From the IMG/VR virus record IMGVR_UViG_3300033273_000499: 64,000 nucleotides of DNA; one strand, written 5' to 3'. Under the pieces are notes generated by a model. The model searched no databases. It saw only the letters and a list, made by a program, of their open reading frames with translations, and had not been told where the DNA came from. Position numbers and translations under genes: made by a program. Origin of the DNA: a virus. Of the stretch, positions 1 through 64,000 are shown piece after piece; position 1 is the first letter of the stretch, and each line of letters opens with the position of its first letter.

Positions 1-1407
1 CTCACCAAATGGGTTCTTTTCGGTAAAGTCGATAATCTGGTCTGCTTCTGTTTCAATGCTATCATTATCAGCAAATGCATCATAAAGATCGTCAGTGTCG
101 ATTGAATATACTTTGTGACTTCCTGCTGCACCAACGATTGCTTCTCCGACTGCAAAGTTTCCACTGATAATAGCAACTTTGAGTTTTCTTGTATCGTGAT
201 TCCAATCTTTGACGTATGCAGTAGTTCCCGAGGTAGACCCAGTTACTACTTCATTGAAAGTAAATCCACCTGTAGAAATTCCAACAGGAGATTCAACTGT
301 TATTGCTGGATTTGAACCAACTAGATGATAATTTGCTCCAGCATTTAAATACTTGGTTGCAGTTAAAATGCCAGATGCAGTTATTACGGATTCTGCCACT
401 GCTGCATTTATAACAGGCATTGCGAATGGTGAATTTGGGTCTATAGGACCTGGAATTGTAATATCTGGTGCACTAGAGTACCCTACACCACCAGAGGTAA
501 TTGTTAGTGGTGCAAGAACACCATCTGCAATTAACGATGTTGTAATGGCACCAGTGCCTGTTTTACTAACAATAGTTACTGATGGTGGGGATGTATATCC
601 TATACCAGGATTTGTAATTAAGATTTTATCTATAGAACCTCTATCGAGAACTGCTTCTGCTTCTGCCCTTACACCAAATCCACCTGGTTTCTGGAATCTT
701 ATGACTGGAGGTGTCTTATATCCATGACCTCCATTTAAGATGTCAATATAGTGAACAGACTTGCCAGTTACTGTTGGATATACATCAGACATAAGTCTTG
801 CAGAAAGACCTGCACCAGCAGCACCCTCCTGAACCATAGTAATTGTTGATGTGTAACCAAAGTCTTTTACACTCTCATCAACTTCATCAAGACCAGTATC
901 AATGATTTCATCTTCATATTCAAAGAGTTCACAACGTAACTCATAAACATAAAGATTATTGAGTTGATAGAAAGGTGCCTTTGCTTCTACATATTTAATC
1001 TCAAATAAACTGTTATCAAGTGGTAGATATATTAAGTCTCCCTCTTGTGGTCTTTCGGCAGTCTTGACCTCATCATTAAATAGATTGATTTTTGGAGTAA
1101 TAAACTCATTGTATCTTTCCTTTGAGATTACAAAGGTAATCTCATCTGTGCTTCTTACTCCAAACTTACTCAGGATGTCCCCGTTTCCACCAAATCCATC
1201 GAATGTTGAAATATATGCCTCAATGCGGAAACTATCATCAAACTTGGAAACAATAACTTCCTTGATGATTTTTTGCTCATTAATAATCTTTCTGGGCATA
1301 TAGACAACATCTTGTCCATATATGCTCAACTGTTCATTGATTAAATCTTGGACTAATCTCTGCTCACTGGGTGAACCTTGTAAAAAATAAGAATTTAACG
1401 GTGCCAT
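1..1407 (-). CDS. gp14: Neck protein gp14 (T4-like), 3' end cut by window edge
   Basis: Not in the ORF track because it has no stop in the window. Manual translation from ATG at 1407 gives MAPLNSYFLQGSPSEQRLVQDLINEQLSIYGQDVVYMPRK...RPQEGDLIYLPLD...FEIKYVE...PFYQL...YELRCELFEYEDE and ends ...DFTEKNPFGE at base 1, matching T4-like gp14; it lies directly downstream of gp13. Confidence 0.92.
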   Translation of the reverse strand, partial: MAPLNSYFLQGSPSEQRLVQDLINEQLSIYGQDVVYMPRKIINEQKIIKEVIVSKFDDSFRIEAYISTFDGFGGNGDILSKFGVRSTDEITFVISKERYNEFITPKINLFNDEVKTAERPQEGDLIYLPLDNSLFEIKYVEAKAPFYQLNNLYVYELRCELFEYEDEIIDTGLDEVDESVKDFGYTSTITMVQEGAAGAGLSARLMSDVYPTVTGKSVHYIDILNGGHGYKTPPVIRFQKPGGFGVRAEAEAVLDRGSIDKILITNPGIGYTSPPSVTIVSKTGTGAITTSLIADGVLAPLTITSGGVGYSSAPDITIPGPIDPNSPFAMPVINAAVAESVITASGILTATKYLNAGANYHLVGSNPAITVESPVGISTGGFTFNEVVTGSTSGTTAYVKDWNHDTRKLKVAIISGNFAVGEAIVGAAGSHKVYSIDTDDLYDAFADNDSIETEADQIIDFTEKNPFGE

Positions 1408-1408
1408 A

Positions 1409-2245
1409 TCAACCAATCATGTCCATTGGTGGAAGTTCATAATCATTATGAAGTTCTTCCTCTAGTTTCTCTATTTCTTGAACTGCATCTTCATAAATTT
1501 CTCTTCCATTCAGGGTAATACCACCAGGTAATTGAACCCCATTAAATTTTATAAGGTTTTGACCCCACTGTCTCTTGATTAGTGCTGTTGCGTATCTTTT
1601 TAACCACCAATCATTATACACAGAAGTGAATTCTGCTGGGTCTAGAATTCTTATACAATCTAAGATAATGTACTGGTCATCACTAACATGCTCCCAATCA
1701 ATATCCATATACAGTCTGTGCTGCTTTTTATTAAATCTTATTTGAACATCTGGTGTTAGAAGTCTACTAATATCCTCCAAATGGGTCTTGACCATTGCAT
1801 AGTTCAATAGATCAAGAGCACCATAGTAATATAAGTCGTTCAAAAATATTTGGTACTTGATGTTGAATAGACTACTAGATATGCTGCTAGAATCTACTTT
1901 GAATACATTATTAACACCAATTACAGTGTCTGGCAATTCCAAGAAGTTATTTGCTTCTTCATACTCCATAGCACCGAGAGTATTAATACCAACTGTTGCT
2001 GGAGAATTGGAATTAATTGTTGGTGTTGATGTTGAACTTCTTATTGCTGCCTTTCTTTCTTTAGACAGTTGGTGCTTTAGGAAAGTCCTTTGAGCACCAT
2101 CATAATGCCTTTCGTTAAAATATTGCAAAGCATCATCAATCAAGTCACCAATCTGGTCATCATCTACGTTGATTTCCAGAACTGGTTTTCCAAGTCTACG
2201 AAGACAATAATCAATAAGACCTTGACGACTTGATATTGATGCCAT
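1409..2245 (-). CDS. gp13: Neck protein gp13 (T4-like)
   Basis: LIDYCLRRLGKPVLEINVDDDQI...DALQYFNERHYDG and YATALIKRQWGQNLIKFNGVQLPGGITLNG motifs; adjacent to gp14. Confidence 0.93.
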   Translation of the reverse strand: MASISSRQGLIDYCLRRLGKPVLEINVDDDQIGDLIDDALQYFNERHYDGAQRTFLKHQLSKERKAAIRSSTSTPTINSNSPATVGINTLGAMEYEEANNFLELPDTVIGVNNVFKVDSSSISSSLFNIKYQIFLNDLYYYGALDLLNYAMVKTHLEDISRLLTPDVQIRFNKKQHRLYMDIDWEHVSDDQYIILDCIRILDPAEFTSVYNDWWLKRYATALIKRQWGQNLIKFNGVQLPGGITLNGREIYEDAVQEIEKLEEELHNDYELPPMDMIG

Positions 2246-2267
2246 ACAACATGTCCTCTATATTAGA

Positions 2268-2274
2268 TATTTAT
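2268..2274 (-). promoter_or_regulatory. T4-type late promoter core (ATAAATA) for gp13
   Basis: Plus-strand tatttat at 2268-2274, about 23 nt upstream of the gp13 ATG and overlapping the upstream TAA. Confidence 0.6.
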
Positions 2275-5200
2275 GCCTGTGCCTCAGACCACTTCAGAAT
2301 GAAGTTACCTGTGAAGTCACTTCCACCAGTGTTATATACGTTGACTGCCAGGATATCAGGACCATTAGGGAATGTACCTGAACCACCGATTGGTGTATTA
2401 TTGAGTTCTTTCAGTTTTGAAAGGTCAATTTTGGAGTCTTCGGTTGCTGAACCAACGAATGAGAAAACAGTTTCACCAGGAGCAGCAGAAGTGTTTGGTG
2501 CAGTGAATGTATATGTCGTCTGACCAGCATTACCAGGTCTTGATGCAGAAGACATTCTAAGGACGACCTTAGATGCATCATTCTGATAGAAGTCATTATA
2601 GATAGCAGTGACCCTAGTACCACCTGGGATTGCTCTACTTTGTGAGTCAGTACCAGAAACAACAAAGTTGACTCTGACTGAAGAAACATCACTACGGCTA
2701 AACTGAATATATGATGTTCTATAGTTTTGCTGTAATGTGTTATTCGCATTAATAGATGCAGTACCACCTTCCCAAGCAATATCTTCACCCTGTGCAATCT
2801 GTGCGAATGATGGTTGTCCACCAACACCAGGAGAGGTTAGGTCAGTCCAAGTAACACTAGATGGATCTGATGGATAGTTGGATGGGTTGAGAATACCTTC
2901 TACAATAACTGACTGGTTAGAAGATCCACTAACTGGTGAGAATTCCAGAGAGTCCATCAAAAGTTGTGCTCTGTTAATTAGTTCTCTATCACCAATATCT
3001 CCAAGAATTGCATTAGAAACACTAGGTGCTAGTCTAATCAAGAATGATGTTGTTTTGAGTCCAGTGATGATAGTTCCAATCGACTGATAGTTGAAGATGT
3101 ATCCACGATCTTCATCAAATAAACCATCAGTTAGATAAGCAGAACCCCAGTGACTAATAACAGGTGATGCAGTGTTAGAAACAAAGATTGCACCTGTTCC
3201 TGAATTGTGAGAAGATGCACCTCCAGCAGAGTAAGTTCTATTTGAACCTGCAGCAAAATTACTAAATGTTGCTGCTCTTGTGGCACCCTCTAGATTATTA
3301 CCATTCTTTGAGGTGTAATTGATGAGCTCATTATCAATTAATATAGTTCCAGATTCTGGAAGTAGTGTTGCATCATCGAGTGGGATGATATTTGTTGCTG
3401 CATCAATGTTTGAAGCTAATTTAGTCTTGGCACCTTCATTGATAACTTCGTAACGTACAGGTAGGTTACCAGAACGCATGAATGCTTCGGTGTTTCTGTT
3501 GTTGTTCTTTAGTCTATGAATGAACAGATAGTCACCAGAAGGACCACGTAGCATCCAGTCAATGAATCCAGCACCATACCAGGTGTATTGGAATCCAATC
3601 ATTTGCATCTTAGATACATTGATTTCATATCCAGAAGGACCAGTTCCATCTGCTTTATCAATGTTCCACTCATGTTGTGGAATAATCGTCTCATTAACTA
3701 GTGAATACTTTGCACCAGTAATACTATTTGTTCCCCTATAGTCTGGTGTAACAGACATTTGGGTATTATGGTCAATACTAGTGACAACATGTGTCATACC
3801 TCTGATGACGATTCTATCACCTGCTTGAAGTTGTTCGGCAAATCTGGTGTTTGTTCCACTAATTGTATTTGAGTTATTAGTAGCAGAAATTGTACCTGCA
3901 AGTTGGTAAGTTGCTGAACGTAAACCAACTGCTAGGTTGACACCATCATACTGCCAGAAGATTCCATTCTGGTCATCAAATGCACCAGCACGAACAGTAG
4001 CACCTTGCCACTTATAAAGTGAAACTTGTGCTTGAGTTCCGAGTTTAGCAGTCGTATTACCAAGAGCAGTCTTAGCAGTTACAGTAAATGTAATGTCATC
4101 AATGATACTGGATACTACATAATGACCATTGTATCCAGAAGTGGTTACGTTGATTATTCTAACCTCTGCACCAACCTGCAAGTTATGGTTGGTATCATCT
4201 GTAGTTACAGTAATTTCATCACCTGCATTTAAACCAGATGAAATTAAACTTCTTAAGTCATAAGATGGTGCAAACAATGTACCAGTAGTATACATGATAC
4301 CCTTACCTGACTGGTATCTAATATACTTCTTAGACTGACGAACTGCATGTGCTCCATGAGTTGGTGACTGAGTACCTAATTGGACACCACCATCAAATGG
4401 TCTATGCACATAGAAGCAATCTGGTCTTGGATAAACTGTTCCCGCAATACCAGTTGGTTGAATAGTACCTGCTGCTCTTGCTGTATATACAATATCATTT
4501 AATGTTGGAGTTGCTTCAATAGTAACAGGACCAGAAGCAAGTTCGTGATTATTTCCATTTGAATAAATCGAAGTTAAAATAGTATTACCAGGAACAAATC
4601 CATGCTTAGCACCAAAACTTACTTTAATTTTTGCAACAGCAGAGAATGAATAGGAAGAATTTTCAGGAACATCAGTAACTAAGTTTTCACTAATTGCTAT
4701 AGAAGGATGGAAATTAAGTACATCTCCGAGAACTGGAGTTCCAGAAACAGTTACTGATCCAATACCTGCATATCCAGCAACACCAGCAGAAATCTCACCG
4801 TCTTTTACTGTTTCTGAAACTGTAATTACCAAATCATTAGTAGCATTGCCACCCAATTGTGCTCCAGGAATTCTAATAGAATTTCCAGGAACATATCCTG
4901 TTCCACGAGCAGATGGTGTTGCAGTATAACTAGAACCAGACTTTCCTACGTTAAATGTTGCACCAGAAGCAGCATTAACGGAAGATGCTGTTCCATAGAC
5001 AGCATTGCCATTAGCAGGAACACCAGTAAATCCAAATGATACAATTTCTCCACCACCACCTACCGTTGTGGCAGTGATGTATAAATCATTAGTTATAGTT
5101 GAACCACCAATTACAGAACCATCAATTACAACTGAGTCTGTAGCAGAGTATCCAGAACCAGTTTGATTGTTTCCACCTGCAATAACAACTTCATATGCAG

Positions 5201-7355
5201 TTGCAGCACCACCAACTCTTGTAACATCAAACTGTGCACCAAATCCACCAGTTGTTGTTATGCCTGATACTTGTGTGAATACTTTTCTACTTGAAATTGC
5301 TTGTCCAAATGAGTCATCTGCAAAAACAGTCTGTCCATTAATGCCATCATAGTGAAGCAGCAAAGAAGTATACCCATCTTTTTCAAATTGTGCAGATGGT
5401 GGATTAAAATTATCAGAATATCTTGCTATCTTAGATACTCTCGTTTCATCGATATACCCAAAGAATCCATTTGCATTATTGAAATCTGCACCAATATTAA
5501 ATGGTTCGGAATCAATTGCTAGTGAACTTGTATGGACCCCACTTTGTCGTGTACCATTAAGATATAGTCGATACTCACCCTGCTTTCTTTGTAGTGCAAC
5601 ATGAGTCCAAGCACTAGAGTTGACTGTGGTATCAGAAACAAACTGCTCTAAACCAGATACGGTTACAGTAACTTGATTTAGTGTATTTATTCCAACAACT
5701 GGAGAAGAAGAACCACTACCTACTCTAGCATCAAATAAAACTTCACTTGAAGAGTGACTCTGCCTCTGTCTGTTTATCCAAGTCTCATAAGTAACATCTC
5801 CTGAACCAAAATTAAAGTTAGGATAAATTGTAGAGTCTGCTTGATTAACTAAAACTTGAAGAGAATCTACTGCTGAAACTGTTGGATTTGCTAAGAATGA
5901 ACTTCCTCCAAAGTAAGACAGAGTTTGAGATAATGCTGCATCACCTCTAGGAATAACATAATTTGTAGACCTAATAGATGTAATTGCACCAGCATTTACT
6001 CCTGTTACTACTGCAAATAAATCATTAGTTCCCGACTCACCACCTAAATCAGAACCATCAATTTTTAGTAAATCATTTACCGCATAAAGTCCACCAGGAG
6101 AATTAATGTCAATAGTATATCTTCCTTCTGTTCTGTTTACTACAAAAGTTGCAGTGCTACCTAAACCAAACTGATTAGTTCCAGTATATATTCCTAAAGA
6201 ATTTGCAGTACCAATTTTACTTACTACTAATGGTCTTGATAGTGTTAATTGATTTCCTGTAATGTTAGTAACAAAAGTTGCCTCACCACTACCATTATTT
6301 AAGGCAGAACCAACAACAATACCATTTGTGCTATTGACTCTTACTGTACTTGATGGTGCAGTAACATCTTCTGAGCAAGTTACCTGTGCAGTTTCGGAAG
6401 TGACACCTGTTATCTGAGCACCTGTTGGAACTCCTGTTCCAATTAGTGGTGCTCCTGTAATAGCATTTGTTGTTCCACTATATGCAATTCTGCTTGTACC
6501 TGATTTATTAATAAACTTAGATACGAATGTTCCAGTTGCACCATTAGACTGAAGAGAGAATGTAGGACTTCCTACATTAGCTCCAGTATAGAATCCACCC
6601 TGTTTGAGAGTAACATAAGTTGTATAAAGAGATTCCCCTGCAATAGTTCCTACTCTTCCTTTTGCATAGTATGTGAATGTATTAACATCTATTACCGAAA
6701 ATACAATAAATGAGCCTTCTGCACGATTTGCATTTTTTATTGCTTCATTTACCGCATTAATTCTAATTGGTTTGCCTACCTGGAGACCATGTGGTTCTTT
6801 AGTTGCTACTGTAATTAATGAAGCACCAACGTTATTGGTTGGTTGGCTTGCATCTGTAGTAATAGTATCAACTACAATATCTGAACCAGGAATTTCATAA
6901 ATTGATGGATAACCTCTCATAAAATCAATGGTTTGCCACTTGGTAGGCTGAATTCCATACTCAAAGTCAGCGTCAATCATTGATTGAGGGGTTGCAACCC
7001 TCATTCTTTCAATAGCATCAGTACCAAAGTTGAATGGTCTTACTTTAATCTCATCCGATTCAACAAAGATTTGAATATCGTCAGTTGCACTTTGCTCTGA
7101 TGTATCAAACTGGAAGTGGATGGTGGTTACACCATTTGATACGTCGTTTGCATACGGGAAATCCGAGTCGAATGTATCACTAAATTCAACAAGAATTTGC
7201 TTCGACGGATCTGAGAAGTTATATAAAAACTCGTTTCTTGTTGTATTAGTGATTAGGAGAAGGTCACTCTGTGGAACCTTATCCAGAACTTTTACATTTC
7301 CAACCCCAGCGGCACCAGGAGTAAAAACATAATTCTTGAGTTGCTTTTTAGCCAT
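2271..7355 (-). CDS. Large virion structural / fibre-like protein with internal LamG (concanavalin-like) domain
   Basis: 1694 aa. Motifs DAIERMRVATPQSMIDADFEYG and VRQSKKYIRYQSGKG...WYGAGFIDW typical of marine T4-like structural proteins; LamG signature WTHVALQRK...LYLNG...IGAD...FFGYIDETRVSKIARY; SD aggaga upstream. Confidence 0.75.
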   Translation of the reverse strand: MAKKQLKNYVFTPGAAGVGNVKVLDKVPQSDLLLITNTTRNEFLYNFSDPSKQILVEFSDTFDSDFPYANDVSNGVTTIHFQFDTSEQSATDDIQIFVESDEIKVRPFNFGTDAIERMRVATPQSMIDADFEYGIQPTKWQTIDFMRGYPSIYEIPGSDIVVDTITTDASQPTNNVGASLITVATKEPHGLQVGKPIRINAVNEAIKNANRAEGSFIVFSVIDVNTFTYYAKGRVGTIAGESLYTTYVTLKQGGFYTGANVGSPTFSLQSNGATGTFVSKFINKSGTSRIAYSGTTNAITGAPLIGTGVPTGAQITGVTSETAQVTCSEDVTAPSSTVRVNSTNGIVVGSALNNGSGEATFVTNITGNQLTLSRPLVVSKIGTANSLGIYTGTNQFGLGSTATFVVNRTEGRYTIDINSPGGLYAVNDLLKIDGSDLGGESGTNDLFAVVTGVNAGAITSIRSTNYVIPRGDAALSQTLSYFGGSSFLANPTVSAVDSLQVLVNQADSTIYPNFNFGSGDVTYETWINRQRQSHSSSEVLFDARVGSGSSSPVVGINTLNQVTVTVSGLEQFVSDTTVNSSAWTHVALQRKQGEYRLYLNGTRQSGVHTSSLAIDSEPFNIGADFNNANGFFGYIDETRVSKIARYSDNFNPPSAQFEKDGYTSLLLHYDGINGQTVFADDSFGQAISSRKVFTQVSGITTTGGFGAQFDVTRVGGAATAYEVVIAGGNNQTGSGYSATDSVVIDGSVIGGSTITNDLYITATTVGGGGEIVSFGFTGVPANGNAVYGTASSVNAASGATFNVGKSGSSYTATPSARGTGYVPGNSIRIPGAQLGGNATNDLVITVSETVKDGEISAGVAGYAGIGSVTVSGTPVLGDVLNFHPSIAISENLVTDVPENSSYSFSAVAKIKVSFGAKHGFVPGNTILTSIYSNGNNHELASGPVTIEATPTLNDIVYTARAAGTIQPTGIAGTVYPRPDCFYVHRPFDGGVQLGTQSPTHGAHAVRQSKKYIRYQSGKGIMYTTGTLFAPSYDLRSLISSGLNAGDEITVTTDDTNHNLQVGAEVRIINVTTSGYNGHYVVSSIIDDITFTVTAKTALGNTTAKLGTQAQVSLYKWQGATVRAGAFDDQNGIFWQYDGVNLAVGLRSATYQLAGTISATNNSNTISGTNTRFAEQLQAGDRIVIRGMTHVVTSIDHNTQMSVTPDYRGTNSITGAKYSLVNETIIPQHEWNIDKADGTGPSGYEINVSKMQMIGFQYTWYGAGFIDWMLRGPSGDYLFIHRLKNNNRNTEAFMRSGNLPVRYEVINEGAKTKLASNIDAATNIIPLDDATLLPESGTILIDNELINYTSKNGNNLEGATRAATFSNFAAGSNRTYSAGGASSHNSGTGAIFVSNTASPVISHWGSAYLTDGLFDEDRGYIFNYQSIGTIITGLKTTSFLIRLAPSVSNAILGDIGDRELINRAQLLMDSLEFSPVSGSSNQSVIVEGILNPSNYPSDPSSVTWTDLTSPGVGGQPSFAQIAQGEDIAWEGGTASINANNTLQQNYRTSYIQFSRSDVSSVRVNFVVSGTDSQSRAIPGGTRVTAIYNDFYQNDASKVVLRMSSASRPGNAGQTTYTFTAPNTSAAPGETVFSFVGSATEDSKIDLSKLKELNNTPIGGSGTFPNGPDILAVNVYNTGGSDFTGNFILKWSEAQA

Positions 7356-7378
7356 TTAAGAATATCTCCTAATTAATT

Positions 7379-8473
7379 TTATGAAAGTGCGATTGACATT
7401 GCGACTGACCTGGTATCCACGTAACGCTTGTTCGTTGCGTCGGTGTTGGAAGTTGCCGTTGCGACGTTAGTAACTTTATTATTTAGTACATTTACAGTAC
7501 TTCCTACACTCAAAGTTCCTGTAACGGAAGCATTTTGAGCAACGTTAATACTATCACTCAGTGCCACAGTTACTACATTATTACTAACGTTTGTAGTCAG
7601 GTTATTGTTAAAGAATACAGTATTTGCTACACCAATAACTGCTGAGTTACCTCCAAATACTAGTTTTTCACCAGTTACTGCTGAGGGGATTCTTCCAGTT
7701 AATTGATCCGCATCAAGTGTTCCATCGAAAGATGCTGCGGTTACAATTCCAGTGATTGATGCTCCACCACCAACAACAGAGAAGTTTCCTTGTGCTGTTA
7801 GATTGACGAAGTTACCATCTCCTACTGCTACTCCAGCTGCTGCTTCATCAGTCTTACCGTAAACAGTAAATCCAATTCTGGAACCATCATCTGATGAACA
7901 TACTAACTTCTGACCATTTGAGAGTTTGATTCCCCTTCTTTCATAAGAATCAGTTGGTTCAATTTTTACATTATATTCAATGTATTCAGAACTCTCAAAG
8001 TCTGCAACTGGTCCACTTGTAATTCCAAGTCTTGCTTTTGATGCAAATGATTGGAAATTATAAGCATTGATATTAACTACTGTAGAAGTTTCTGCTGGTG
8101 CTTCATATAGTAATACTCTTTTATTCTTCTCGGTGGTTACTGATCTGAGAATACCTGAATCATTAGTATCATCAATTACTTCACCATACAGGAGAAACTG
8201 TGTATTGGCATGACTTGAATGGACAACAAGTTTTTGCCCATTGCCAAAAAACAAATCATTAGTTTCTAAAGTTTGCCCTGCAGGGATAACTCTATTATAA
8301 TGGATATAGTTTAGATTATCTGCCCCTGTAGTAATTGCTACCCTTACTTTTACATCTTCAAAGTTCTTGTGAGAAATAGCAACTTTCCCATCAATCAAGT
8401 CAGTGGCAGATATATAAAGAACAGTATTTTTACTCGGATTTGGTATAACAGATCCTAAGAGGCCAAAAGCCAT
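7379..8473 (-). CDS. Fibre-associated structural protein with two tandem ~100-aa N-terminal domains
   Basis: 364 aa. Two repeats ending NGQKLV..S...YG; fibre-like C-terminus NKVTNVATATSNTDATNKRYVD and SVAMSIALS; late promoter upstream. Confidence 0.65.
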   Translation of the reverse strand: MAFGLLGSVIPNPSKNTVLYISATDLIDGKVAISHKNFEDVKVRVAITTGADNLNYIHYNRVIPAGQTLETNDLFFGNGQKLVVHSSHANTQFLLYGEVIDDTNDSGILRSVTTEKNKRVLLYEAPAETSTVVNINAYNFQSFASKARLGITSGPVADFESSEYIEYNVKIEPTDSYERRGIKLSNGQKLVCSSDDGSRIGFTVYGKTDEAAAGVAVGDGNFVNLTAQGNFSVVGGGASITGIVTAASFDGTLDADQLTGRIPSAVTGEKLVFGGNSAVIGVANTVFFNNNLTTNVSNNVVTVALSDSINVAQNASVTGTLSVGSTVNVLNNKVTNVATATSNTDATNKRYVDTRSVAMSIALS

Positions 8474-8477
8474 GGAA

Positions 8478-8484
8478 CTAAATA
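8478..8484 (+). promoter_or_regulatory. Late promoter variant (CTAAATA) facing hldD
   Basis: ctaaata on the plus strand 40 nt upstream of the hldD ATG. Confidence 0.4.
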
Positions 8485-8497
8485 GTAAATTTAAAAT

Positions 8498-8505
8498 TAT
8501 TTATA
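8498..8505 (-). promoter_or_regulatory. T4 late promoter consensus TATAAATA
   Basis: Plus-strand tatttata; 25 nt upstream of the ATG at 8473. Confidence 0.75.
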
Positions 8506-8523
8506 CTAGAGGAAAAAGGTGAG

Positions 8524-9315
8524 ATGATTGTATTAACAGGCTCAAAAGGGTTTATCGGAAAAAAGTTCCTTGAAGCACTAAAGAAGCAGGGAAAAGAAGT
8601 TATCGAAGTAGAAAAGAACGATAGTTGGCATTGGAGAACATACTTCAACAAATGGGAAGAGGTTGAGTGCATCATCCATCAAGGTGCAATGTCATCAACT
8701 ACAAATACAAATTTGAGAGAAATATTTACATTTAATATTGAATTTAGTGAGTGGTTATTTGAAAAAGCAGCAAAATATAACATTCCAGTAAAATATGCCT
8801 CGTCTGCTTCCGTGTATGGAAACGAACAAGGCATCATCAATCCTCTTAATTATTATGCACTCTCAAAAGTGACTACTGATTATTGGGTTCAAGATAATAT
8901 TGATAGATTTTCTTTAATCCAAGGATTTAGATACTTTAATGTATACGGTGATGGTGAAGAGCATAAGGGAAACCAAGCAAGTCCCGTTAGTAAATTTGCA
9001 AAAGAAATTGAAGAGACTGGAAAATTAAAGTTGTTTGAAGGTTCTCAAGATTTCTTACGGGATTTTATTTGTGTTGATGATATTGTTGATGTTGTTCTAA
9101 ACAACAACAAAGGTTCTGGCATTTATGACCTTGGAACTAGTTCTCCTGTAAGTTTTCAATACGTAGCAGAATGCTGCATAAAAAAATATGGTGGAGATAT
9201 AGAATACATTCCATTCCCCGACCATTTAGTAGGTAAATATCAAACTTATACTTGTGCCAAGAAAGAGTGGAGTAACCACAAGTTCAAAACTATCAAAGAG
9301 TATCTCCTGGGGTGA
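8524..9315 (+). CDS. hldD: ADP-L-glycero-D-manno-heptose 6-epimerase (extended SDR)
   Basis: TGSKGFIG NAD-binding motif, HQGAMSSTT, YASSASVYG, YALSK (YxxxK), GFRYFNVYGDGEEHKGNQASPV, RDFICVDD, YQTYTCA; only convincing plus-strand gene in the window. Confidence 0.85.
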   Translation: MIVLTGSKGFIGKKFLEALKKQGKEVIEVEKNDSWHWRTYFNKWEEVECIIHQGAMSSTTNTNLREIFTFNIEFSEWLFEKAAKYNIPVKYASSASVYGNEQGIINPLNYYALSKVTTDYWVQDNIDRFSLIQGFRYFNVYGDGEEHKGNQASPVSKFAKEIEETGKLKLFEGSQDFLRDFICVDDIVDVVLNNNKGSGIYDLGTSSPVSFQYVAECCIKKYGGDIEYIPFPDHLVGKYQTYTCAKKEWSNHKFKTIKEYLLG

Positions 9316-9673
9316 CACGGATACTATCAGAGTCAAAATGCTCTGTACTGAACTCAAACAGCTCTGTGTCTTCCATACCATACATCTGATGTCTCATACC
9401 AACTGGAACATGGAACTTATCTCCACGTTCCAGAATTGCTATGGAACCTAGTTCTTGATTGTCTGACCAACCATATTTAATTTTAATTTTTCCACTCTGA
9501 ACGTAGAAAACTTCATCCTTTTTATTATGATAGTGCCATGAGCACTTCTTTCCCTTAGCAATATACAGAAGTTTTCCGCAGTACTGCTCACAATTTACAA
9601 TCCATTTTTCAAATCCCCACCCTTTAGGTACGAACTTAATATCTTGCCCTGCTCTGGGTCTAGAAGAAGTCAT
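9293..9673 (-). CDS. Cupin, mannose-6-phosphate isomerase / lyxose ketol-isomerase-like
   Basis: KGWGFEKWI, CSWHYHNKKDEVFYVQSG (HxHx4E), FHVPVGMRHQM cupin metal-binding motifs. Confidence 0.75.
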   Translation of the reverse strand: MTSSRPRAGQDIKFVPKGWGFEKWIVNCEQYCGKLLYIAKGKKCSWHYHNKKDEVFYVQSGKIKIKYGWSDNQELGSIAILERGDKFHVPVGMRHQMYGMEDTELFEFSTEHFDSDSIRVTPGDTL

Positions 9674-9986
9674 TGTCGGTTACCGCCTTATCATCTATAT
9701 AGTAGTCACCTGATGGTTTTCCCATAACAAGTTTATGAAACTTACAACCCCAGGTATTCAACTGCTCTAATGTCAGTTCATAAAAAACCTCAGATGCCAT
9801 CTCAGCATCGTCATCAAATCTACCCATACCTCTTGCGGTCAGGTAAACGATTGTATTTCCATTGTCGTACAACTCATTGATTTTAGCAATCCTTTCTTCA
9901 TATGGAACTGCAGATGAGTAATCCCCAACATACTCTGGGTGATGGCAAATGGTTCCATCAACGTCTATTACATATTTTTTCGACAT
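9660..9986 (-). CDS. HAD-superfamily phosphatase (capless, capsule-biosynthesis phosphatase-like)
   Basis: VIDVDGTIC (motif I DxD), YLTARG (II), GKP (III), YIDDKA (IV); ATG at 9986 preferred over the track start at 10028. Confidence 0.75.
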   Translation of the reverse strand: MSKKYVIDVDGTICHHPEYVGDYSSAVPYEERIAKINELYDNGNTIVYLTARGMGRFDDDAEMASEVFYELTLEQLNTWGCKFHKLVMGKPSGDYYIDDKAVTDNDFF

Positions 9987-10728
9987 CTTTTTTCTGTAAA
10001 ACGTATGTTCCTTGGTTTTGTACTGCAACTGCTGCTGCCTTATTTGCTAGAGATAATGCTCTCGATATATCACCTTCTGTCTTTAGATATCCATATGTCA
10101 ATGCTGCAAGGAAAGTGTCACCCGCACCAACAACATCATAGACTTTTACTTTCTCTGCAGGATATAAAGTGTGGTTATACACACATCCTTGACTACCTTT
10201 TGTAACAATTAAATTTTTATAATCATAAGGTTGAAGTCTATCATATTCAATGTCGTTTATTTTGATAAAGCAATTTTCTTTATCGGGAAGAACTGTTTTC
10301 TTACTATCAATAAAAACAGGAACATTGGATGATTCAACTATTTCAAATAGTTTTTTATCTGTTAGATATCCTTTGTTATAGTCTGATATGACAACAGCAT
10401 CAAACCCATTTGTCATAACAGGTAATATTAATGGTGAAACTCTAGATTCATTATCAACTCTCAACATTTGTTGATTTGATTTTTCTTCAATGAATCTAGT
10501 TTTTGTTATCTGCTCATTATTGGTTAAAAATGTAACTTCTAAATCAAATGCTTGTAGATTTAGATATACATTTCCTGCCATCCCTGCTTTAGTTTCTATT
10601 TTAGAATAGTTTAAAACAGGAACAGGTGCCTCGGGATTTAACCGTTCGCACCTGCCATAGATGTACTCATCTTCACAACTATCACCTATCAGCAATACTT
10701 TGAATAATTTTTGTTGAGGAGTATCCAT
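9958..10728 (-). CDS. PfkB-family heptose-7-phosphate kinase (stand-alone HldE kinase domain, HldA-like)
   Basis: KVLLIGDSCED...RLNPEAPVPV, GMAGNV..N, ITKTRF, RVD, VISDYNKG, DVVGAGDTFLAAL; ATG at 10728 (track start at 10740 is TTG). Confidence 0.85.
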   Translation of the reverse strand: MDTPQQKLFKVLLIGDSCEDEYIYGRCERLNPEAPVPVLNYSKIETKAGMAGNVYLNLQAFDLEVTFLTNNEQITKTRFIEEKSNQQMLRVDNESRVSPLILPVMTNGFDAVVISDYNKGYLTDKKLFEIVESSNVPVFIDSKKTVLPDKENCFIKINDIEYDRLQPYDYKNLIVTKGSQGCVYNHTLYPAEKVKVYDVVGAGDTFLAALTYGYLKTEGDISRALSLANKAAAVAVQNQGTYVLQKKDVEKICNRR

Positions 10729-11080
10729 CGATTCTATCAAAAAATTTCAGTGTTTTTGCATATTGAGACCCAATGACGGGTTTTCCCTTCCAATCAGAAC
10801 CAACAACCATTACATCTGGGTTGATTTTTTTAATTAAATCTTCTAGTTGTTTATCAGTTCCAAATGACAATACTAGGTCAACCATATCTAAGTGTTGGAG
10901 CATGAAAATCCTTTCGGATTCCACATTGATTGGACGAGAATCCCCTTTCTTTTCCTTTATCCTTTCGTCTGTATCTACAGCAACTATTAACTTTGTTCCT
11001 TGAGATTTTGCATACTTGAGGAGCATAAGATGCCCTCTGTGGAGGACATCAAATGTTCCATTTACGAAAACAGTCTTCAT
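10682..11080 (-). CDS. Heptose-1-phosphate nucleotidyltransferase (stand-alone HldE C-domain, HldC-like; cytidylyltransferase family)
   Basis: VNGTFDVLHRGH (HxGH), KGDSRPIN...ER, VVGSDWKGK..IG, RIDGYSST. Confidence 0.85.
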   Translation of the reverse strand: MKTVFVNGTFDVLHRGHLMLLKYAKSQGTKLIVAVDTDERIKEKKGDSRPINVESERIFMLQHLDMVDLVLSFGTDKQLEDLIKKINPDVMVVGSDWKGKPVIGSQYAKTLKFFDRIDGYSSTKIIQSIADR

Positions 11081-12768
11081 TCGTTGGGGACGTAGACTAG
11101 TTTTTGAATCTCAGGGAAGTAGCAATATTCAATATCACTATTCTTCAGGGTCTTAACTGCATCTTCTACTGTCTCTACGAGAGGTTCACCACCAAGATTG
11201 AACGAAGTGTTGAACAGGATTGGGACTTCACTCAACTTCTCAAAAGCATCAATGAGATTGTAGTAATGCTCGTTCTGCTCTGGAGTTACAGTCTGAATAC
11301 GGCATGTACCGTCTACGTGAATGACTGAAGGAATCTTTTCTTCTACACCTTCATGGCACTTGACAGCATACATCATGTGGGGAGTTTCTTCACGGCCAGC
11401 AAGGTCGAACCAGTCATGAACTGCTTCTTTCTTGATAGAGCAAGCAAATGGTCTGAACCATTCACGACGTTTGACTGCATTAACATGGTCCTTACCATCT
11501 TCAATCGTTGGGTCAAACAGAATAGAACGGTTGCCCAGTGCACGGGGACCACCCTCAGAACGACCCTGATACATGGTGACGATGTTGCCCTCACGGATTA
11601 GTGCTGCGATATCATCATATGAAGTATCAGTTACCTGAAGACCTTCTAGGTCTGCTTCATAACCAGTTGGATCATACTGGGGACCATAGTAAACAGACTC
11701 TTGCTTACTTGGTTCAGTAGTTTCATTAATTTGATGCCAGATATACTTAGCACCACCGATTGATGTACCACCGTCATGTGAAATTGGCTCACAATAGATG
11801 TTGAGATCGGGGAAACGATTCCAATACTTATAGTTGGCAACACAGTTCAAACCATATCCACCACAAATAACGATATTGGTTTCACCAGTCTTTTCGTGAG
11901 CAATTTCAATCAGTTCACACATACGGTCAGAAGTCTGCTCCTGAATCTTGTATGCCATGTCCTTTTGAATGTCAGTGTACTGTCCCTGTACATGCTCCTG
12001 AACATCCTTCATTAGGATTGGATAACGACCAGCATTGATTTTTGCTGCATTTGGATATGTTGGGATAATCAATTCACGATTGCCCCAACCATTTCTGAAG
12101 AAGTCAGGAAGGTCATCATTGGGTTTACCATATGGAGCAAGACCCATCAATTTACCTGCTTCGATTGCAGGGAATCCACAGTATTCGGTAACTGCTTCAT
12201 ACATTTTTGTATGACCAGGATACTCTGTTAACCAGATACCATCATCTACTTGATTGCAACCAATAGCTGCTTTTGTTCCAATATGTTTGAATACTTTCTG
12301 GAAATTTTCACCAGCACCATAATCTGCTTTATAAATCGACTCAAATTCAAACATAACATCCTCAATACCTTCGTATTGGAGGAAACTTCCTGCACCATCA
12401 GCAATGACACAAGCAGCAGTGTCGAAACCAGAGTTATAGAAACCACATGCAGCGTGCATATCATGGTGAATCAGGTCAATAAAGTGAGTTTCAAACTCAA
12501 ACTTCTTCTTAGCAAGTTTTCTTACGAATCCCTGATACATGTCCTCACCAGTCCAATCTAATTGAGGACCATGACGGTGAGTGTGGCAAACGACCAAGTG
12601 GTCAATATGGTCAACGTAATCAAATACTTTTTGAAGTCCTAGAAGGGGAGAACCATCATACTTAAATCTAGAAAGTCTTTCTTCTTCAAGATAAAAGATG
12701 ATTTCACCATCTTTCATAAGGGTTGTACTCCCGTTATGACCACGGGCAACCGATGCGATAATTGTCAT
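11077..12768 (-). CDS. O-carbamoyltransferase (NodU/CmcH family)
   Basis: EEERLSRFK, HHDMHA, GKLMGLAPYG, GGYGLNCVAN, SHDGGTSIG, GPRALGNRSIL, KRREWFRPFA, HVDGTCRIQT, NTSFNLGGEP. Confidence 0.92.
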   Translation of the reverse strand: MTIIASVARGHNGSTTLMKDGEIIFYLEEERLSRFKYDGSPLLGLQKVFDYVDHIDHLVVCHTHRHGPQLDWTGEDMYQGFVRKLAKKKFEFETHFIDLIHHDMHAACGFYNSGFDTAACVIADGAGSFLQYEGIEDVMFEFESIYKADYGAGENFQKVFKHIGTKAAIGCNQVDDGIWLTEYPGHTKMYEAVTEYCGFPAIEAGKLMGLAPYGKPNDDLPDFFRNGWGNRELIIPTYPNAAKINAGRYPILMKDVQEHVQGQYTDIQKDMAYKIQEQTSDRMCELIEIAHEKTGETNIVICGGYGLNCVANYKYWNRFPDLNIYCEPISHDGGTSIGGAKYIWHQINETTEPSKQESVYYGPQYDPTGYEADLEGLQVTDTSYDDIAALIREGNIVTMYQGRSEGGPRALGNRSILFDPTIEDGKDHVNAVKRREWFRPFACSIKKEAVHDWFDLAGREETPHMMYAVKCHEGVEEKIPSVIHVDGTCRIQTVTPEQNEHYYNLIDAFEKLSEVPILFNTSFNLGGEPLVETVEDAVKTLKNSDIEYCYFPEIQKLVYVPNE

Positions 12769-12777
12769 TGTCTAACC

Positions 12778-13953
12778 TCAATTTTTAACAGTTTCAACAA
12801 ATCCCTTCTTGGAATTTGATTTTGATTGAATTCCACTCTCCTTAAGTAGAGATTCTACCGCACTTGCAGACTTTTTGGAAGTGCCTGGAAGAGTTGCTGG
12901 TGATGCCTCACTTGGTGAAAACCCTGGCATTGGTCCTTGTGCTTCCTGTGGTGGGCAACAAGCACCTGTTGGTGCTCCATCTTGTCCAGGAAGAATAATA
13001 ACATCTTTATTCTTCACATAATATCTATTCATCAATTTATCTGTTGATTTAATGATGACATCTTCAATTGCACCATTCATTGCCATGATTCCATCATTTT
13101 GTCTTTGTGTGACTTCATCCATAGAAATGCGAATTGGATCATAGATACGTTGACCCTCACCCATATCCAAAACATCAAATTTTTCACATCCAGGATAGCT
13201 AATATTTTCCTTACATGTAGCTCCAACAACCACTACTGCTGGTGTATCAAATGAATAAGCCATATGTTGACCAACTGAGTCACATCCGAGAAATAAATCT
13301 GCTTCGGACACAATACCTGCCCACTGCCGTAAATCAATTCCTCTTGGATGTGCCACAGGGTCCTTACACCCTTCTTTGGAAAAATCAAATTCCATTTCAC
13401 CAAAATAAATTACTGCATATTTTTTCTGCAGTTTTTTGATAATACTGACTACGTTGATGAATTCAAAACTTCTTCCACTTGAATCTGTGACAAAATTCCC
13501 AACCATTTGAGAACCTCGTCCAAATGGTTGAAAGACAACAACCTTATCCTTCTTTGTCTTCTGTCTTACTTCTTCAACAATAAACTTTGCATTGATTGCT
13601 TCTTGACGAGAAAGTCTAATTGTTGGTTTTTGAAGTTCTCTTACACCTTCTCCATTAATCTGAATATCGTATGCCTGGGAAAGATTACACTTTTGATTAT
13701 AGTATTCCCAAATTCTATATGGTTCTGTTGATACTATCTCTCTATCTTTCAACTTGTCTCTAAACAAGTTTTTATGCCAACTGTCGTATGTTCTTTTAAA
13801 AAGTGTTGGGTGACCTTTAAAAAAGTCAGTGCCACCTTCCGCAACGATGATAAAATCATCATCTGGATTCTGCTCTTCATACTTCTCTAAAGCAGGAATA
13901 GCACAAATCACACGGCCAGCACCACCATTAATAAAAAATGCTTTCGATCTCAT
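12778..13953 (-). CDS. GT-B glycosyltransferase, GT9 / heptosyltransferase-like
   Basis: INGGAGRVICAIPAL N-terminal motif, VVFQPFGRG, DLRQWAGIVSEADLFLGCDSVGQHMA...PAVVV (GT9-type DS..H.A motif); heads the heptose operon. Confidence 0.7.
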   Translation of the reverse strand: MRSKAFFINGGAGRVICAIPALEKYEEQNPDDDFIIVAEGGTDFFKGHPTLFKRTYDSWHKNLFRDKLKDREIVSTEPYRIWEYYNQKCNLSQAYDIQINGEGVRELQKPTIRLSRQEAINAKFIVEEVRQKTKKDKVVVFQPFGRGSQMVGNFVTDSSGRSFEFINVVSIIKKLQKKYAVIYFGEMEFDFSKEGCKDPVAHPRGIDLRQWAGIVSEADLFLGCDSVGQHMAYSFDTPAVVVVGATCKENISYPGCEKFDVLDMGEGQRIYDPIRISMDEVTQRQNDGIMAMNGAIEDVIIKSTDKLMNRYYVKNKDVIILPGQDGAPTGACCPPQEAQGPMPGFSPSEASPATLPGTSKKSASAVESLLKESGIQSKSNSKKGFVETVKN

Positions 13954-13996
13954 TGTATCGCCTCAAGGAACTGATAATGTTTTAATTATACAAATG

Positions 13997-14003
13997 TATT
14001 TAG
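13997..14003 (-). promoter_or_regulatory. Late promoter variant CTAAATA upstream of the glycosyltransferase operon
   Basis: Plus-strand tatttag, 44 nt upstream of the ATG at 13953. Confidence 0.45.
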
Positions 14004-14035
14004 ACGTAGATTGGGAAGTCAATTTCCACTAATCT

Positions 14036-14065
14036 AGTATAGCAAATTAACTATACCATAGTCAA
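14036..14065 (-). promoter_or_regulatory. Sigma70-type promoter TTGACT-N18-TATACT with extended -10 (TGc)
   Basis: Minus strand reads TTGACT atggtatagttaatttgc TATACT, pointing into the glycosyltransferase operon. Confidence 0.6.
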
Positions 14066-14742
14066 ATTGAATCCCACCCTTCCTGTAAATATGGTGTATG
14101 TGGGAAAGGAATCATCCAAGGAGTTTCAATGTAGTCAGCATACTTTTCCAAAACCATATCGAACTCTTTAATAAATTCATCCCAGACTTTTAGTTGACCA
14201 GGTGTAAATTCTGAAGTGTCATAATTTTTATAGAACTTTAGAGAATTATGATATCCCACTAAAAATTGCTCTTTTTCAACATATGGCAATTTCCATGGAT
14301 ATGGTTTGACAAATTCTCCATCATGATATTCAACAGCATCAACTTCAATAACATGATCGGGATACTGAACTGTCGGTCTGGAATAAAATGGCTCAGTTTC
14401 TCCAGGTAGTGTATATGTAGTTTGCGGCATTTCATCTGCCAATGGACCACCACCAACGATAGCCGCAAGAAGAACGGGGTCTTTTTCGATTGTAATTTGC
14501 ACTAACTCATGCCCACGTCCACACCATCTTTCTGCTGATATTTGATTTGCTTCTTCATCCAAGTCATCATTCCATAGATGATATCCCTCCCAATGTGCAA
14601 TTCTCCTGGAATCTTTCCCTACCTTTACCCATATTTTGGACGGACCTTCATACAACCATTCTCCCGTCAATTTTTTTTCATTAGTTTGTGCCAGATAATC
14701 ATCTGGTAAATCCATTAGTATTGTTTTCTTTATCTGTGGCAT
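14062..14742 (-). CDS. Putative tail-fibre assembly chaperone, paralog 2
   Basis: Clear paralog of 14826..15671 (LPDDYLA, EW.Y.GP, LPGE.EPFY.RPTVQ, PW..PFP..P); C-terminus resembles the Tfa-type W..Y...L...P...WP motif. Confidence 0.5.
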   Translation of the reverse strand: MPQIKKTILMDLPDDYLAQTNEKKLTGEWLYEGPSKIWVKVGKDSRRIAHWEGYHLWNDDLDEEANQISAERWCGRGHELVQITIEKDPVLLAAIVGGGPLADEMPQTTYTLPGETEPFYSRPTVQYPDHVIEVDAVEYHDGEFVKPYPWKLPYVEKEQFLVGYHNSLKFYKNYDTSEFTPGQLKVWDEFIKEFDMVLEKYADYIETPWMIPFPHTPYLQEGWDSI

Positions 14743-14776
14743 TGTGCTTAGTTCACATCAATAGTATTATATATGC

Positions 14777-14806
14777 AATAAAAAAGGGAGGGTTTCCCCT
14801 CCCTTT
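14777..14806 (-). terminator. Rho-independent terminator
   Basis: Minus strand aaagggaggg-GAAA-ccctcccttt followed by ttttatt; 10-bp stem with GNRA loop, downstream of 14826..15671. Confidence 0.85.
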
Positions 14807-14825
14807 CAATTATTTGATACTAAAA

Positions 14826-15671
14826 TCACTCTTCTTTTTCGATCTGTTCTGGTTCGATATCTGCTTTGTTTACTGCTACACCATTTACTTGCCACACTTC
14901 CATAGTTGTTCCTGCACCAACAATTTCGACAGGATGTTGAACTACAGGTGCTGCATCTGGTACTGTTGAAACCCCAACAGCAGTTCCTTCAGAAGACCAA
15001 TCTTCTTTAAACATTGGACTCTCTGGGAATGGAACTACCCAAGGAGTATCTAGATAATCAGCAAACTTGGTTGGGACGTTTTCAAACTCAGTAATGTAAG
15101 CATTCCACTTTGCTAATTGTGCAGAGGTCATGTCTTCAGTTGGAACTGCTTTTTCCGAGGAGAGGATTGCAGCATGTCCACTTAAAAATTGTTCTCTATT
15201 AATGTGAGGTTTTCTCCATGGGAAAGGAGTTATCCATGCATTTGCCTCTAGGTCATATCTAATATCACCTATTTCATATACCTTATCAGGACACTGTACA
15301 GTAGGTCTTGTATAAAATGGTTCTGATTCACCTGGAAGTGTAAGTGTAGTTTGAGATTCTCCACTTACATCAGGTTCATATTCATAAAATGCAGAAATTA
15401 AAATTGGATCATCTTCTGCAGTAATTAAAATTGCTCTTCTACCTACTCCAGCCCAAGTATTTGCACCTTCCTGATTAACTTCTAGGGATTCTTCATCGTT
15501 GTAATGACAATATCCCAATCCTTCTAGAAGTGCACCAGAAGTAGCATTGATAACTACAAATAATTTATCAGGACCAGTATAAGTCCATTCTCCAGATAAT
15601 CCATTTTCTGAAGTTTCTGCCAGATAGTCATCTGGAAGATTCATTGTAAAGGTTTTAGTGATGTTTGCCAT
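14826..15671 (-). CDS. Putative tail-fibre assembly chaperone, paralog 1
   Basis: 281 aa; LAKWNAYITEFENVPTKF...PWVVPFPESP; directly downstream of the three Cys-rich genes. Confidence 0.5.
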   Translation of the reverse strand: MANITKTFTMNLPDDYLAETSENGLSGEWTYTGPDKLFVVINATSGALLEGLGYCHYNDEESLEVNQEGANTWAGVGRRAILITAEDDPILISAFYEYEPDVSGESQTTLTLPGESEPFYTRPTVQCPDKVYEIGDIRYDLEANAWITPFPWRKPHINREQFLSGHAAILSSEKAVPTEDMTSAQLAKWNAYITEFENVPTKFADYLDTPWVVPFPESPMFKEDWSSEGTAVGVSTVPDAAPVVQHPVEIVGAGTTMEVWQVNGVAVNKADIEPEQIEKEE

Positions 15672-15705
15672 AGTTTAAGTGCTCCTTATCTATATTTACT
15701 AATTA

Positions 15706-16665
15706 TCAAACGTATCTGACGGTAACACGTACTGCACCTGCCCATCCTTGTATTCCACAGCAGCAACCACCACCACATACAGTAGCAGATGGACCACCGA
15801 GACCAGGGACATAGTTACCTTCCCAACGTCCACCAAATCCAATATTACCCGCAGCAAAGCACTGCTGGAAGTATCCACAAGTTGAGTTTTCGCACTGATG
15901 AACCATGATGTGTCCACCTTGCTGGTTAACAAGACCACCAGGAAATGGAACGTTGATTGTATTCCAGCAACGTCTATCGTGACAATTTAGTGAGTATGAA
16001 CCAGGAACACCGTATGCTCCACCATCTGCACCGAAGTATTGTGCACAGCAACCTACACAATCTGTTCCATAACCAACAATACCGTTGTTACCACCAAAAC
16101 CTTCAGTAGAACCAATCGCAGTCTTCCAAGTGCAAAGACCGTTTCCAGTGAAGTAACGAATACAGAATGAGCATCCTTTATATCCCCCATCTGCACAGAA
16201 GTTAGTAAGACCTTCTCCTGTTACATATGATTTTTCACCATCTCTACCACACAGACAACTCTGTCTGCAGGTCATTTGTCCAATATAGAAGTTATAAGGT
16301 GTTCCTGAAGCAATACCAGTAACAGTCTTATAGGCATATGCACCCGAACCACCAGGAATACCATAAGCACAACAGCAAGCACCTGCTCCAGAACCACCTG
16401 CACCCCAGATCTCAAAGGTAATTGAGGTCGTTCCAGTGCCAGGATAAGAAGGAACTTTCCAGCAGCAATATCTGTAGTTATTATAGGCCATCGTCTGGTC
16501 ACCAGCAGGTGCTGCACACATGGTCTCATCATGATCATTACAGTTAGCACAGGAGTGAGCTCTAAAGTAAGTTACTTGACCCTCCCTGAGTCTTCCGATA
16601 CCACCAGAGTGAATACCAGTAAAGTTTGGTTCAGCCGAACCTAATAATTCTCTAAGATTTGCCAT
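15706..16665 (-). CDS. Cys/Gly-rich adhesin-like virion protein, paralog 3
   Basis: MANLRELL start; FEIWGAGGSGAGACCC, GGSGAYAYK, GLTNFCADGG, FGADGGAYG, PFPGGL, GAVRVT; 27 Cys in 319 aa (hand count). Confidence 0.6.
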   Translation of the reverse strand: MANLRELLGSAEPNFTGIHSGGIGRLREGQVTYFRAHSCANCNDHDETMCAAPAGDQTMAYNNYRYCCWKVPSYPGTGTTSITFEIWGAGGSGAGACCCAYGIPGGSGAYAYKTVTGIASGTPYNFYIGQMTCRQSCLCGRDGEKSYVTGEGLTNFCADGGYKGCSFCIRYFTGNGLCTWKTAIGSTEGFGGNNGIVGYGTDCVGCCAQYFGADGGAYGVPGSYSLNCHDRRCWNTINVPFPGGLVNQQGGHIMVHQCENSTCGYFQQCFAAGNIGFGGRWEGNYVPGLGGPSATVCGGGCCCGIQGWAGAVRVTVRYV

Positions 16666-16694
16666 CTCTAATAAGTTCCTCGGTTGTTATAAAA

Positions 16695-16701
16695 TATTTA
16701 T
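16695..16701 (-). promoter_or_regulatory. Late promoter core ATAAATA overlapping the upstream stop codon
   Basis: Plus-strand tatttat, 30 nt upstream of the ATG at 16665. Confidence 0.55.
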
Positions 16702-17663
16702 CTGTAGGTAATTCTAATTAGACCAGAGGTTCCTGGTCCTGCATTATAGCAGTTACCACCACATGAGGTCATAGATGGGTGCCCAGCACCTCTCATTCCC
16801 ATGGAACATGCTTGGTTACCTGGCCATTCACCATGAGCACACATAACTCTTTCATGACATCCTCTATTTTGGTATTTGTCGATGAAGTATCTGGTGCATC
16901 TGTCTCTGAAACCACCTGCTTGTGGGATTCCCATTCTAACAAAACAGTTGTTTCCACAAATACAGTCTACACGGAACCATCCTGGTCTGCCTGGAACACC
17001 GAAGTCAGCACCATAATAACATGCACAATCCGTTGCTCTACATAACTGATCAGTACAGCAGCAAGGTTCTAGTGTGTAGCAACCTCCACTGTTGTAATGA
17101 CTACAACCATCTCCACCAGGACCCCAAGTACCAGTTAGATTAGTACCATGCTGGTCATGGAAGATGTAACAGCAAGTTCTACCTGGCATACCACCTTCTG
17201 CACAGAAGTTAGTAAGACCACAACCTGTAATATAAGTCTTGCAACCAGTTCTACCACTACAGCAGCAAGAACAGCTCGTTGGCATTCCAACGCACCATAA
17301 GTAACAAAGACCACCTAGTGTCTCCAGACCCATGTCTGATGCACAAAGTGTCTTCATTGCGTATGCACCAGCACCAGATGGACTACCTTGCTGACAGCAG
17401 CAAGCACCAGCACTTCCACCACCACCACCCCAAATGTGGAATTGAACGGTGGTTACACCTGGGTACACACAAAATCCACCACACCATTGACGATATGCAG
17501 TACTCTGTGGTTCTCTCCAGCAATGACCTGCATAGAAGATATCGTAACCTTCAGTTAGGACATTACCCCAACCATTACCCCATTGGGTTGAATTTGTACC
17601 ACAGACTCGTTCCTTGAGTGCCTCTTGGTTCTCTGTCTGTAGTAATTGTCTAAGATTTGCCAT
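16698..17663 (-). CDS. Cys/Gly-rich adhesin-like virion protein, paralog 2
   Basis: MANLRQLL start; FHIWGGGGGSAGACCC, GLTNFCAEGG, YGADFG, GLIRITYR; 36 Cys in 321 aa (hand count). Confidence 0.6.
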   Translation of the reverse strand: MANLRQLLQTENQEALKERVCGTNSTQWGNGWGNVLTEGYDIFYAGHCWREPQSTAYRQWCGGFCVYPGVTTVQFHIWGGGGGSAGACCCQQGSPSGAGAYAMKTLCASDMGLETLGGLCYLWCVGMPTSCSCCCSGRTGCKTYITGCGLTNFCAEGGMPGRTCCYIFHDQHGTNLTGTWGPGGDGCSHYNSGGCYTLEPCCCTDQLCRATDCACYYGADFGVPGRPGWFRVDCICGNNCFVRMGIPQAGGFRDRCTRYFIDKYQNRGCHERVMCAHGEWPGNQACSMGMRGAGHPSMTSCGGNCYNAGPGTSGLIRITYR

Positions 17664-17681
17664 GTTTAGATTTCCTCCTTA

Positions 17682-18809
17682 TCAACCGTAGGTAATGCGA
17701 ACCATTCCAGAGTGACCTGGACCACCGCAATAACAGTTGTTACCACCATGAGAACCAGCTGCACGTCCACCAAATCCAGGGATACCTTCATCAGCACCGT
17801 TAGATGCCCAACCAAAGTATTCGGGGTGCAAATAGTGTTGACCATTCTCACCACTTTGGTTCATATCATGATATCTCATGGTTAGATATCCACCCTTGGT
17901 ATTAATTAGACCACCAGGGAAAGGATGATACTGCTTAATCATACAGAAATCACCTGCATTATGGTTACATGGAGAACCAAGAAGACCAGGAAGACCATGA
18001 GCACCACCGTCTGCACCAAAGAATGGAGCACAGAAATTACATTGATTCCAGCAAAGACCACCGTAGCAGAAGTTTAGACCTGCATCACGGTATCTAACAC
18101 GTTTTCCGTTAGAACCGAAAGTAGTACCAGCACCAATCAGGTCATACATTTCACCTGTTGTATCTTGGTCAAACATTGGATAGTTACCAATGCCACTACC
18201 AGGGGTGAAGCAAGAGAATCCACAGTTTCCAGAAAGGTCACAGCATCTATGACAATCCATTGCACCATACTTATTATGATGCTCAGCACAATGCCAATCA
18301 CCATCAGCCATTGTGCAAAGACATGACATCTGTGTGTTGCAGTGGCAGATTGACATACCACCGTAACCACCTTCTGCACAGAAGTTGTTCAGTCCATGAC
18401 CAACAACAAAGGATTTACAACCATTATATCCTTGGTTGGTAGGTGTACAACATGAAGCAGATGCTACGCAGATTTCATATAAGCATCCACCTAAATCTGT
18501 ATCACTACAAATGCACTTATATGCATAAGCACCAGAACCACCAGGGGTTCCCCACATACAACAACAGGTTCCAGGACCTGAACCACCGCCACCCCAAATT
18601 TCAAACTTCAGGAAAGTTGTTCCTGCGGGTGGTCTCCAAATGAAGCACTCAAAGTAGTTATAACGGTTTACAGCACAGTGGGTACGCATTTGTACCTGCT
18701 TATATGCCGAACCTGGGTACTTTAATGGAGTTGTAGGTGATGTCGAGAATCCAGCAGAACTAATCTGCTGTTGATCAGCATAACTAATTAAATCTCTTAA
18801 ATTTGCCAT
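17682..18809 (-). CDS. Cys/Gly-rich adhesin-like virion protein, paralog 1
   Basis: MANLRDLI start; FEIWGGGGSGPGTCCC, GGSGAYAYK, GLNNFCAEGG, FGADGGAHG, PFPGGL, GMVRITYG; 31 Cys in 375 aa (hand count). Confidence 0.6.
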   Translation of the reverse strand: MANLRDLISYADQQQISSAGFSTSPTTPLKYPGSAYKQVQMRTHCAVNRYNYFECFIWRPPAGTTFLKFEIWGGGGSGPGTCCCMWGTPGGSGAYAYKCICSDTDLGGCLYEICVASASCCTPTNQGYNGCKSFVVGHGLNNFCAEGGYGGMSICHCNTQMSCLCTMADGDWHCAEHHNKYGAMDCHRCCDLSGNCGFSCFTPGSGIGNYPMFDQDTTGEMYDLIGAGTTFGSNGKRVRYRDAGLNFCYGGLCWNQCNFCAPFFGADGGAHGLPGLLGSPCNHNAGDFCMIKQYHPFPGGLINTKGGYLTMRYHDMNQSGENGQHYLHPEYFGWASNGADEGIPGFGGRAAGSHGGNNCYCGGPGHSGMVRITYG

Positions 18810-18840
18810 TTAAAACTCCTCTGTAAATTTTCAATGATTA

Positions 18841-19179
18841 TCAAGAGTTAAGGATAACCCAACCAAATGATGGACCAGAGTAGAGAAGTTCAACAGAGTT
18901 GTTAGGAATGTTGAGAGTTAGATTCTCGTTAAGATTAGCAATCTTGGTTGTTGCTGTATTGATGCCAACAGTTACATTGTTGGTGTTAAATGTGCCAGCA
19001 GCATCTACAATGTGAATTCTATCACCAACGTTTGCTGTATCAGCATTTGGAATGTTGAGGGTTACAGCAGTATTAGTTGTGTTAACAATATAGGTTTTGT
19101 TTGATGATGCGTTGTAAGGTGTGCTAGATACGTTTACCAGTTCAGTAGTAAAGCTAGCAGCAGAAATAAAACGTCCCAT
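18841..19179 (-). CDS. Small fibre-type beta-domain structural protein
   Basis: Y.VNT....VTL.IP....VGDRI.IVDAAGTF..NN motif common in phage fibre modules. Confidence 0.6.
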   Translation of the reverse strand: MGRFISAASFTTELVNVSSTPYNASSNKTYIVNTTNTAVTLNIPNADTANVGDRIHIVDAAGTFNTNNVTVGINTATTKIANLNENLTLNIPNNSVELLYSGPSFGWVILNS

Positions 19180-19202
19180 TGTACTTTAATTCTCCTAAGC
19201 TA

Positions 19203-19209
19203 TATTTAT
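19203..19209 (-). promoter_or_regulatory. Late promoter core ATAAATA
   Basis: Plus-strand tatttat, 24 nt upstream of the ATG at 19179. Confidence 0.55.
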
Positions 19210-19216
19210 GTAAGGT

Positions 19217-19537
19217 TTACAGAGTAGATTGTTCAACACCGTAAGCCGATGCCGTTACGTTGCTTGAGTTTGAATATACAACGATATTCTTCCCTGTTTG
19301 TACGACTAAACCAGTTCTTTCTAGAACACCGTTGGGTGCGATAAAAGAATCATACTCAATGAATTCTGCAGAAGTTGGTGTCGCAGTTGCTGCAATAGCT
19401 ACACGAACTGCAACGTCTGTAGAATTTCTGTTTGCGATGTTTACGTTAACGTATGATAGTGTAGACGTAGGAACTGTGTACACAGTTGTGTATGTTGTGG
19501 TGGCAAGTGCATTTTGCCCAAAAACTCCAGAAGCCAT
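19217..19537 (-). CDS. Small structural protein (106 aa), homologous to the repeats in 7379..8473
   Basis: TVYTVP...VNVNIANR...VRVAI...EFIEYD..I.PNGVLERTGLV..TG..IVVYS...AYGVE. Confidence 0.65.
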   Translation of the reverse strand: MASGVFGQNALATTTYTTVYTVPTSTLSYVNVNIANRNSTDVAVRVAIAATATPTSAEFIEYDSFIAPNGVLERTGLVVQTGKNIVVYSNSSNVTASAYGVEQSTL

Positions 19538-19577
19538 TTAAATCTCCCAATCTTTTGTTGTCATTGTTATATGCAAA

Positions 19578-19585
19578 TATTTATA
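19578..19585 (-). promoter_or_regulatory. T4 late promoter consensus TATAAATA
   Basis: Plus-strand tatttata in the intergenic region upstream of 19537. Confidence 0.75.
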
Positions 19586-19591
19586 AGTTTC

Positions 19592-19626
19592 GGACTTAAT
19601 CCTCAGTTTTTTTGAGGATTAAGTCC
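19592..19626. repeat. Perfect 14-bp inverted repeat (hairpin)
   Basis: ggacttaatcctca-gtttttt-tgaggattaagtcc. Confidence 0.9.
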
Positions 19627-19645
19627 TGGGTCTCAGTTCAACTTA

Positions 19646-22600
19646 TCAGGAAGTTGCAACCCAATATGTGAACGGACGGTTTGTAACGAATGCGTTATCG
19701 ACGTATGCTTTAACTGCTGCCTGAGTAGGAACTTTCTCGTTGCTATTCTGGGAGAGTGTTATGTCAGTAGAGAATTCGTTAATTTGTGCACCCAACTGAG
19801 CACCGATGGAACCCAGTCTCAAGGAGGTCAGACCTGACAGGTCGAATGCGGAAGCATTCAGGGTTGCAGAACCAGTTGCCTGGTTGACCTTGAAGTACTT
19901 ACCAACACGGAAGTTACCTGATTGGTCAGTAGAGACGTAGTAGACACGTCCTGGATAATCCTCGGTAACCTCTCTTGACTGAATTGGGTCAATGGTTGGG
20001 AGACCTGGCCAGTTAGTGGTTGCAGTACCACCAGTACCGATTTGCAGGAAGTCATGACCTGTTAGTCTTACCTGTGAATACAGGTATCTGATTCTGAAGG
20101 TCTGCTCGTCAAATGCTTTTGCTTCCTTCTGCTCAGCAAGAACAAGTGTTGTCTTACCAACAGTATCAATACCAACACTGCTGACCTGCATGAATTCATT
20201 ATTAATCTTCAGATAGTTGCTGGAAGAGAATCCAGTAACATTGCTTGCTCTGAAGAAGTTATCAGTTGGGTCAACGTCCTTGATGATTTCAGTATTAGCA
20301 ATTGTTTGTGCAATACCAATTGCTCTAAAGTTAGTTCCGTTCGAGTAACCAGTTGCAATACCAGCACCTTCCTGTGCTCTCAGAACCGTCATTGCGATTG
20401 AAGAGTCAAGAGAGACAATCTTCATAAGTTCATCATTAGGTGTTAGAATGAAACCATTCTGGAAGAATCCACCTGTTGAACTTACAACAATCTGAGTATC
20501 ACTAGCACCGATTGGAGATGCAACTTGTGCAACGGTTTCAGTCCAAGGATAACTTGTGATTGAATTGTATGTTCCTCTATGTGAATCAGCAGTTGTAGTT
20601 AATCGTGCTCTGTCAACAAAGACTGAACCTCTACCATCTTGTGCTTGGTAAGAAGTATTCTGGATAACATAAGTGAAAGGATCTGCACCAGTGACTGTGT
20701 TAGCAGCACCAGAAAGAGAACCACCATCACCACTACCAGTAACAAATTCTACAGAACCACCTTCTTCAATTCCATTTTGGAGACCATTAACGACAAGAGT
20801 GAATCCTGCTTGACCAGTATTTGCGTCAGTATTATTTGTTAGATATGCCTGAGTACCAGAAGTATCACCTGTAATTAACTCATTTTGTACGAATCCAGTT
20901 CCATTTGGTCCCTTAGTGATTACGGAGTACCAAAGTGTTGCAATTGAAGTTTGTACAGAGTTAAGTTCACCAACAGCACCAGAGGTAGCACCAGTAACTC
21001 TTTCACCGCTGACAAATCCAGGTGTAGTTACTGTCTCTACGTTATACTGTAATCTGAGACCCTCCATGGTTCCAGTGAGGAAATTCTCATCAGTGTTGAA
21101 ACCAGAAGATACAATTGCATATTGACCCCAAGAAGAGTTGCCTGCAAGAGATCTAATTCTTCCTCCTCTTGTGCAGCAGTAAGAAACGTGAGCATAATAG
21201 GTAAAGCAAGAAACTGCTTCTGCGGCACCATTGTTTGTAACCCAGAAACCAACACCATTGTCATGAATGTTTGTCCAAGAGTCAAAAACGATAGACTTGT
21301 TAGACTCGTTTGCTGTACCTTCATATTGTTCATGGTCTTTACCATCAACAATTGCACCAACACCACCAGTTGAGAATGCTGAGCAGTTGGAAATATATGG
21401 TGACTTAGTAATTGGGGAGTTTGGATTCAGTCTTACATATACACCTCTAATGGTTGCATTATTGAGGTCATATGCTTGTGCGGTAAATGTAGCTGTTGTG
21501 GAAATAACTGTTTGTGAGATGTCAACTTCAACTGTTGTTGCATTGATAAAGTTAACAATCTTTGTACCTGCAGCAATTCCTGTACCAGAAACGGTTGTAC
21601 CAACCATATCTGGAGTCAATTCTTCAGTAGAGTTAGTCAGTGTAGTTCCACTAATTACAGCTGGTGCAACTAAAATCTGACCAGGAACAATAAATCCACT
21701 GAGTCCTTCCATAACAATGTCTTTCAACATTGTTCTGTCACTCATCATGAACATTGTTGACTGAGCATTAGTAAATGTTGTTACCGCATCAACTGTGATA
21801 TCAGTACCACCATTTTCCCAGGTATCAACACCACTTACCCATGCTCCACCAGTTACTGGTTCAATTTCTACTTCAGTTTCTGCATAGTTGTATCTAAGAA
21901 TTCTTGCTGTCTTGGTTCCTGCACCATTAGTAATGGTTGCACCACGAACCATATCAGCAGTTGGGCTAGAATTCAGAGTCAGTAACTGATGATTTGCATT
22001 TCCTGCTGCTGGCTTGATCTTAGTTGTTCTAAGGTTATCACCAACAATAGTTACGTTTGCAGGAACTGTGATTGGAAGTTGCTCTTCGTAAGTACCTGCC
22101 TTAACATAAAGTGTTGCTGGACCAGTAATGATTCCGCAAGCATGGTTGATAGTTGCAAATGCACGGTTGATATTTGAACCGTCATTAGTATCACTACCTT
22201 CCTCTGCTACGTAGAAGACTGGTTGAGTTACATTATTTGTTTCCCACTGTGGTACTCCACCAGGAGCAACAGTTAGAACTTCACCATCACTACCGATTGG
22301 AAGTGCTGCTGGACCTGCACCAGATTGATAAAGAACATCACCAGTTGTGTTAAGTACGTTTGAAGAAGCACCTTGAGTGAGTGGATTCCAGTAATTACCG
22401 AGTGAATCGGTTGCAGGATCGTTGTTGAGGTTAGTCGATGCAACACTAACGTAGGAGTTAGAGTTTTTAGATACTGCATCACCTAACTGATAGGTTGTGG
22501 TTGTTGTCCAAGCACCTTTCCAGTCAAGACCCTTAACAATTAGGTCCCAATCATCAGGAATTTGTACTGGATTGCTGGTCATACCAGCACCAACTTCATC

Positions 22601-23179
22601 CTTTGCTACATATGCATAACCACCAAACTGTACAACTTCACCAGGCTTGTAGGAAGTTGCTGTGGAGTATGCACCAACAAAGTCGAATCCAGTTGTCAGT
22701 GTATCCCAATCATCGGAATAAGAACTTGGTTCTTTACCAGTATTATTTCTCTTTGCAACGTAGTTATGACCACCATAAAGTACTACGTCACCACTCTGGT
22801 ACTGAGTTCCACTTGCCCAATTTCCCTCGTAGTTAAATCCTCCAAAGTAAGAAACTAAATTGGTGGAATTAAATTCGGAAGTAGAAGCAAATGAAGACTG
22901 TACTCTAAACTGAGTATTACCATACTTAACAAGGTCATTAACCTTGTAGAATGTGGATGGTGCCCAATCACCTCTATTGGTGATACCCTCAACATGCAAA
23001 GACCAATTTGCTAGGTCTGTTGAGTACCAATCGGTTTCTGAAGCTACGGAGGTGTGGTTTGAAGTACAAACATAGGTGTTCGCACCGAACTTAACGATAT
23101 CATCGATTACGTAGTCGGTGGCACCAGTCCAAGCACCTCTCCAATTAAATTTTAGTCTTCCTAATCTAAAATCTGCCAT
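19646..23179 (-). CDS. Virion structural / tailspike-like protein with CBM5/12-like repeats and a pectin-lyase-like beta-helix
   Basis: MADFRLGRLKFNWRGAW start; repeated W..(G/S)T.Y..(G/N)D.V.YG...YV units; FYVAEEGSDTNDG...AFATINHA...VKAGTYEE beta-helix cap; LGSIGAQLGAQINEFSTD...VPTQAAVKAYVD end. Confidence 0.65.
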   Translation of the reverse strand: MADFRLGRLKFNWRGAWTGATDYVIDDIVKFGANTYVCTSNHTSVASETDWYSTDLANWSLHVEGITNRGDWAPSTFYKVNDLVKYGNTQFRVQSSFASTSEFNSTNLVSYFGGFNYEGNWASGTQYQSGDVVLYGGHNYVAKRNNTGKEPSSYSDDWDTLTTGFDFVGAYSTATSYKPGEVVQFGGYAYVAKDEVGAGMTSNPVQIPDDWDLIVKGLDWKGAWTTTTTYQLGDAVSKNSNSYVSVASTNLNNDPATDSLGNYWNPLTQGASSNVLNTTGDVLYQSGAGPAALPIGSDGEVLTVAPGGVPQWETNNVTQPVFYVAEEGSDTNDGSNINRAFATINHACGIITGPATLYVKAGTYEEQLPITVPANVTIVGDNLRTTKIKPAAGNANHQLLTLNSSPTADMVRGATITNGAGTKTARILRYNYAETEVEIEPVTGGAWVSGVDTWENGGTDITVDAVTTFTNAQSTMFMMSDRTMLKDIVMEGLSGFIVPGQILVAPAVISGTTLTNSTEELTPDMVGTTVSGTGIAAGTKIVNFINATTVEVDISQTVISTTATFTAQAYDLNNATIRGVYVRLNPNSPITKSPYISNCSAFSTGGVGAIVDGKDHEQYEGTANESNKSIVFDSWTNIHDNGVGFWVTNNGAAEAVSCFTYYAHVSYCCTRGGRIRSLAGNSSWGQYAIVSSGFNTDENFLTGTMEGLRLQYNVETVTTPGFVSGERVTGATSGAVGELNSVQTSIATLWYSVITKGPNGTGFVQNELITGDTSGTQAYLTNNTDANTGQAGFTLVVNGLQNGIEEGGSVEFVTGSGDGGSLSGAANTVTGADPFTYVIQNTSYQAQDGRGSVFVDRARLTTTADSHRGTYNSITSYPWTETVAQVASPIGASDTQIVVSSTGGFFQNGFILTPNDELMKIVSLDSSIAMTVLRAQEGAGIATGYSNGTNFRAIGIAQTIANTEIIKDVDPTDNFFRASNVTGFSSSNYLKINNEFMQVSSVGIDTVGKTTLVLAEQKEAKAFDEQTFRIRYLYSQVRLTGHDFLQIGTGGTATTNWPGLPTIDPIQSREVTEDYPGRVYYVSTDQSGNFRVGKYFKVNQATGSATLNASAFDLSGLTSLRLGSIGAQLGAQINEFSTDITLSQNSNEKVPTQAAVKAYVDNAFVTNRPFTYWVATS

Positions 23180-23193
23180 TTTTGTTTAATTCC

Positions 23194-23589
23194 TTACTTA
23201 GGTCCTTCGGTTGTATAATCATATGTGCCACCAACTCTGGCAACAAAATATCCATCGTCATCGACGAAATAGGAAATCCTTCTAAAATCAAATCTGAACT
23301 GTTGATATTTATCAGCAGGGTGATTAGTGTATGATTTAGATTCGGTAGTTTCCTCTACATAATCAATACCCTCCAGGAAATCGGGGTATTGGGTGCCATC
23401 ATTTCTATGGAAATCACCTGTGACACCATCATCGGTAGACCTTACTTTTGTATAGTGAAGCATACCATCACGATCTCTACGAAGTGCATGAATATAAAAA
23501 TCATCTTCTGTTTTTAGAGTTGAGTCATCAAATGACGCACCTCCACCCCCAGAACCTGATATCATGCTGTTGCTTAGAAACATTGTCAT
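23194..23589 (-). CDS. Hypothetical (probably structural) protein
   Basis: 131 aa in a tightly packed operon; overlaps the upstream stop (ATGA). Confidence 0.6.
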   Translation of the reverse strand: MTMFLSNSMISGSGGGGASFDDSTLKTEDDFYIHALRRDRDGMLHYTKVRSTDDGVTGDFHRNDGTQYPDFLEGIDYVEETTESKSYTNHPADKYQQFRFDFRRISYFVDDDGYFVARVGGTYDYTTEGPK

Positions 23590-24035
23590 GCAGAGACCCT
23601 CCAGTAAGTACCTTCCCAGATCAATTCGACACTTGCACCAGAAACATCACAGTGGAGAGGGGCATCAATTAACCCCGAAGCATTCTTAAATTTCTGATTA
23701 TTTTGAGTGACTACTATAAGATTATTTATAGCCCAGAGAGATTTTGCATCGAATAATTCGATGTAATCACCAGTATTTATTAGAGTCGGTAAAGTGACCT
23801 GATACTCTCCAGATGATGTATCTACATGATACTTTGTGTTAGCTCTCAAGTTAGTCGCACCTGAGACTAACTCATAACGAGCTTTTGATACTTCATAACC
23901 ACCTGCAGTATATCCATCATGTACTCTGATAACACTTTTATCTGTGTCTACAGTAACTTCTGCTAAAGCACCAGTAAACGCAGCATGTTCTTGCTCAGTT
24001 CCTTTCCTGAGTTGAACTCTTTTTGTGTTTGCCAT
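23586..24035 (-). CDS. Mtd_N (major tropism determinant N-terminal-like) domain fused to a fibre beta-domain
   Basis: RVQLRKGTEQEHAAFTGALAEVTVDTDKSVIRVHDGYTAGG is the Mtd_N-type motif; the C-half resembles 18841..19179. Confidence 0.7.
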   Translation of the reverse strand: MANTKRVQLRKGTEQEHAAFTGALAEVTVDTDKSVIRVHDGYTAGGYEVSKARYELVSGATNLRANTKYHVDTSSGEYQVTLPTLINTGDYIELFDAKSLWAINNLIVVTQNNQKFKNASGLIDAPLHCDVSGASVELIWEGTYWRVSA

Positions 24036-24058
24036 TTAATGAACAAATTGTATATCTT

Positions 24059-24065
24059 TATTTAT
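24059..24065 (-). promoter_or_regulatory. Late promoter core ATAAATA
   Basis: Plus-strand tatttat abutting the upstream TGA, 24 nt before the ATG at 24035. Confidence 0.55.
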
Positions 24066-27000
24066 CAAATTATGTATATTCTGGTTGGTTTAGGTGCCCT
24101 AAATTCTATGTAACTATCTGTAGATGCACCGTTTGCCCGAGTTGTACTTGCTCCGATATATCCTGTTCTGACGAAGGATTCTTTGGAGAGACCAATAAGT
24201 CTGAAGAGTCCTTGCTGGGTCTGGTATGGTACAATTCTTGCCGCTGTAGTGCTGACAAATGTAAATACAGAACCAGAACCATCGAATGCGTTTGTCTTTG
24301 AAACTTCCGCAGAACCTCTGATGAGGAAGAGATTGTCTGATGGTGGAGAGAATGTGACAGTCTCTGTCTTGCTGACGAATGCGAAGAGTGATCCAGAACC
24401 AACATGGGGTGCTGGAGAACGAGATACATCTGCAGAACCAACGAATCTGAATACTCCACTTGCTGCACTGTTGATAACAGTAGATTCCGTCTTGCTGACG
24501 AATGTGAAGAGAGAACCAGAACCAGCATGTGCTGCAGTTCTCTTTTCTCCTGCGGTTCCAACAAAGTCGAAGAGTGCAGTTGCCTTCGGTACGAATGCAA
24601 CTCTTTCTGCTCCTCCACCAAATCCGAACAGTGCTCCACGACCAGGGTAGTTTCTGACTGGATCTGTTTTTGCAGAACCCTTGAACGAGAATACCGTTCC
24701 AGTAGTTGGTGGAATAGAAGTAGTTCTCTCTTCTGCACTGACGAAGAGTGTCTTGCCATTGACATCTGTAAAGGTGTCTTTGGTGTTGAACTTGAGAGTA
24801 CCAGTACCATTGTATTTGTTGGTACTTCTTTCTCCAGCAGTACCAGAAATCTTGAAGAGTCCATCCGATTCTGGTGATGCAACTCTGATTTCCGTCTTGC
24901 TGACGAATGCAAAGAGTCCACCAGAACCAATTTGCTGACGAGTAGAACGTTGAGAACCTGCACCAGCAAATCTGAACAGAGTTGTCTTGTCGATTGTATC
25001 GAGAAGTCTGGACTCTGTGGTTCCAGAAATACCAAATAGAGTACCAGAACCTTCGTAAGATCTGGTTCTTGCTTCTGCACCACTTCCCTGAGCAAGGAAG
25101 TGACCAGAACCAATATGACCAAGACTGAAGTTGAGGAATGCTTTTCCTGTTGTCTTGATTTCTGCAGAACCTTTGTATGCTTCGGTGTTCTTCTCGACAC
25201 CAGCACCCTGGAATCTGAATAGTGTTCCAGTAACTGGTGGTCTGCTTGCCGCAACGGTGACACCACCAATAAATCCGAATGCTGAACCAGATCCAATGAA
25301 TTCTCTGGTTCTTGGAGTTTCTGCACGACCAGCAAGGGTGAGTTTTCCGAAACCAACGTGAATTGGTCTGGTTTGTGTTCTTGCTTGACCAGCAAGAGTA
25401 AGTTCACCACCACCAGTATCAAAGTAGGTGAAGAAGAGTTTGACCTTACCAGCAACTCTGAACAGACCACCTTCAGTTGCTGTGGAGAATGTCTGTCTCT
25501 CAATACCAGAGATGTAACGTGGTTTCTCAGCAGCATCAAGACCAAGTTTCTTGCGTCTGAGATTGAATGTACCACCACCAATTTCGGTGAGAGAGAATCC
25601 AATAGCTGCAGCACCACCTGTCTTGAACAGAGTACCTGGTGGTTTTTCTGCTGCAGAGAAGGTTTCTGTCTTGCTGACGAATGTGAAGAGAGAACCAGTG
25701 CCGATTTCTGGAGCAGGAACAATTGCCTCTGCAGCAGAACCACCAACTCTGAATAGACCAGAAATTGGTGGGGTAGCAGAAAATACTTCCGCAGCACCAG
25801 TGAATGCAGAGAAGAGACCAGTACCAACGTAAGAATTGGTTGCTCTGAGTACTGCATTGCCAGTGACTTTGAATAGTCCAGTTGAGAACTCTGCAGTAGA
25901 AGTAGTCTCTGTCTTGCTGACAAAGGTAAACAAAGAACCAGAACCAACGAAGTCTCTTGCTCTTGGTGTTTGAGCAGTACCAGTGAATTTGAAGAGTGAG
26001 GTCTTCTCTTCGACCTTCGTGCTGGATTCTGCTGCTCCAGTGAACGCAAAGAGGGAACCAGAACCAACAAAGTCTCTTGCTCTTGGTGTTTGAGCAGTAC
26101 CATTGAGGTCTGCAACTGTTCCAGAACCAATATGACCAAGATGGAATGTGGTAATACCACGAGAACCATCTCCAATAACACCTGGAGAACTGAGTCCCAA
26201 ACGGAATGTACCGTTTCCAACGTAAGATTCGGTGTGTCTTTCTGTTGCTGTACCGTTGAATCTGAATATACCACCACCAATTTCTGGTGCAGGTGTTGCA
26301 GATTCTGTTCCACCAATGATACCAAATAGAGTACCACCAGTTTCTAGAACTCTGAGAGAGAATCTGATTTGTGCAGTATCTCCAGGTCCTCTTGTTCCAA
26401 CTTGGAATCCACCCGAACCTGCATAACCGAAGATTCTGACATCTCCAGCACCAGAAGCAAGTGTTGCTCTACCACTACCATTGAAGTTAGCAGTGATGAG
26501 TACAAGTGCAGAATCGTCTTCTTTAGTGCTGAACTTGATTCCACCAAATGGCAGTCTGGTTTCATTATCAGTAATGAGACCGTAGTCATCACGTTGCTGA
26601 GCAAAGTTGGTAGGTAGTTGAACAAATCCGTAATCGTTTGGTACTCTACCAAATTCAGATGCTATCTCATTTGCATATGTACTAATTGGTACATTTGCAT
26701 AGTCTGCAATTGTGGCATCGAGTTCCGTATTTGCAGGGAGTTCATTGATAAATCCATAGTCTTCACTCTCCAGACCAACTCTGGCAGAGTCGTTGTAACT
26801 GTAGACAACTCTTTCATCAGCAAATACTGCATCAACATCTGCATTGCCAATGTATCCAAAGAGTGAACCAGAACCAACTTGAATAGCAACCTTTCTGATT
26901 CCAGCACTGCCATGGAACTTGAATAGTCCATCGGATTCTGGTCTTGCAGAGTATGCATTTGCAGAACCCTCGAAGGCAAACAGAGTACCAGAACCAATAT

Positions 27001-29821
27001 GAGGTGCAGGTGCAAATGCTTCTGCTGCTTCACCTTCAATGTTGATATCTCCTCTAGTTCCCTGAACGAGTGCAACTGTTTCTGCAGCACCAGTGAAGGC
27101 AGAGAATACACCAGAACCAACATGAGATAGGGATGCAACTGGATCTGCTGCACCAGCAATAGTAAATTCTCCAGTACCAATATGTCTTGGGAGAATTTGT
27201 ACTTGACCTTCTCCAAAGACTTTGATTTGTAGGTCTCCAAGAATTGCTGGAGAATTGACAATTCCAGTCTGTGAATCGAACCTGAAGAGACCGAATGGGA
27301 AGATATTGTCGGTCTCTGTAATGAGACCATAATCGATCTTGTTGGTTGGTTGTGGGAAACTGACTGGTGCAGTGATGAACCCATAATCATCCAGACTTGG
27401 TTCACCGAACTGAGATACTATTTCATTCGCATAGGTGCTAATCTGCTCATCGAGATAATCGAAGAGGACATTGCTATTATCAATATTTGTTGCATTTTCA
27501 CGTACATAACCATAGTCATAACTATCAACTGTAACTCTGGATGATGTGTTGTAGGAGTATACAACTCTTTGATCATCAACGGTTGCATTGACATCTGCTT
27601 CTCCAATGTAACCGAATAGAGAACCAGAACCAACATAGTTCTCGACATGCTTCTCGACCGCACCACCAAGAAACTGGAACAGTACTGGTTCTGGTTTGAC
27701 AATAGAAACACGGACAATACCAGCACCAGTAAATGCAGAGAATTGACCAGAACCAACATGAGTTGCAGGTACAAATGCCTCGTCTGCACCACCTTGAACA
27801 GCAAATAGACCCTTGGATTCACTGAGTACTTCTGTAGATTCTGCTGCTCCAGTGAATGCAGAGAATTGACCAGTACCAACGTGAGATAGAGATGCGACAA
27901 TTCTCGCACTGTCTGCAATAGTAAATTCTCCACCACCAATATGGATTGGCAGTACGAAGATTCTTACTTCTCCTCTGACAAAGAAGTGTCCAGAACCAAC
28001 ATAAGATGGTCCAACCTTGACAAGAGTATCCGAATTGATATCAAAGAGACCAAATGGTAGTCTGGTCTCGTTGTCTGTAATAAATCCGTAATTTTCTTGG
28101 TTGGATGGTTTTGGGAAGCTGATTGGTAAAGTAATCAGTCCATAATCATCCAGACTTGGTTCACCGAACTGAGATACTATCTCATTTGCATAAGTTCCAA
28201 TTTCCTCATCAAGATAATCATAAAGAACATTACTGTTATCAATATTTGTTGCATTTTGATTGATGAATCCGTAGTCTTCACCAATTGGTCTAACAACAGA
28301 AGAAGAATTGTAGGAGTATACAACTCTCTGGTCATCAGTTATTGCATTGACTTCAGCATCACCAATGTATCCGAACAGTGAACCACGACCAACGTAGTTT
28401 TCAGTGTTCTTCTCAACTGCACTACCGTGGAACTTGAATAGTGTTGGGTCTGGTTTGACGATAGTAACACGACCAATTCCAGCACCAGTAAATGCAAATG
28501 CAGAACCAGAACCAATATGTGGTGCTGGAGTAATGCTTTCTGTAGCAGAACCCTCGATTGTAATATCTGTTTGCTGTGCTGCCAGACGTACAGTTGCTTC
28601 TGCAGCACCAGTAAATGCAGAGAATGTTCCTGTTGCTTTGTGGGATAGAGAAGCAACAATTCCTGCACTATCAGTAATTGTAAACTCACCACCACCAATA
28701 TGAATTGGTAGTACAAAGATTCTTGCGTCTCCTCTGACAAAGAAGTGACCAGAAGCAATGTAGTTTGGTGCATAACCAATAGTAGTTGCAGACTGAAAGT
28801 CGAATAGACCAAAAGGCAGAATAGTCTCGTTTTCGGTAATTAAACCGTAATTTAACTTTCTGTCTGGGAATCCATTTGCAACTCCGTCACCAACAAATCC
28901 ATAATTATCTGGGATTGGATCCCCAAATTCAGAGACGATTTCATTAGCATAAGTGCTAATAAGTTCATCTTGATAGTCAAAGAGGACATTACTGCCATCA
29001 ATATTGACTGGTGGTTGTGTAATGAATCCGTAATCAACACTTCCTGGTCTGACAACGGATGATGTGTTATATGAATATACGACTCTCTGGTCATCGACAG
29101 TAGATGCGCTAACAATTGCATCACCGACTGGTGTTCTTAGTCTTCCAGTGCCAACGTAGTTCTCTACGTGTTTCTCTACAGCACTGCCAGTGACTTTGAA
29201 TAGTTCTGGATCTGGTGTAACGATTGCGATTCTTCCAATCGATGCACTGTTGAATCCGAATAGTGTGCCTTCTGCCTCGTAATTTCCTCTGGAGAAAGCG
29301 TGAGAAACACCACCAGACAAGGTGATACGTACTCCCGTCTTGTCTGATGGTGATGGTCCAAATGCATTTGCAGAACCACCCAAACCAAACAGGGTTCCAG
29401 ACCCTGTTTGGAGTGGTGACTGATTCTGTATTGCTGTACCCGATACTTGATATTGTCCCTTACCAAAATGTATTGGTAGAATCTGAACAATTGCCTCACC
29501 AAAGGCAAGCATTTCGAGACCACCAACACTTACTCTTGTAAGAATAAGGTCTGCAAATTCTCTGGTAATCTTCAGTCTACCGAAAGGTCTCTCGGATAGG
29601 ACACGAGTTATACTACCGTAATTAAATATCTGCTCATTACTGGTAATTTCATCATTAATTGAACCAAAGTCATCATAATATGATACAAATTCGTTAATTA
29701 ATCCGTAATCTTCACTTTCAAAAGAAACAACAGAACTTTGGTTATACGAAAAAAGACCCCTCTCTTCAAGATCACCTGAAGAGACGGTCCTACTAGTTCC
29801 CGTATAACTAAAAACTGTCAT
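24065..29821 (-). CDS. 1918-aa repeat-built structural protein (~40-aa GSGxLFxF repeats plus ~253-aa super-repeats)
   Basis: Many xxHxGSGxLFxFxGxA/SKTE units; five YSYN...DYG...PFG modules. Confidence 0.75.
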   Translation of the reverse strand: MTVFSYTGTSRTVSSGDLEERGLFSYNQSSVVSFESEDYGLINEFVSYYDDFGSINDEITSNEQIFNYGSITRVLSERPFGRLKITREFADLILTRVSVGGLEMLAFGEAIVQILPIHFGKGQYQVSGTAIQNQSPLQTGSGTLFGLGGSANAFGPSPSDKTGVRITLSGGVSHAFSRGNYEAEGTLFGFNSASIGRIAIVTPDPELFKVTGSAVEKHVENYVGTGRLRTPVGDAIVSASTVDDQRVVYSYNTSSVVRPGSVDYGFITQPPVNIDGSNVLFDYQDELISTYANEIVSEFGDPIPDNYGFVGDGVANGFPDRKLNYGLITENETILPFGLFDFQSATTIGYAPNYIASGHFFVRGDARIFVLPIHIGGGEFTITDSAGIVASLSHKATGTFSAFTGAAEATVRLAAQQTDITIEGSATESITPAPHIGSGSAFAFTGAGIGRVTIVKPDPTLFKFHGSAVEKNTENYVGRGSLFGYIGDAEVNAITDDQRVVYSYNSSSVVRPIGEDYGFINQNATNIDNSNVLYDYLDEEIGTYANEIVSQFGEPSLDDYGLITLPISFPKPSNQENYGFITDNETRLPFGLFDINSDTLVKVGPSYVGSGHFFVRGEVRIFVLPIHIGGGEFTIADSARIVASLSHVGTGQFSAFTGAAESTEVLSESKGLFAVQGGADEAFVPATHVGSGQFSAFTGAGIVRVSIVKPEPVLFQFLGGAVEKHVENYVGSGSLFGYIGEADVNATVDDQRVVYSYNTSSRVTVDSYDYGYVRENATNIDNSNVLFDYLDEQISTYANEIVSQFGEPSLDDYGFITAPVSFPQPTNKIDYGLITETDNIFPFGLFRFDSQTGIVNSPAILGDLQIKVFGEGQVQILPRHIGTGEFTIAGAADPVASLSHVGSGVFSAFTGAAETVALVQGTRGDINIEGEAAEAFAPAPHIGSGTLFAFEGSANAYSARPESDGLFKFHGSAGIRKVAIQVGSGSLFGYIGNADVDAVFADERVVYSYNDSARVGLESEDYGFINELPANTELDATIADYANVPISTYANEIASEFGRVPNDYGFVQLPTNFAQQRDDYGLITDNETRLPFGGIKFSTKEDDSALVLITANFNGSGRATLASGAGDVRIFGYAGSGGFQVGTRGPGDTAQIRFSLRVLETGGTLFGIIGGTESATPAPEIGGGIFRFNGTATERHTESYVGNGTFRLGLSSPGVIGDGSRGITTFHLGHIGSGTVADLNGTAQTPRARDFVGSGSLFAFTGAAESSTKVEEKTSLFKFTGTAQTPRARDFVGSGSLFTFVSKTETTSTAEFSTGLFKVTGNAVLRATNSYVGTGLFSAFTGAAEVFSATPPISGLFRVGGSAAEAIVPAPEIGTGSLFTFVSKTETFSAAEKPPGTLFKTGGAAAIGFSLTEIGGGTFNLRRKKLGLDAAEKPRYISGIERQTFSTATEGGLFRVAGKVKLFFTYFDTGGGELTLAGQARTQTRPIHVGFGKLTLAGRAETPRTREFIGSGSAFGFIGGVTVAASRPPVTGTLFRFQGAGVEKNTEAYKGSAEIKTTGKAFLNFSLGHIGSGHFLAQGSGAEARTRSYEGSGTLFGISGTTESRLLDTIDKTTLFRFAGAGSQRSTRQQIGSGGLFAFVSKTEIRVASPESDGLFKISGTAGERSTNKYNGTGTLKFNTKDTFTDVNGKTLFVSAEERTTSIPPTTGTVFSFKGSAKTDPVRNYPGRGALFGFGGGAERVAFVPKATALFDFVGTAGEKRTAAHAGSGSLFTFVSKTESTVINSAASGVFRFVGSADVSRSPAPHVGSGSLFAFVSKTETVTFSPPSDNLFLIRGSAEVSKTNAFDGSGSVFTFVSTTAARIVPYQTQQGLFRLIGLSKESFVRTGYIGASTTRANGASTDSYIEFRAPKPTRIYII
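24366..26102. repeat. ~120-bp-period intragenic repeats with identical DNA blocks
   Basis: 31-nt identity gtcttgctgacgaatgtgaagagagaaccag at 24489-24519 and 25668-25698; agtctcttgctcttggtgtttgagcagtacca at 25951 and near 26072. Confidence 0.8.
26790..29090. repeat. ~756-759-bp tandem intragenic super-repeats
   Basis: VVYSYN modules near 29070, 28315, 27555 and 26800; a 41-nt identical block at 27381-27421 and 28140-28180 (period 759). Confidence 0.85.
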
Positions 29822-29827
29822 ACTTTA

Positions 29828-31753
29828 TTACTTTATCTCAATAGAAACCGAATCTAAAGTTACGTTCTCTATTTTTGGTACTACGTCGTTTGCGTATGGA
29901 TTATATAATATTCTCCTGGGTGCTCCCCTCAAGTTGAAACTTTCTGTCCAATAGTTGAACTGATTTGGGTCTTGACGCCAATCAAACCACTTTGCATTGT
30001 CTGGTTCGACTACAGATCCATATCGATTCAACCAATTTTTAACTTCTTTAGAAGTTGCAGTTGGATTAGTTTGTAAATATAAAGCAATAACACCAGTGAC
30101 TACTGGAGCAGCAGCACTTGTTCCGTTGAAGTATTTATCATAGAAACGAGTATCGTCTTGACGTTGAAAATCCTGGTCACCACTTACACCATTAGCACCT
30201 GCAGAGAGTGTTTCATCTGCTGGTGCCCATACATCAATACCTGGACCATTGTTTGAGTATGATGCTTTACTCTCTGCATATGCTCCGTTTCTTCCAATAT
30301 AATCATCCATTGCACCAACACAGATGACTGGATGGAAATCTTCCACTTCATCATATCCAATTCCCTGAGGATTCATCCAATTTCTATGACTTGTTGGACA
30401 TAAACTTCCAGTACCAAATCTTGGATCACCAACATTAAAGTATCTGTCCTCCATACAATCACCAAGGTGTGGACTGGTCAGTCCAATACCCAAGTATTGA
30501 TTATTATTTCCTGCAGCAGCAACATAAATTACACCTGCATCCATCATCTCATCGGCTGCCAAATCAGTAGAACTACTTCTTGCAGAAGATGACCATGATT
30601 TATATGCACCTATGACTTGATTATTAAATCCATTTTTCCATGCAGTTACTTCATCAGTAGTTGATGCTGTTGCATTAATGGTTCCACTACTTCCCTTAAA
30701 TGTAAATCCAATTCCAGTATGAGTAGAACGAAATGCTGCCTGATATCCCCAACTTCCATTAACAATAGTGGGATTTTTTACACCTGTTTCTGAATTTACT
30801 GGTTTATATTGATGCCATATTTTAATTAACTCATAATTTGTAACAATAGAAAGTCCAACAGCATCACTGATGCCTGGCATATTCCAAATCAATGACTCAG
30901 TAGCAGTACCAAAGTTTTTCCCTCCTGCAAGTGCAGCACACCCAGTGCCATGACCACTATTTAAAGCATTTGTACCATCAAGTGAGTTGCCAACCGATCT
31001 TGCTTCTGTATATGATGAAAAACTAGTACTACTAATTGTGGGTGCAGTTGAGAATCCAGCAGACCTACTTCCAGTGAATCTCCACCAATTTATAGCAGAT
31101 GCTGTAGTAATTCCTGTTCTTCCATCAAATTTAGTATAAGTATGACCATTTGCTTCAAAATAATCTGGGTCAATGTGATATGGACCGTCCAAAACGATGT
31201 CTCTTACTCTAGAACGTCCATTAGAATCCATAAACTCTGGATGATATTGCAATACACCAGAATCATGAATAACAATATCTACATTCTTCCCAGTTAAACT
31301 GTAAGAAGCATTGCCCAACTGTGCAGGAACTGTTCCATTAGTTGTCTGAGTCCAAAAGTCTTGGTTATCTTTAATTGTTGTTCTAACTACTGCCCAATTT
31401 GTTCTATTTAATTCATTAGAATTAGCTAGAGCTGGTGGGTCATTATTACTATCTAAACTTCTATAAACCTTTACATCACTATCAAATCTTTTAATAAAAA
31501 GACTTGGTTCTGGATAACTATCTCTATTGTCCTCGGGAGACAATTCAATCCACTTAACATGAGGATGAGCACCAATCTCTGCTGCTTCTTCCTCTGTTAA
31601 TTCATATGTTCCCCTTGTGGGACTATGGTCTTTTGAATCTGTGCAGGTTACTTGTCTATCTGGAATTCCATCTTGATTTGAGTCTACAATGAGAGCATCA
31701 TGAATTTCACTCCAGTACTCTGGACTAGTAACTGCTAAAGTATACCTTTTCAT
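29828..31753 (-). CDS. Subtilisin-like S8 serine protease with N-terminal propeptide-like region
   Basis: Catalytic D (VIHDSGV), H (SGHGTGCAALAGG), oxyanion N (AAAGNN), S (FNGTSAAAPVVTG); DVWAPA motif. Confidence 0.88.
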   Translation of the reverse strand: MKRYTLAVTSPEYWSEIHDALIVDSNQDGIPDRQVTCTDSKDHSPTRGTYELTEEEAAEIGAHPHVKWIELSPEDNRDSYPEPSLFIKRFDSDVKVYRSLDSNNDPPALANSNELNRTNWAVVRTTIKDNQDFWTQTTNGTVPAQLGNASYSLTGKNVDIVIHDSGVLQYHPEFMDSNGRSRVRDIVLDGPYHIDPDYFEANGHTYTKFDGRTGITTASAINWWRFTGSRSAGFSTAPTISSTSFSSYTEARSVGNSLDGTNALNSGHGTGCAALAGGKNFGTATESLIWNMPGISDAVGLSIVTNYELIKIWHQYKPVNSETGVKNPTIVNGSWGYQAAFRSTHTGIGFTFKGSSGTINATASTTDEVTAWKNGFNNQVIGAYKSWSSSARSSSTDLAADEMMDAGVIYVAAAGNNNQYLGIGLTSPHLGDCMEDRYFNVGDPRFGTGSLCPTSHRNWMNPQGIGYDEVEDFHPVICVGAMDDYIGRNGAYAESKASYSNNGPGIDVWAPADETLSAGANGVSGDQDFQRQDDTRFYDKYFNGTSAAAPVVTGVIALYLQTNPTATSKEVKNWLNRYGSVVEPDNAKWFDWRQDPNQFNYWTESFNLRGAPRRILYNPYANDVVPKIENVTLDSVSIEIK

Positions 31754-31767
31754 GCTCTACTCCTAAA

Positions 31768-33951
31768 TCAAACTGCTACGGTGCTCAATACTCCTGAGTC
31801 ATCTACGACTAATCTGTATTGTGTTCCATTTGGTGAAGTTAAAACCAATCCACTTGAGGTGTTAACCCCAACAATTGCATCTCTTCCAACAGTAATATCT
31901 GTACTGATTGCAACATTTACTGCATTAATATTAAGATTATTTGGTGAATCAATAGTTGGTGTTCCAGCACTAGAACTTTCAAATCTAGTTGCAGTAACAA
32001 CTCCAGTGACAGCAACATCACCAACAACATCTAATTTTGCGGCAGGAAGTGTAGAACCAATACCAACATTGTATTGGGAGTTTCCATAGAACCATGCAGT
32101 ATTTCCTGCACCAATAACTAGTTGCTGAGTTCCATCTGGTAATACACCAAGAGTAGTTTCCTCATCACCTGCAATAATTACAACGTTATCTGAACCACTG
32201 GTAATTTCTTTACCAGCATAATTACCAATAACAATGTTTCCTGCAGCTTCTTCTGCAATGAATAGTGCTTCTCTACCTATTGCAATGTTATAGTTTCCAC
32301 TGGTATTTGTTGTTCCGTACAGTGCTCTGTAACCAATACCAATATTGAAATCACTAACAGCACCATCACGGTATAGTGATTCATATCCGATAGCAATGTT
32401 ATATCCACCATTTCCATCATGGTCATACAGTGAGTTCCAACCAATACCAATGTTGAAATCTCCTTTACATTCATATCCAGCACCACTTCCGAGAAGGACT
32501 TGACCACGGGAGTTACCAGACTGATATCCTGTGAAATATCCAATTGCTACGTTATAATCATTCTCGTATTGAGAACCAGCATAATAACCAATTAAAGTAT
32601 TATAGTCTCCACCATCAGAGTCGTACCCTGTTCTATATCCTAGAAGTACGTTACCTTGCTGTGCATCATTTAGTTCATATCCAGCTTCATGTCCGACAGC
32701 AACATTATTTGAACCAGCACCAATATTAAATAATGAGTTATATCCAATAGCAATATTTCCGTCACCACTAGAAATATTATAAAGTGCCTGATTTCCAACA
32801 CCTACGTTGTAATCGGCACCAGATATAAGAGCACCTCCCATGACAGAATTGCCAAGTGCGGTGTTATAGTTGCCAGTATTTAATCTTGAAAGTGTAAATG
32901 AACCTAATGAGGTGTTATAACTACCATTTATGGCATACAGTTCTGCTGAATGTGCACCAACAAATGTATTATAATTTCCTAGATTTAATTTTGCTGCTGT
33001 ATTTCTTCCAATTGCAATATTAAATTGTCCATTATTTTGAAGAGTTGAGTCTGCAGCAACATTATTTCCAACAAAAATGTTATATCCACCAGATTGAAGA
33101 TATCCAGCTCTATATCCAATAGCAATTACATAATCACCAGATGCGTTACCACCAGAAGCAGATGCACCAATTGCTACACTTCCAGAAGACGTTGTAGCAC
33201 TGTCAAAAGCATCCTTACCTACTGCTACGTTGTCATAACCAGTTGTGCCTTCTTTTAGGGCATTCTTACCAATAGCAACGTTTCCGTACAATCCACTTGC
33301 ACTGCTACTAGAAAGAACTGAACAACCGATACCAATATTGTAGTCAGAATTTGATGCTAGACTTGAACCAGCATCATCACCAATTAGAACGTTTCCTGCG
33401 GAACCAGAAATATTTGCAGCAGCACGGAGACCAGCAATAAAACTAGTAACGTCACCTAGAGTAGTTTCAAGTCTAGATGCAGTAATGATACCAGTAAATA
33501 CACCATTCCCAGATACAACCAATTTCTGAGTTGGCATGGTGTTACCAATACCTACATTGGCAATGGTGTTGATACCAGCACTGGTTGTTTCCCAAACACC
33601 ATCCTGTCCAGTACCACCTCCACCACCAGAAGAATTGATGGTATATACACCAGCATTATTGGATACAGTTACATTCTGTCCACCAATAATAGAAGTGACG
33701 ACTCCAGTAAGTGTGGAACCATCTCCAGTATATGAAGTTGCACTGACCACTCCCACACCAATATCAGGAGCACCAGTTAATCCTTCAGCAACTGTTGCAA
33801 TTCCTGCTGTTTGAGCAAAAGTTGCAATTCCTGCTGTCTGTGCAAAAGCAACACTAGAATTTAATGCAGAATCTACATCAGCAGATATTGCATTAATTAC
33901 CTGTCTTTGCTGCTCAAATGTAGAGTTTACACCAACTACTCTAATTGCCAT
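31768..33951 (-). CDS. Tail-fibre-like protein with YadA/Hep-Hag-like N(I/V)A(I/V)G repeats
   Basis: About 23 repeats such as NIAIG, NVAVG, NTALG at 13-16-aa spacing; N-terminal STFEQQRQVIN; C-terminal LTSPNGTQYRLVVDDSG.LST. Confidence 0.75.
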   Translation of the reverse strand: MAIRVVGVNSTFEQQRQVINAISADVDSALNSSVAFAQTAGIATFAQTAGIATVAEGLTGAPDIGVGVVSATSYTGDGSTLTGVVTSIIGGQNVTVSNNAGVYTINSSGGGGGTGQDGVWETTSAGINTIANVGIGNTMPTQKLVVSGNGVFTGIITASRLETTLGDVTSFIAGLRAAANISGSAGNVLIGDDAGSSLASNSDYNIGIGCSVLSSSSASGLYGNVAIGKNALKEGTTGYDNVAVGKDAFDSATTSSGSVAIGASASGGNASGDYVIAIGYRAGYLQSGGYNIFVGNNVAADSTLQNNGQFNIAIGRNTAAKLNLGNYNTFVGAHSAELYAINGSYNTSLGSFTLSRLNTGNYNTALGNSVMGGALISGADYNVGVGNQALYNISSGDGNIAIGYNSLFNIGAGSNNVAVGHEAGYELNDAQQGNVLLGYRTGYDSDGGDYNTLIGYYAGSQYENDYNVAIGYFTGYQSGNSRGQVLLGSGAGYECKGDFNIGIGWNSLYDHDGNGGYNIAIGYESLYRDGAVSDFNIGIGYRALYGTTNTSGNYNIAIGREALFIAEEAAGNIVIGNYAGKEITSGSDNVVIIAGDEETTLGVLPDGTQQLVIGAGNTAWFYGNSQYNVGIGSTLPAAKLDVVGDVAVTGVVTATRFESSSAGTPTIDSPNNLNINAVNVAISTDITVGRDAIVGVNTSSGLVLTSPNGTQYRLVVDDSGVLSTVAV
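33794..33847. repeat. 27-bp tandem repeat (FAQTAGIAT x2)
   Basis: gttgcaattcctgctgt at 33794 and 33821. Confidence 0.8.
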
Positions 33952-33965
33952 TTATACCCCTCATT

Positions 33966-34010
33966 AAAAAAGAGAAAAAATAAGGAGGGATGGGTTCTCC
34001 CAATCCCTCC
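33966..34010 (-). terminator. Rho-independent terminator
   Basis: Minus strand ggagggattggg-agaa-cccatccctcc (11 bp, one bulge) followed by ttattttttctctttttt. Confidence 0.8.
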
Positions 34011-34039
34011 ATAACGAAACAATGAAACCAAAAAAGTAA

Positions 34040-35419
34040 TCAGTCGAGGCTGATATTTAGTGTGACTTTAATTTGGTCACCGTTGTTTTGAATGTTGTAT
34101 GGACCGTTTGTGAATCTCTCAGCAAACATGATGCTGCTGTAAAGAGTTGCACTTCCGACACCCGCAAGAGCAGGAGTTGTTGTGAATGTATTTGCGTCTA
34201 CTGATTCAAATATAGTGTAGGTGGAAGATTCGGTAACGGTATTACCTGTTCCTGCTGCGATGTAGATTACATCACCCTTATTTAGACTGTGGTTTGTAGC
34301 AGTTACTTCACTGAAGTTGAAGTATACTGTGTCACCCGTTGCAGCCTGGATGTTGTTTACTAGGTCAGTGCTTAGATAAACAATTCTATTGATTTCGTCG
34401 AAACCAGTTACTTTGGTTCCAGCAGCAATACCATTAACCTCACCAGGTAGATTGCCGTGAGTTACTGCCATACCAACAGTGATGTTCTCACCAACATTCT
34501 CTGTGAATGTAACAACACCAGAAACTGTTCCAGTTGTTGCTTTGTCTAGGTAAATTCTGTTTGTACCTGCAGTACCAACAACTCTCGTTTCTGATGGAAT
34601 GTTTGTACCAGCAACTCTCTGGTTGGTGGTGATTCCACTTGCATCAGTAACGTCAACGATGAAGAATCCAGTTGAACCTACACCAGTTGGTTCATACTTC
34701 TTGTCGAAGAGAGTTACATAGTTCTGACCGATAGTACCAGTGGTTTGAGTCTTACCAACTGCAACACCTTCAGAAACTGAAGCAGCATCAACAACACCAA
34801 CCAGTTCAACTGGCATGTTGTTTGCTCTTACTAGGTAATAACCATACTGGTTATTAGCAGCAGAGGTGAAAGTGAAGGTTTGCTCTGGATATGATGCGGT
34901 TGTTGTTCCTGCACCAAACTCAATATTCTGGTTGAGGAATGTTCCAGTGTTAGGGACTGTAAGAACAATGGTGTTACCATCAATAGCAGCAACAGTTGCC
35001 TTGGAACCAACACCACCACCAGTTACATAGTGACCAACTGCAATGTTGGTTGTGGAAGAAACGGTGATTGTGTACTCGTTAACAGTACCAGATCCAGTTG
35101 TGGTAACGATAGCATTTGTAATCGTTCTTACATTCCAAAGGTTTCCATTAAGGAGGATACCATATGCGTTGGAATAATCCTGGTCGAATCTATTATTAAC
35201 TACTTCTGGGTAACCATTTGATGGCTCGGTGCCGTAACCTACGTTACCAGTTGCATCGAATGGTTCGTAGTACTTATTATCTGCAGGAACATCAGACTCA
35301 CTTGGTTCTGTGTCACTAGAATATAGTTTAAGAATGAGATTTCTTGGAATCTCATGATCACTGTTGACAAGATATCTTAAGGATTGAAGTTCGCCACAAT
35401 CTGGTACTAATAGTGCCAT
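34040..35419 (-). CDS. Virion structural protein
   Basis: MALLVPDCGELQSLRYLVN...LILKLY..D..P; YPEQTFTFT.A....YGYY; FAERF.NGPYNIQNNGDQIKVTLNISL, a pattern typical of cyanomyovirus structural genes. Confidence 0.65.
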   Translation of the reverse strand: MALLVPDCGELQSLRYLVNSDHEIPRNLILKLYSSDTEPSESDVPADNKYYEPFDATGNVGYGTEPSNGYPEVVNNRFDQDYSNAYGILLNGNLWNVRTITNAIVTTTGSGTVNEYTITVSSTTNIAVGHYVTGGGVGSKATVAAIDGNTIVLTVPNTGTFLNQNIEFGAGTTTASYPEQTFTFTSAANNQYGYYLVRANNMPVELVGVVDAASVSEGVAVGKTQTTGTIGQNYVTLFDKKYEPTGVGSTGFFIVDVTDASGITTNQRVAGTNIPSETRVVGTAGTNRIYLDKATTGTVSGVVTFTENVGENITVGMAVTHGNLPGEVNGIAAGTKVTGFDEINRIVYLSTDLVNNIQAATGDTVYFNFSEVTATNHSLNKGDVIYIAAGTGNTVTESSTYTIFESVDANTFTTTPALAGVGSATLYSSIMFAERFTNGPYNIQNNGDQIKVTLNISLD

Positions 35420-35473
35420 TGATAAAGTCTCCTAACTACGTAATTTGAACGTTTATTAAATGCTTTCTAAACC

Positions 35474-35481
35474 TATTTATA
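35474..35481 (-). promoter_or_regulatory. T4 late promoter consensus TATAAATA
   Basis: Plus-strand tatttata in the intergenic region upstream of 35419. Confidence 0.75.
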
Positions 35482-35486
35482 GTAAA

Positions 35487-36194
35487 TCAAATCTTTATTT
35501 TGAGGAATACTGAGCATCTCTGTATTCCAGTACAACTCAAAGCACTGAATCTAAGAACGTCACCTACATCAAGTTCTTTTGACCAAGTTGTAAGATTATC
35601 GTCTTTATTCTTGTTTTGATTTAGTAAAACAGGATATTCACTCCCAACAATTGAAATAAAATTATTTGGGAAGTCGGCAAATGTTGCCTTTTCTATATTT
35701 ATAGCTATATTTCCTGTCTGCTCTGACAGGACTCTCCACTCTTCTATTGTTCCAGTGACATCTAGTGTCAATAGTCCGTAATCACCTGGGGTAATATCAA
35801 TAGAACCATTATCAATTAAGAAAACAACAGTTCTTGTTAAATCTGCTGTTGTTTGTAATGCAACACCAGAAAACTCAGAAGCTGCTGCTGGTGCATCTGC
35901 AAATTCTATGCTACTTCCAGAGACCTGATAATCAATACCAGGACGAAGTTGCAATCCATTCACCGATATAACAAGTTGCTGCTCATTGTTTGGTGTATAT
36001 GGTTGCCCATTTACAAGAAGGTCAAATACAGTCCTTACTCCATCAAATAAACTTGAAAAATCATCAATGATTAAGTTTGTATATTGGACACTTCTAAGAG
36101 GTGCCTCATAATTTACACCTACATTATACTTATCTTCACCCTGAAGATTTACATTAAAATTTGGAGATGATACTGTTACATCATAGTTTGTCAT
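35487..36194 (-). CDS. Virion structural protein
   Basis: IIDDFSSLFDG...F.L..NG...VNG..L.PG.DY..SGS.I.F..AP module also seen in the gp7-like ORFs. Confidence 0.65.
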   Translation of the reverse strand: MTNYDVTVSSPNFNVNLQGEDKYNVGVNYEAPLRSVQYTNLIIDDFSSLFDGVRTVFDLLVNGQPYTPNNEQQLVISVNGLQLRPGIDYQVSGSSIEFADAPAAASEFSGVALQTTADLTRTVVFLIDNGSIDITPGDYGLLTLDVTGTIEEWRVLSEQTGNIAINIEKATFADFPNNFISIVGSEYPVLLNQNKNKDDNLTTWSKELDVGDVLRFSALSCTGIQRCSVFLKIKI

Positions 36195-36526
36195 AGACTG
36201 ACTCCAGGAGTAACAAGAACACTACCCTGAACTACTCTCAAGGTTGTATCTGTTGGTGATGTTATCATAACATCGTAAACATATCTACCACCAGTCAAAT
36301 CAGTAGTTGATGTTTTTGCCATTGAAACCATAACTTTACCCTCTACTCTATTGGGAAAAGAAATAGTGAAAGGGTAAGATGTAGATGATGTTGGATGCTT
36401 TTTAATTACACTTTTTGCCGTATAATTTGTCAAATTGAGCTTTGACCCATTTTCATTGTAAATGGTAAAAGTGCTCTGAAAATCAGCACCTTGCTCCAAT
36501 ACTAAATTGATTATCTTAGCAGACAT
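36191..36526 (-). CDS. Small baseplate/adaptor-like Ig-fold protein
   Basis: LEQGADFQSTF...NLTNYTA...K...G.V.VS...T...L..GRYVYDV.I...RVVQG.V.VTPGV. Confidence 0.65.
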   Translation of the reverse strand: MSAKIINLVLEQGADFQSTFTIYNENGSKLNLTNYTAKSVIKKHPTSSTSYPFTISFPNRVEGKVMVSMAKTSTTDLTGGRYVYDVMITSPTDTTLRVVQGSVLVTPGVSL

Positions 36527-36541
36527 TGCAGGTGTTTACTT

Positions 36542-36745
36542 TTAAGTATTTATCTTTTGCATGATAATTTTCAGTGCATCTTTAATTTCACTGATATCAT
36601 CTTTCATTTTATCAAGTTCTTCCTTTTCGGATAACTTTGCATTCTTTGCTTTTAAATAATCATTATACTCTTTATCGTTAGAGTTAATGACTGCATTGGT
36701 CTTCTCATCTCTGAAAAGACCACTATTATCTTTAATTGGTATCAT
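36542..36745 (-). CDS. Small coiled-coil hypothetical protein
   Basis: GLFRDEKTNAVIN...EY..Y...K; heptad-like C-terminus; overlaps the upstream stop. Confidence 0.7.
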   Translation of the reverse strand: MIPIKDNSGLFRDEKTNAVINSNDKEYNDYLKAKNAKLSEKEELDKMKDDISEIKDALKIIMQKINT

Positions 36746-39700
36746 AATACTGCAATCGCTCTGAGGTCTCTAATTTTTGGAACAATTGCTTGATTTGTTC
36801 CAGTCATAATTAGTTTAATCTGGAATCCGTTGAAAATTGGAACATCAGGAGTAGTGAACTCGTAACTAAAGAAGTCTGCCTCAGATGCAGAAGCCAGAAT
36901 CTTTTCATCTGGTTTTCCACTATTTGATTTGGGATCAATAACCACACCATCTTGATTGAGGTTGTCCCATCCTGGGAAGAATTCAAATAATTGTTGAGAT
37001 GCTGGTGAATCTGCTCTGAGAAGTCTATACATCGCAATAATTTCATTTGAACTATCACGGAATGCATCTAGATATACCTTCAGACTTGTAGCACCTTTAT
37101 CTAAACGAATTACCTTAGTTACATAAATTGCAGCATGTGGGTCATCATAGAGACTATTGACTCTTGGATCTGTTCTAACATCCTCAATTGGTTTGTTGAT
37201 TCTATTATTTGTTGTAATAATATTAATTCTGTCCAAATCAACTACTGGAGATACTTTAGTATCAGTAGTACTTAAGTTCAACTCCATTGTGAATGATTTA
37301 TGACCTAAGAAATCAGAAACATTCTCAAGTTCATTGACTCTAGAGCAAATAACTCTTGGAGTATCGAAATAATTATTAGAATTTAGAGAAATTGGTTCAA
37401 ATGGAACGATATTGTATGGAGCTTCATCTCCAGAAACACTAAGACCCGAAACAGTTCTAACTCTTGCATCAATTCCTGTTGTTTCAGGAAGTAGTGTTGT
37501 AAGATTAGGTCTCATGCTTGTGAATTGAATATTCTGAGTTGCTTTTGGACCATTAAGAAGATTAGTTCCAGCAGAAGAAATATTCAAATCATAAGTTCCA
37601 CCAGTCTTCGACTCATTAAAGAATAGTTTAGGTGCACCATTCTTTCTATCTTTTCCAGATACTTGAGTGTCAAGTTTGAGATGATAACTATCAATCGTAA
37701 TTGGATATTTTACAGTATTAGTGTCAGCAAAGTCATGCTCCTTATTGATTCTTCTCAGTGAAACACCATTAAATTCATATTTAAATACTGGAGTTCCGAC
37801 TGGGTGTGAAGAAATAACCAAATCAGAGAAGATTTGATCAGTTGGGACATCAATACCTCTAGTAATGCCAGTAAGTGCAGAAGTTGATGTATTGACACCA
37901 GTGTACTTAATAACTTCTCTATTCATTTTTACATAACCAGGATTATCTGAAGAAACCCCGACATTTTCAAAACTTGTGAATATTCCTACAGAAGAAACGG
38001 AGATATCAGTTGTTGCTGACTGGTTATAGAGAGCAGTGGTCTTCTCTGGTGGAACATCCGATTCAATACCATAAATTCTAACACGGTTAGCATTAGCATA
38101 CATTCCATGGTTGTTGTGATTGACCTTGAAATGTAATCCATCAGATATTGATTCTGAGTAGTTTACAACTCCACCAGTGACTGTGGAAATTCCATTGCTT
38201 GGATTGATGTAAACAATCTCATTATTTGTTCCAGAAGTATCAATATCATCTTGAATTTCATCGATAATTAATGAATTAAATGCAGAGATGATTCCAGCAA
38301 CATTTGGAACAGTCAGGATTAGGTTTCTTCCAAACCCACCAGTTTGGTCAGCATCGACTGTAAGTGCATCACCAACTGCATATGCTGTACCACCAGCAGA
38401 GACTGTTGCTGCAACAGCAATATTATTTTCAATGGTTAGGCTAACTTGAGCACCAGAACCTCTTCCAGAAATTGTTTTCAGAGGTACATTTGTATAAGTT
38501 GCATTAGTAGTAAATCCAGAACCAACATTTGTGAGACTTAGTTCCGAACCAATTCCAATAGCACCAACAACACTGACCAACTTACCAGAGAAATCTGGAT
38601 AATTCTTCTGGAAAACAGTAGTTCCTGGGATTAGATTTGCTGTATCGACAGTATTCAAACTTCCAGCAAGTCCAACTAATGTCTGCTTAGAGTATGCAAC
38701 AATTGGATTGGATCTGAGTGAAGTAATCTGTCTGTTACCAACACCTAGATTTGGATTATAAAGTTTAAAGTTTCCTTGCTGAGAGTTAAATTCTGCTCTG
38801 TAAAGAGTGAACTTAAGGTCTTCCAACTGTGATGGATCCCAAGTAGCACCATTTTGTGATTTAAATAGTGAACCCAGTGATGGTTGCTGAGAAACAATAA
38901 TTTTCTCAGACTCTGGTCTGTTCAGTGTAGAGACATCCTCTTCTGTCATTCTCGAAATCCAGCATTCATAAGAATCGGAGTTAGAGATAATTACAATAGC
39001 ATATGAGTTCTGTGTCTCTAGGAAGACTGGTGCTGGGAAAGTAAACGTTGTTGGTACAGAAGCATCATCAGAAACAGAAATTTGTGAAGGATCTAACGAA
39101 ACTTCAGCAAATGGTAAGATTTCCTGAGTTGGTAATCCCAGAGATACTGTTCTGATTTGAACTGTTACTGGCAATTCACCTTGGTCCTTAGTCTTGAAGA
39201 ACAAATCACACTTGGTCAAGAAAATACCATTAGGATCCTGAACTTCAAAGGTTTGAGCAAGAGGGTCACCCCATCTTCTCTGCTGTCTTGTAGTTACAAG
39301 TCTATTTCTAGTAATAGTATTAGCAACAAGTCTATCTTCAGTCTCGGTTAAAGTACGAGATTCATTTCTAATATTTCTTTCAACTGTTGCATTTCTGATT
39401 CTCAGAGTAACATTCTCTACATTATCAAGTGTTCCACTGGAGTTAAAGTTTCCTTCAGCAATACTTTCACCCGTTCCTCTGATTGGGTCATTATTTTGAT
39501 TAGTAGTTAATACTAAAGTCTTTGTACCAGAAGCAAATTCTGGATTTGATGGAATAGTTGGATCTGGAATGAATAGTGATGCAATTATAGTTCCTGCGTT
39601 ATCAGAGACCAATCTAATGTCTTCTACTTCAGCAACTGCACCACTTGTAGAACCAACTAGTTGCATTCCTTTGACAATAGAACCAAAGAATCTACCATCA

Positions 39701-42700
39701 GACTGAGTTTCTAGACTTGCAGTATCTACATTAAGTACTTTTGTTGTGGATGAATAATCATCAGATAAAGCACTGTTTACATCATATGGATTTACTGTGT
39801 ATGTCTCTTCCGCATCATCATATGGACCAAATTTATGATTCTGTGTTGCTAGTCTGAATGATATTGATGTATTTGAACCAGTTACTGCAACAAATCCAGT
39901 GACTGTTTCTCCAGCTTCAAAGGTTCCACTGGTCATCTTAACTTCAATAAGTTTAGGAACCATGAATCTGGTCATGTCAACATTATCAAAGAATGCATAA
40001 ACCCTTGTATTTGGTTTTAATCTTCTTGCAATGACTTCAATATTTCTAGACCTCATCAAAGTAATGACTGCTCTAGAAACTAATCTATCACCAACGTTGA
40101 ATGTATCAAATCTTTCACTAACACCAAACTGAATTCCTTGTCTGGATTGCTCAGTTGTTCTTGTGAAGGTGTTGTTCTGGAACGCAATGCTTCTATCAGC
40201 AAATGTTCTGGTTGTAGTAGTTCCCCACCAATCATTATCAACAGTTGTTGAAACTAGTTCACTACCAGTTTGGATTTCAGCAATTTGAGGTCCTTCAACT
40301 TCAGTAACACCTGTCCAGTTTGTCTCCCATACATCCCAGTTGATTGGTGATAGACCAGTATTGGAGTCAACACCAAGAGATTCCATCGTAGATGTAAAGT
40401 TTCCTTCAATATCATCCGTTCTTTCTGTTCTTCTGGTTTCAATCCAGGTATCAGTTGCTGGATTCAGTTCAATTGAACCAACCCAACTTGGAGTGTTAAA
40501 TGGGTTTACATTTTCTACTCTTGTAGCAAATTCATTCTTGACGTACTCAACATCATCATAACTGAGCAGTACCAAGTCATTTATTCTTGTTACTGCCTCA
40601 TTTCCAAGGTCATCTGCAAATCTTATGTCAGAATCTGGGTTTGATGTGGTTCCAATACCAACAAGAGCTTCAGAACCTAAAATTAGGTCGAGTGAAGTAG
40701 TGTAATGCTGTGGTCTAAGAACTCCCTTTGCGGTGTCTACACATGCTTTATATTGTGGATTTGCAATATCTCCACCATTATATGACTTGAAGTTATCTAC
40801 AAAGAAACCAGACTTGAATTTATCCAGACCAGTTTTAGGGTCTCGTATTGTCAAGTTCTTAGTATCAGACTCCAGTAGTGACAAAGAACTATAATACTCA
40901 ATGTTAGAAAGTCTACTTTCCAGTCTAGAGATATCTTTCATTGTATATCTCTTATGTGTGGAAAGAGAGAACTTGATATCTTTTACGTTATAAACGTATG
41001 CTGGTAAGAAAATTGTTGCAATTTCAAGTGCAGAATCTAAACCATTAGGCTCTTTTGGTGATAGTGATGAGATTCCCTTGTTAATTACAAAAAGTCCTTC
41101 CTTCGTCAAGAACAGCTTATCAATTCTTGGAAGGTAATAATTGTATGAGATATTTAAAGTTTTATCTTTTGCAAAAACATCAGTTGTTGAGTTAGAACTT
41201 ACAGTAAATGTCCTTGATCCAAATTCAAATGGTGATGCAGTTGCTGTCCCAGGATTAAAAGTAGAAACTCTTGGTCTTAAGTCAATGAGATCAGTAACTC
41301 TCATTCCATCTACAGATGGAATATCTGATGTGTATCTATCAAAATCATAAGAGTCCGCAGATATAAAATCACCAGTATCTGTTGGACTAATTGAATAGTG
41401 ATTGAAGACAATTCTTATCTTTTTATTAGGTGCAGAAAAATCTGCTTTTCTAATAATTCTAGAATAATCATAAAGTTCAGACCTTTGACCATTATCTAGT
41501 AGATAGTTATCTCTGATATTTTTATCACCAATATTAACAGCATTTATTGTACCACTTATATTGGTCTCTTCTGAAGTGATAGTCTCACCTAATGAGAATC
41601 TATTTTCATTTCTATAAACAATTTCAATACTATTGATTCCGTCATTAGTTGCAACAACACCTACAGCACCACTTGTTTCACCAACTACACTTTCACCCTT
41701 AAGGAAGTTGCTGACACTTGAATTTAGATTCTCAAGATAGATTCTGGGCAGGTCTGGATCAGAAGTATCCGATGACTCATAAATTCCGATGATTTCTTGT
41801 ACATCTGGAACATTGAGTGATATTGTTTTATCTTGTACTCTTAGTCCGTAATATGGTGTGTAAGTAAGACCATCATTTTTAGTAGTCTTACCAATTCCAG
41901 AAGCAGTTAGAGATGAACCATTAACAATTACACTTGTTGCTCTTTGGAAAATCTTACTCTTGATTCCTGCTTTTATCTTCTTAAAAGTTACTGTAAGAAT
42001 TGCAGTTCCGTTTGAAGAAAGATTAGTTAAACTAATTGTTCTTCCAGAAACAGACAACTTCTGATTATCCAATGACTCAATTGAACCATCATCCACGTAA
42101 GTTAAGTTGTAATCCTCTTCATCAAATGGTTCTAATGTGTAGTCTAAATCTGTCTCTAATGTAGAAGAGAATGCATTATTTGCTACTGTGATTGTATAAG
42201 ACCTTCTTACAACAATCTGCGAATCAGATAGATCTAAAGATGCAATATTTCGATTCTTTAGTCTAGAATATAGATATGCATTTGATGAGTTTAGAACTTC
42301 CAGTGTAACTCTCTTAAAATCACTAGTCTCAAACTGTGCAGAAGGTAAACTACCATCTGAAATCATAGGAATACTAGTTGTTGCTGCCAAGTCAAGACTA
42401 TTATCATCCTTATTGACTGCAGTAACTTTATTATATGTTGGAAGAGTCCCTTCAGTTTTTCTATATTGAACAATATCACCAGTTTGAATGCCAACAAAGA
42501 AGTTAGGAGAAGAAGATACTACAGTTGATATTCCTGCATTCTCTGCTTTGATAGTAAACTCAGTTCCAGGTTCTGCTATGCTGAATGAATTGGATAGAAC
42601 TGGGTCAGCAGTAAATGTTCCGATTCCAGCAGCAGTATTAATACCAACTAATCTATGAATATCACCGAGTCCGTAATCTTTTACAGACTTAATGATTCTT

Positions 42701-44286
42701 CCATCAACAATTCCATTAATAGAAATTCTTTCATCCTCTTTGAATACTCCAGATACCTGGTAAAGAGTTACTAAATCAGAATCAGTTACATCTTCAACAA
42801 CATAACCACTAGATCCAGTGCTAGTGCCTTCAATAAAAGTAGACGCAGAAAGAGTAATTGATGTGCTGAGTCTCAGTGTTGTATATGTTTGAATATCATA
42901 AAGTGAACACTCATACTGAGTTAGTGTATTTGCAAACCCAGCATTCTTTAATTTTAAATCATATACTCTAGCAACACCAACTTTATCACCAGAAGGATTA
43001 CCTTGTATTGCTGTTATTCCTGAATACAAATCAACTTGTGTTGAAGTATCAAATCCAACAGGCAAAGAACCATAAACATTACGAACGTTTATTTGCCTAC
43101 CAACACTGAATGGTAGAGCATGATTTGTTACCTTTGCAGTTTCTCTTGGTTTATCGAAGTCGATGATGGTACTGTCGATAGTTTCAATATCATATCCACG
43201 TACAACTGCTTTACCTGGTGATACTATAATGCATCCCCTAGAATCACCTGGAATATTACCTTGCTTTGTTTGCTGCCCAGCATTATATACACCATTGTTT
43301 CCAATCTGATTGTTTAGTGACTCTTTGATTGAAAGGGAGAATGGTTTTACATAATAGTCACCAGACTCATCATAAATTCTTCTTGCAATTTCATCCTGAA
43401 TAAGAGCATACTCAGATTCTTCCACAAATCTCTGAGTAGTTCCTTCTTTGATTCTCATCAATTCAATGAAATTTTCATCATTGAAGTCTGTTATTTCTTT
43501 TTTGACGAGAGTTGCTGTTAGCTTTAATCGGTCTGCACCAGGAGCAGAGAAGTTTGAAAATCCTTGTGCATTATCAAATAAGTCATCATATGAGTTTGAT
43601 GCTACTGCTAATTCTTCACTAATAAGCAATCCAATTCTATATGATGGTGAATTCTCATACTGATCGAGAATAACCGTTTGTGGATTTACAGTTACAAAGA
43701 ATCCACGCACAAAATACACACCAGAAGCAATTTTAACAGCAGAACCTGTTGCTACTGAGTTTGAAATGATGGTTGTAGCAAGACTAGATCCTACTCTAAT
43801 TGCAGATGCACCGTAAACAATATCATCTACAGCAATTAAATTCTCACCATCAACAAATGTATTGACAGCAAAATTAGTATCACTTGAACTTTGATACTTA
43901 ATAAAAAGAGTTACATTATCCCTATCAGACTCTATAGCACTAATATATCTTTCTACCTTTGCTGTGACACCACTAGTTTCTCCTCGAATTGTCTTACCGA
44001 TTAAATTATCCAAGTATAGTGATACTGGAATACCCAAGTGAGTTTCGTCAATTTGGACATTGGTATACTCATCATCATAAGAAAGTTGACCAGGAATGAC
44101 CATTGAACCTTCTTTGAAGAAGTGCTGTCCAAATTTTTCAATTTGATTCTGTAAGATTGACTGCAGAGTTGTTAACTCTCTTGCCTGTAAAGGAGTCGCA
44201 GGTTTAAATAATACTTTTTGATAATTTTTAGACGCATCAAAATCATCAAAGTATGGAGATACATTTAGATTAGTATTCTGTGGCAT
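36742..44286 (-). CDS. VrlC-like / DUF4815 giant structural protein
   Basis: MPQNTNLNVSPYFDDFD...YQKVLFKP...QARELTTLQSILQNQIEKFG, APGADRLK, RFKSG-like DKFKSGFFVDNF, ATRVENVNPF, DPLAQTF, EDLKFTLYRA, VPKIRDLRAIA; follows gp8. Confidence 0.85.
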   Translation of the reverse strand: MPQNTNLNVSPYFDDFDASKNYQKVLFKPATPLQARELTTLQSILQNQIEKFGQHFFKEGSMVIPGQLSYDDEYTNVQIDETHLGIPVSLYLDNLIGKTIRGETSGVTAKVERYISAIESDRDNVTLFIKYQSSSDTNFAVNTFVDGENLIAVDDIVYGASAIRVGSSLATTIISNSVATGSAVKIASGVYFVRGFFVTVNPQTVILDQYENSPSYRIGLLISEELAVASNSYDDLFDNAQGFSNFSAPGADRLKLTATLVKKEITDFNDENFIELMRIKEGTTQRFVEESEYALIQDEIARRIYDESGDYYVKPFSLSIKESLNNQIGNNGVYNAGQQTKQGNIPGDSRGCIIVSPGKAVVRGYDIETIDSTIIDFDKPRETAKVTNHALPFSVGRQINVRNVYGSLPVGFDTSTQVDLYSGITAIQGNPSGDKVGVARVYDLKLKNAGFANTLTQYECSLYDIQTYTTLRLSTSITLSASTFIEGTSTGSSGYVVEDVTDSDLVTLYQVSGVFKEDERISINGIVDGRIIKSVKDYGLGDIHRLVGINTAAGIGTFTADPVLSNSFSIAEPGTEFTIKAENAGISTVVSSSPNFFVGIQTGDIVQYRKTEGTLPTYNKVTAVNKDDNSLDLAATTSIPMISDGSLPSAQFETSDFKRVTLEVLNSSNAYLYSRLKNRNIASLDLSDSQIVVRRSYTITVANNAFSSTLETDLDYTLEPFDEEDYNLTYVDDGSIESLDNQKLSVSGRTISLTNLSSNGTAILTVTFKKIKAGIKSKIFQRATSVIVNGSSLTASGIGKTTKNDGLTYTPYYGLRVQDKTISLNVPDVQEIIGIYESSDTSDPDLPRIYLENLNSSVSNFLKGESVVGETSGAVGVVATNDGINSIEIVYRNENRFSLGETITSEETNISGTINAVNIGDKNIRDNYLLDNGQRSELYDYSRIIRKADFSAPNKKIRIVFNHYSISPTDTGDFISADSYDFDRYTSDIPSVDGMRVTDLIDLRPRVSTFNPGTATASPFEFGSRTFTVSSNSTTDVFAKDKTLNISYNYYLPRIDKLFLTKEGLFVINKGISSLSPKEPNGLDSALEIATIFLPAYVYNVKDIKFSLSTHKRYTMKDISRLESRLSNIEYYSSLSLLESDTKNLTIRDPKTGLDKFKSGFFVDNFKSYNGGDIANPQYKACVDTAKGVLRPQHYTTSLDLILGSEALVGIGTTSNPDSDIRFADDLGNEAVTRINDLVLLSYDDVEYVKNEFATRVENVNPFNTPSWVGSIELNPATDTWIETRRTERTDDIEGNFTSTMESLGVDSNTGLSPINWDVWETNWTGVTEVEGPQIAEIQTGSELVSTTVDNDWWGTTTTRTFADRSIAFQNNTFTRTTEQSRQGIQFGVSERFDTFNVGDRLVSRAVITLMRSRNIEVIARRLKPNTRVYAFFDNVDMTRFMVPKLIEVKMTSGTFEAGETVTGFVAVTGSNTSISFRLATQNHKFGPYDDAEETYTVNPYDVNSALSDDYSSTTKVLNVDTASLETQSDGRFFGSIVKGMQLVGSTSGAVAEVEDIRLVSDNAGTIIASLFIPDPTIPSNPEFASGTKTLVLTTNQNNDPIRGTGESIAEGNFNSSGTLDNVENVTLRIRNATVERNIRNESRTLTETEDRLVANTITRNRLVTTRQQRRWGDPLAQTFEVQDPNGIFLTKCDLFFKTKDQGELPVTVQIRTVSLGLPTQEILPFAEVSLDPSQISVSDDASVPTTFTFPAPVFLETQNSYAIVIISNSDSYECWISRMTEEDVSTLNRPESEKIIVSQQPSLGSLFKSQNGATWDPSQLEDLKFTLYRAEFNSQQGNFKLYNPNLGVGNRQITSLRSNPIVAYSKQTLVGLAGSLNTVDTANLIPGTTVFQKNYPDFSGKLVSVVGAIGIGSELSLTNVGSGFTTNATYTNVPLKTISGRGSGAQVSLTIENNIAVAATVSAGGTAYAVGDALTVDADQTGGFGRNLILTVPNVAGIISAFNSLIIDEIQDDIDTSGTNNEIVYINPSNGISTVTGGVVNYSESISDGLHFKVNHNNHGMYANANRVRIYGIESDVPPEKTTALYNQSATTDISVSSVGIFTSFENVGVSSDNPGYVKMNREVIKYTGVNTSTSALTGITRGIDVPTDQIFSDLVISSHPVGTPVFKYEFNGVSLRRINKEHDFADTNTVKYPITIDSYHLKLDTQVSGKDRKNGAPKLFFNESKTGGTYDLNISSAGTNLLNGPKATQNIQFTSMRPNLTTLLPETTGIDARVRTVSGLSVSGDEAPYNIVPFEPISLNSNNYFDTPRVICSRVNELENVSDFLGHKSFTMELNLSTTDTKVSPVVDLDRINIITTNNRINKPIEDVRTDPRVNSLYDDPHAAIYVTKVIRLDKGATSLKVYLDAFRDSSNEIIAMYRLLRADSPASQQLFEFFPGWDNLNQDGVVIDPKSNSGKPDEKILASASEADFFSYEFTTPDVPIFNGFQIKLIMTGTNQAIVPKIRDLRAIAVL

Positions 44287-44292
44287 TTGACT

Positions 44293-45858
44293 TTAGAACT
44301 CCAGTACGATTTTAATATCTTCTTTTTGACTAGACGACCTTGGGATTGCCCTCCTATTGTCAATATAGATTATGTCACCAGACTTTTTGTTGTATTCAGC
44401 AGATGAAATACCAGAAACAAAGCTGCTTCCCAACTGATAAGTCCTACTATTTATTACGGTGCTCAGACCAGTAAATTGAGTATCAATAGAAAGAGTTGGA
44501 CCAACAATTTTTGGACATTCAATAGTATGTGAACCACCTGTAGTTGGTGTAGATGTAAAACTATTGAGTTTATATCCAACACCTTCTGTTGCTAATCCAA
44601 CAGGTTGATAATACTTCAGAACACCAGTTGTATTATCCCAAGCAGCAACAAATCCAATTGCAGTAACACCTGCTCCAATTGTCTGTGTGATAATTGAGTC
44701 AACAGGATAAGTTGTCTGTGTAGTAACACCAGATAACTTGAGTGAGTTCAGTGCACTAACTTCACCTGTACTAAGTTTTTCTGTTTCACTTCCAAATACA
44801 GTTGGGTCTTTGATAATACCAACTCTAGCAAAATCGTTTCCTAGAATAATATCTGGGTTTGTTTCGTCTGTAATATAACGTGAGTAAACAAGAACTCTAT
44901 ATGCACCTAGTTCTCTGTAGATATTGTGACCATGCCCTCCCTTTGGAGGAATGATTACATCAAACTGAGCAATTTCACGGTCATTCGATAGGTCTGCTGG
45001 AATACCAGGTGCTCCTGGTTCAAATTTAATAATTCCTTTAGTATATCCTGACCCACCATCAGTAACAAATACTTCAGAAACCTTACCAAAAGAGTCTACA
45101 GTGATGGTTGCCTTTCCACCTTCACCATCTCCTAGAATAGGAATATTAGTAAATGACTTTGAAATTGGTTGATATCCAATTCCTCTATCAGTAATTGTTA
45201 TAATTTCTACCTTTCCGTCAATGGCATTATTTTTTGTCGAGATTGACTCACCAGTTTCTCCCCACTTATTAGGAACTGGAATAAACTCAATTGAATCAAA
45301 CTTTACAATCTCAGATGGTTTGATTGTAAACAAATACTTCCAGATGTAACCATCACCACTAGTACCTGCTGGTCTTGGTTCTAAGTCAATGAATGATGGT
45401 TGGTCAAAGGATGGTCTACCTTTGGGGTTTTCTGGGTCTGTTCCGTTTTGAAGACATAGATATACTCTAAAATCTTCATTGATAACATAAAAATTCGAGT
45501 TATAAAGACTTGGTTGATTTGTTACTGGAGTCTTATTATAAATCGTATAATCATGACGATACATCTCGTATGTAGTTCCTGAAGTCCAGGATACTTTACG
45601 AATCATTCTTCTCACATCTTCCGATGTGATTTTCTTCATGGCAATAATTGTTTCTTTGACTGAATCTTCTTCTTCAAATCCATCAACTGGTGACAACCCA
45701 TCTCCCCAACTAGCAGATCCTCCTGCTAACGGGTTAAGACTATTTGGTTGACCAATGAAGGTATAATAAGTATTTGCAGTATTGCCAACAGCAACCAAAC
45801 TTTCCACGAAAGTTTCCGCATTCATCACCCTGAATTGTTCAGTTATAATAGCAGGCAT
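44293..45858 (-). CDS. gp8: Baseplate wedge subunit gp8
   Basis: MPAIITEQFRVMNAETFV, IIAMKKIT..DVRR.IRK..WTSGTTYEMYRHDY, DGYIWKYLFTIKP, GDIIYIDNR...RS..QKEDIKIVLEF. Confidence 0.9.
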   Translation of the reverse strand: MPAIITEQFRVMNAETFVESLVAVGNTANTYYTFIGQPNSLNPLAGGSASWGDGLSPVDGFEEEDSVKETIIAMKKITSEDVRRMIRKVSWTSGTTYEMYRHDYTIYNKTPVTNQPSLYNSNFYVINEDFRVYLCLQNGTDPENPKGRPSFDQPSFIDLEPRPAGTSGDGYIWKYLFTIKPSEIVKFDSIEFIPVPNKWGETGESISTKNNAIDGKVEIITITDRGIGYQPISKSFTNIPILGDGEGGKATITVDSFGKVSEVFVTDGGSGYTKGIIKFEPGAPGIPADLSNDREIAQFDVIIPPKGGHGHNIYRELGAYRVLVYSRYITDETNPDIILGNDFARVGIIKDPTVFGSETEKLSTGEVSALNSLKLSGVTTQTTYPVDSIITQTIGAGVTAIGFVAAWDNTTGVLKYYQPVGLATEGVGYKLNSFTSTPTTGGSHTIECPKIVGPTLSIDTQFTGLSTVINSRTYQLGSSFVSGISSAEYNKKSGDIIYIDNRRAIPRSSSQKEDIKIVLEF

Positions 45859-45885
45859 TGTTTTCTAAAACGACCATTTTTCTTT

Positions 45886-45892
45886 TATTTAG
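45886..45892 (-). promoter_or_regulatory. Late promoter variant CTAAATA for gp8
   Basis: Plus-strand tatttag, 28 nt upstream of the gp8 ATG. Confidence 0.5.
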
Positions 45893-45934
45893 GTCTTAAT
45901 AATATAGATCTAATGCTTCAAACTCCACAGAGTC

Positions 45935-45963
45935 ATTATACAAATTTAGAGAGGTTGAGTCAA
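45935..45963 (-). promoter_or_regulatory. Near-consensus sigma70 promoter TTGACT-N17-TATAAT
   Basis: Minus strand TTGACT caacctctctaaatttg TATAAT in the intergenic region upstream of gp8. Confidence 0.7.
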
Positions 45964-45967
45964 GACC

Positions 45968-48900
45968 TTAGGACAAACCTCTCGTTCTATAAACATCAGG
46001 AGCAGTAGATAGACCAGATAGTCCGTTATTTGTGTTAACGAAGAAGTCCTTAGGACCATATCTAGTTCTATTCTGGAAGTCGTAAATCTTACCCCATGTA
46101 TATCTACCATATACTCCATTTTCATTCAATGAAGTATTGACATCAATTGCCCCTCCAGTTGGACTTGTAGCAAACATACATCTTACAGTAACAATTCCAG
46201 TCGAAGGAGTTGCATCTACTCTTTCTGCCTGATATACTCCATCAATGAATGACACTGCTACTCCAATTGGTTCAATTAGAGCACCAAAGTTTGTTGTAAT
46301 TCCAGTGAGAGCATGACTTACTGTTGAATTACTATCAAAGATTACAAATCTATCACCTACTTCTATCTGAGAATAGTCAACTCCATAAGTGTTAAGTGCA
46401 GAGTATCCAATTCCCAATGCAGAATTGTCATATTGTTCTGATTGTAAGATGAAATCAATGTGAGTGTTTCCTACACCAATGTACTTGATTACACCAAAGT
46501 CACCCTTTGCCTTGATGGAATAAATCTGCTCATTTAATGCTGTATCGGATTCAACCAGTACTGGTGGTGGAGTTGCTGCAGAGTATCCAAATCCTGGATT
46601 TACCACAGTTATAGAGGAAACTGAACTATTGACTACTGTAGAAATACCTGTTGCTCTGTTATAAATTGGATCTGCGTACATTGCTGTTCCTGCAGTTCCA
46701 ACCAAGAAGTATCTACCTTCTTCAGAGATAACATTATAATTTGATGCTCTCAGATGTGCTGGTGGTGGAGCAGGTAGGAACACCAAGTCGTTAATAAAGT
46801 TTGACTGATTTGTGTCTCTATATGTCCAGTAGGTTAAATCTAGAGAGAATAGAAGTTGTCCTGCTTGATTTGTTGCAACATAGACCCCATACTCATACTT
46901 GATATTGTAAAGATGGTCCGTAATATTTGGTACAACTCTTTGCCAATTTAATTGACCGTGTGGTGATACGAAAATTGTTCCATTATCTCCAACAGCAACA
47001 AATAATGTTCCCGTCCAGGTTACACTGTTGAAGTTTCTAGTTGATGCCAGAGACTGAACTCTATCCCAGAAATTGCCATCTGTAGAGTAAAGAATTAGAC
47101 CACTGTCACCAACAACAACATATCTTCCACCATTATGTGCAACACCATTCAAATTATTAAACGCTCTTGCATTCTTTTCATAGAATGAGGTTGTTCCAAT
47201 TCCTACACCTTGGAATAATCCAGGTCCATCACCTACAGCAATCCAAGAATCCTGAATCTCATTGTATACAATATCATTGAAATCATTTGTATACTGACTG
47301 AATTCAATAACTGGATCAGGGAGACCAAGAACGACCACTTCTTTGAGGAGTTTCATTCCTATTGAAGCACCAATTCCAGTTCCAGTACCAGTAAACCTTA
47401 CTAGTTTTGCATTTGTTCCAGCAGCAACATATGTTGTTGAATCAGCAACACCAACAGAACTGAAGTTAATTTGTGAGTATGACTCTGTACCAACTCCAAT
47501 CGTGCTTGTTCCCCAAGAAATTCCGTTTGTAGTAAATCCAACAAATCCAGAATTACCAACAGCAACAATTGGTTTACCTAGTGTGATGCTGTTGATTGTA
47601 ACATCAGTGGATATTCCAGTATTACTTCCAACCCAGTTAAAGATTGGGTCTTTTCTGCTGATGACTGCAGATGAAATTGCTACATTTGGAGTATCTATTC
47701 TGTGATATCCTGTTCCACCATAAGAAACAGAGATACTAGAGACAGTTCCTGCGGCAGAAACAATTGCAGTAGCAATTGCTGCATTGGCTTCACCAACATC
47801 AACAATTCCAACATCTCTTATATCCTCTTTCATCCCATCAACTGCTTGGAATAATGGGAATGCATTATTTACATAGAGTTTTTCATCTTCTTGACGAACA
47901 TTCTTGATGAGTTTTGTTGTTGGTACTACTCTACTGCTCAAGTCTGGTCTTGATTTTGAATAAAGAACACCATTGATAATCCTATCAGTAGTCTGTTTAG
48001 TCCATCTTAGTGGTCTTTCTGCAGCAGGGTCAGTATTGATACCAATGCTGTCATAAGCAAATGTATCTAGAGCATCTGCAGATACGATTCTCTTCACAAT
48101 ACGTTCAAACTGTGGTCTATCTGCTGGATTGAGAATATTATCACCAATCTGAATAGAATCACCCTCTTTGATGGTTTTTGGTGGGTCTACTTGCTCAACA
48201 TCTAAATCAGAACCTCTATAGAACAAAATAGTGCACTTAGAGTTTGCTTTTGGTGGTTCTGTGAATGATAATCTAGAACCATTGAATGTATATGATTGCA
48301 GTGGTGTCTGAAGAACATCATTGAGGAAAACAAACAAGTTATTTTCCATTGATAAATCAGAACTTGGATTTACCTTTAAACTTAAAATCTCAGTTTTTGC
48401 ACCCTCAGTAACACTCAAGGTGAATTTCTTCTTAAATCCATTAAAGAATCCTGAGATGTCATCAAACTGGACAAATTGTCCAGGATACATTCCACTAAAT
48501 TTGTCTGTCAGTACTTCTTCAACAGTAATTCTAAACTCACTAAATCCTGCACCAACTTGAGTATCAGTTACAATGCCAACTACTCTTAATACGTCTCCAA
48601 CTTTATAATATTCACCTGGTTCTTCTAGTTCAAATCCAATAATATCATTAGCATTTCCAACTACAACAGATGCCTTTGCACCAGTACCATTGCCACTTGA
48701 ACCTGGAATATACTCCAAATCCAAATCACTATACATTGCTGGTTCATCTATATCGATGATTGGTGGATTTGTTACACTATATCCTGTGCCAGCATTTACG
48801 ATGTTAATTGCAGTAATTGTGCCACCAGCACCAATAGTTGCAGTAAGAGATGCACCACTCCCAACTGCTGAGATAACTTCTATCATAGGTGCAGTTCTGT

Positions 48901-50800
48901 AACCCGCACCAAATCCTCTTATATCAATCTGGGCAATACCCCCACCAGAAATAATTGCGGTTGCACCCGCAGAGACAAGAGGTTGATAACCAAATCCAGT
49001 ACTAACTCCTGTTCTAGTTATTCTTCCTGCTCTTGGGGAACCAGATATGAATCTAAGTCTATTTTCACCTGCATTATCAACAGTAAAATCTGTTCCTGAT
49101 ATCTGTGGTACATTATTAATTAGAACTAGTGGATTATTGTTAATATCAATGCCACCAGTAACTACACTGTTTGTATCTGTAAAAACACCAACAACAGACT
49201 TATCTCTACTCTTCAGGTAAAACTCCGTTGACGATGCACTGACGAACTGAGTTGATAGGTCATCAAATACAAGATTTATATCATTTGGTGTTCCTGGATC
49301 AAATCTTCTTGAGAAGACTCTACCACTAAAGGTTGAGTAAGTTTGCAGTCCAACAAAACCAGTTGGTCCATATGGTGGTGTTGTGAAGTGTATATTTCCT
49401 TCTTCAATATTATAATCACCTCTAAGGACTGTTACTGCTGCTCCAACAGTATGATAACCTACTTTAGACCCAATATACCCCCTGGTAACTTCAACGGCAG
49501 TCTCAGACGTTAAACCAATTCTTCTTACCTGGAAGTATTCTTGGTTTATTTGGATGATGTCTGTAGAAGAAACAGATCCAATTCCAGACAAATAAATGAT
49601 GTCTGTTGTAATACCAATGACGTGATTTAGTGTTGGTGAGAGGTCTCTCTTATAAATTGGTGCCTGAATAATATTATCAACAGTAATTAGTGCACTTGCA
49701 TTTGGATTATCATAATTGAGATTATTTTGTCCTGTTCCAAAACTAGTGAAGTTTAGTGGATTTGCTGTTGCTAGACCAGAAACCTGGAATGTGTTATCAT
49801 CAACTTTATCAACATATAGAGTTGATGGTAGTTTATCTGTACCAAGAACTGCAGGTACAAGTCTGAGGTCATCAGCTGGTGAACTTCCACCAATGTAAGT
49901 TCCTGAGATTCCAACAACATCAGTTAAAGCATATCCAACACCACCATTGACAATATTGACTTCATCAATACTACCGTTAGAGTCTCTAGTTACTTCAAAT
50001 ATTGCACCAGTTCCGAAACCAACAGAAGTGTGACTTGGTATATTTGCGTAAGTTGCATCTGCTTCTGCTGGAATTATTGTATTGGTAACACCAGAAACAG
50101 TAAATGTAAGGTCGTTTGCGGGTGTTTGTCCACCCATGTAAGTTCCTGCAATAGAGACAGTATCTCCAGGGGCATATCCTCTACCACCCTCTCTTAAAAT
50201 TAATGAGGTTGATATTGCATCACCAGTTCCTGAGTTATATACAAAGAATACACTAAACTTTGCCTCAGTTCCTACACCACTAGTTGCATAAGATGGGAAT
50301 GGGGTAAATAACCCATAAAATGCATTTTGATTGAAAGAAAAGTCTGGAACTACAGTCGCAGCAATACCAACAACAGTAGTTGAAATTGCTACATTATAAC
50401 CATCTTCTAAAATAGCACTTCCACCAACGTCGGAAAGTGCCATGATGATTGATGATTCTGTTGATGCTACAGAAACATAGTCACCTCTATTAACAACTAT
50501 AGAACTCTCAACATAAGACGTAGTTGCAATACCAACTCTCGTTGCAAGTTCTACAGGAACAGGAAAATATCCACTTCCACGTTCAAGCACAGCAATTCTA
50601 TTAATACTGCCATTTACAATGACAGGATAAAATACACCCTCGACAAGAGGGTCTGTTGTTCCAGTTATAGTAATCTTTGGTGGATCGGTGGCAGCATATC
50701 CACTACCACCATTAAGTACTTCAATAGACTCTACACCAAATTCGTCATCAAATATAGGATTAAACTGTGCACCTGCACCAGGAACGGTTCTTGTTGTCAT
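45968..50800 (-). CDS. gp7-like baseplate protein, C-terminal portion, with Asp-box beta-propeller
   Basis: GGSGY repeats, ITVDNIIQAPI, STFSGRVF.R, DDISGFFNG, FYRGS..DV...K.GD.IQI, S(T)DG..W Asp-box repeats, end GLSGLSTAPDVYR; immediately upstream of gp8. Confidence 0.65.
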   Translation of the reverse strand: MTTRTVPGAGAQFNPIFDDEFGVESIEVLNGGSGYAATDPPKITITGTTDPLVEGVFYPVIVNGSINRIAVLERGSGYFPVPVELATRVGIATTSYVESSIVVNRGDYVSVASTESSIIMALSDVGGSAILEDGYNVAISTTVVGIAATVVPDFSFNQNAFYGLFTPFPSYATSGVGTEAKFSVFFVYNSGTGDAISTSLILREGGRGYAPGDTVSIAGTYMGGQTPANDLTFTVSGVTNTIIPAEADATYANIPSHTSVGFGTGAIFEVTRDSNGSIDEVNIVNGGVGYALTDVVGISGTYIGGSSPADDLRLVPAVLGTDKLPSTLYVDKVDDNTFQVSGLATANPLNFTSFGTGQNNLNYDNPNASALITVDNIIQAPIYKRDLSPTLNHVIGITTDIIYLSGIGSVSSTDIIQINQEYFQVRRIGLTSETAVEVTRGYIGSKVGYHTVGAAVTVLRGDYNIEEGNIHFTTPPYGPTGFVGLQTYSTFSGRVFSRRFDPGTPNDINLVFDDLSTQFVSASSTEFYLKSRDKSVVGVFTDTNSVVTGGIDINNNPLVLINNVPQISGTDFTVDNAGENRLRFISGSPRAGRITRTGVSTGFGYQPLVSAGATAIISGGGIAQIDIRGFGAGYRTAPMIEVISAVGSGASLTATIGAGGTITAINIVNAGTGYSVTNPPIIDIDEPAMYSDLDLEYIPGSSGNGTGAKASVVVGNANDIIGFELEEPGEYYKVGDVLRVVGIVTDTQVGAGFSEFRITVEEVLTDKFSGMYPGQFVQFDDISGFFNGFKKKFTLSVTEGAKTEILSLKVNPSSDLSMENNLFVFLNDVLQTPLQSYTFNGSRLSFTEPPKANSKCTILFYRGSDLDVEQVDPPKTIKEGDSIQIGDNILNPADRPQFERIVKRIVSADALDTFAYDSIGINTDPAAERPLRWTKQTTDRIINGVLYSKSRPDLSSRVVPTTKLIKNVRQEDEKLYVNNAFPLFQAVDGMKEDIRDVGIVDVGEANAAIATAIVSAAGTVSSISVSYGGTGYHRIDTPNVAISSAVISRKDPIFNWVGSNTGISTDVTINSITLGKPIVAVGNSGFVGFTTNGISWGTSTIGVGTESYSQINFSSVGVADSTTYVAAGTNAKLVRFTGTGTGIGASIGMKLLKEVVVLGLPDPVIEFSQYTNDFNDIVYNEIQDSWIAVGDGPGLFQGVGIGTTSFYEKNARAFNNLNGVAHNGGRYVVVGDSGLILYSTDGNFWDRVQSLASTRNFNSVTWTGTLFVAVGDNGTIFVSPHGQLNWQRVVPNITDHLYNIKYEYGVYVATNQAGQLLFSLDLTYWTYRDTNQSNFINDLVFLPAPPPAHLRASNYNVISEEGRYFLVGTAGTAMYADPIYNRATGISTVVNSSVSSITVVNPGFGYSAATPPPVLVESDTALNEQIYSIKAKGDFGVIKYIGVGNTHIDFILQSEQYDNSALGIGYSALNTYGVDYSQIEVGDRFVIFDSNSTVSHALTGITTNFGALIEPIGVAVSFIDGVYQAERVDATPSTGIVTVRCMFATSPTGGAIDVNTSLNENGVYGRYTWGKIYDFQNRTRYGPKDFFVNTNNGLSGLSTAPDVYRTRGLS

Positions 50801-50823
50801 ACGTTTTACTCAGTGTGAGTCAA

Positions 50824-51069
50824 TTATTTGTTGTATACTCCCCTTGGGAACTGTAAACCTCTATGTGGCCTTCTTCCAGTCAAATGAGACTGTCTTATTT
50901 GATTGGGTAAATTAATCACGAGAGGGTCACTGAAAGACAAACTCTTATTAACAGTTCCATTGGTACTGGAAATATTTGATTTACCAACGTCAGCATTCGT
51001 AGCAGTGGTCTTCTGTTCATCGAATGCATCGATGCCTGTAGTAAGTGAAAGAAAAGTGAAATCAGCCAT
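50824..51069 (-). CDS. Small hypothetical protein
   Basis: ATG at 51069 overlaps the upstream TGA (TGATG); ends RRPHRGLQFPRGVYNK. Confidence 0.65.
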   Translation of the reverse strand: MADFTFLSLTTGIDAFDEQKTTATNADVGKSNISSTNGTVNKSLSFSDPLVINLPNQIRQSHLTGRRPHRGLQFPRGVYNK

Positions 51070-53033
51070 CAAACAGTCCTCGCACAGAATAGAATTCCTC
51101 TTGTTACTGTAGATTGATTATATGATGCAACAATTACCTCATAAACTTCACTTCCACTGATAGTAACTGTATCTCCCTGTTGAATATTTACACCACCTAG
51201 ATTATATCTGAAGTCAATCAGAACAAAATCATCTGGCATATAATATGGACAAGGAACCAATTTACTACTCATTGGCATTCCTTTTATGACTGCATTAAAG
51301 TTAAGTTCATCATCCAAGAGACTTCCATACAATCCTTGAGTTCTTGTGTTGTCTACTCTGACATCTCTATTATAAACACGAATATCATTACCACCGAGAC
51401 TATAATCTGACTGAACACTTCTATACGTGTCACTGACATATTCAGCAATGTATCTGTCACCGTAGAATTCACTAAATCCTGCTTCTGCAGTTCTCATAGA
51501 TGGTTTACGATATAAACCACCCCAACTACTATAACTCTCAAATTTTCCATGAAGATGTGTTCTAAATTCAATTCCTGGATTTGTAGAATTACCAGAATCG
51601 TCAGGACGTATCATGGTCATACCACCAAGGAATTCGTGGTCATAATCAAATACATTGCTGTTGTAATTATGCATGACGAAAGTTCCATCGCTATGCACAC
51701 TACCACTGAAGCTAGTAGTCGAGACAGTTGGTCTCTTATATGAGAATACTGCAAAGTTAGGGTCAATAGAAGACCTGTAAACATTCAAATCTAGTTGATA
51801 TCCTACTTGGTTACCAGTTTTAATGGAAGTTGCATGTCCGTGTTCTCTACTTCCCGAACTGTATCCACTCCACTGATTTTCAAAGGAATGAGTAGTCTCA
51901 AATACATTATATGGAACATCTAATCTAGGTGCTCCAGCAAATCTCTTTCCATGAACATAGAATCCTGTTCTATCATCAATAGTAGATCCTGGTAGGTACT
52001 CTGGTCCTGTGGTATCACTTGTATAATTTTCCGTATTAAATGGAACATACGCAGCAGAAGCACCAATATAAAGGTTATTGGATGAATCAAAGTTGAAACT
52101 TCTATAAACTGTTCCGTAATACTTAGAACTATCAATAACTAATTTTAATATACCAACATTCTGAGTATCAGTTCTAGTTAGAAGTGAATCATGCCAATTT
52201 TGGGTATCAGTTCCAAATGTTGCTGTAACAATACCCGTTGATGGTGCTGGACTTACAAAAATGTGTGGAACAAAATCTGCATAAGTATTAGCACTGTCAT
52301 CTGTAACCCAATAACTTCCTGCCTGACCAACTAGTGGAGTCCAAGTTATTGTTCCACCAACTGAAGCATTAGCATTCTTTACATTCCAAACATAATTGTC
52401 ATTACTAGGGGTGTCACCTTGAGTTTTACCAAATCCAATAATATTAAGATCGTAAGCATTTGAATCTTGATTATTGAAAATTTTTAAGGTATCACCTTCT
52501 TGAATATGGATTGCTGCTGCTTGACCAGTTACTAATCCAACTCTATCTGTTCCACCTGCATGGTAGTGACCAGTAAATGCAATAGATACTGTTTGTGCAA
52601 TTCCTGGGTCTACAGTATCTTCTGTGTGTATTTTTACTTGGAAGTTTACCTGACCATTTGCAAGACCACCGAAATCATCACCATTCAGAGTAAGAATTTC
52701 ACCACCAGTGTATCCATGTCCAACTCTATTGACTCTAATGTTTTTAAATTCCCTATTATAGAAATCTAGTCTAAAACTTGCTCCAGTTCCAATTCCAGTT
52801 GTTGCAATTGGTTTTACATCAAAAAAGTACTCCCAACTAGTTCCATATGATTCTGATAAGTCATTTGGAAGACCAATAAATGTGGTAACTCCAGCTACTA
52901 GACCTTGCTCTGATGGTCCATGCCAGCCCAACCAACCAAGTGCCTTCTCCATCTGGTAGTATAGGTCTACATTAGTCCAATCAGGACCAGCATCTGCAGT
53001 ATTAAGACCGACTGTATACTTTGTAATTGCCAT
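51069..53033 (-). CDS. Putative fibre / receptor-binding structural protein
   Basis: 654 aa; GTGASF...G.GYTGGE module; C-terminal AVIKGMP...PCPYYMPDDFVLI...GDTVTISGSEVYEVI. Confidence 0.55.
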   Translation of the reverse strand: MAITKYTVGLNTADAGPDWTNVDLYYQMEKALGWLGWHGPSEQGLVAGVTTFIGLPNDLSESYGTSWEYFFDVKPIATTGIGTGASFRLDFYNREFKNIRVNRVGHGYTGGEILTLNGDDFGGLANGQVNFQVKIHTEDTVDPGIAQTVSIAFTGHYHAGGTDRVGLVTGQAAAIHIQEGDTLKIFNNQDSNAYDLNIIGFGKTQGDTPSNDNYVWNVKNANASVGGTITWTPLVGQAGSYWVTDDSANTYADFVPHIFVSPAPSTGIVTATFGTDTQNWHDSLLTRTDTQNVGILKLVIDSSKYYGTVYRSFNFDSSNNLYIGASAAYVPFNTENYTSDTTGPEYLPGSTIDDRTGFYVHGKRFAGAPRLDVPYNVFETTHSFENQWSGYSSGSREHGHATSIKTGNQVGYQLDLNVYRSSIDPNFAVFSYKRPTVSTTSFSGSVHSDGTFVMHNYNSNVFDYDHEFLGGMTMIRPDDSGNSTNPGIEFRTHLHGKFESYSSWGGLYRKPSMRTAEAGFSEFYGDRYIAEYVSDTYRSVQSDYSLGGNDIRVYNRDVRVDNTRTQGLYGSLLDDELNFNAVIKGMPMSSKLVPCPYYMPDDFVLIDFRYNLGGVNIQQGDTVTISGSEVYEVIVASYNQSTVTRGILFCARTV

Positions 53034-53040
53034 TTTTTAA

Positions 53041-55944
53041 TTATGCCTCCAGTTGAAGAATGGTGAGGTTTGCTGTAATGGATTGTGTACTACCTGACAA
53101 GTTTTTGATAGAAACATATAATGTATCGGAAACAGGGTCATCCATATTTCCACCCATAGCAAAAGGAGTAATCATCTGCTGTGTTGAGATACCAGTAGTT
53201 ACAACTTCAGCAATCACACCACTTCCAGGTGTTGGGTCTTCCCCAATACCTCTATTAACATCATTATCTCTTGATGTGCTATCTGTATATAGTCTAATCC
53301 AAGCCTCAGTTGATAGACCAACTTTCATGATGGCATATGACTTGAATGCAGTTACTGATGCGAATCCAACTGCATCATCAGCAATGGATGTTGTTGATGC
53401 AGAAACTACAGTTCTGGACTGTAGTGAACCACCAGATGAAGTAACAGTTACGACACCTGCAGATACTGGTGAGACATCTAAACCAGTACCAAAATTGATG
53501 GTTCCAGCAGAACCAACAATACTATTATCATCCTTAATTTCAATACCAGTACCAGATGCAATAACACCAGTTAGTGCAGAACCATCTAGTGCTGGTAGAG
53601 CACCTGATAGTTGTCCTGCTGGAAGATTAGTTAGGTTTGCACCAGAACCAGAGAAAGTTGTTGCAGTTACTGTGCCATCAATACTTGCATCACCAGCAAC
53701 AGTTAAAGTGCTAGTAATAGTGGTTGTTCCAATACCAACCTGTCCATTGTTGATACTGAGACCATCAACCTCACTAGAACCAGTTTTAAATACCCACTCA
53801 TCATTTACATATGAGTAGATTGCCATCTGTTGCACGAAAGTGCCATCACTGGTAGTTTTTTCTATGGCAAAATATTGTCCACCACCAAAAGGAACACTAT
53901 TATTTAAATGTACTATTTGAGTTCCATTAGATGAGTTTAGAAGTTCAACTCTTGGACCGTGGAATTGATTTGCGTTATTTGAATATAAAGTTAATTCTGG
54001 ATCATTTTTTACGGAACTGCTATTTGTTAACAATGCACTTTGATTAAGACCAGAATCGGCAGTCTTTATCTCATCATTAGCAGTAACACTTCCAACAGTG
54101 ATATCTGGAATTCCCGCAAGTGCATAAGCAGTTGTTGCTGCAGATACAGAACTTGCACCAGCAACAGTAGCAGTTCCTTGGAAGAACGAAACATCAAGGT
54201 TATCAGTAAAGTTGACTGTAGAAGCAGTACCTACAGTGACTCCAAAACCTTGAATCTCAACACCAGTTCCAACTGCTGTGACGTTAAGAAGATTGCTTCC
54301 ATCCAGTGCAGGGAGAGCACCAGTTAGTTGTGATGACTGAAGAGTACCATCAAAAGCAGTTGCTTTGACTGTTCCTTCAACCTGAAGTTTTTCAGAAGCA
54401 CTTGGAGTTCCAATTGCAACATTACCAGAACTATCTGCCCAAAGTTTTACATTTCCAAGACCATCAGAAATGATAACATTATTAGATGAAGTTCTAATGT
54501 CTATATTGTTTAGATTTCCATTATGTGAACCTAAAATGACATTATAACTTCCAGAGGTAATATTTTGTCCTGCTCTATCACCAAAGACGTAGTTGTACTG
54601 ACCAGTTGTTGTTGAATTAAGAGCAAACTCACCGATAGCAATGTTGTGTCCTTGTCCACCAGAAAGGTTGAATATTGCTTGGTCACCAACACCAATATTT
54701 CTACCAGATCCACTTCCAGCAGCACTATTACCAACCTTGATATTTGAACTTGCAGGAATATCAATGTGTCCTGGTGTAACTGTTGCGACTCCAGAAACTA
54801 CATTTATACCATCACTAAAGTCAGCTCCACCCTCGACAGTAAGTTGTGCTGTAATAGCAGTAGTACCAATACCAACTTTACCTGTAGTGGTAACTCCAGC
54901 TGCTCTTGACTGCCATACTGAGTCAGAGTCAACATCGATTGTAATCTCACCAGTTGAATTGGAGAGGGTAACATTAGCACCGCCAACCAGTGATGTAACA
55001 ATGCCAGTCAATCCAGAAGCATTACCAAGATATGAAGTAGCACTGTGAACTCCACTTACTACTACATCTGTTGCTGTCAGAATACCAGAAACACCAAGGT
55101 TTCCAAGAATATCTACACCTATATCTAAGGTTCTTAGTTTTCTATCACCATTGTAATAGAGAATAGAACCTTCACCTGCTACTGCAGAGAATACGTTATT
55201 ATTACCGTCACCAATTCTAATAGAAGAACTAGTATCAATCCTCAAATCTACTGCGTCATAGTAGATTGATGCGTCAGATTGACCACCAGAACCCATATTG
55301 AGTCTAACACCATCCTGCAGACTAACAGCACCGTTTCCACCCCTTACAGTCAACGTCCCTCCATGGACATCAAGCAATGAAGTTGTGGTATTAGTTCCAA
55401 TACCAACATTGGAGGAAGTAACAATACCAGAAACAATTGTTGTCCACTGGGTTGAAATTGCTTCCTGGGCAGTAGAATTGATGGTTACTCTACCACCAGT
55501 CTGTGAGACTGATACATTTGCACCCGCAAGAATACTGGTAACAATACCAGTTAAGTATCCACCAGGACCAAGATACCTTGCTGCAGTTATAATTCCAACT
55601 TCTATATCTGGTGTTCCAGTCAATTCCTGTGCATAAAGTGCAACAGTAGAAATGCCAGAAACGTTGGCATAACTCGTTGCTGATGCAACACCAGCAAGTG
55701 CCGAATAAGTGGTAAATCCAGCAGTAGTTGCAGATGAAGATATACCCGCAGAAGTTGCGTATCCAGCAACTGTAGAGAATCCAGCAGTACTTGCAAACGC
55801 AATGGAGTTTGTTATGGTGGTTCCATTACCGAGGGCAGAGTAAATCTCATCAAAATTGCTATTAATTTTGATAGCACCAGACAGTAGTGAATCACCTAAT
55901 CCATCGTTCGGTGCAGAACCAGTACTTATCCCTAATTTCGCCAT
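53041..55944 (-). CDS. Fibre protein with T4 gp9/gp10-like baseplate-attachment N-terminus
   Basis: TGSAPNDGLGDSLLSGAIKINSNFDEIY N-terminal motif; NVGIGT fibre motifs; short NIAIG repeat block. Confidence 0.7.
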   Translation of the reverse strand: MAKLGISTGSAPNDGLGDSLLSGAIKINSNFDEIYSALGNGTTITNSIAFASTAGFSTVAGYATSAGISSSATTAGFTTYSALAGVASATSYANVSGISTVALYAQELTGTPDIEVGIITAARYLGPGGYLTGIVTSILAGANVSVSQTGGRVTINSTAQEAISTQWTTIVSGIVTSSNVGIGTNTTTSLLDVHGGTLTVRGGNGAVSLQDGVRLNMGSGGQSDASIYYDAVDLRIDTSSSIRIGDGNNNVFSAVAGEGSILYYNGDRKLRTLDIGVDILGNLGVSGILTATDVVVSGVHSATSYLGNASGLTGIVTSLVGGANVTLSNSTGEITIDVDSDSVWQSRAAGVTTTGKVGIGTTAITAQLTVEGGADFSDGINVVSGVATVTPGHIDIPASSNIKVGNSAAGSGSGRNIGVGDQAIFNLSGGQGHNIAIGEFALNSTTTGQYNYVFGDRAGQNITSGSYNVILGSHNGNLNNIDIRTSSNNVIISDGLGNVKLWADSSGNVAIGTPSASEKLQVEGTVKATAFDGTLQSSQLTGALPALDGSNLLNVTAVGTGVEIQGFGVTVGTASTVNFTDNLDVSFFQGTATVAGASSVSAATTAYALAGIPDITVGSVTANDEIKTADSGLNQSALLTNSSSVKNDPELTLYSNNANQFHGPRVELLNSSNGTQIVHLNNSVPFGGGQYFAIEKTTSDGTFVQQMAIYSYVNDEWVFKTGSSEVDGLSINNGQVGIGTTTITSTLTVAGDASIDGTVTATTFSGSGANLTNLPAGQLSGALPALDGSALTGVIASGTGIEIKDDNSIVGSAGTINFGTGLDVSPVSAGVVTVTSSGGSLQSRTVVSASTTSIADDAVGFASVTAFKSYAIMKVGLSTEAWIRLYTDSTSRDNDVNRGIGEDPTPGSGVIAEVVTTGISTQQMITPFAMGGNMDDPVSDTLYVSIKNLSGSTQSITANLTILQLEA

Positions 55945-55965
55945 TACACGATAAACATTTATTTT

Positions 55966-55972
55966 TATTTAT
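55966..55972 (-). promoter_or_regulatory. Late promoter core ATAAATA
   Basis: Plus-strand tatttat, 22 nt upstream of the ATG at 55944. Confidence 0.6.
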
Positions 55973-55976
55973 GGCA

Positions 55977-58900
55977 TCAGTTAGTGTCAAATGTTGTGGT
56001 GCTGCTATCGAAGGAAACAACAGGACTATCAAATGTGGATGGTAATGTTGGATATGAGAAACCAACATCAACTGTATTCAGTGCTTCTGCATTAGGTGCT
56101 GCATCTCTCTTGTCAACATCATAAATTAGTTTCTGTCCTGATTGGAAATTATGCTTTTCAATCTTGAAAGTATCAGTAGTTAAATCTACGGTAACTGCAT
56201 CGTTTGCTGCAAACTCTCTATAGAATAATGGGAATCCCTCTGTTTCTAATTTGAAAGTTGTTAGTCCAACGATTCCACCACCAATTGAACTGGTGAGACC
56301 AGTAAATTGACTACTGATATCATCAACTAGAATTACTTTATTTGACTTACTTAGAATAAAGGACTTGAGACTGACACCATCTGGGAAAATTACTCTCTCA
56401 ATAGAACCATCTGGGAGTGTTTCATCTTCAGTAACCATACTGAAGTTATTTCTACTGTACATTGAACCAACATTGTCAATGCTGATGTTAATGTTCAGTG
56501 AAGAATCACCAACACCGACTTTCATATTATTGGATGCCTTTCCAACAACATCTAAATCAGAGAATTCTTTGAATCCTGCTGGGTGAACTAGAGAACGTAC
56601 AGATTCTTTCCACTCATCATATGGAAGTTCAGACTTGATTGCATATGAGAACTTCTGATAGTATTCATTATCTGAAATTCTTTGCTGATAATCATTGAGA
56701 TAACCAGTTCTATCCTGGAAATCATTAATCTTTTCTCTTGTTACTGTCAGTCTTGATGTTAAGTTGAATTGATTTGAATTTTCAATAGTTCCAAACAATC
56801 TGGATCTGGTTCCAAGTAATTTGTTACCTGCTTCAAGGTCTCCCTTTGAATCTATGATTCTCAGTTGGTTGATGCGATTATCCCAACCACTCTCCATTAC
56901 CTTACCAGAGAATACAGCAACATTATTTGCATTGTATCCAACTACATCTTCACCAGATAAGTATGCAAGGTCATCTGCAAGGGTCATTTCAAAGTCTGCC
57001 ATTTTAGACTTGTTAATAACCATTCCATATCCATTATCTGTGTTGTATTCTCCCAAGTTTGTTCCAATATTATTCATACTATAGGTAACAGTAAAGTTGG
57101 ATGTACTAATACCAGTTACTTTAAAGAATCTATACCCATATTCGGAAGAATTGTAGTTTTCTTTTGTGTCCGCATCAGATATTCTGCAATTTTCAACAAA
57201 TATTTCGTCTCCAATCTTGAATGGGAAATCAACATATGTTGAACCTTGAGCATCAGTAATTAGAGGATAAATTTGGTTGTCAGCATTGACCAACTCTAGA
57301 GTTACATCATTAGTAGAACTGTTATAAACAATGTCATCAATGTCAAATCCATTAGAATTTCTTATCGGAACAACTCTTAGTGGTTCCGACAGATTGGTTA
57401 CATTCTGTATGATATTAACCTTAGAAACAGAACCACCTTCAATGATTGCCTGAAGTCGAATAAGGTCATTACCAATAACTTTCAATCTTGGTGGAGTATT
57501 GTATCCACTTCCACCTGTTGTTATACCAACACTTTCAACTCTAGCAATATCCTTAACTTGACATACAGTTGGTACACTTAGTACAGGGGCTAATGTTGGG
57601 TCTGTTGGGTAGTCAAATCCATCTTTGACTCTCTCTACAAAGTCAATTTGACCAACTTTTGTAGATGTTGCCTTCAGAATTGCATTTTTGCCAGATTGCG
57701 TGTCAATACTAGCAATTCTAGGTGTGCGTTTGTATCCTCTTCCTCCAAAATTGAGTTTTATCTTAGAAATTGGACCAGAAGCACTGGCAGAATCTGTATC
57801 ATAGAAAATTGTGCTAATTCCACTAGTTGCAGAGTATGAGAAATATTCTGGTTTATTAAGTAAGTTAAACTTAAATGATGTTGTTCCTGTTGATACAACT
57901 TTATAAGTATTATTGTAAATACTTGGTCTTAAAGTAATTTTATTGTTTCCAACAACTTCTTTATCGATAGAAATTTGGGTTTTCTCGATAATGTTTGCTG
58001 CGAATGGAATCAGGGCATAGAATAATGTGTTTGTAATATTCTCATCCGTAGTATCTACAGTAAGTAGAGCACCAGGACTTCCTGCATTTTTGGAATTTCT
58101 AATATATCTGTAAGATTCAAGTTCAATTAGTAAGTCACTATCCTTGAATAGTTTCAAATCCATGCCAGAAAGGGTTGTGTCTGACAAGTCAAACTTAAGA
58201 GAATTTCCCTTTGTACCAATTATAGGTGGATTAACCAGTGCTATTCCATGGTCACCAGTACTAGTACCAGTTATGCTAATTGCAGTTCCAGAAATAGCAT
58301 CAGAATAGAAATTAGCAAGTTTAATAAAATCTGGTTTTTCCTTAATTATGTAATATGTTCTGTTATCCTCTAGTCCAGGAAGAGCAGAATTTCCTTGTGC
58401 ATAGTATACAATTTTATCACCTGTTTTGAAATTGTTGTTTGCAAAGTGAATTTCATTATCAGAGACATAAACTCCAGTAGTACCATCAAATTCAATTAGT
58501 TCTGTTGTTGCTTTTCTGATAACAGTATCATATCTAAGTTTGAATGTATCACTTAACAGAGGTAATATGTTGAACTTAATTTTATCATCAGTAAGCAATT
58601 CATGAGGACTTATTGTAACAATATCAAGATTGAAACTCTCAACTTTACCAAGAACCTTATCGTATTTTGTTGATAATGAGTGTGCTGCTCCTGCTACTGG
58701 AGTGTCATCATAGAAAAATAGAGAATTTAAATTGGTTCCAATACCAGTTGAAGTTGTATATCCTAATGTTGATAGTCCAACGTAATTTGTTCCAAGATTA
58801 ACTGCATATACATCACTAGGAAGTTGGAATGTTTGATTTGGATCTGGTGTATCCGAAACTAATAAACTAGTTCCATCAACACCAGGTGCATACTTCAGAG

Positions 58901-61900
58901 GTTGACCAGTAAAGAAATTGTGTTGTTTAATGTATATTGCTCTTTCTGGAACATGTAAATTAGTTCCATCTTCTAGTGTATAATCACTTCCCTCTGAACC
59001 AAATCCAATCAGAGATTTTGATGGGAAATAAACAATTTTATTTTGTTTGATTGCAGAAGGTACAGAATCTTCATTGAATTCAAATTTGGTTGGGAGTAGT
59101 CTTACTGAATCTATTCCTACAGTATGAACACCAGTATTTGTTAATCTATGTACTGTAAATTGAGAATTTTTACTGTCTATTCTTAGAATTTTTAGTGTTT
59201 CATCACCAATAGCAATAAAGTCATCAACAAAGAATCCAGAAATATCATTTACACCAATAGTTGTTACATTTCCAGTTACAGGTTGTTGGTCAATATCACT
59301 TGATAGTCCAACAGTTTTTTGCGGAACAGCAATTCTCTTAATTCCATTAAATGAAGATGCGTATGTAGAATTAGAAATAGCAGATACATCAATACGTTCT
59401 CCAGTCAATAGTCCATGTGGAGTTTGTGCAATTCCAATTACAGTTTTACCAGAAGTCACAAAAGAAACATCATATGATGTGCTAATACCTATATCAATTG
59501 AAGCAACATCTTTTCCTCTGATTCTAGAAACAGCAGCAGAAGCACCAGAACCATCAGTATTTGCATTATCAAAAACAATGTTATCCTTTACCTTATATCC
59601 AGTTCCTGGAGCATAGATTTGAACAGAATCAATTTCTGAAGCAAGTGTTTTTGTAACAGTAAACTCTTGGAGATATTTTGGAGCATTATTACTAATTAAA
59701 TCATATGAAGAGAACTGAGAATTTACATAATAAGGTCCAATATTTCTAATTACATCGAGATTATCGAGACTACTTTGGGTGAATGTAGTCGCATAGTTGT
59801 CTGTAATAACATAATCTTTAAACTCATTACCAACTAAGTATGGGAACTCTGGGTTTGAGATTGCATTATTATCAATTGTTGAAAAATATGCATAAACACC
59901 ATCTGGAAACTCTGGTGTTTTGCAGAATCTACCATTATTTTCATCCAAATCACCAATTGCTCTGTCAAAGTAATAGTCTTGGAGGAAGAAACCATCGGAG
60001 AAACCAGGTGGTCTTAGGAGAGTATTTGGTTCAACTCTTTTTGCGTAACTGGACCTAACTCTTCTGAAATCAGAACCAACTTGTCCATATGGACCATAAA
60101 TTGGATTACCATCGTATGCCCAACCAACAATTGGAGAATGGACATTATTTGCTACTTCTCTATCAGAACTATCAATATGGTCATCTAGTGTTTTTCTGAT
60201 GATTTTTGGAGTATAGAAATTGACTAACTGCAATCCAAGGTCTTTATTTTTACTTGGTGCAATAATTCCTTCATCCGAAGTCTTTAAAAGTTCCTTATTC
60301 TTTTCGACTTGGTTAATTTTCCATTCAGTAACATTTCCGAGGAATCTTGCATCAATACCTCTTCTAACGATACTGATTTCAGTATCATCTTTACTATATC
60401 CAATACCACCATTTGCAATATTTACTGCAACAATGCGTCCATTTTCGACAACAGGTCTAATATCTGCGTAACTTCCCCTACCAGTGACTACAATATCAAT
60501 ACCTTTGTCATATCCACGTCCAAAAGTCAAGAACTGAACATCAACAATCGAACCATTTACAACAATGGGTCTCAATAATGCTTCAGATTCAATATTTGCT
60601 ATCTGAATATCTGGTCTTCTGTGGAAATTGATAATATTGGATACACCATACCCAACACCAGAATCTTCTAAGAAAACACTTTCAATTGAACCAAGAACAA
60701 TTGGTTCAAATTGTGGTTGAATTTCTGTGGTTGCACTAACACCAGAGAGACTTTCTACTTCTAATCGAATTGGTGGATACGAGAACGTATGTGTTCCAAT
60801 TCCAAGAGAGGATAGTCCAACATATCTTCTCTTGGTAAAGTTTACATCGATTTGTTGAGTACCAGTACCAAGTCCAGACAGTTTAAACTTATTATCATCC
60901 AGTACAGTCACCATATATTCGGTGGTTGTTGATAGTCCACCAATAGGAGTCTCTGTAGTTGAATATCTTACAATATCTTTGTTTTTAAAACTGTGATTAT
61001 GTGCATAAATGTAGTCGTCAAAAGTGTTTACACCATTTGTAGTACCATCAAATGCAATTACTGATGGAACTCTGGTAATTTTATTGGCATACCCAGTACC
61101 ACCATTTTTTACATAAAGTTGAGTAATGGTGTTCTTTGCATTTATAGTTGTAAATAAGTGAAAACCAGAACTAATACCAGATAAATTTATTTCATTAGTT
61201 CTATTATATGCATTTGTTTCCGACTCATATAGTTTGATTTGAGTAGGACTTAAAACACCAACAAAGTAGTTTGAATTTGTCTTTAATGGTTGAATTTCTG
61301 CATTACTATTTGCATTATATGTGACAATTTCACCATCATCAAATGTGTGGTTTTCTGGGAAAGTAATTATATTTGTTGCTGGGTTAATTCCACTACCATC
61401 ACCTTTAAATCCAGATTTAATTCTCTGTCTTACTAGGTTTGGTTCGACAACTGCACCAACTCCGTTTCCACCAACCAAAGTTATTTTTGGTTTTCTTTGA
61501 TATCCAACTCCTGGAGTAACAATCTTAACTGAATCTAGTGAACCACTAATGTTAAGATATCCCTTAGCATTTTTTCCACTCACATCACTAATAACAAGTT
61601 CTGGTGGATTGATTACATCATATCCACTACCAGGATTAGTTACTTGAATTGATTCAATTTTTCCATAGTAAACGTTCTCATCAAAAAGTGTTGAAGAGTA
61701 AATCTCAACACCATTGACTAATATACCAACTTGTCTATTATTTGTTGACCTGGACGCAACTTGCTTAAGACTGCTATCACCTTTAATAAGATTAAATTTC
61801 TTTAGAAGTAACTGATTTTCTACAGTTTTATTTTGAAAATCTAATTTTACAAAACTATCGTTGGTAACAGTGTCAAATTCTACGTACTTTCCAGAATACA

Positions 61901-63803
61901 AGTCACTCTTACTTAGTGATAGTTTTATCTTTTTACTATCCTTTACTGGACCTACTGTAGTAACATGGTAGATTCCAGTACGAATACCAGAGTTTACACC
62001 TGAGCTGTAATAAATTTGCTCACCAGTATAGAACTTGTGAACTCTGTCAGTATCTAATACGTTTGTTACACCAATACCAGAAGCAATGCTTGTATTTACT
62101 GTTTCGTGCTTTGCAAATAGTGTGTAATTTGGTGCACCAGATGCTGCTACATAAAAATTCTTACTATCCTTACTAATGTAAGTATTTTGAACTCCAACTG
62201 GAATATCATTTATTGATGGTGTGTGATTTGCATCACTCTTACCAGATATAACAATCTTCTTAAGTACAGTTTTATTCAGTACGTTCTGATTACAAGAAAC
62301 TTCAATGATATTTTTATCAATGATGCTCTCTACAGTACATGGTGTTTCTGGATCATTAGAAATATCTGGATTCCACAGAAGAAGGTCTTGGTCTAAGTAG
62401 AAAAGTACATTATCATATAACTCTACTCGGTAAACATTACCTGTACTAGAACCAGACTGAGATATACTCTTAATTTGATGATTTGTTCTTACATTGTATA
62501 TCCAGTTAGAAAACTCAGGTTCATCACCAAGTTCTGAACCAAATGAAGATAATCTAATTTTATCTCCAACAACTAAGTTTGAACTTTGGGAAGTATCGAC
62601 TTCACCAATTACGTTAATAAGTCTAAACTCTACCTTGTCTCCATTATCATCAAATGTATATACGAAGTTAGTTTCAAAAACTTCATCACCAACTTCTAAA
62701 TCAGCAGAAATTCCAGTTACTCCTCTAAGTTGAGTATTAGTTCTTGAAGTAAAAGATATTGTTTGATAACGACCTGAAGTATCTTTTGTGGTTAGAGTTC
62801 CTGAATCTGGAAAACCAATCGTATTATCAACATAAAGGATACTATCACCAACAGATGCTGCTCTTGATAAATTTGTTTTTTTAGTACTTTTAAATTCAGA
62901 GACGATAGATGTTGAATCTAAGTATACCTCATATAAATCTTTTTCATCAACAGGTCGGTACTCTATGGAATAAATTGCACCACTAGTTCCCTGCTCAACT
63001 TTGTTATCTTGAAATAATGTTTTTCCATTAAGCAAGAGAGGGTCAGAACCACTAACTTTTTCTAAGAGAACGTTTTGGGTAATAAAGAAATTATCATCAG
63101 ATGGTCTGAGTTGATAATCTTGTGGTTTGATTAAACTAATGTCCTCACCAAATAGAGCATAAAATAAAATTTTATATGACTGATCAGTTCCTTTCGATGA
63201 GTAGAAATCTACTGCTCTAGAAAGGATATTTCCTATCTTTAAATTCTGTAAAAAATTGCGATTTTCAAATCCAGGAAGGAACTGGGACTTAAACTTTGTA
63301 AATAATTCTTGATAAAAAACAAGACTTAGATTCTGTACTGTTGTACCTAAATTATGCTCTTCTGCAGCAGTCTCTGAAAAATTAAGGAAAGAAGAATCTA
63401 GTGATTTTTTGATGGTATCAATGCCACTAAATCCACGAGCGCATTCTTCAAAGGTGTTAGCGGTCTTATATTTGTAGTAAATTATTTCATCATCAATTTT
63501 TACAAGACCATCTCTTTCAGGAAATCCAATAGTATGAGATACTTTGATTGTTGAATCGAAAGCATAAGCCTCAGTCGTCAGCAAACTTGGAATTGCTTGA
63601 GTAAGAAACAATTCATTATTATAAGTTTTTAAATCTTTCAGTCTGTCAAGATTTGCAGCAAGATCTGCGATACCAGTTGGGTGCTCTTGAGAAATATAAT
63701 ACTGAGTTAAAAACTCCATGAACAGAGGTGACTCAGTGTTCAGGAATTCTGGAATCTGAGATTCAATAATGTTTTGAATCCTTACTCTGTTAAAATCTGA
63801 CAT
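55977..63803 (-). CDS. gp7: Baseplate wedge initiator gp7-like protein (N-terminal portion)
   Basis: RVRIQNIIESQIPEFL...FL.QYYISQE, FYSSKGTDQSYKILF.ALFG, DNEYYQKFSYAIKS...W...V.SLVHPAGFKEFSDL; directly after gp6. Confidence 0.8.
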   Translation of the reverse strand: MSDFNRVRIQNIIESQIPEFLNTESPLFMEFLTQYYISQEHPTGIADLAANLDRLKDLKTYNNELFLTQAIPSLLTTEAYAFDSTIKVSHTIGFPERDGLVKIDDEIIYYKYKTANTFEECARGFSGIDTIKKSLDSSFLNFSETAAEEHNLGTTVQNLSLVFYQELFTKFKSQFLPGFENRNFLQNLKIGNILSRAVDFYSSKGTDQSYKILFYALFGEDISLIKPQDYQLRPSDDNFFITQNVLLEKVSGSDPLLLNGKTLFQDNKVEQGTSGAIYSIEYRPVDEKDLYEVYLDSTSIVSEFKSTKKTNLSRAASVGDSILYVDNTIGFPDSGTLTTKDTSGRYQTISFTSRTNTQLRGVTGISADLEVGDEVFETNFVYTFDDNGDKVEFRLINVIGEVDTSQSSNLVVGDKIRLSSFGSELGDEPEFSNWIYNVRTNHQIKSISQSGSSTGNVYRVELYDNVLFYLDQDLLLWNPDISNDPETPCTVESIIDKNIIEVSCNQNVLNKTVLKKIVISGKSDANHTPSINDIPVGVQNTYISKDSKNFYVAASGAPNYTLFAKHETVNTSIASGIGVTNVLDTDRVHKFYTGEQIYYSSGVNSGIRTGIYHVTTVGPVKDSKKIKLSLSKSDLYSGKYVEFDTVTNDSFVKLDFQNKTVENQLLLKKFNLIKGDSSLKQVASRSTNNRQVGILVNGVEIYSSTLFDENVYYGKIESIQVTNPGSGYDVINPPELVISDVSGKNAKGYLNISGSLDSVKIVTPGVGYQRKPKITLVGGNGVGAVVEPNLVRQRIKSGFKGDGSGINPATNIITFPENHTFDDGEIVTYNANSNAEIQPLKTNSNYFVGVLSPTQIKLYESETNAYNRTNEINLSGISSGFHLFTTINAKNTITQLYVKNGGTGYANKITRVPSVIAFDGTTNGVNTFDDYIYAHNHSFKNKDIVRYSTTETPIGGLSTTTEYMVTVLDDNKFKLSGLGTGTQQIDVNFTKRRYVGLSSLGIGTHTFSYPPIRLEVESLSGVSATTEIQPQFEPIVLGSIESVFLEDSGVGYGVSNIINFHRRPDIQIANIESEALLRPIVVNGSIVDVQFLTFGRGYDKGIDIVVTGRGSYADIRPVVENGRIVAVNIANGGIGYSKDDTEISIVRRGIDARFLGNVTEWKINQVEKNKELLKTSDEGIIAPSKNKDLGLQLVNFYTPKIIRKTLDDHIDSSDREVANNVHSPIVGWAYDGNPIYGPYGQVGSDFRRVRSSYAKRVEPNTLLRPPGFSDGFFLQDYYFDRAIGDLDENNGRFCKTPEFPDGVYAYFSTIDNNAISNPEFPYLVGNEFKDYVITDNYATTFTQSSLDNLDVIRNIGPYYVNSQFSSYDLISNNAPKYLQEFTVTKTLASEIDSVQIYAPGTGYKVKDNIVFDNANTDGSGASAAVSRIRGKDVASIDIGISTSYDVSFVTSGKTVIGIAQTPHGLLTGERIDVSAISNSTYASSFNGIKRIAVPQKTVGLSSDIDQQPVTGNVTTIGVNDISGFFVDDFIAIGDETLKILRIDSKNSQFTVHRLTNTGVHTVGIDSVRLLPTKFEFNEDSVPSAIKQNKIVYFPSKSLIGFGSEGSDYTLEDGTNLHVPERAIYIKQHNFFTGQPLKYAPGVDGTSLLVSDTPDPNQTFQLPSDVYAVNLGTNYVGLSTLGYTTSTGIGTNLNSLFFYDDTPVAGAAHSLSTKYDKVLGKVESFNLDIVTISPHELLTDDKIKFNILPLLSDTFKLRYDTVIRKATTELIEFDGTTGVYVSDNEIHFANNNFKTGDKIVYYAQGNSALPGLEDNRTYYIIKEKPDFIKLANFYSDAISGTAISITGTSTGDHGIALVNPPIIGTKGNSLKFDLSDTTLSGMDLKLFKDSDLLIELESYRYIRNSKNAGSPGALLTVDTTDENITNTLFYALIPFAANIIEKTQISIDKEVVGNNKITLRPSIYNNTYKVVSTGTTSFKFNLLNKPEYFSYSATSGISTIFYDTDSASASGPISKIKLNFGGRGYKRTPRIASIDTQSGKNAILKATSTKVGQIDFVERVKDGFDYPTDPTLAPVLSVPTVCQVKDIARVESVGITTGGSGYNTPPRLKVIGNDLIRLQAIIEGGSVSKVNIIQNVTNLSEPLRVVPIRNSNGFDIDDIVYNSSTNDVTLELVNADNQIYPLITDAQGSTYVDFPFKIGDEIFVENCRISDADTKENYNSSEYGYRFFKVTGISTSNFTVTYSMNNIGTNLGEYNTDNGYGMVINKSKMADFEMTLADDLAYLSGEDVVGYNANNVAVFSGKVMESGWDNRINQLRIIDSKGDLEAGNKLLGTRSRLFGTIENSNQFNLTSRLTVTREKINDFQDRTGYLNDYQQRISDNEYYQKFSYAIKSELPYDEWKESVRSLVHPAGFKEFSDLDVVGKASNNMKVGVGDSSLNINISIDNVGSMYSRNNFSMVTEDETLPDGSIERVIFPDGVSLKSFILSKSNKVILVDDISSQFTGLTSSIGGGIVGLTTFKLETEGFPLFYREFAANDAVTVDLTTDTFKIEKHNFQSGQKLIYDVDKRDAAPNAEALNTVDVGFSYPTLPSTFDSPVVSFDSSTTTFDTN

Positions 63804-63804
63804 C

Positions 63805-64000
63805 TTATCTTGTATAATCTTGCGTGAAGTAGCTTGAAGTTACAATGTATTCAGTTGCGGAGGTGTTCTCACCAGAACTAATCTTGTCCTCAACCATGTT
63901 AACAACAAGGTTTTCAGTACTTAACTCTAAGTATATATCCTTCAATGCGATGACATCATTTGATGATGGAATTGCCTCTACTTCAATTCCATTCTCACTA
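63805..64000 (-). CDS. gp6: Baseplate wedge gp6, C-terminal end (partial)
   Basis: Manual translation ...IEVEAIPSSNDVIALKDIYLEL...ENTSATEYIVTSSYFTQDYTR*; stop 1 nt before the gp7 ATG. Confidence 0.75.
   Translation of the reverse strand, partial: SENGIEVEAIPSSNDVIALKDIYLELSTENLVVNMVEDKISSGENTSATEYIVTSSYFTQDYTR

Follow-up and report, generated by a model that had tools for sequence, protein, structure and literature searches.

The window, i.e., the whole 64,000-nucleotide stretch of DNA analyzed here, is from a marine T4-like cyanophage. It carries an operon whose genes overlap end to end, in the order GT9-like transferase, carbamoyltransferase, HldE-type nucleotidyltransferase, HldE-type kinase, mini-HAD phosphatase and cupin, and a gene for an HldD-like epimerase is convergent to this operon. 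The genes, with their profile matches, are the following:

8524..9315, plus strand: short HldD-like SDR (ADP-glycero-manno-heptose 6-epimerase-like); TIGR02197, 2.6e-61
9293..9673, minus strand: metal cupin, 126 aa; proposed sedoheptulose-7-phosphate isomerase, GmhA analogue
9660..10028, minus strand: mini-HAD phosphatase with a DxDGT motif; TIGR01689, 2.5e-9; HAD-IIIA, 1e-6; PHROG 1238
9958..10740, minus strand: PfkB kinase of the HldE domain-I type (heptose-7-phosphate 1-kinase); PfkB, 2.9e-18; TIGR02198, 2.7e-44
10682..11080, minus strand: nucleotidyltransferase of the HldE domain-II type (heptose-1-phosphate); CTP_transf_like, 2.6e-20; TIGR02199, 7.3e-35
11077..12768, minus strand: NodU/CmcH-type carbamoyltransferase; Carbam_trans_C, 2.8e-58; Carbam_trans_N, 1.3e-20
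12778..13953, minus strand: distant GT9 (heptosyltransferase-like); weak matches to TIGR02201, 7.8e-6, and RfaQ, 1.3e-5; PHROG 8954, 1e-169

The earlier note on this DNA had placed a cupin gene at 9293–9673, and this reading proved sound. The ORF begins with ATG and encodes 126 aa as listed, and its product passes the cut-off of Pfam Cupin_2 (PF07883; E = 9.6e-9, 35.3 bits against 27.2), also matches Pfam Cupin_1, and contains both cupin motifs (HYH..KDE..G and G..P.G..H). The AlphaFold2 model is a β-barrel with a pLDDT of 85. By profile, motifs and predicted barrel, the protein is a member of the cupin superfamily. The gene shares 14 nt at its start with the end of the HAD gene and 23 nt at its 3′ end with the 3′ end of the convergent epimerase gene; it is translationally coupled to the rest of the operon, which is conserved in cyanomyoviruses.

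For the kinase, the second-best kinase family scored 7.6e-14, far behind TIGR02198. The HldD-like SDR reached 207 bits with TIGR02197, which is below the cut-off of 274.6, and just 37 bits with GalE. The mini-HAD, whose start codon is ambiguous (TTG at 10028 or an ATG 14 codons downstream), is proposed to be the heptose-1,7-bisphosphate 7-phosphatase, i.e., a GmhB analogue; the label ‘phosphoheptose isomerase’ that it bears in RefSeq and PHROG 1238 looks wrong. In agreement with the earlier note, each step of ADP-heptose synthesis after isomerization has an adjoining candidate, namely the kinase, the mini-HAD, the nucleotidyltransferase and the HldD-like epimerase. The operon is complete except for the isomerase, and the sole enzyme left for that role is the cupin.

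The cupin itself is labelled ‘cysteine dioxygenase’ in RefSeq and PHROG 7851, quercetinases and a putative cysteine dioxygenase are among its weak matches, and many 2OG-Fe(II) oxygenases are found nearby in cyanophage clusters. An oxygenase, or another cupin unrelated to sugar synthesis that hitch-hikes in the operon, would suit these observations, and we consider it highly implausible. No cysteine-dioxygenase match was obtained in Pfam or NCBIfam at E ≤ 0.01, and the label looks wrong. Of the 80 viral loci found by their cupin, the mini-HAD is present in 73 and the heptose kinase in 67, and neither the fusions nor the conserved Lys-x-Glu dyad described below, which is typical of sugar isomerases, would be expected of such a protein.

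Relatives of the cupin by sequence and by fold

When a profile of the cupin family was searched against the PDB, D-lyxose isomerases ranked first (2y0o, 2.8e-9; 7nzo, 9.7e-9), and the alignment with these two structures has NxxxYCxKxL, HxH, KxE, H and E-x-S in common. The catalytic set of one such enzyme, TsLI, consists of H75, H77, K86, E88 and H143 (PMC8378251). In the profile alignment these map onto H47, H49, K52, E54 and H95 of the cupin; H49, K52, E54 and H95 are invariant in the family, and H47 is present in at least 90% of the sequences. The cupin thus has the catalytic set of the D-lyxose/D-mannose isomerases, i.e., two His, a Glu and a further His on the metal, and a Lys two residues before the Glu. 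From this alignment, H47, H49, E54 and H95 are proposed as the metal ligands and K52 as the catalytic Lys. The likeness to ketol-isomerases that had been seen from the window alone therefore stands: the closest characterized relatives are D-lyxose/D-mannose enzymes, and the catalytic residues are all kept. D-lyxose/D-mannose isomerases yield lyxo/manno-configured aldoses. Since this stereochemistry is the one needed, kinship with them supports a role on sedoheptulose 7-phosphate (S7P).

The enzymes giving these best profile matches, the ketol-isomerases of PF07385 (YdaE of B. subtilis, 2Y0O; TsLI of Thermofilum, 7NZO; Z5688 of E. coli, 3KMH), share with the cupin the metal ligands, the Lys and Glu of catalysis, and two motifs, NxxxYCxKxL and E-x-S; the lyxo/manno stereochemistry of their products is the one proposed for the cupin. 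They differ in their length (170–230 aa), in extra helices, in 6 residues inserted after HxH and before KxE, and in acting on free sugars. PF07385 itself did not match the window protein at E ≤ 0.01; among several relatives and fusions it scores 19.4–27.8 bits, where the threshold for the whole protein is 20.8, and no single stretch passes alone. In Pfam and NCBIfam the cupin matched cupin families only, with no match to GmhA/SIS_2 (PF13580, TIGR00441). Residues conserved specifically in this family are K17, W19, T110 and D116-S117-x-R119, and these may bind phosphate.

By fold, many unrelated cupin functions tie (Z 13.8–15.1), and an isomerase is not separable from an epimerase: Z scores with the cupin model were 15.1 for the epimerase domain of CapF, 15.0 for archaeal mini-PMIs, 14.6 for KdgF and 13.9 for the lyxose isomerases. 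The mini-PMIs (104–116 aa) gave the tightest superpositions (rmsd 1.5–1.6, 21–24% identity), and one of them was also returned by the profile search (7zvm, 1.2e-5). These Thermococcus mini cupin PMIs (7ZVM, 7ZVY) and the PMI domain of the type II PMI-GMP (TIGR01479) are like the phage cupin in their size and single domain, and their product, a manno-aldose phosphate, is of the kind proposed for it; they resemble it weakly in sequence (1e-5 by profile), and their context is mannose, not heptose. The match to TIGR01479, which covers the cupin core only, is below threshold (18 bits; cut-off 373). Such resemblance raises the alternative that the cupin is a mannose-6-phosphate isomerase, converting fructose-6-phosphate to mannose-6-phosphate, or a ketol-isomerase with a wider range of sugar phosphates that acts chiefly on one other than S7P. 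The HldE-like enzymes of the phage would then be supplied with a hexose, or the cupin would belong to another pathway. We regard this as unlikely. Profile matches of the operon genes include no ManB, ManC or Gmd, and the HldD-like C6 epimerase and GT9-like transferase of the operon fit only a heptose.

The top Foldseek match of the cupin is the cupin domain of CapF (6e-9). The C-terminal cupin of S. aureus CapF, a C3-epimerase of a UDP-4-keto sugar, is metal-binding and has an SDR partner in sugar-nucleotide synthesis; in the phage, the SDR gene lies next to that of the cupin and converges on it, their 3′ ends overlapping. The cupin might accordingly act after activation, on an NDP-keto-sugar and together with the adjoining SDR, as a CapF-like C3-epimerase or an FdtA-like 3,4-ketoisomerase, leaving the S7P step to the host or another enzyme, which we judge improbable. 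In CapF the cupin and its SDR form one polypeptide, and the 4-keto substrate has to be supplied by a dehydratase, whereas the phage cluster has neither; no 4,6-dehydratase or 4-oxidase is found in it, and its only SDR is the HldD-like one. The profile is nearer to the lyxose isomerases (~1e-9) than to CapF (3e-5), and FdtA and QdtA structures were absent from the PDB profile search at E ≤ 0.1.

Absence of GmhA from the window, related phages and most hosts

No SIS-fold GmhA had been seen in the window, and a search of all six frames of the 64 kb with a GmhA profile gave zero matches even at E ≤ 10. The earlier note had asked whether gmhA lies elsewhere in the genome; in the complete genomes of the relatives P-SSM2 and Sf-FS3 it is absent, with no SIS_2 match. 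A GmhA homologue is found in 12 of 50,697 phage records, and none of the 35 records bearing the cupin is among these. In 81 picocyanobacterial genomes, a GmhA-like gene is present in just 16–18 and HldE in 15; as a control, 13 of the 15 genomes with HldE have GmhA and 0 of the 15 have the cupin. Because most of the sampled picocyanobacterial hosts are without GmhA, the phage cannot usually borrow it from the host.

Fusions of the cupin

Fusions join the cupin to the PfkB heptose kinase, in both orders, and also to the nucleotidyltransferase and to the mini-HAD. The only non-heptose partners identified are a methyltransferase domain and a NUMOD3 motif; all others are heptose-pathway enzymes, which speaks against a mannose-6-phosphate isomerase. 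Fusion of nucleotidyltransferase and cupin is the commonest among those with a Pfam-recognized partner, as might be expected of a cupin acting on an NDP-keto-sugar. However, that alternative offers no account of the kinase and phosphatase fusions, whose enzymes act two steps and one step before activation, nor of the lack of any fusion to an SDR. No fusion to a SIS domain was present either among the fusions found. Separately, a phylum-level genome sample around one genome (G001), too broad for use, had a NeuB–cupin fusion among its weaker matches.

Distribution of the cupin and GmhA

GmhA is present in 0 of the 139 viral loci found by cupin or kinase, a count skewed by the way in which the loci were collected and by the close kinship of cyanophages. 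In the viral locus L179, a phage-type kinase, HAD and nucleotidyltransferase (41–47% identical to those of the window) are followed by a canonical GmhA, and there is no cupin. Since the viral cupin loci are close relatives, they represent few independent events, and in view of the bias we place more weight on the samples of DPANN and Binataceae genomes.

Among 131 DPANN genomes the cupin occurs in 10, all 10 of which have the heptose kinase (p = 3e-7). The 33 DPANN genomes with this kinase divide into 20 with GmhA only, 10 with the cupin only, none with both and 3 with neither (Fisher p = 3e-6), and the kinase carries either GmhA or the cupin at its C-terminus, the two fusions having the same architecture. 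An anti-correlation of cupin and gmhA in heptose contexts, for which the earlier note had proposed to look, is thus seen in both the viral and the DPANN samples. Confinement of the DPANN cupin to genomes with the heptose kinase, and never with GmhA, would be unexpected of a general mannose-6-phosphate isomerase. Action on an NDP-keto-sugar likewise leaves the mutual exclusion with GmhA, and the swap in L179, unexplained.

There are exceptions to the exclusion: the viral loci L186 and L199 each hold a bona fide GmhA (TIGR00441, 197 bits) plus a nucleotidyltransferase–cupin pair, and both proteins also occur in one further genome (G090) and in 6–16 Binataceae genomes. In favour of the replacement, another genome (G087) has two heptose modules on one contig, one with GmhA and the other with the cupin. 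In the locus L021, on a SAG contig, the gene before the cupin encodes a DegT aminotransferase and heptose genes are absent from the vicinity, an arrangement that recalls FdtA before FdtB and would suit an NDP-keto-sugar as substrate.

Of the 61 Binataceae genomes, 60 have HldE and 58 the cupin, with a convincing GmhA in 6 and any full-length SIS_2 match in 16. HldE and the cupin share one operon in two genomes (G238 and G086). In most of the family the cupin adjoins not HldE but a true GDP-mannose 4,6-dehydratase (Gmd) and a fucose-synthase-like SDR, and this pairing of a 4,6-dehydratase with a reductase-like SDR is another point in favour of an NDP-keto-sugar. The five genomes that were checked have 3–7 GT9 genes each, no type I PMI, and a ManC that is without its PMI domain. 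Given its place beside Gmd and the lack of both kinds of PMI in these five, the Binataceae cupin could be the mannose-6-phosphate isomerase there. Together with the DegT context of L021, the Gmd context allows other sugar-isomerase roles for the cupin family.

A broader reading, to which we give limited credence, is that the family is a general isomerase of ketose phosphates to manno-aldose phosphates, one Binataceae copy replacing both GmhA and ManA/PMI, and that the phage form is specialized for heptose, drawing S7P from the Calvin-cycle and pentose-phosphate pools of the host. This would explain the HldE–Gmd–cupin operons in genomes that have neither classical isomerase. As to other SIS proteins of the Binataceae, ORFs of ~600 aa with a partial SIS_2 match were considered as GlmS and rejected as such, Pfam and NCBIfam showing a ribokinase-like PfkB fused to a KpsF/KdsD-type SIS domain. 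These fusions are probably arabinose-5-phosphate isomerases for Kdo synthesis; it is also possible that the KdsD-like fusion is the heptose isomerase of these bacteria.

A proposed cupin-type isomerase in place of GmhA

From comparative genomics, we think it likely that the phage cupin is a metal-dependent ketol-isomerase that converts S7P to D-glycero-D-manno-heptose-7-phosphate, taking the place of the unrelated GmhA. Its complementary distribution, its fusions and its conserved catalytic residues support the view, first put forward in the earlier note, of a putative non-orthologous replacement. No relevant paper on a cupin-type S7P isomerase came up in literature searches. We infer the substrate, product and mechanism as follows. 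The cupin would carry out the GmhA reaction with another fold, probably via a metal-bound cis-enediol, after the manner of the D-lyxose/D-mannose isomerases, with the metal held by the four predicted ligands, E54 as the base and K52 stabilizing the intermediate. The kinase would then yield heptose 1,7-bisphosphate, the mini-HAD would take off the 7-phosphate, the nucleotidyltransferase would give NDP-heptose, and the HldD-like SDR would epimerize C6. The resulting sugar would be a substrate of the GT9-like transferase and the carbamoyltransferase, to be used or decorated.

GmhA (PF13580, TIGR00441; EC 5.3.1.28) has the same reaction and pathway position as are proposed for the cupin. Like the cupin, it is encoded beside the heptose kinase or fused to the C-terminus of the kinase, and the two interchange in related viral and archaeal loci. 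They differ in fold and size, GmhA having a SIS Rossmann-like fold of ~190 aa as against a β-barrel of 126 aa, and the cupin, unlike GmhA, probably relies on a Lys-x-Glu dyad at a metal site of the His3Glu type.

The LPS inner core has ADP-heptose as its precursor, which is also an agonist of innate immunity (ALPK1), and GmhA is treated as a marker and gatekeeper of the heptose pathway. If the proposed reaction is correct, surveys based on GmhA under-count heptose producers among cyanophages, other viruses, DPANN archaea and Binataceae, and the annotations of the HAD and the cupin, by now widespread in reference cyanophage genomes and PHROGs, would be corrected. Phosphoglucose isomerase exists in SIS and cupin forms; isomerization of S7P would, in the same way, have two evolutionary solutions. 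The heptose operon of cyanophages would be self-sufficient and could tap sedoheptulose 7-phosphate, an intermediate of the Calvin cycle and the pentose-phosphate pathway, even in hosts without a heptose pathway, which are the majority of those sampled.

The cupin gene ends a heptose operon that lacks GmhA

DNA and protein searches identified the source of the window as a T4-like cyanomyovirus, with matches limited to Synechococcus and Prochlorococcus myoviruses (Sf-FS3, S-SSM7, P-SSM2, S-SM2 and S-CAM1 among them) and a small number of contigs from uncultured marine viruses. The cupin gene is the final gene of an overlapping minus-strand operon, and its 3' end overlaps that of the gene for an HldD-like SDR. 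As the earlier note had proposed, the other heptose steps have candidates beside the cupin, with profile matches for a kinase, a nucleotidyltransferase, a HAD and the HldD-like SDR.

Genes of the operon and the convergent SDR gene
12778-13953, minus strand: GT9-like protein, weak heptosyltransferase-model match
11077-12768, minus strand: NodU-type carbamoyltransferase
10682-11080, minus strand: HldE-domain-II nucleotidyltransferase, TIGR02199 7e-35
9958-10740, minus strand: HldE-domain-I kinase, TIGR02198 3e-44
9660-10028, minus strand: mini-HAD phosphatase, DxDGT motif, TIGR01689 2.5e-9, HAD-IIIA match
9293-9673, minus strand: cupin, 126 aa, ATG start, Cupin_2 E 9.6e-9
8524-9315, plus strand: short HldD-like SDR, TIGR02197 3e-61, convergent with the cupin gene

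P-SSM2, Sf-FS3 and most of 139 viral contigs have these genes in the same order. In the GT9-like protein, the heptosyltransferase models matched weakly (~1e-5) over ~70 residues, and a Pro/Ser/Ala-rich C-terminal tail of ~60 residues lies outside the PHROG profile coverage. Phage-type kinase, HAD and cupin genes were also seen on contigs L004-L006, from MAGs labelled Proteobacteria, Bacteriovoracaceae and Thaumarchaeota; L005 and L006 additionally encode the nucleotidyltransferase, all three have four to six SDR paralogues and appear to be phage DNA assigned to cellular MAGs during binning.

The absence of GmhA from the window, also claimed earlier, was confirmed: a profile from picocyanobacterial GmhAs found none in its six frames, even at E ≤ 10. 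No SIS_2 match was found in the complete P-SSM2 and Sf-FS3 genomes, while control genomes were positive. Among 50,697 phage records, just 12 encode a GmhA homologue, none of them a cyanophage, and 35, nearly all cyanophages, encode the heptose-operon cupin. Hosts seldom supply the missing GmhA; a GmhA-like gene (~200 aa) was found in 16-18 of 81 genomes of the Prochlorococcus/marine Synechococcus family and HldE in 15 of the 81.

The cupin family resembles D-lyxose ketol-isomerases

The protein scores above the Pfam cut-off for Cupin_2, has both classical metal motifs and is modelled by AlphaFold2 as a confident barrel (pLDDT 85). Its large, sharply conserved family numbers 3,533 representatives at E ≤ 1e-3, falling to 1,179 at E ≤ 1e-10; W19, G20, E22, C32, K34, L36, H49, K52, E54, G61, H95, E107, S109 and D116 are invariant, and K17, N27, Y31, G33, S45, H47, G84, T110 and S117 nearly so. 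The resemblance to lyxose and mannose ketol-isomerases held in a PDB search with the family profile, where the top matches were D-lyxose ketol-isomerases (2y0o, 2.8e-9; 7nzo, 9.7e-9). Archaeal cupin phosphomannose isomerases (~1e-5) and CapF (3e-5) came lower, below some oxygenase-type cupins. We regard it as highly improbable that the cupin is an unrelated oxygenase.

Beyond generic cupin motifs, the family and the lyxose isomerases have in common NxxxYCxKxL, HxH, KxE, the motif-2 His and E-x-S. In the Thermofilum enzyme (TsLI, 7nzo), H75, H77, E88 and H143 are the Mn2+ ligands, E88 abstracts the proton and K86 stabilises the cis-enediol (PMC8378251). By alignment, TsLI H75, H77, E88, H143 and K86 correspond to cupin H47, H49, E54, H95 and K52, so that the catalytic residues map. 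One and the same C1/C2 isomerisation, at the same C3-C4 configuration, converts D-xylulose into D-lyxose, D-fructose into D-mannose and sedoheptulose into D-glycero-D-manno-heptose. Comparison of the predicted fold does not discriminate between candidate functions, with scores tied among CapF (Z 15.1), Thermococcus PMIs (Z 15.0, rmsd 1.5), KdgF (14.6) and the lyxose isomerases (13.9).

The cupin falls outside the GmhA family and belongs to a distinct, unnamed family whose nearest characterised relatives are the D-lyxose/D-mannose isomerases. Judged from sequence and gene context, the phage cupin is probably a sedoheptulose-7-phosphate isomerase, analogous and not homologous to GmhA; the observation behind the earlier proposal of a GmhA replacement is confirmed, and its interpretation is supported.

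A 505-aa protein (L330 870-2387, plus strand, genome G166) has a NeuB-family (sialic-acid-synthase-like) domain and, fused C-terminally to it, a cupin that is weakly similar to lyxose isomerases, an architecture unlike that of the heptose cupin. A 526-aa frame (L036 15259-16836, plus strand) likewise has a distant cupin match at its end.

Relatives of the cupin are fused to pathway enzymes, and the family alternates with GmhA

Among relatives, the PfkB kinase, the HldE-type nucleotidyltransferase and the mini-HAD were each found as a fusion partner of the cupin. Kinase fusions occur in both orders (P0131, P0201, P0291, P0293 and P0294), nucleotidyltransferase fusions in P0135, P0154, P0203 and seven more proteins, and mini-HAD fusions in P0275 and P0279, whose N-terminal halves share 45-52% identity with the window HAD. 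No SDR-cupin or SIS-cupin fusion was seen among them.

GmhA was found in none of the 139 viral loci located via the cupin or the phage kinase, and 18 of 80 viral loci found via GmhA also had a heptose kinase or nucleotidyltransferase. In locus L179, a phage-type kinase, HAD and nucleotidyltransferase (42, 47 and 41% identical to those of the window) are followed by a canonical GmhA, with no cupin in the locus; this looks like an isomerase swap at the same cluster position.

We also examined DPANN archaea, sampling 131 genomes from the phylum of genome G088: 10 encoded the cupin, 33 a heptose kinase and 31 a GmhA-like gene. All ten cupin-bearing genomes had the kinase (hypergeometric p = 3e-7, phylogenetic relatedness ignored). 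The 33 kinase genomes divided into 20 with GmhA only, 10 with the cupin only, none with both and three with neither (Fisher p = 3e-6, phylogenetic relatedness ignored). Kinase and GmhA-like domain share one open frame of 506-560 aa in G280, G320, G366 and G369, and kinase and cupin share one of ~447 aa in G331 and G355; the isomerase domain directly follows the kinase in G320 and G369 (GmhA-like) and in G331 and G355 (cupin). Three further DPANN genomes have the cupin no more than ~1 kb from the kinase. Both the complementarity in DPANN and the fusion of HAD with cupin held on testing here.

The anti-correlation of cupin and GmhA in heptose contexts that had been anticipated was observed in viruses and DPANN; cupin and GmhA occur together in L186, L199, genome G090 and some Binataceae. 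L186 and L199, uncultured phage contigs, are real exceptions: a true GmhA (TIGR00441, 197 bits) lies 5 kb from a nucleotidyltransferase-cupin pair, whose genes overlap in L199 and are about 3.4 kb apart in L186, and no PfkB kinase was found in reach. These regions (L199 9848-15896, L186 9917-15685) also encode a GroEL-type chaperonin and intervening ORFs without family match. Co-occurrence is explained in one case, genome G087, where one 57-kb contig holds two parallel heptose modules (L334, L335) within one bacterial polysaccharide locus. The first has separate genes in the order nucleotidyltransferase-cupin-kinase-HldD; in the second, a GmhA-like gene is followed after ~1 kb by a fused nucleotidyltransferase-kinase and, ~2.6 kb further, by an HldD-like SDR. 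This leaves exactly one candidate isomerase per module; another GmhA-like gene is located ~15 kb downstream.

Other contexts of the cupin

Genome scans for the cupin matched mostly Binataceae MAGs. Across 61 Binataceae genomes (G227, G251, G253 and G268 unpublished), the cupin was present in 58, bifunctional HldE in 60, a convincing GmhA (>60 bits) in six and any full-length SIS_2 match in 16; without the four unpublished genomes, the counts were 54, 56 and 6 of 57 for cupin, HldE and convincing GmhA. Five genomes checked had 3-7 GT9 heptosyltransferases each and only partial TIGR00441 matches. In the picocyanobacterial control, by comparison, 13 of 15 HldE-bearing genomes had GmhA, usually a few kb off, and none had the cupin (GmhA presence compared between the two families, Fisher p = 3e-5).

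HldE and cupin belong to one operon in G238 (HldE-Gmd-cupin, L331) and in G086 (L076); in G249, 4 kb separate them. The cupin of most Binataceae is away from HldE, in a GT4/carbamoyltransferase/Fcl-like SDR/GT4/cupin/Gmd cluster, where it adjoins a true Gmd equivalog (516 bits). In five genomes checked (G001-G004 and G086; L326-L328), no type I PMI was found and ManC (~385 aa) is without a PMI domain, with Gmd present, so that their source of mannose-6-P has no assigned enzyme unless it is the cupin. The Binataceae cupin could thus be a mannose-6-P isomerase, or serve both pathways. These contexts would allow a PMI-like or broader sugar-phosphate isomerase, which we consider an unlikely identity for the phage cupin. 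Binataceae also encode a ~590-aa fusion of a ribokinase-like PfkB and a SIS domain of KpsF/KdsD type that lacks CBS domains (L085 1246-3000, minus strand, in G001; equivalents in L083, L084, L086 and L087). It is probably an arabinose-5-P isomerase, and its fusion with a kinase may serve Kdo synthesis; an alternative heptose isomerase is possible.

A 130-kb contig from a Prochlorococcus SAG has a radical-SAM/SPASM gene, a DegT aminotransferase gene and a family cupin gene in a row (L021 7618-10327, plus strand). No heptose kinase was found in the assembly, and the contig may be phage DNA, given a RecA/UvsX-like gene at a distance of 2 kb. The DegT-cupin order recalls FdtA/FdtB-type ketoisomerase-aminotransferase pairs and would suit an NDP-keto-sugar isomerase or epimerase partnering the SDR, a role that we judge improbable for the phage cupin beside that of a sedoheptulose-7-phosphate isomerase.

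Gene labels and the missing isomerase

No description of a cupin-type S7P isomerase was found in the literature. According to a commentary, Tang et al. (Science 2024) surveyed heptose enzymes across kingdoms by homology to known enzymes, and the phosphatase appeared absent from viruses (PMC11461863); this is consistent with the mini-HAD and the cupin having escaped notice. The mini-HAD phosphatase gene (window 9660-10028, minus strand; also L001 6676-7020 and L002 6694-7020) is the one named "phosphoheptose isomerase" by GenBank, RefSeq and PHROG 1238, a label repeated in a genome announcement (PMC7378029), and PHROG 7851 labels the cupin "cysteine dioxygenase". Both labels look wrong, and they conceal the problem of the missing isomerase.

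Follow-up and report, generated by a model that had tools for sequence, protein, structure and literature searches.

Three adjacent genes of a marine T4-like cyanophage (cyanomyovirus) encode paralogous, non-redundant proteins that are, on balance, probably receptor-binding tip proteins in which a glycine lattice and its variable loops are stapled by cysteines. The glycine-lattice fold is known; what is new is a cysteine-rich variant of it, with about ten times the usual cysteine content. The genes lie in a window of 64,000 nucleotides (IMG/VR record IMGVR_UViG_3300033273_000499), which is the whole stretch of DNA analysed here.

Three tandem paralogs

The three genes and their cysteine counts are as the earlier note had described them. 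All are on the minus strand: paralog 1 (17682..18809) encodes 375 aa with 31 Cys (8.3%) and one CCC triplet, paralog 2 (16698..17663) 321 aa with 36 Cys (11.2%) and three CCC, and paralog 3 (15706..16665) 319 aa with 27 Cys (8.5%) and two CCC, and glycine makes up 17.3-19.4% of each. The usual cysteine content is taken from the 45 window ORFs of at least 100 aa, whose median is 0.67%, and among which the only other Cys-rich one is an antisense frame within a 1918-aa gene. The paralogs share 37-41% pairwise identity, and in the three-way alignment the motifs MANLR, IWGxGG...GxCCC, GAYAxK, GLxNFCAxGG, GADxG and GxxRxT are invariant or nearly so. Block analysis agrees with the proposed alternation of conserved blocks and unrelated Cys-dense loops: the blocks are identical in all three proteins at 18 of 32, 8 of 12 and 5 of 12 positions, whereas the gap-rich segments between them reach only 4 of 87, 5 of 41 and 6 of 113 and carry most of the cysteines. 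The longest hypervariable insert, of 116 aa, is found in paralog 1 between NFCAEGG and GADGG.

In the tree, paralogs 2 and 3 each cluster with the positionally equivalent gene of phage S-CAM3 (in the clades of gp157 and gp156, respectively). Paralog 1 has its closest relative, P0061, at 96% identity with a clade support of 100, and paralog 2 is the most divergent copy, with a closest relative that is 69% identical. DNA comparison of the copies found no long repeats between them, and recent gene conversion is out, the longest shared DNA being 20-108 nt at 63-90% identity. Given the grouping with S-CAM3 and the lack of long DNA repeats, the paralogs are old copies that have been retained. An HMM scan found no further copies in the window.

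A widespread family related to Gly_rich_2

Paralog 1 matches phrog_4205 (E 2e-61) and, just below the gathering score of 24.3, Pfam PF21722 Gly_rich_2 (23.3 bits, E 7.5e-5), while paralogs 2 and 3 have no match to this Pfam family at E<=0.01. Among 122 clear homologs, however, 50 match PF21722 at E<=0.01 (best 1e-9), and several have precomputed PF21722 matches. Judged by these profile comparisons, the paralogs appear to belong to a Cys-rich branch of Gly_rich_2, set apart by a cysteine density of 6-13%, a conserved CCC and the MANLR N-terminus. The same pattern recurs in 119 clusters of close homologs and in at least 1,231 clusters of distant marine homologs (clustered at 50% identity), so that it is neither chance nor an artefact of composition. 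Cysteine amounts to 4-13% in all of the roughly 270 homologs examined, and genomes carry 1-6 diversified copies. Relatives of the region exist at the protein level only, since the 3.1-kb region, compared by megablast with 50,697 phage records, had no match; profiles built from three and from 122 sequences had no match among PDB sequences at E<=10. The family is labelled "hypothetical" in every phage isolate found, and in the literature we found nothing on it or on the gene cassette described below, nor a proteomic record of any homolog. A protein of phage S-SCSM2R termed "RBP" has homologs in S-SSM7.

Predicted fold and structural relatives

A polyglycine-type fold had been proposed as something that AlphaFold could check, and AF2 models of paralog 2 (pLDDT 78, pTM 0.78) and paralog 3 (pLDDT 76, pTM 0.78), together with fold searches, did return a glycine-rich lattice. 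According to these models the proteins have a TNF-like beta-sandwich with a glycine-rich lattice, that is, a predicted TG fold. In both cases the best match was gp24, the tail fibre of cyanophage Pam3 (7ypx_A; for paralog 3 Z 16.4, 195 aa, 2.9 A; for paralog 2 Z 16.2, 187 aa, 3.0 A), followed by a tail-tip chain of phage Bxb1 (PDB 9D93, chain Qa; Z 13.6 for paralog 3 and 12.8 for paralog 2) and by ALK/LTK (Z 9.5 for paralog 3 against ALK, 7nx3_A; Z 9.4 for paralog 2), all well above the remaining entries at about Z 5. Foldseek E values for the top matches were 1e-5 to 3e-5, and 178 viral models in BFVD matched at E<=1e-3, most of them named as glycine-rich domain-containing or minor tail proteins. 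The fold match begins at model residue 27-37, after residues with pLDDT below 55, and the largest variable insert has a pLDDT of 40-58 in both models.

The likeness to Pam3 gp24 (PDB 7YPX, 7YFW) extends beyond the sandwich and the glycine-rich motifs. In both, the Gly stems are conserved while the distal tip is hypervariable, and the gp24 gene is followed by one for a dedicated chaperone, gp25, with a Tfa-like domain, just as a gene for a chaperone-like protein follows the window genes. Identity is nevertheless only 17-20%. Moreover, gp24 is a whole fibre with a long N-terminal alpha-helical shaft that trimerises and docks to the wedge, whereas the window proteins have only some 25-35 poorly ordered N-terminal residues, in which the models place no more than two short helices (residues 4-8 and 13-18). 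In gp24, Cys28 anchors the fibre to the wedge, and the Pam3 papers do not call the protein cysteine-rich, in contrast to the 27-36 cysteines of the window proteins. As for Bxb1, a siphovirus of an actinobacterium, we know of no cysteine enrichment in the polyglycine-rich tail proteins of this phage or other mycobacteriophages, and Bxb1 does not have the sugar-transfer cassette found here. The minor tail proteins of Bxb1 and other mycobacteriophages resemble the window proteins in carrying polyglycine-rich accessory domains, which in Bxb1 are located on the central fibre (PMC13252515), and in occurring as several copies or paralogs per phage. The ligand-binding TG domain of ALK/LTK agrees in supradomain topology (Z 8-9.7, some 160 residues) but belongs to a metazoan receptor for a protein cytokine, and common ancestry, if any, would be remote.

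The layout had previously been compared to that of T-even gp38 adhesins. This analogy is valid for the architecture, a lattice of Gly boxes with variable loops, without implying membership of the same family, the nearest solved relatives being Pam3 gp24, Bxb1 and ALK/LTK. Gp38 of Salmonella phage S16, which is of the T2 type (PDB 6F45), likewise forms a polyglycine-type lattice from conserved Gly motifs and exposes hypervariable loops at the fibre tip, but it differs in its middle domain, its three-layer lattice and its N-terminal gp37-docking domain. No sequence similarity to gp38 was found, and 6F45 was absent from the matches of Foldseek and of VIA, whether VIA was run on the top-1000 Foldseek chains or on 48,161 representatives; this is compatible with a local likeness of the lattices. 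The Pam3 authors have themselves noted a resemblance of gp24 to gp38 (PMC9608196).

Conservation and turnover of the cysteines

Within the ortholog group, cysteine conservation is 0.85, compared with 0.67 overall and 0.88 for glycine. Cysteine is thus conserved as strongly as glycine and must be structurally or functionally required. About 20 Cys positions are conserved, among them the CCC that follows the first Gly box and a C(C/Y)C before the last strand. Cysteine density is 12.6% in the hypervariable insert, and the Cys count tracks insert length (r=0.75). Disulfide locking after lysis had been one of the suggested explanations. A purely fixed network of disulfides is opposed by two observations: counts are even in 123 and odd in 122 of 245 members (53 and 50 within the insert), and single cysteines are gained or lost between close orthologs. 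Fixed disulfide pairing therefore cannot be the whole explanation. In some Cys columns, gains and losses are correlated (r up to 0.84). That such a cysteine density is exceptional for proteins folded in the cytoplasm is a fair point, yet disulfides that form in the virion after release have precedents in Pam3 (PMC9942802) and in phage Milano (PMC10811340). No thiol oxidoreductase genes were found among the window proteins scanned. A cupin gene of the operon, annotated as "cysteine dioxygenase" in S-CAM3 and P-SSM2, was considered as a candidate thiol dioxygenase and rejected, as HMMs matched only generic or sugar-type cupins such as WbuC and PMI.

Another possibility, which we regard as rather unlikely, is that the proteins are adhesins as proposed but that many of the cysteines bind metal (Zn, Fe or Cu) in thiolate sites or clusters organising the lattice ends and loops, which would make the receptor-binding tip a metal-loaded one. 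The lack of an even preference in Cys counts and the tolerance of single-Cys turnover would be as in metallothionein-like clusters, thiolates would be available in the reducing cytoplasm where the adhesins fold, and column groups of about four co-vary (C263, C269, C297 and C302 of W319). Of the spacings that were compared with shuffled sequences, however, only CC (2x) and CCC (5x) are enriched; CxxC and CxC are at the shuffled expectation, so that classical motifs for Zn or Fe-S are not favoured, and the family alignment has no conserved His or Asp partners. Histidine is 2.8-fold enriched among the substitutes of conserved cysteines, though its codons cannot be reached from those of Cys by one nucleotide change, but this signal is weak because Tyr (3.0x) and Arg (2.3x), which can be reached in this way, are enriched too.

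Gene neighbourhood

The window encodes baseplate and tail-fibre proteins, and the putative adhesin genes are situated within the tail-fibre module, where all the genes described below are on the minus strand. Directly upstream of the cassette is a gene for a 1177-aa tail fibre protein (19646..23179; phrog_9851, E 0) with CBM5/12 modules (CBM_5_12, E 2e-15). It is followed by a T4-type late-promoter motif, TATAAATA (19578..19585), 41 nt upstream of the first gene after it, which encodes a small protein of 106 aa (19217..19537; phrog_11338 tail fiber, E 4e-10). The motif has five matches in the window, all on the coding strand, but since their total is not above chance the promoter is suggestive only. 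A second small protein, of 112 aa (18841..19179), with weak similarity to T4_gp9_10_N and to tail-fibre and baseplate-connector PHROGs, is a candidate adaptor between the fibre or baseplate and the adhesins. Most of the relatives examined (S-CAM3, L004, L006 and L015) likewise have two genes for proteins of 106-130 aa ahead of the adhesin genes; in P-SSM2 the second encodes 91 aa, and in S-SSM7 the pair is missing.

Immediately downstream is a gene for a 281-aa chaperone-like protein, similar to the Tfa / Phage_tail_APC type (14826..15671; phrog_9740), followed by a 226-aa chaperone-like paralog (14062..14742; phrog_9740, E 4e-22). Neither of these phrog_9740 proteins has a Pfam match at E<=5, but the first is similar (BLASTP E 2e-26) to a 218-aa protein of L004 that scores 40.5 bits against PF16778 Phage_tail_APC (gathering score 26.6), and the L011 protein at this position reaches 38.3 bits. 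Orthologs of the 281-aa gene come after the adhesins in L013-L015 as well. In the contexts examined the order is adhesins, Tfa-like chaperone, GT9-like heptosyltransferase and carbamoyltransferase (the last on the opposite strand in L004), and this synteny is kept in S-CAM1, S-CAM3, P-SSM2, S-SSM7, Sf-FS3 and five metagenomic contigs. With neighbours as constant as a fibre chaperone and sugar-transfer enzymes, the adhesins probably carry cross-links and may be decorated chemically as well.

It could also be that the three proteins are not virion adhesins at all but large-fibre assembly factors, or non-structural late proteins, which we consider very improbable. T4 gp38 is an assembly chaperone and not a virion component, although its T2 and S16 counterparts are adhesins, and the absence of any annotation for the homologs in isolates would fit such a role. 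However, dedicated Tfa-like chaperone genes are already present downstream, those relatives whose structures have been solved serve virions as receptor-binding domains, and fast-evolving inserts in 1-6 diversified copies per genome are better suited to receptor recognition.

Sugar-transfer enzymes beside the putative adhesins

The two sugar-transfer genes of the window, also on the minus strand, encode a GT9-like (heptosyltransferase-like) protein of 391 aa (12778..13953; phrog_8954, E 1e-169) and a NodU/CmcH-type carbamoyltransferase of 563 aa (11077..12768; Carbam_trans_C, E 3e-58; Carbam_trans_N, E 1e-20). The GT9 membership of the former lies under curated thresholds, with 14.4 bits against PF01075 Glyco_transf_9 (gathering score 22), over the C-terminal nucleotide-sugar half only, and E 8e-6 against the NCBIfam heptosyltransferase III model, far under its cut-off. 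A 57%-identical ortholog scores 21.3 bits, and a remote Vibrio phage homolog, at 25.4 bits, is above threshold. The carbamoyltransferase gene, with which the constant part of the cassette ends, follows the GT9-like gene in L006, L010, L011, L013-L015, P-SSM2, S-SSM7, S-CAM3 and Sf-FS3, and adjoins it in L004.

The suggestion that the adjacent operon modifies the cysteines has comparative support as far as co-occurrence with the GT9-like gene is concerned, but not for cysteine as the acceptor. The GT9-like gene, 55-60% identical across contexts, is found beside Cys-rich proteins in five of five metagenomic contexts (L004, L006, L013-L015), and among cultured cyanophages it occurs in the same isolates as the adhesin family. 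In two SAG viruses, AG-345-P14 and AG-345-O18, the adhesin slot holds proteins with 9-11% Cys, although these have no detectable homology to the family (hhalign probability <2%). In Vibrio N4-like phages and in Aeromonas phage HJ05, remote homologs of the GT9-like protein adjoin the only Cys-enriched tail proteins of their loci (4.4% and 4.1%).

From this, one could assume that the cysteines are themselves acceptors, S-heptosylated by the GT9-like protein and/or carbamoylated by the NodU-type enzyme, and that Cys-richness has been selected for this reason, a reading that we find quite unlikely. Models for it exist: GT-B enzymes glycosylate adhesins in the cytoplasm (AAH/AIDA-I, TibC/TibA, HMW1C/HMW1), AAH and TibC being heptosyltransferase-like enzymes that use ADP-heptose, and a Cys of HypE is S-carbamoylated by HypF, which is similar in its C-terminal domains to TobZ/NodU-type carbamoyltransferases. 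As at the window locus, the genes of AIDA-I, TibA and HMW1 are linked to that of a GT-B glycosyltransferase; these three, however, are autotransporters of bacteria, with Ser/Thr or Asn as the modified residues, and modification of the window proteins would be a possibility only. The known adhesin heptosyltransferases modify Ser/Thr, not Cys, and NodU/CmcH enzymes usually O-carbamoylate sugars. In addition, host surface glycans are another possible target, and the conserved cysteines in the structural blocks are expected to be buried. ADP-heptose genes are carried by the phage, and cyanobacterial LPS is reportedly without heptose (PMC4390846); if thiols are the acceptors, the phage could thus make its own ADP-heptose in a host that reportedly has none. 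Taken more broadly, it is fairly doubtful that Cys-richness has been selected for thiol chemistry at the receptor-binding tip, be it as acceptors of S-linked heptose and/or carbamoyl groups or as metal-thiolate ligands.

Proposed mechanism and significance

We thus favor receptor-binding tip proteins stapled by cysteines, and they may work as follows. The adhesin genes are probably expressed late, together with the fibre genes, and the products would be folded and assembled with the aid of the two Tfa-like chaperones encoded just downstream. The N-terminal peptide MANLRxL(L/I) would dock each adhesin on a common site of the fibre or baseplate. Glycine-rich motifs would run out from the sandwich strands and pack as a polyglycine-type lattice, formed by the conserved Gly boxes, and the indel-rich, unrelated segments would be fast-diversifying loops or inserts that touch host surface receptors. 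The cysteines would keep the loops and the core-poor scaffold in place, chiefly through disulfides that form when the virion meets oxic seawater, whereas some thiols are probably unpaired or engaged in inter-subunit links or metal binding. The adhesins would also be what the co-inherited enzymes, the GT9-like heptosyltransferase and the carbamoyltransferase, most likely act on.

Prochlorococcus and Synechococcus have major killers in the T4-like cyanophages, and the cyanophages' receptor-binding proteins are largely unassigned. A very large "hypothetical" family here gains a fold and a probable role, which makes its members candidates for determining the host range of S-CAM1, S-CAM3, P-SSM2, S-SSM7 and of many phages not yet in culture. 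Both the extreme, conserved cysteine content on a glycine-lattice scaffold and the constant association with genes for a Tfa-like chaperone, a carbamoyltransferase and a GT9-like transferase are unusual for the TG fold, and together they make a testable case of cross-linking or decoration of a virion adhesin. The cassette may also account for the heptose-pathway genes of cyanophages, which have so far been treated as "auxiliary metabolic genes" for host LPS. Thiol acceptors or a metal-thiolate tip, if true, would represent an undescribed chemistry of phage host recognition that is abundant in the ocean.

Probable adhesins rich in cysteine and glycine in a conserved tail-fibre module

The three tandem reading frames reported in the earlier note at 15706-18809 were found exactly there, all on the minus strand: paralog 1 at 17682-18809 (375 aa, 31 Cys or 8.3%, one CCC triplet), paralog 2 at 16698-17663 (321 aa, 36 Cys or 11.2%, three CCC triplets) and paralog 3 at 15706-16665 (319 aa, 27 Cys or 8.5%, two CCC triplets). 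Composition counts confirmed the cysteine numbers it had given and put glycine at 17-19%; the median cysteine content among the 45 window ORFs of at least 100 aa is 0.67%. The paralogs are 37-41% identical pairwise. All the motifs that had been singled out are invariant or nearly so in their three-way alignment, and the alternation of conserved and variable stretches is borne out, with three-way identities of 18/32, 8/12 and 5/12 within blocks versus 4/87, 5/41 and 6/113 between them, where the segments are filled with indels and carry most of the cysteines. The Cys/Gly feature is real, and a scan of the window with the family HMM recovered the three copies and no others. Apart from these, a single Cys-rich frame exists in the window, a 157-aa ORF at 24404-24877 (+) with 11.5% Cys; it lies antisense to the gene of a 1918-aa repeat protein and is probably a spurious frame arising from the codon bias of that gene's repeat.

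The window belongs to a T4-like cyanomyovirus and is its block of baseplate and tail-fibre genes, with baseplate wedge, gp9/10-like, tail-fibre PHROG and giant structural proteins. No nucleotide-level relative of the putative adhesin region was found among 50,697 phage records. By tblastn, the family is present in three copies each in S-CAM1 and S-CAM3, in two copies in both P-SSM2 and P-SSM5, and also in S-SSM7, S-SSM6a, Sf-FS3 and single-cell viral contigs; all annotated copies in these phages are labelled "hypothetical protein". Gene order is largely kept in the relatives: a large CBM5/12 tail fibre, small proteins (usually two, of about 90-130 aa; zero in S-SSM7), the Cys/Gly paralogs, phrog_9740, phrog_8954 and a carbamoyltransferase. 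The first small gene of this cassette is preceded, at a distance of 41 nt, by a T4-type late-promoter motif, TATAAATA. Copies at 8498-8505, 19578-19585 and 35474-35481 (-), each 25-55 nt upstream of a gene start, are consistent with late promoters of the T4 type; the five matches in the window are all on the coding strand, their total count being not above chance. The fibre module also contains a subtilisin-like S8 peptidase gene (29828-31753, -), and an unrelated metagenomic contig of 347 kb carries one close to its adhesin cassette (L004 14279-15799).

Family size and history of the paralogs

The paralogs probably belong to a large, Cys-rich branch of Pfam Gly_rich_2 (PF21722). A word-indexed search returned 119 homolog clusters; with a profile run against 1.84 billion representatives the number rose to at least 1,231 at E<=1e-3, 360 of them at E<=1e-10; a protein atlas assigns family clusters to viruses. 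The approximately 270 members looked at all fall within 4-13% Cys and 11-25% Gly, and most begin with a MANLR-like, MAKNL-like or MAxDVL-like N-terminus.

A FastTree phylogeny of 136 members places paralog 2 with S-CAM3 gp157 (support 96) and paralog 3 with S-CAM3 gp156 (support 89); paralog 1 falls in a clade of its own (support 100). Paralogs 1, 2 and 3 have their closest metagenomic relatives at 96%, 69% and 87% identity, respectively, and no long DNA repeats were found between the three copies. Since paralogs 2 and 3 pair with S-CAM3 counterparts and long repeats are lacking, the triplication is older than the split from S-CAM3. Each copy has been kept since then, which argues for three old, distinct paralogs with non-redundant roles. 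In S-SSM7, P-SSM2 and the metagenomic contexts L004 and L014, copies cluster within genomes, at one to six per genome.

Predicted fold

The AlphaFold check for a polyglycine-type fold that had been proposed was run, and the models return a TNF-like plus glycine-rich lattice domain. For the 319-aa protein, a 122-sequence alignment gave a model with pLDDT 76 and pTM 0.78, ill-defined at the N-terminal 25 residues and in the largest variable insert; an independent model of the 321-aa paralog reached pLDDT 78 and pTM 0.78. Exhaustive structural alignment against 48,161 PDB representatives, with which Foldseek and a second-look aligner concur, placed the Pam3 fibre protein gp24 first (Z 16.4 over 195 residues at 2.9 A for the 319-aa model; Z 16.2 for the 321-aa model), followed by the Bxb1 tail-tip chain (Z 13.6 and 12.8) and the TG domains of ALK/LTK (Z 8-9.5 and 9.4), the next best match being at about Z 5 and Z 4, respectively. 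Among viral models in BFVD, 178 matched at E<=1e-3, mostly "glycine-rich domain-containing" or minor tail proteins. Pfam Gly_rich_2 is matched by 50 of the 122 homologs, and the 375-aa window protein is one bit short of threshold. On these matches the predicted fold is the TNF-like plus glycine-rich lattice domain, and we consider this fold, and membership of the Pam3-gp24/Gly_rich_2 structural class, highly probable.

In Pam3, the fibre recognises the host through this domain at its end, where the glycine stems are conserved and the distal tip is hypervariable (PMC9608196, PMC9942802), and in Bxb1 the same domain type decorates the central fibre (PMC13252515). The likeness to T-even gp38 drawn in the earlier note was right in principle, but gp38 (6F45) itself never appears in the fold lists; the Pam3 authors describe gp24 as resembling gp38 only partly (PMC9608196).

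Role of the cysteines

Conservation of Cys positions is 0.85, versus 0.67 overall and 0.88 for Gly, in a set of 17 orthologs (50-86% identical) of the 319-aa protein. Across 245 members, about 20 columns hold Cys in 45% or more of the sequences, the figure being 98% for C99 and C157 (numbered as in the 319-aa protein). This positional conservation indicates that the cysteines are required in the adhesins. The insert between NFCAxGG and GADxG ranges from 26 to 169 residues across members; this hypervariable region keeps 12.6% Cys, and its Cys count rises with length (r=0.75).

Some Cys columns are gained and lost jointly (r up to 0.84), as expected of paired or clustered residues. As to possible metal sites, CC is enriched 2-fold and CCC 5-fold, and no enrichment of CxxC or CxC was seen relative to shuffled sequences. 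A purely fixed disulfide network is counted against by the even and odd Cys counts (123 and 122 of the 245 members; 53 and 50 for the insert) and by orthologs of the 319-aa protein that differ by a single Cys. Where a conserved Cys is replaced, Tyr, His, Arg and Asn are enriched, a hint of ligand exchange at metal sites that is weak because Tyr and Arg, though not His, are single-nucleotide neighbours of Cys. On our reading, the cysteines would mainly staple a scaffold with little hydrophobic core, and its loops, becoming oxidised after lysis; a smaller and variable share of the thiols is probably unpaired, bonded between chains or bound to metal. Cysteines serving chiefly as structural cross-links are a tentative reading, to which we give slightly less than an even chance. 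The snow-flea antifreeze protein is a polyglycine-II bundle held together by disulfides.

Chaperone-like and transferase neighbours

Downstream of the adhesins lie two phrog_9740 paralogs of 281 and 226 aa (14062-15671, -), unannotated everywhere. The 281-aa protein, which the second paralog follows, matches at E 2e-26 a protein with a Phage_tail_APC (Tfa-type) domain above threshold, and every context examined has one such chaperone-like gene after the adhesins. Then comes the 391-aa GT9-like protein (phrog_8954; 12778-13953, -), itself sub-threshold (14.4 bits in Pfam; E 8e-6 to NCBIfam heptosyltransferase III), with homologs at 21.3 and 25.4 bits against a Pfam gathering score of 22. It is followed by a NodU-type carbamoyltransferase and by a cytidylyltransferase-like nucleotidyltransferase, a PfkB sugar kinase, a HAD phosphatase, a cupin and an epimerase, counterparts of which are annotated as ADP-heptose-pathway enzymes in S-CAM3 and P-SSM2. 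The annotation of cupin orthologs as 'cysteine dioxygenase' in these two phages looks unsupported, as HMMs match the cupin (9293-9673, -; ortholog at locus L001 15019-15375) only to generic or sugar-type cupins (WbuC, PMI-like). Elsewhere, genes resembling 2OG-Fe(II)/prolyl hydroxylases are interleaved with the cassette, in Sf-FS3 (L012 7308-16589, four copies) and in two metagenomic contexts (L006 11601-12185, L013 5317-5913), and are a further candidate protein-modifying activity; a scan of the window proteins at 10682-19537 found none.

In cultured cyanophages, the GT9-like gene and the adhesin family were found in exactly the same phages. All five metagenomic contexts examined carry, in order, one to six adhesins, the chaperone-like gene, the GT9-like gene (55-60% identical) and the carbamoyltransferase, the last two being adjacent but on the opposite strand in L004. 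In the marine single-cell viral contigs AG-345-P14 and AG-345-O18, the adhesin position before the GT9-like gene is occupied by proteins with 9.1, 9.6 and 10.6% Cys (L010 5105-5962; L011 4018-7160), for which homology to the Gly_rich_2-type family was not detected (hhalign probability <2%). Remote GT9-like homologs, in some 30 N4-like phages of Vibrio and in Aeromonas phage HJ05 (L008 7001-7735; L009 6995-7918), also lie in tail modules. Their neighbours there are the only Cys-enriched proteins in these loci, and one of these neighbours has a weak Gly_rich_2 match and the family's C-terminal strand. According to a review, cyanobacterial LPS lacks heptose and KDO (PMC4390846), and the phage's own heptose-pathway genes would be explained by this absence, provided that the heptose goes into a product of the phage. 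Taken together, the linkage, the occupants of the adhesin position and the heptose observation point to the adhesins as most likely the substrate of the GT9-like and carbamoyltransferase enzymes. Alternatively, the enzymes might act on host glycans instead of the adhesins. An adhesin with a linked transferase resembles AIDA-I/AAH, TibA/TibC and HMW1/HMW1C.

Literature searches turned up no publication dealing with this family or its cassette. As a whole, we lean towards a trio of receptor-binding tip proteins whose cysteines serve chiefly as structural cross-links. The family would be a Cys-rich, very abundant marine form of an already known type of phage adhesin, set in a conserved cassette of chaperone-like and transferase genes.
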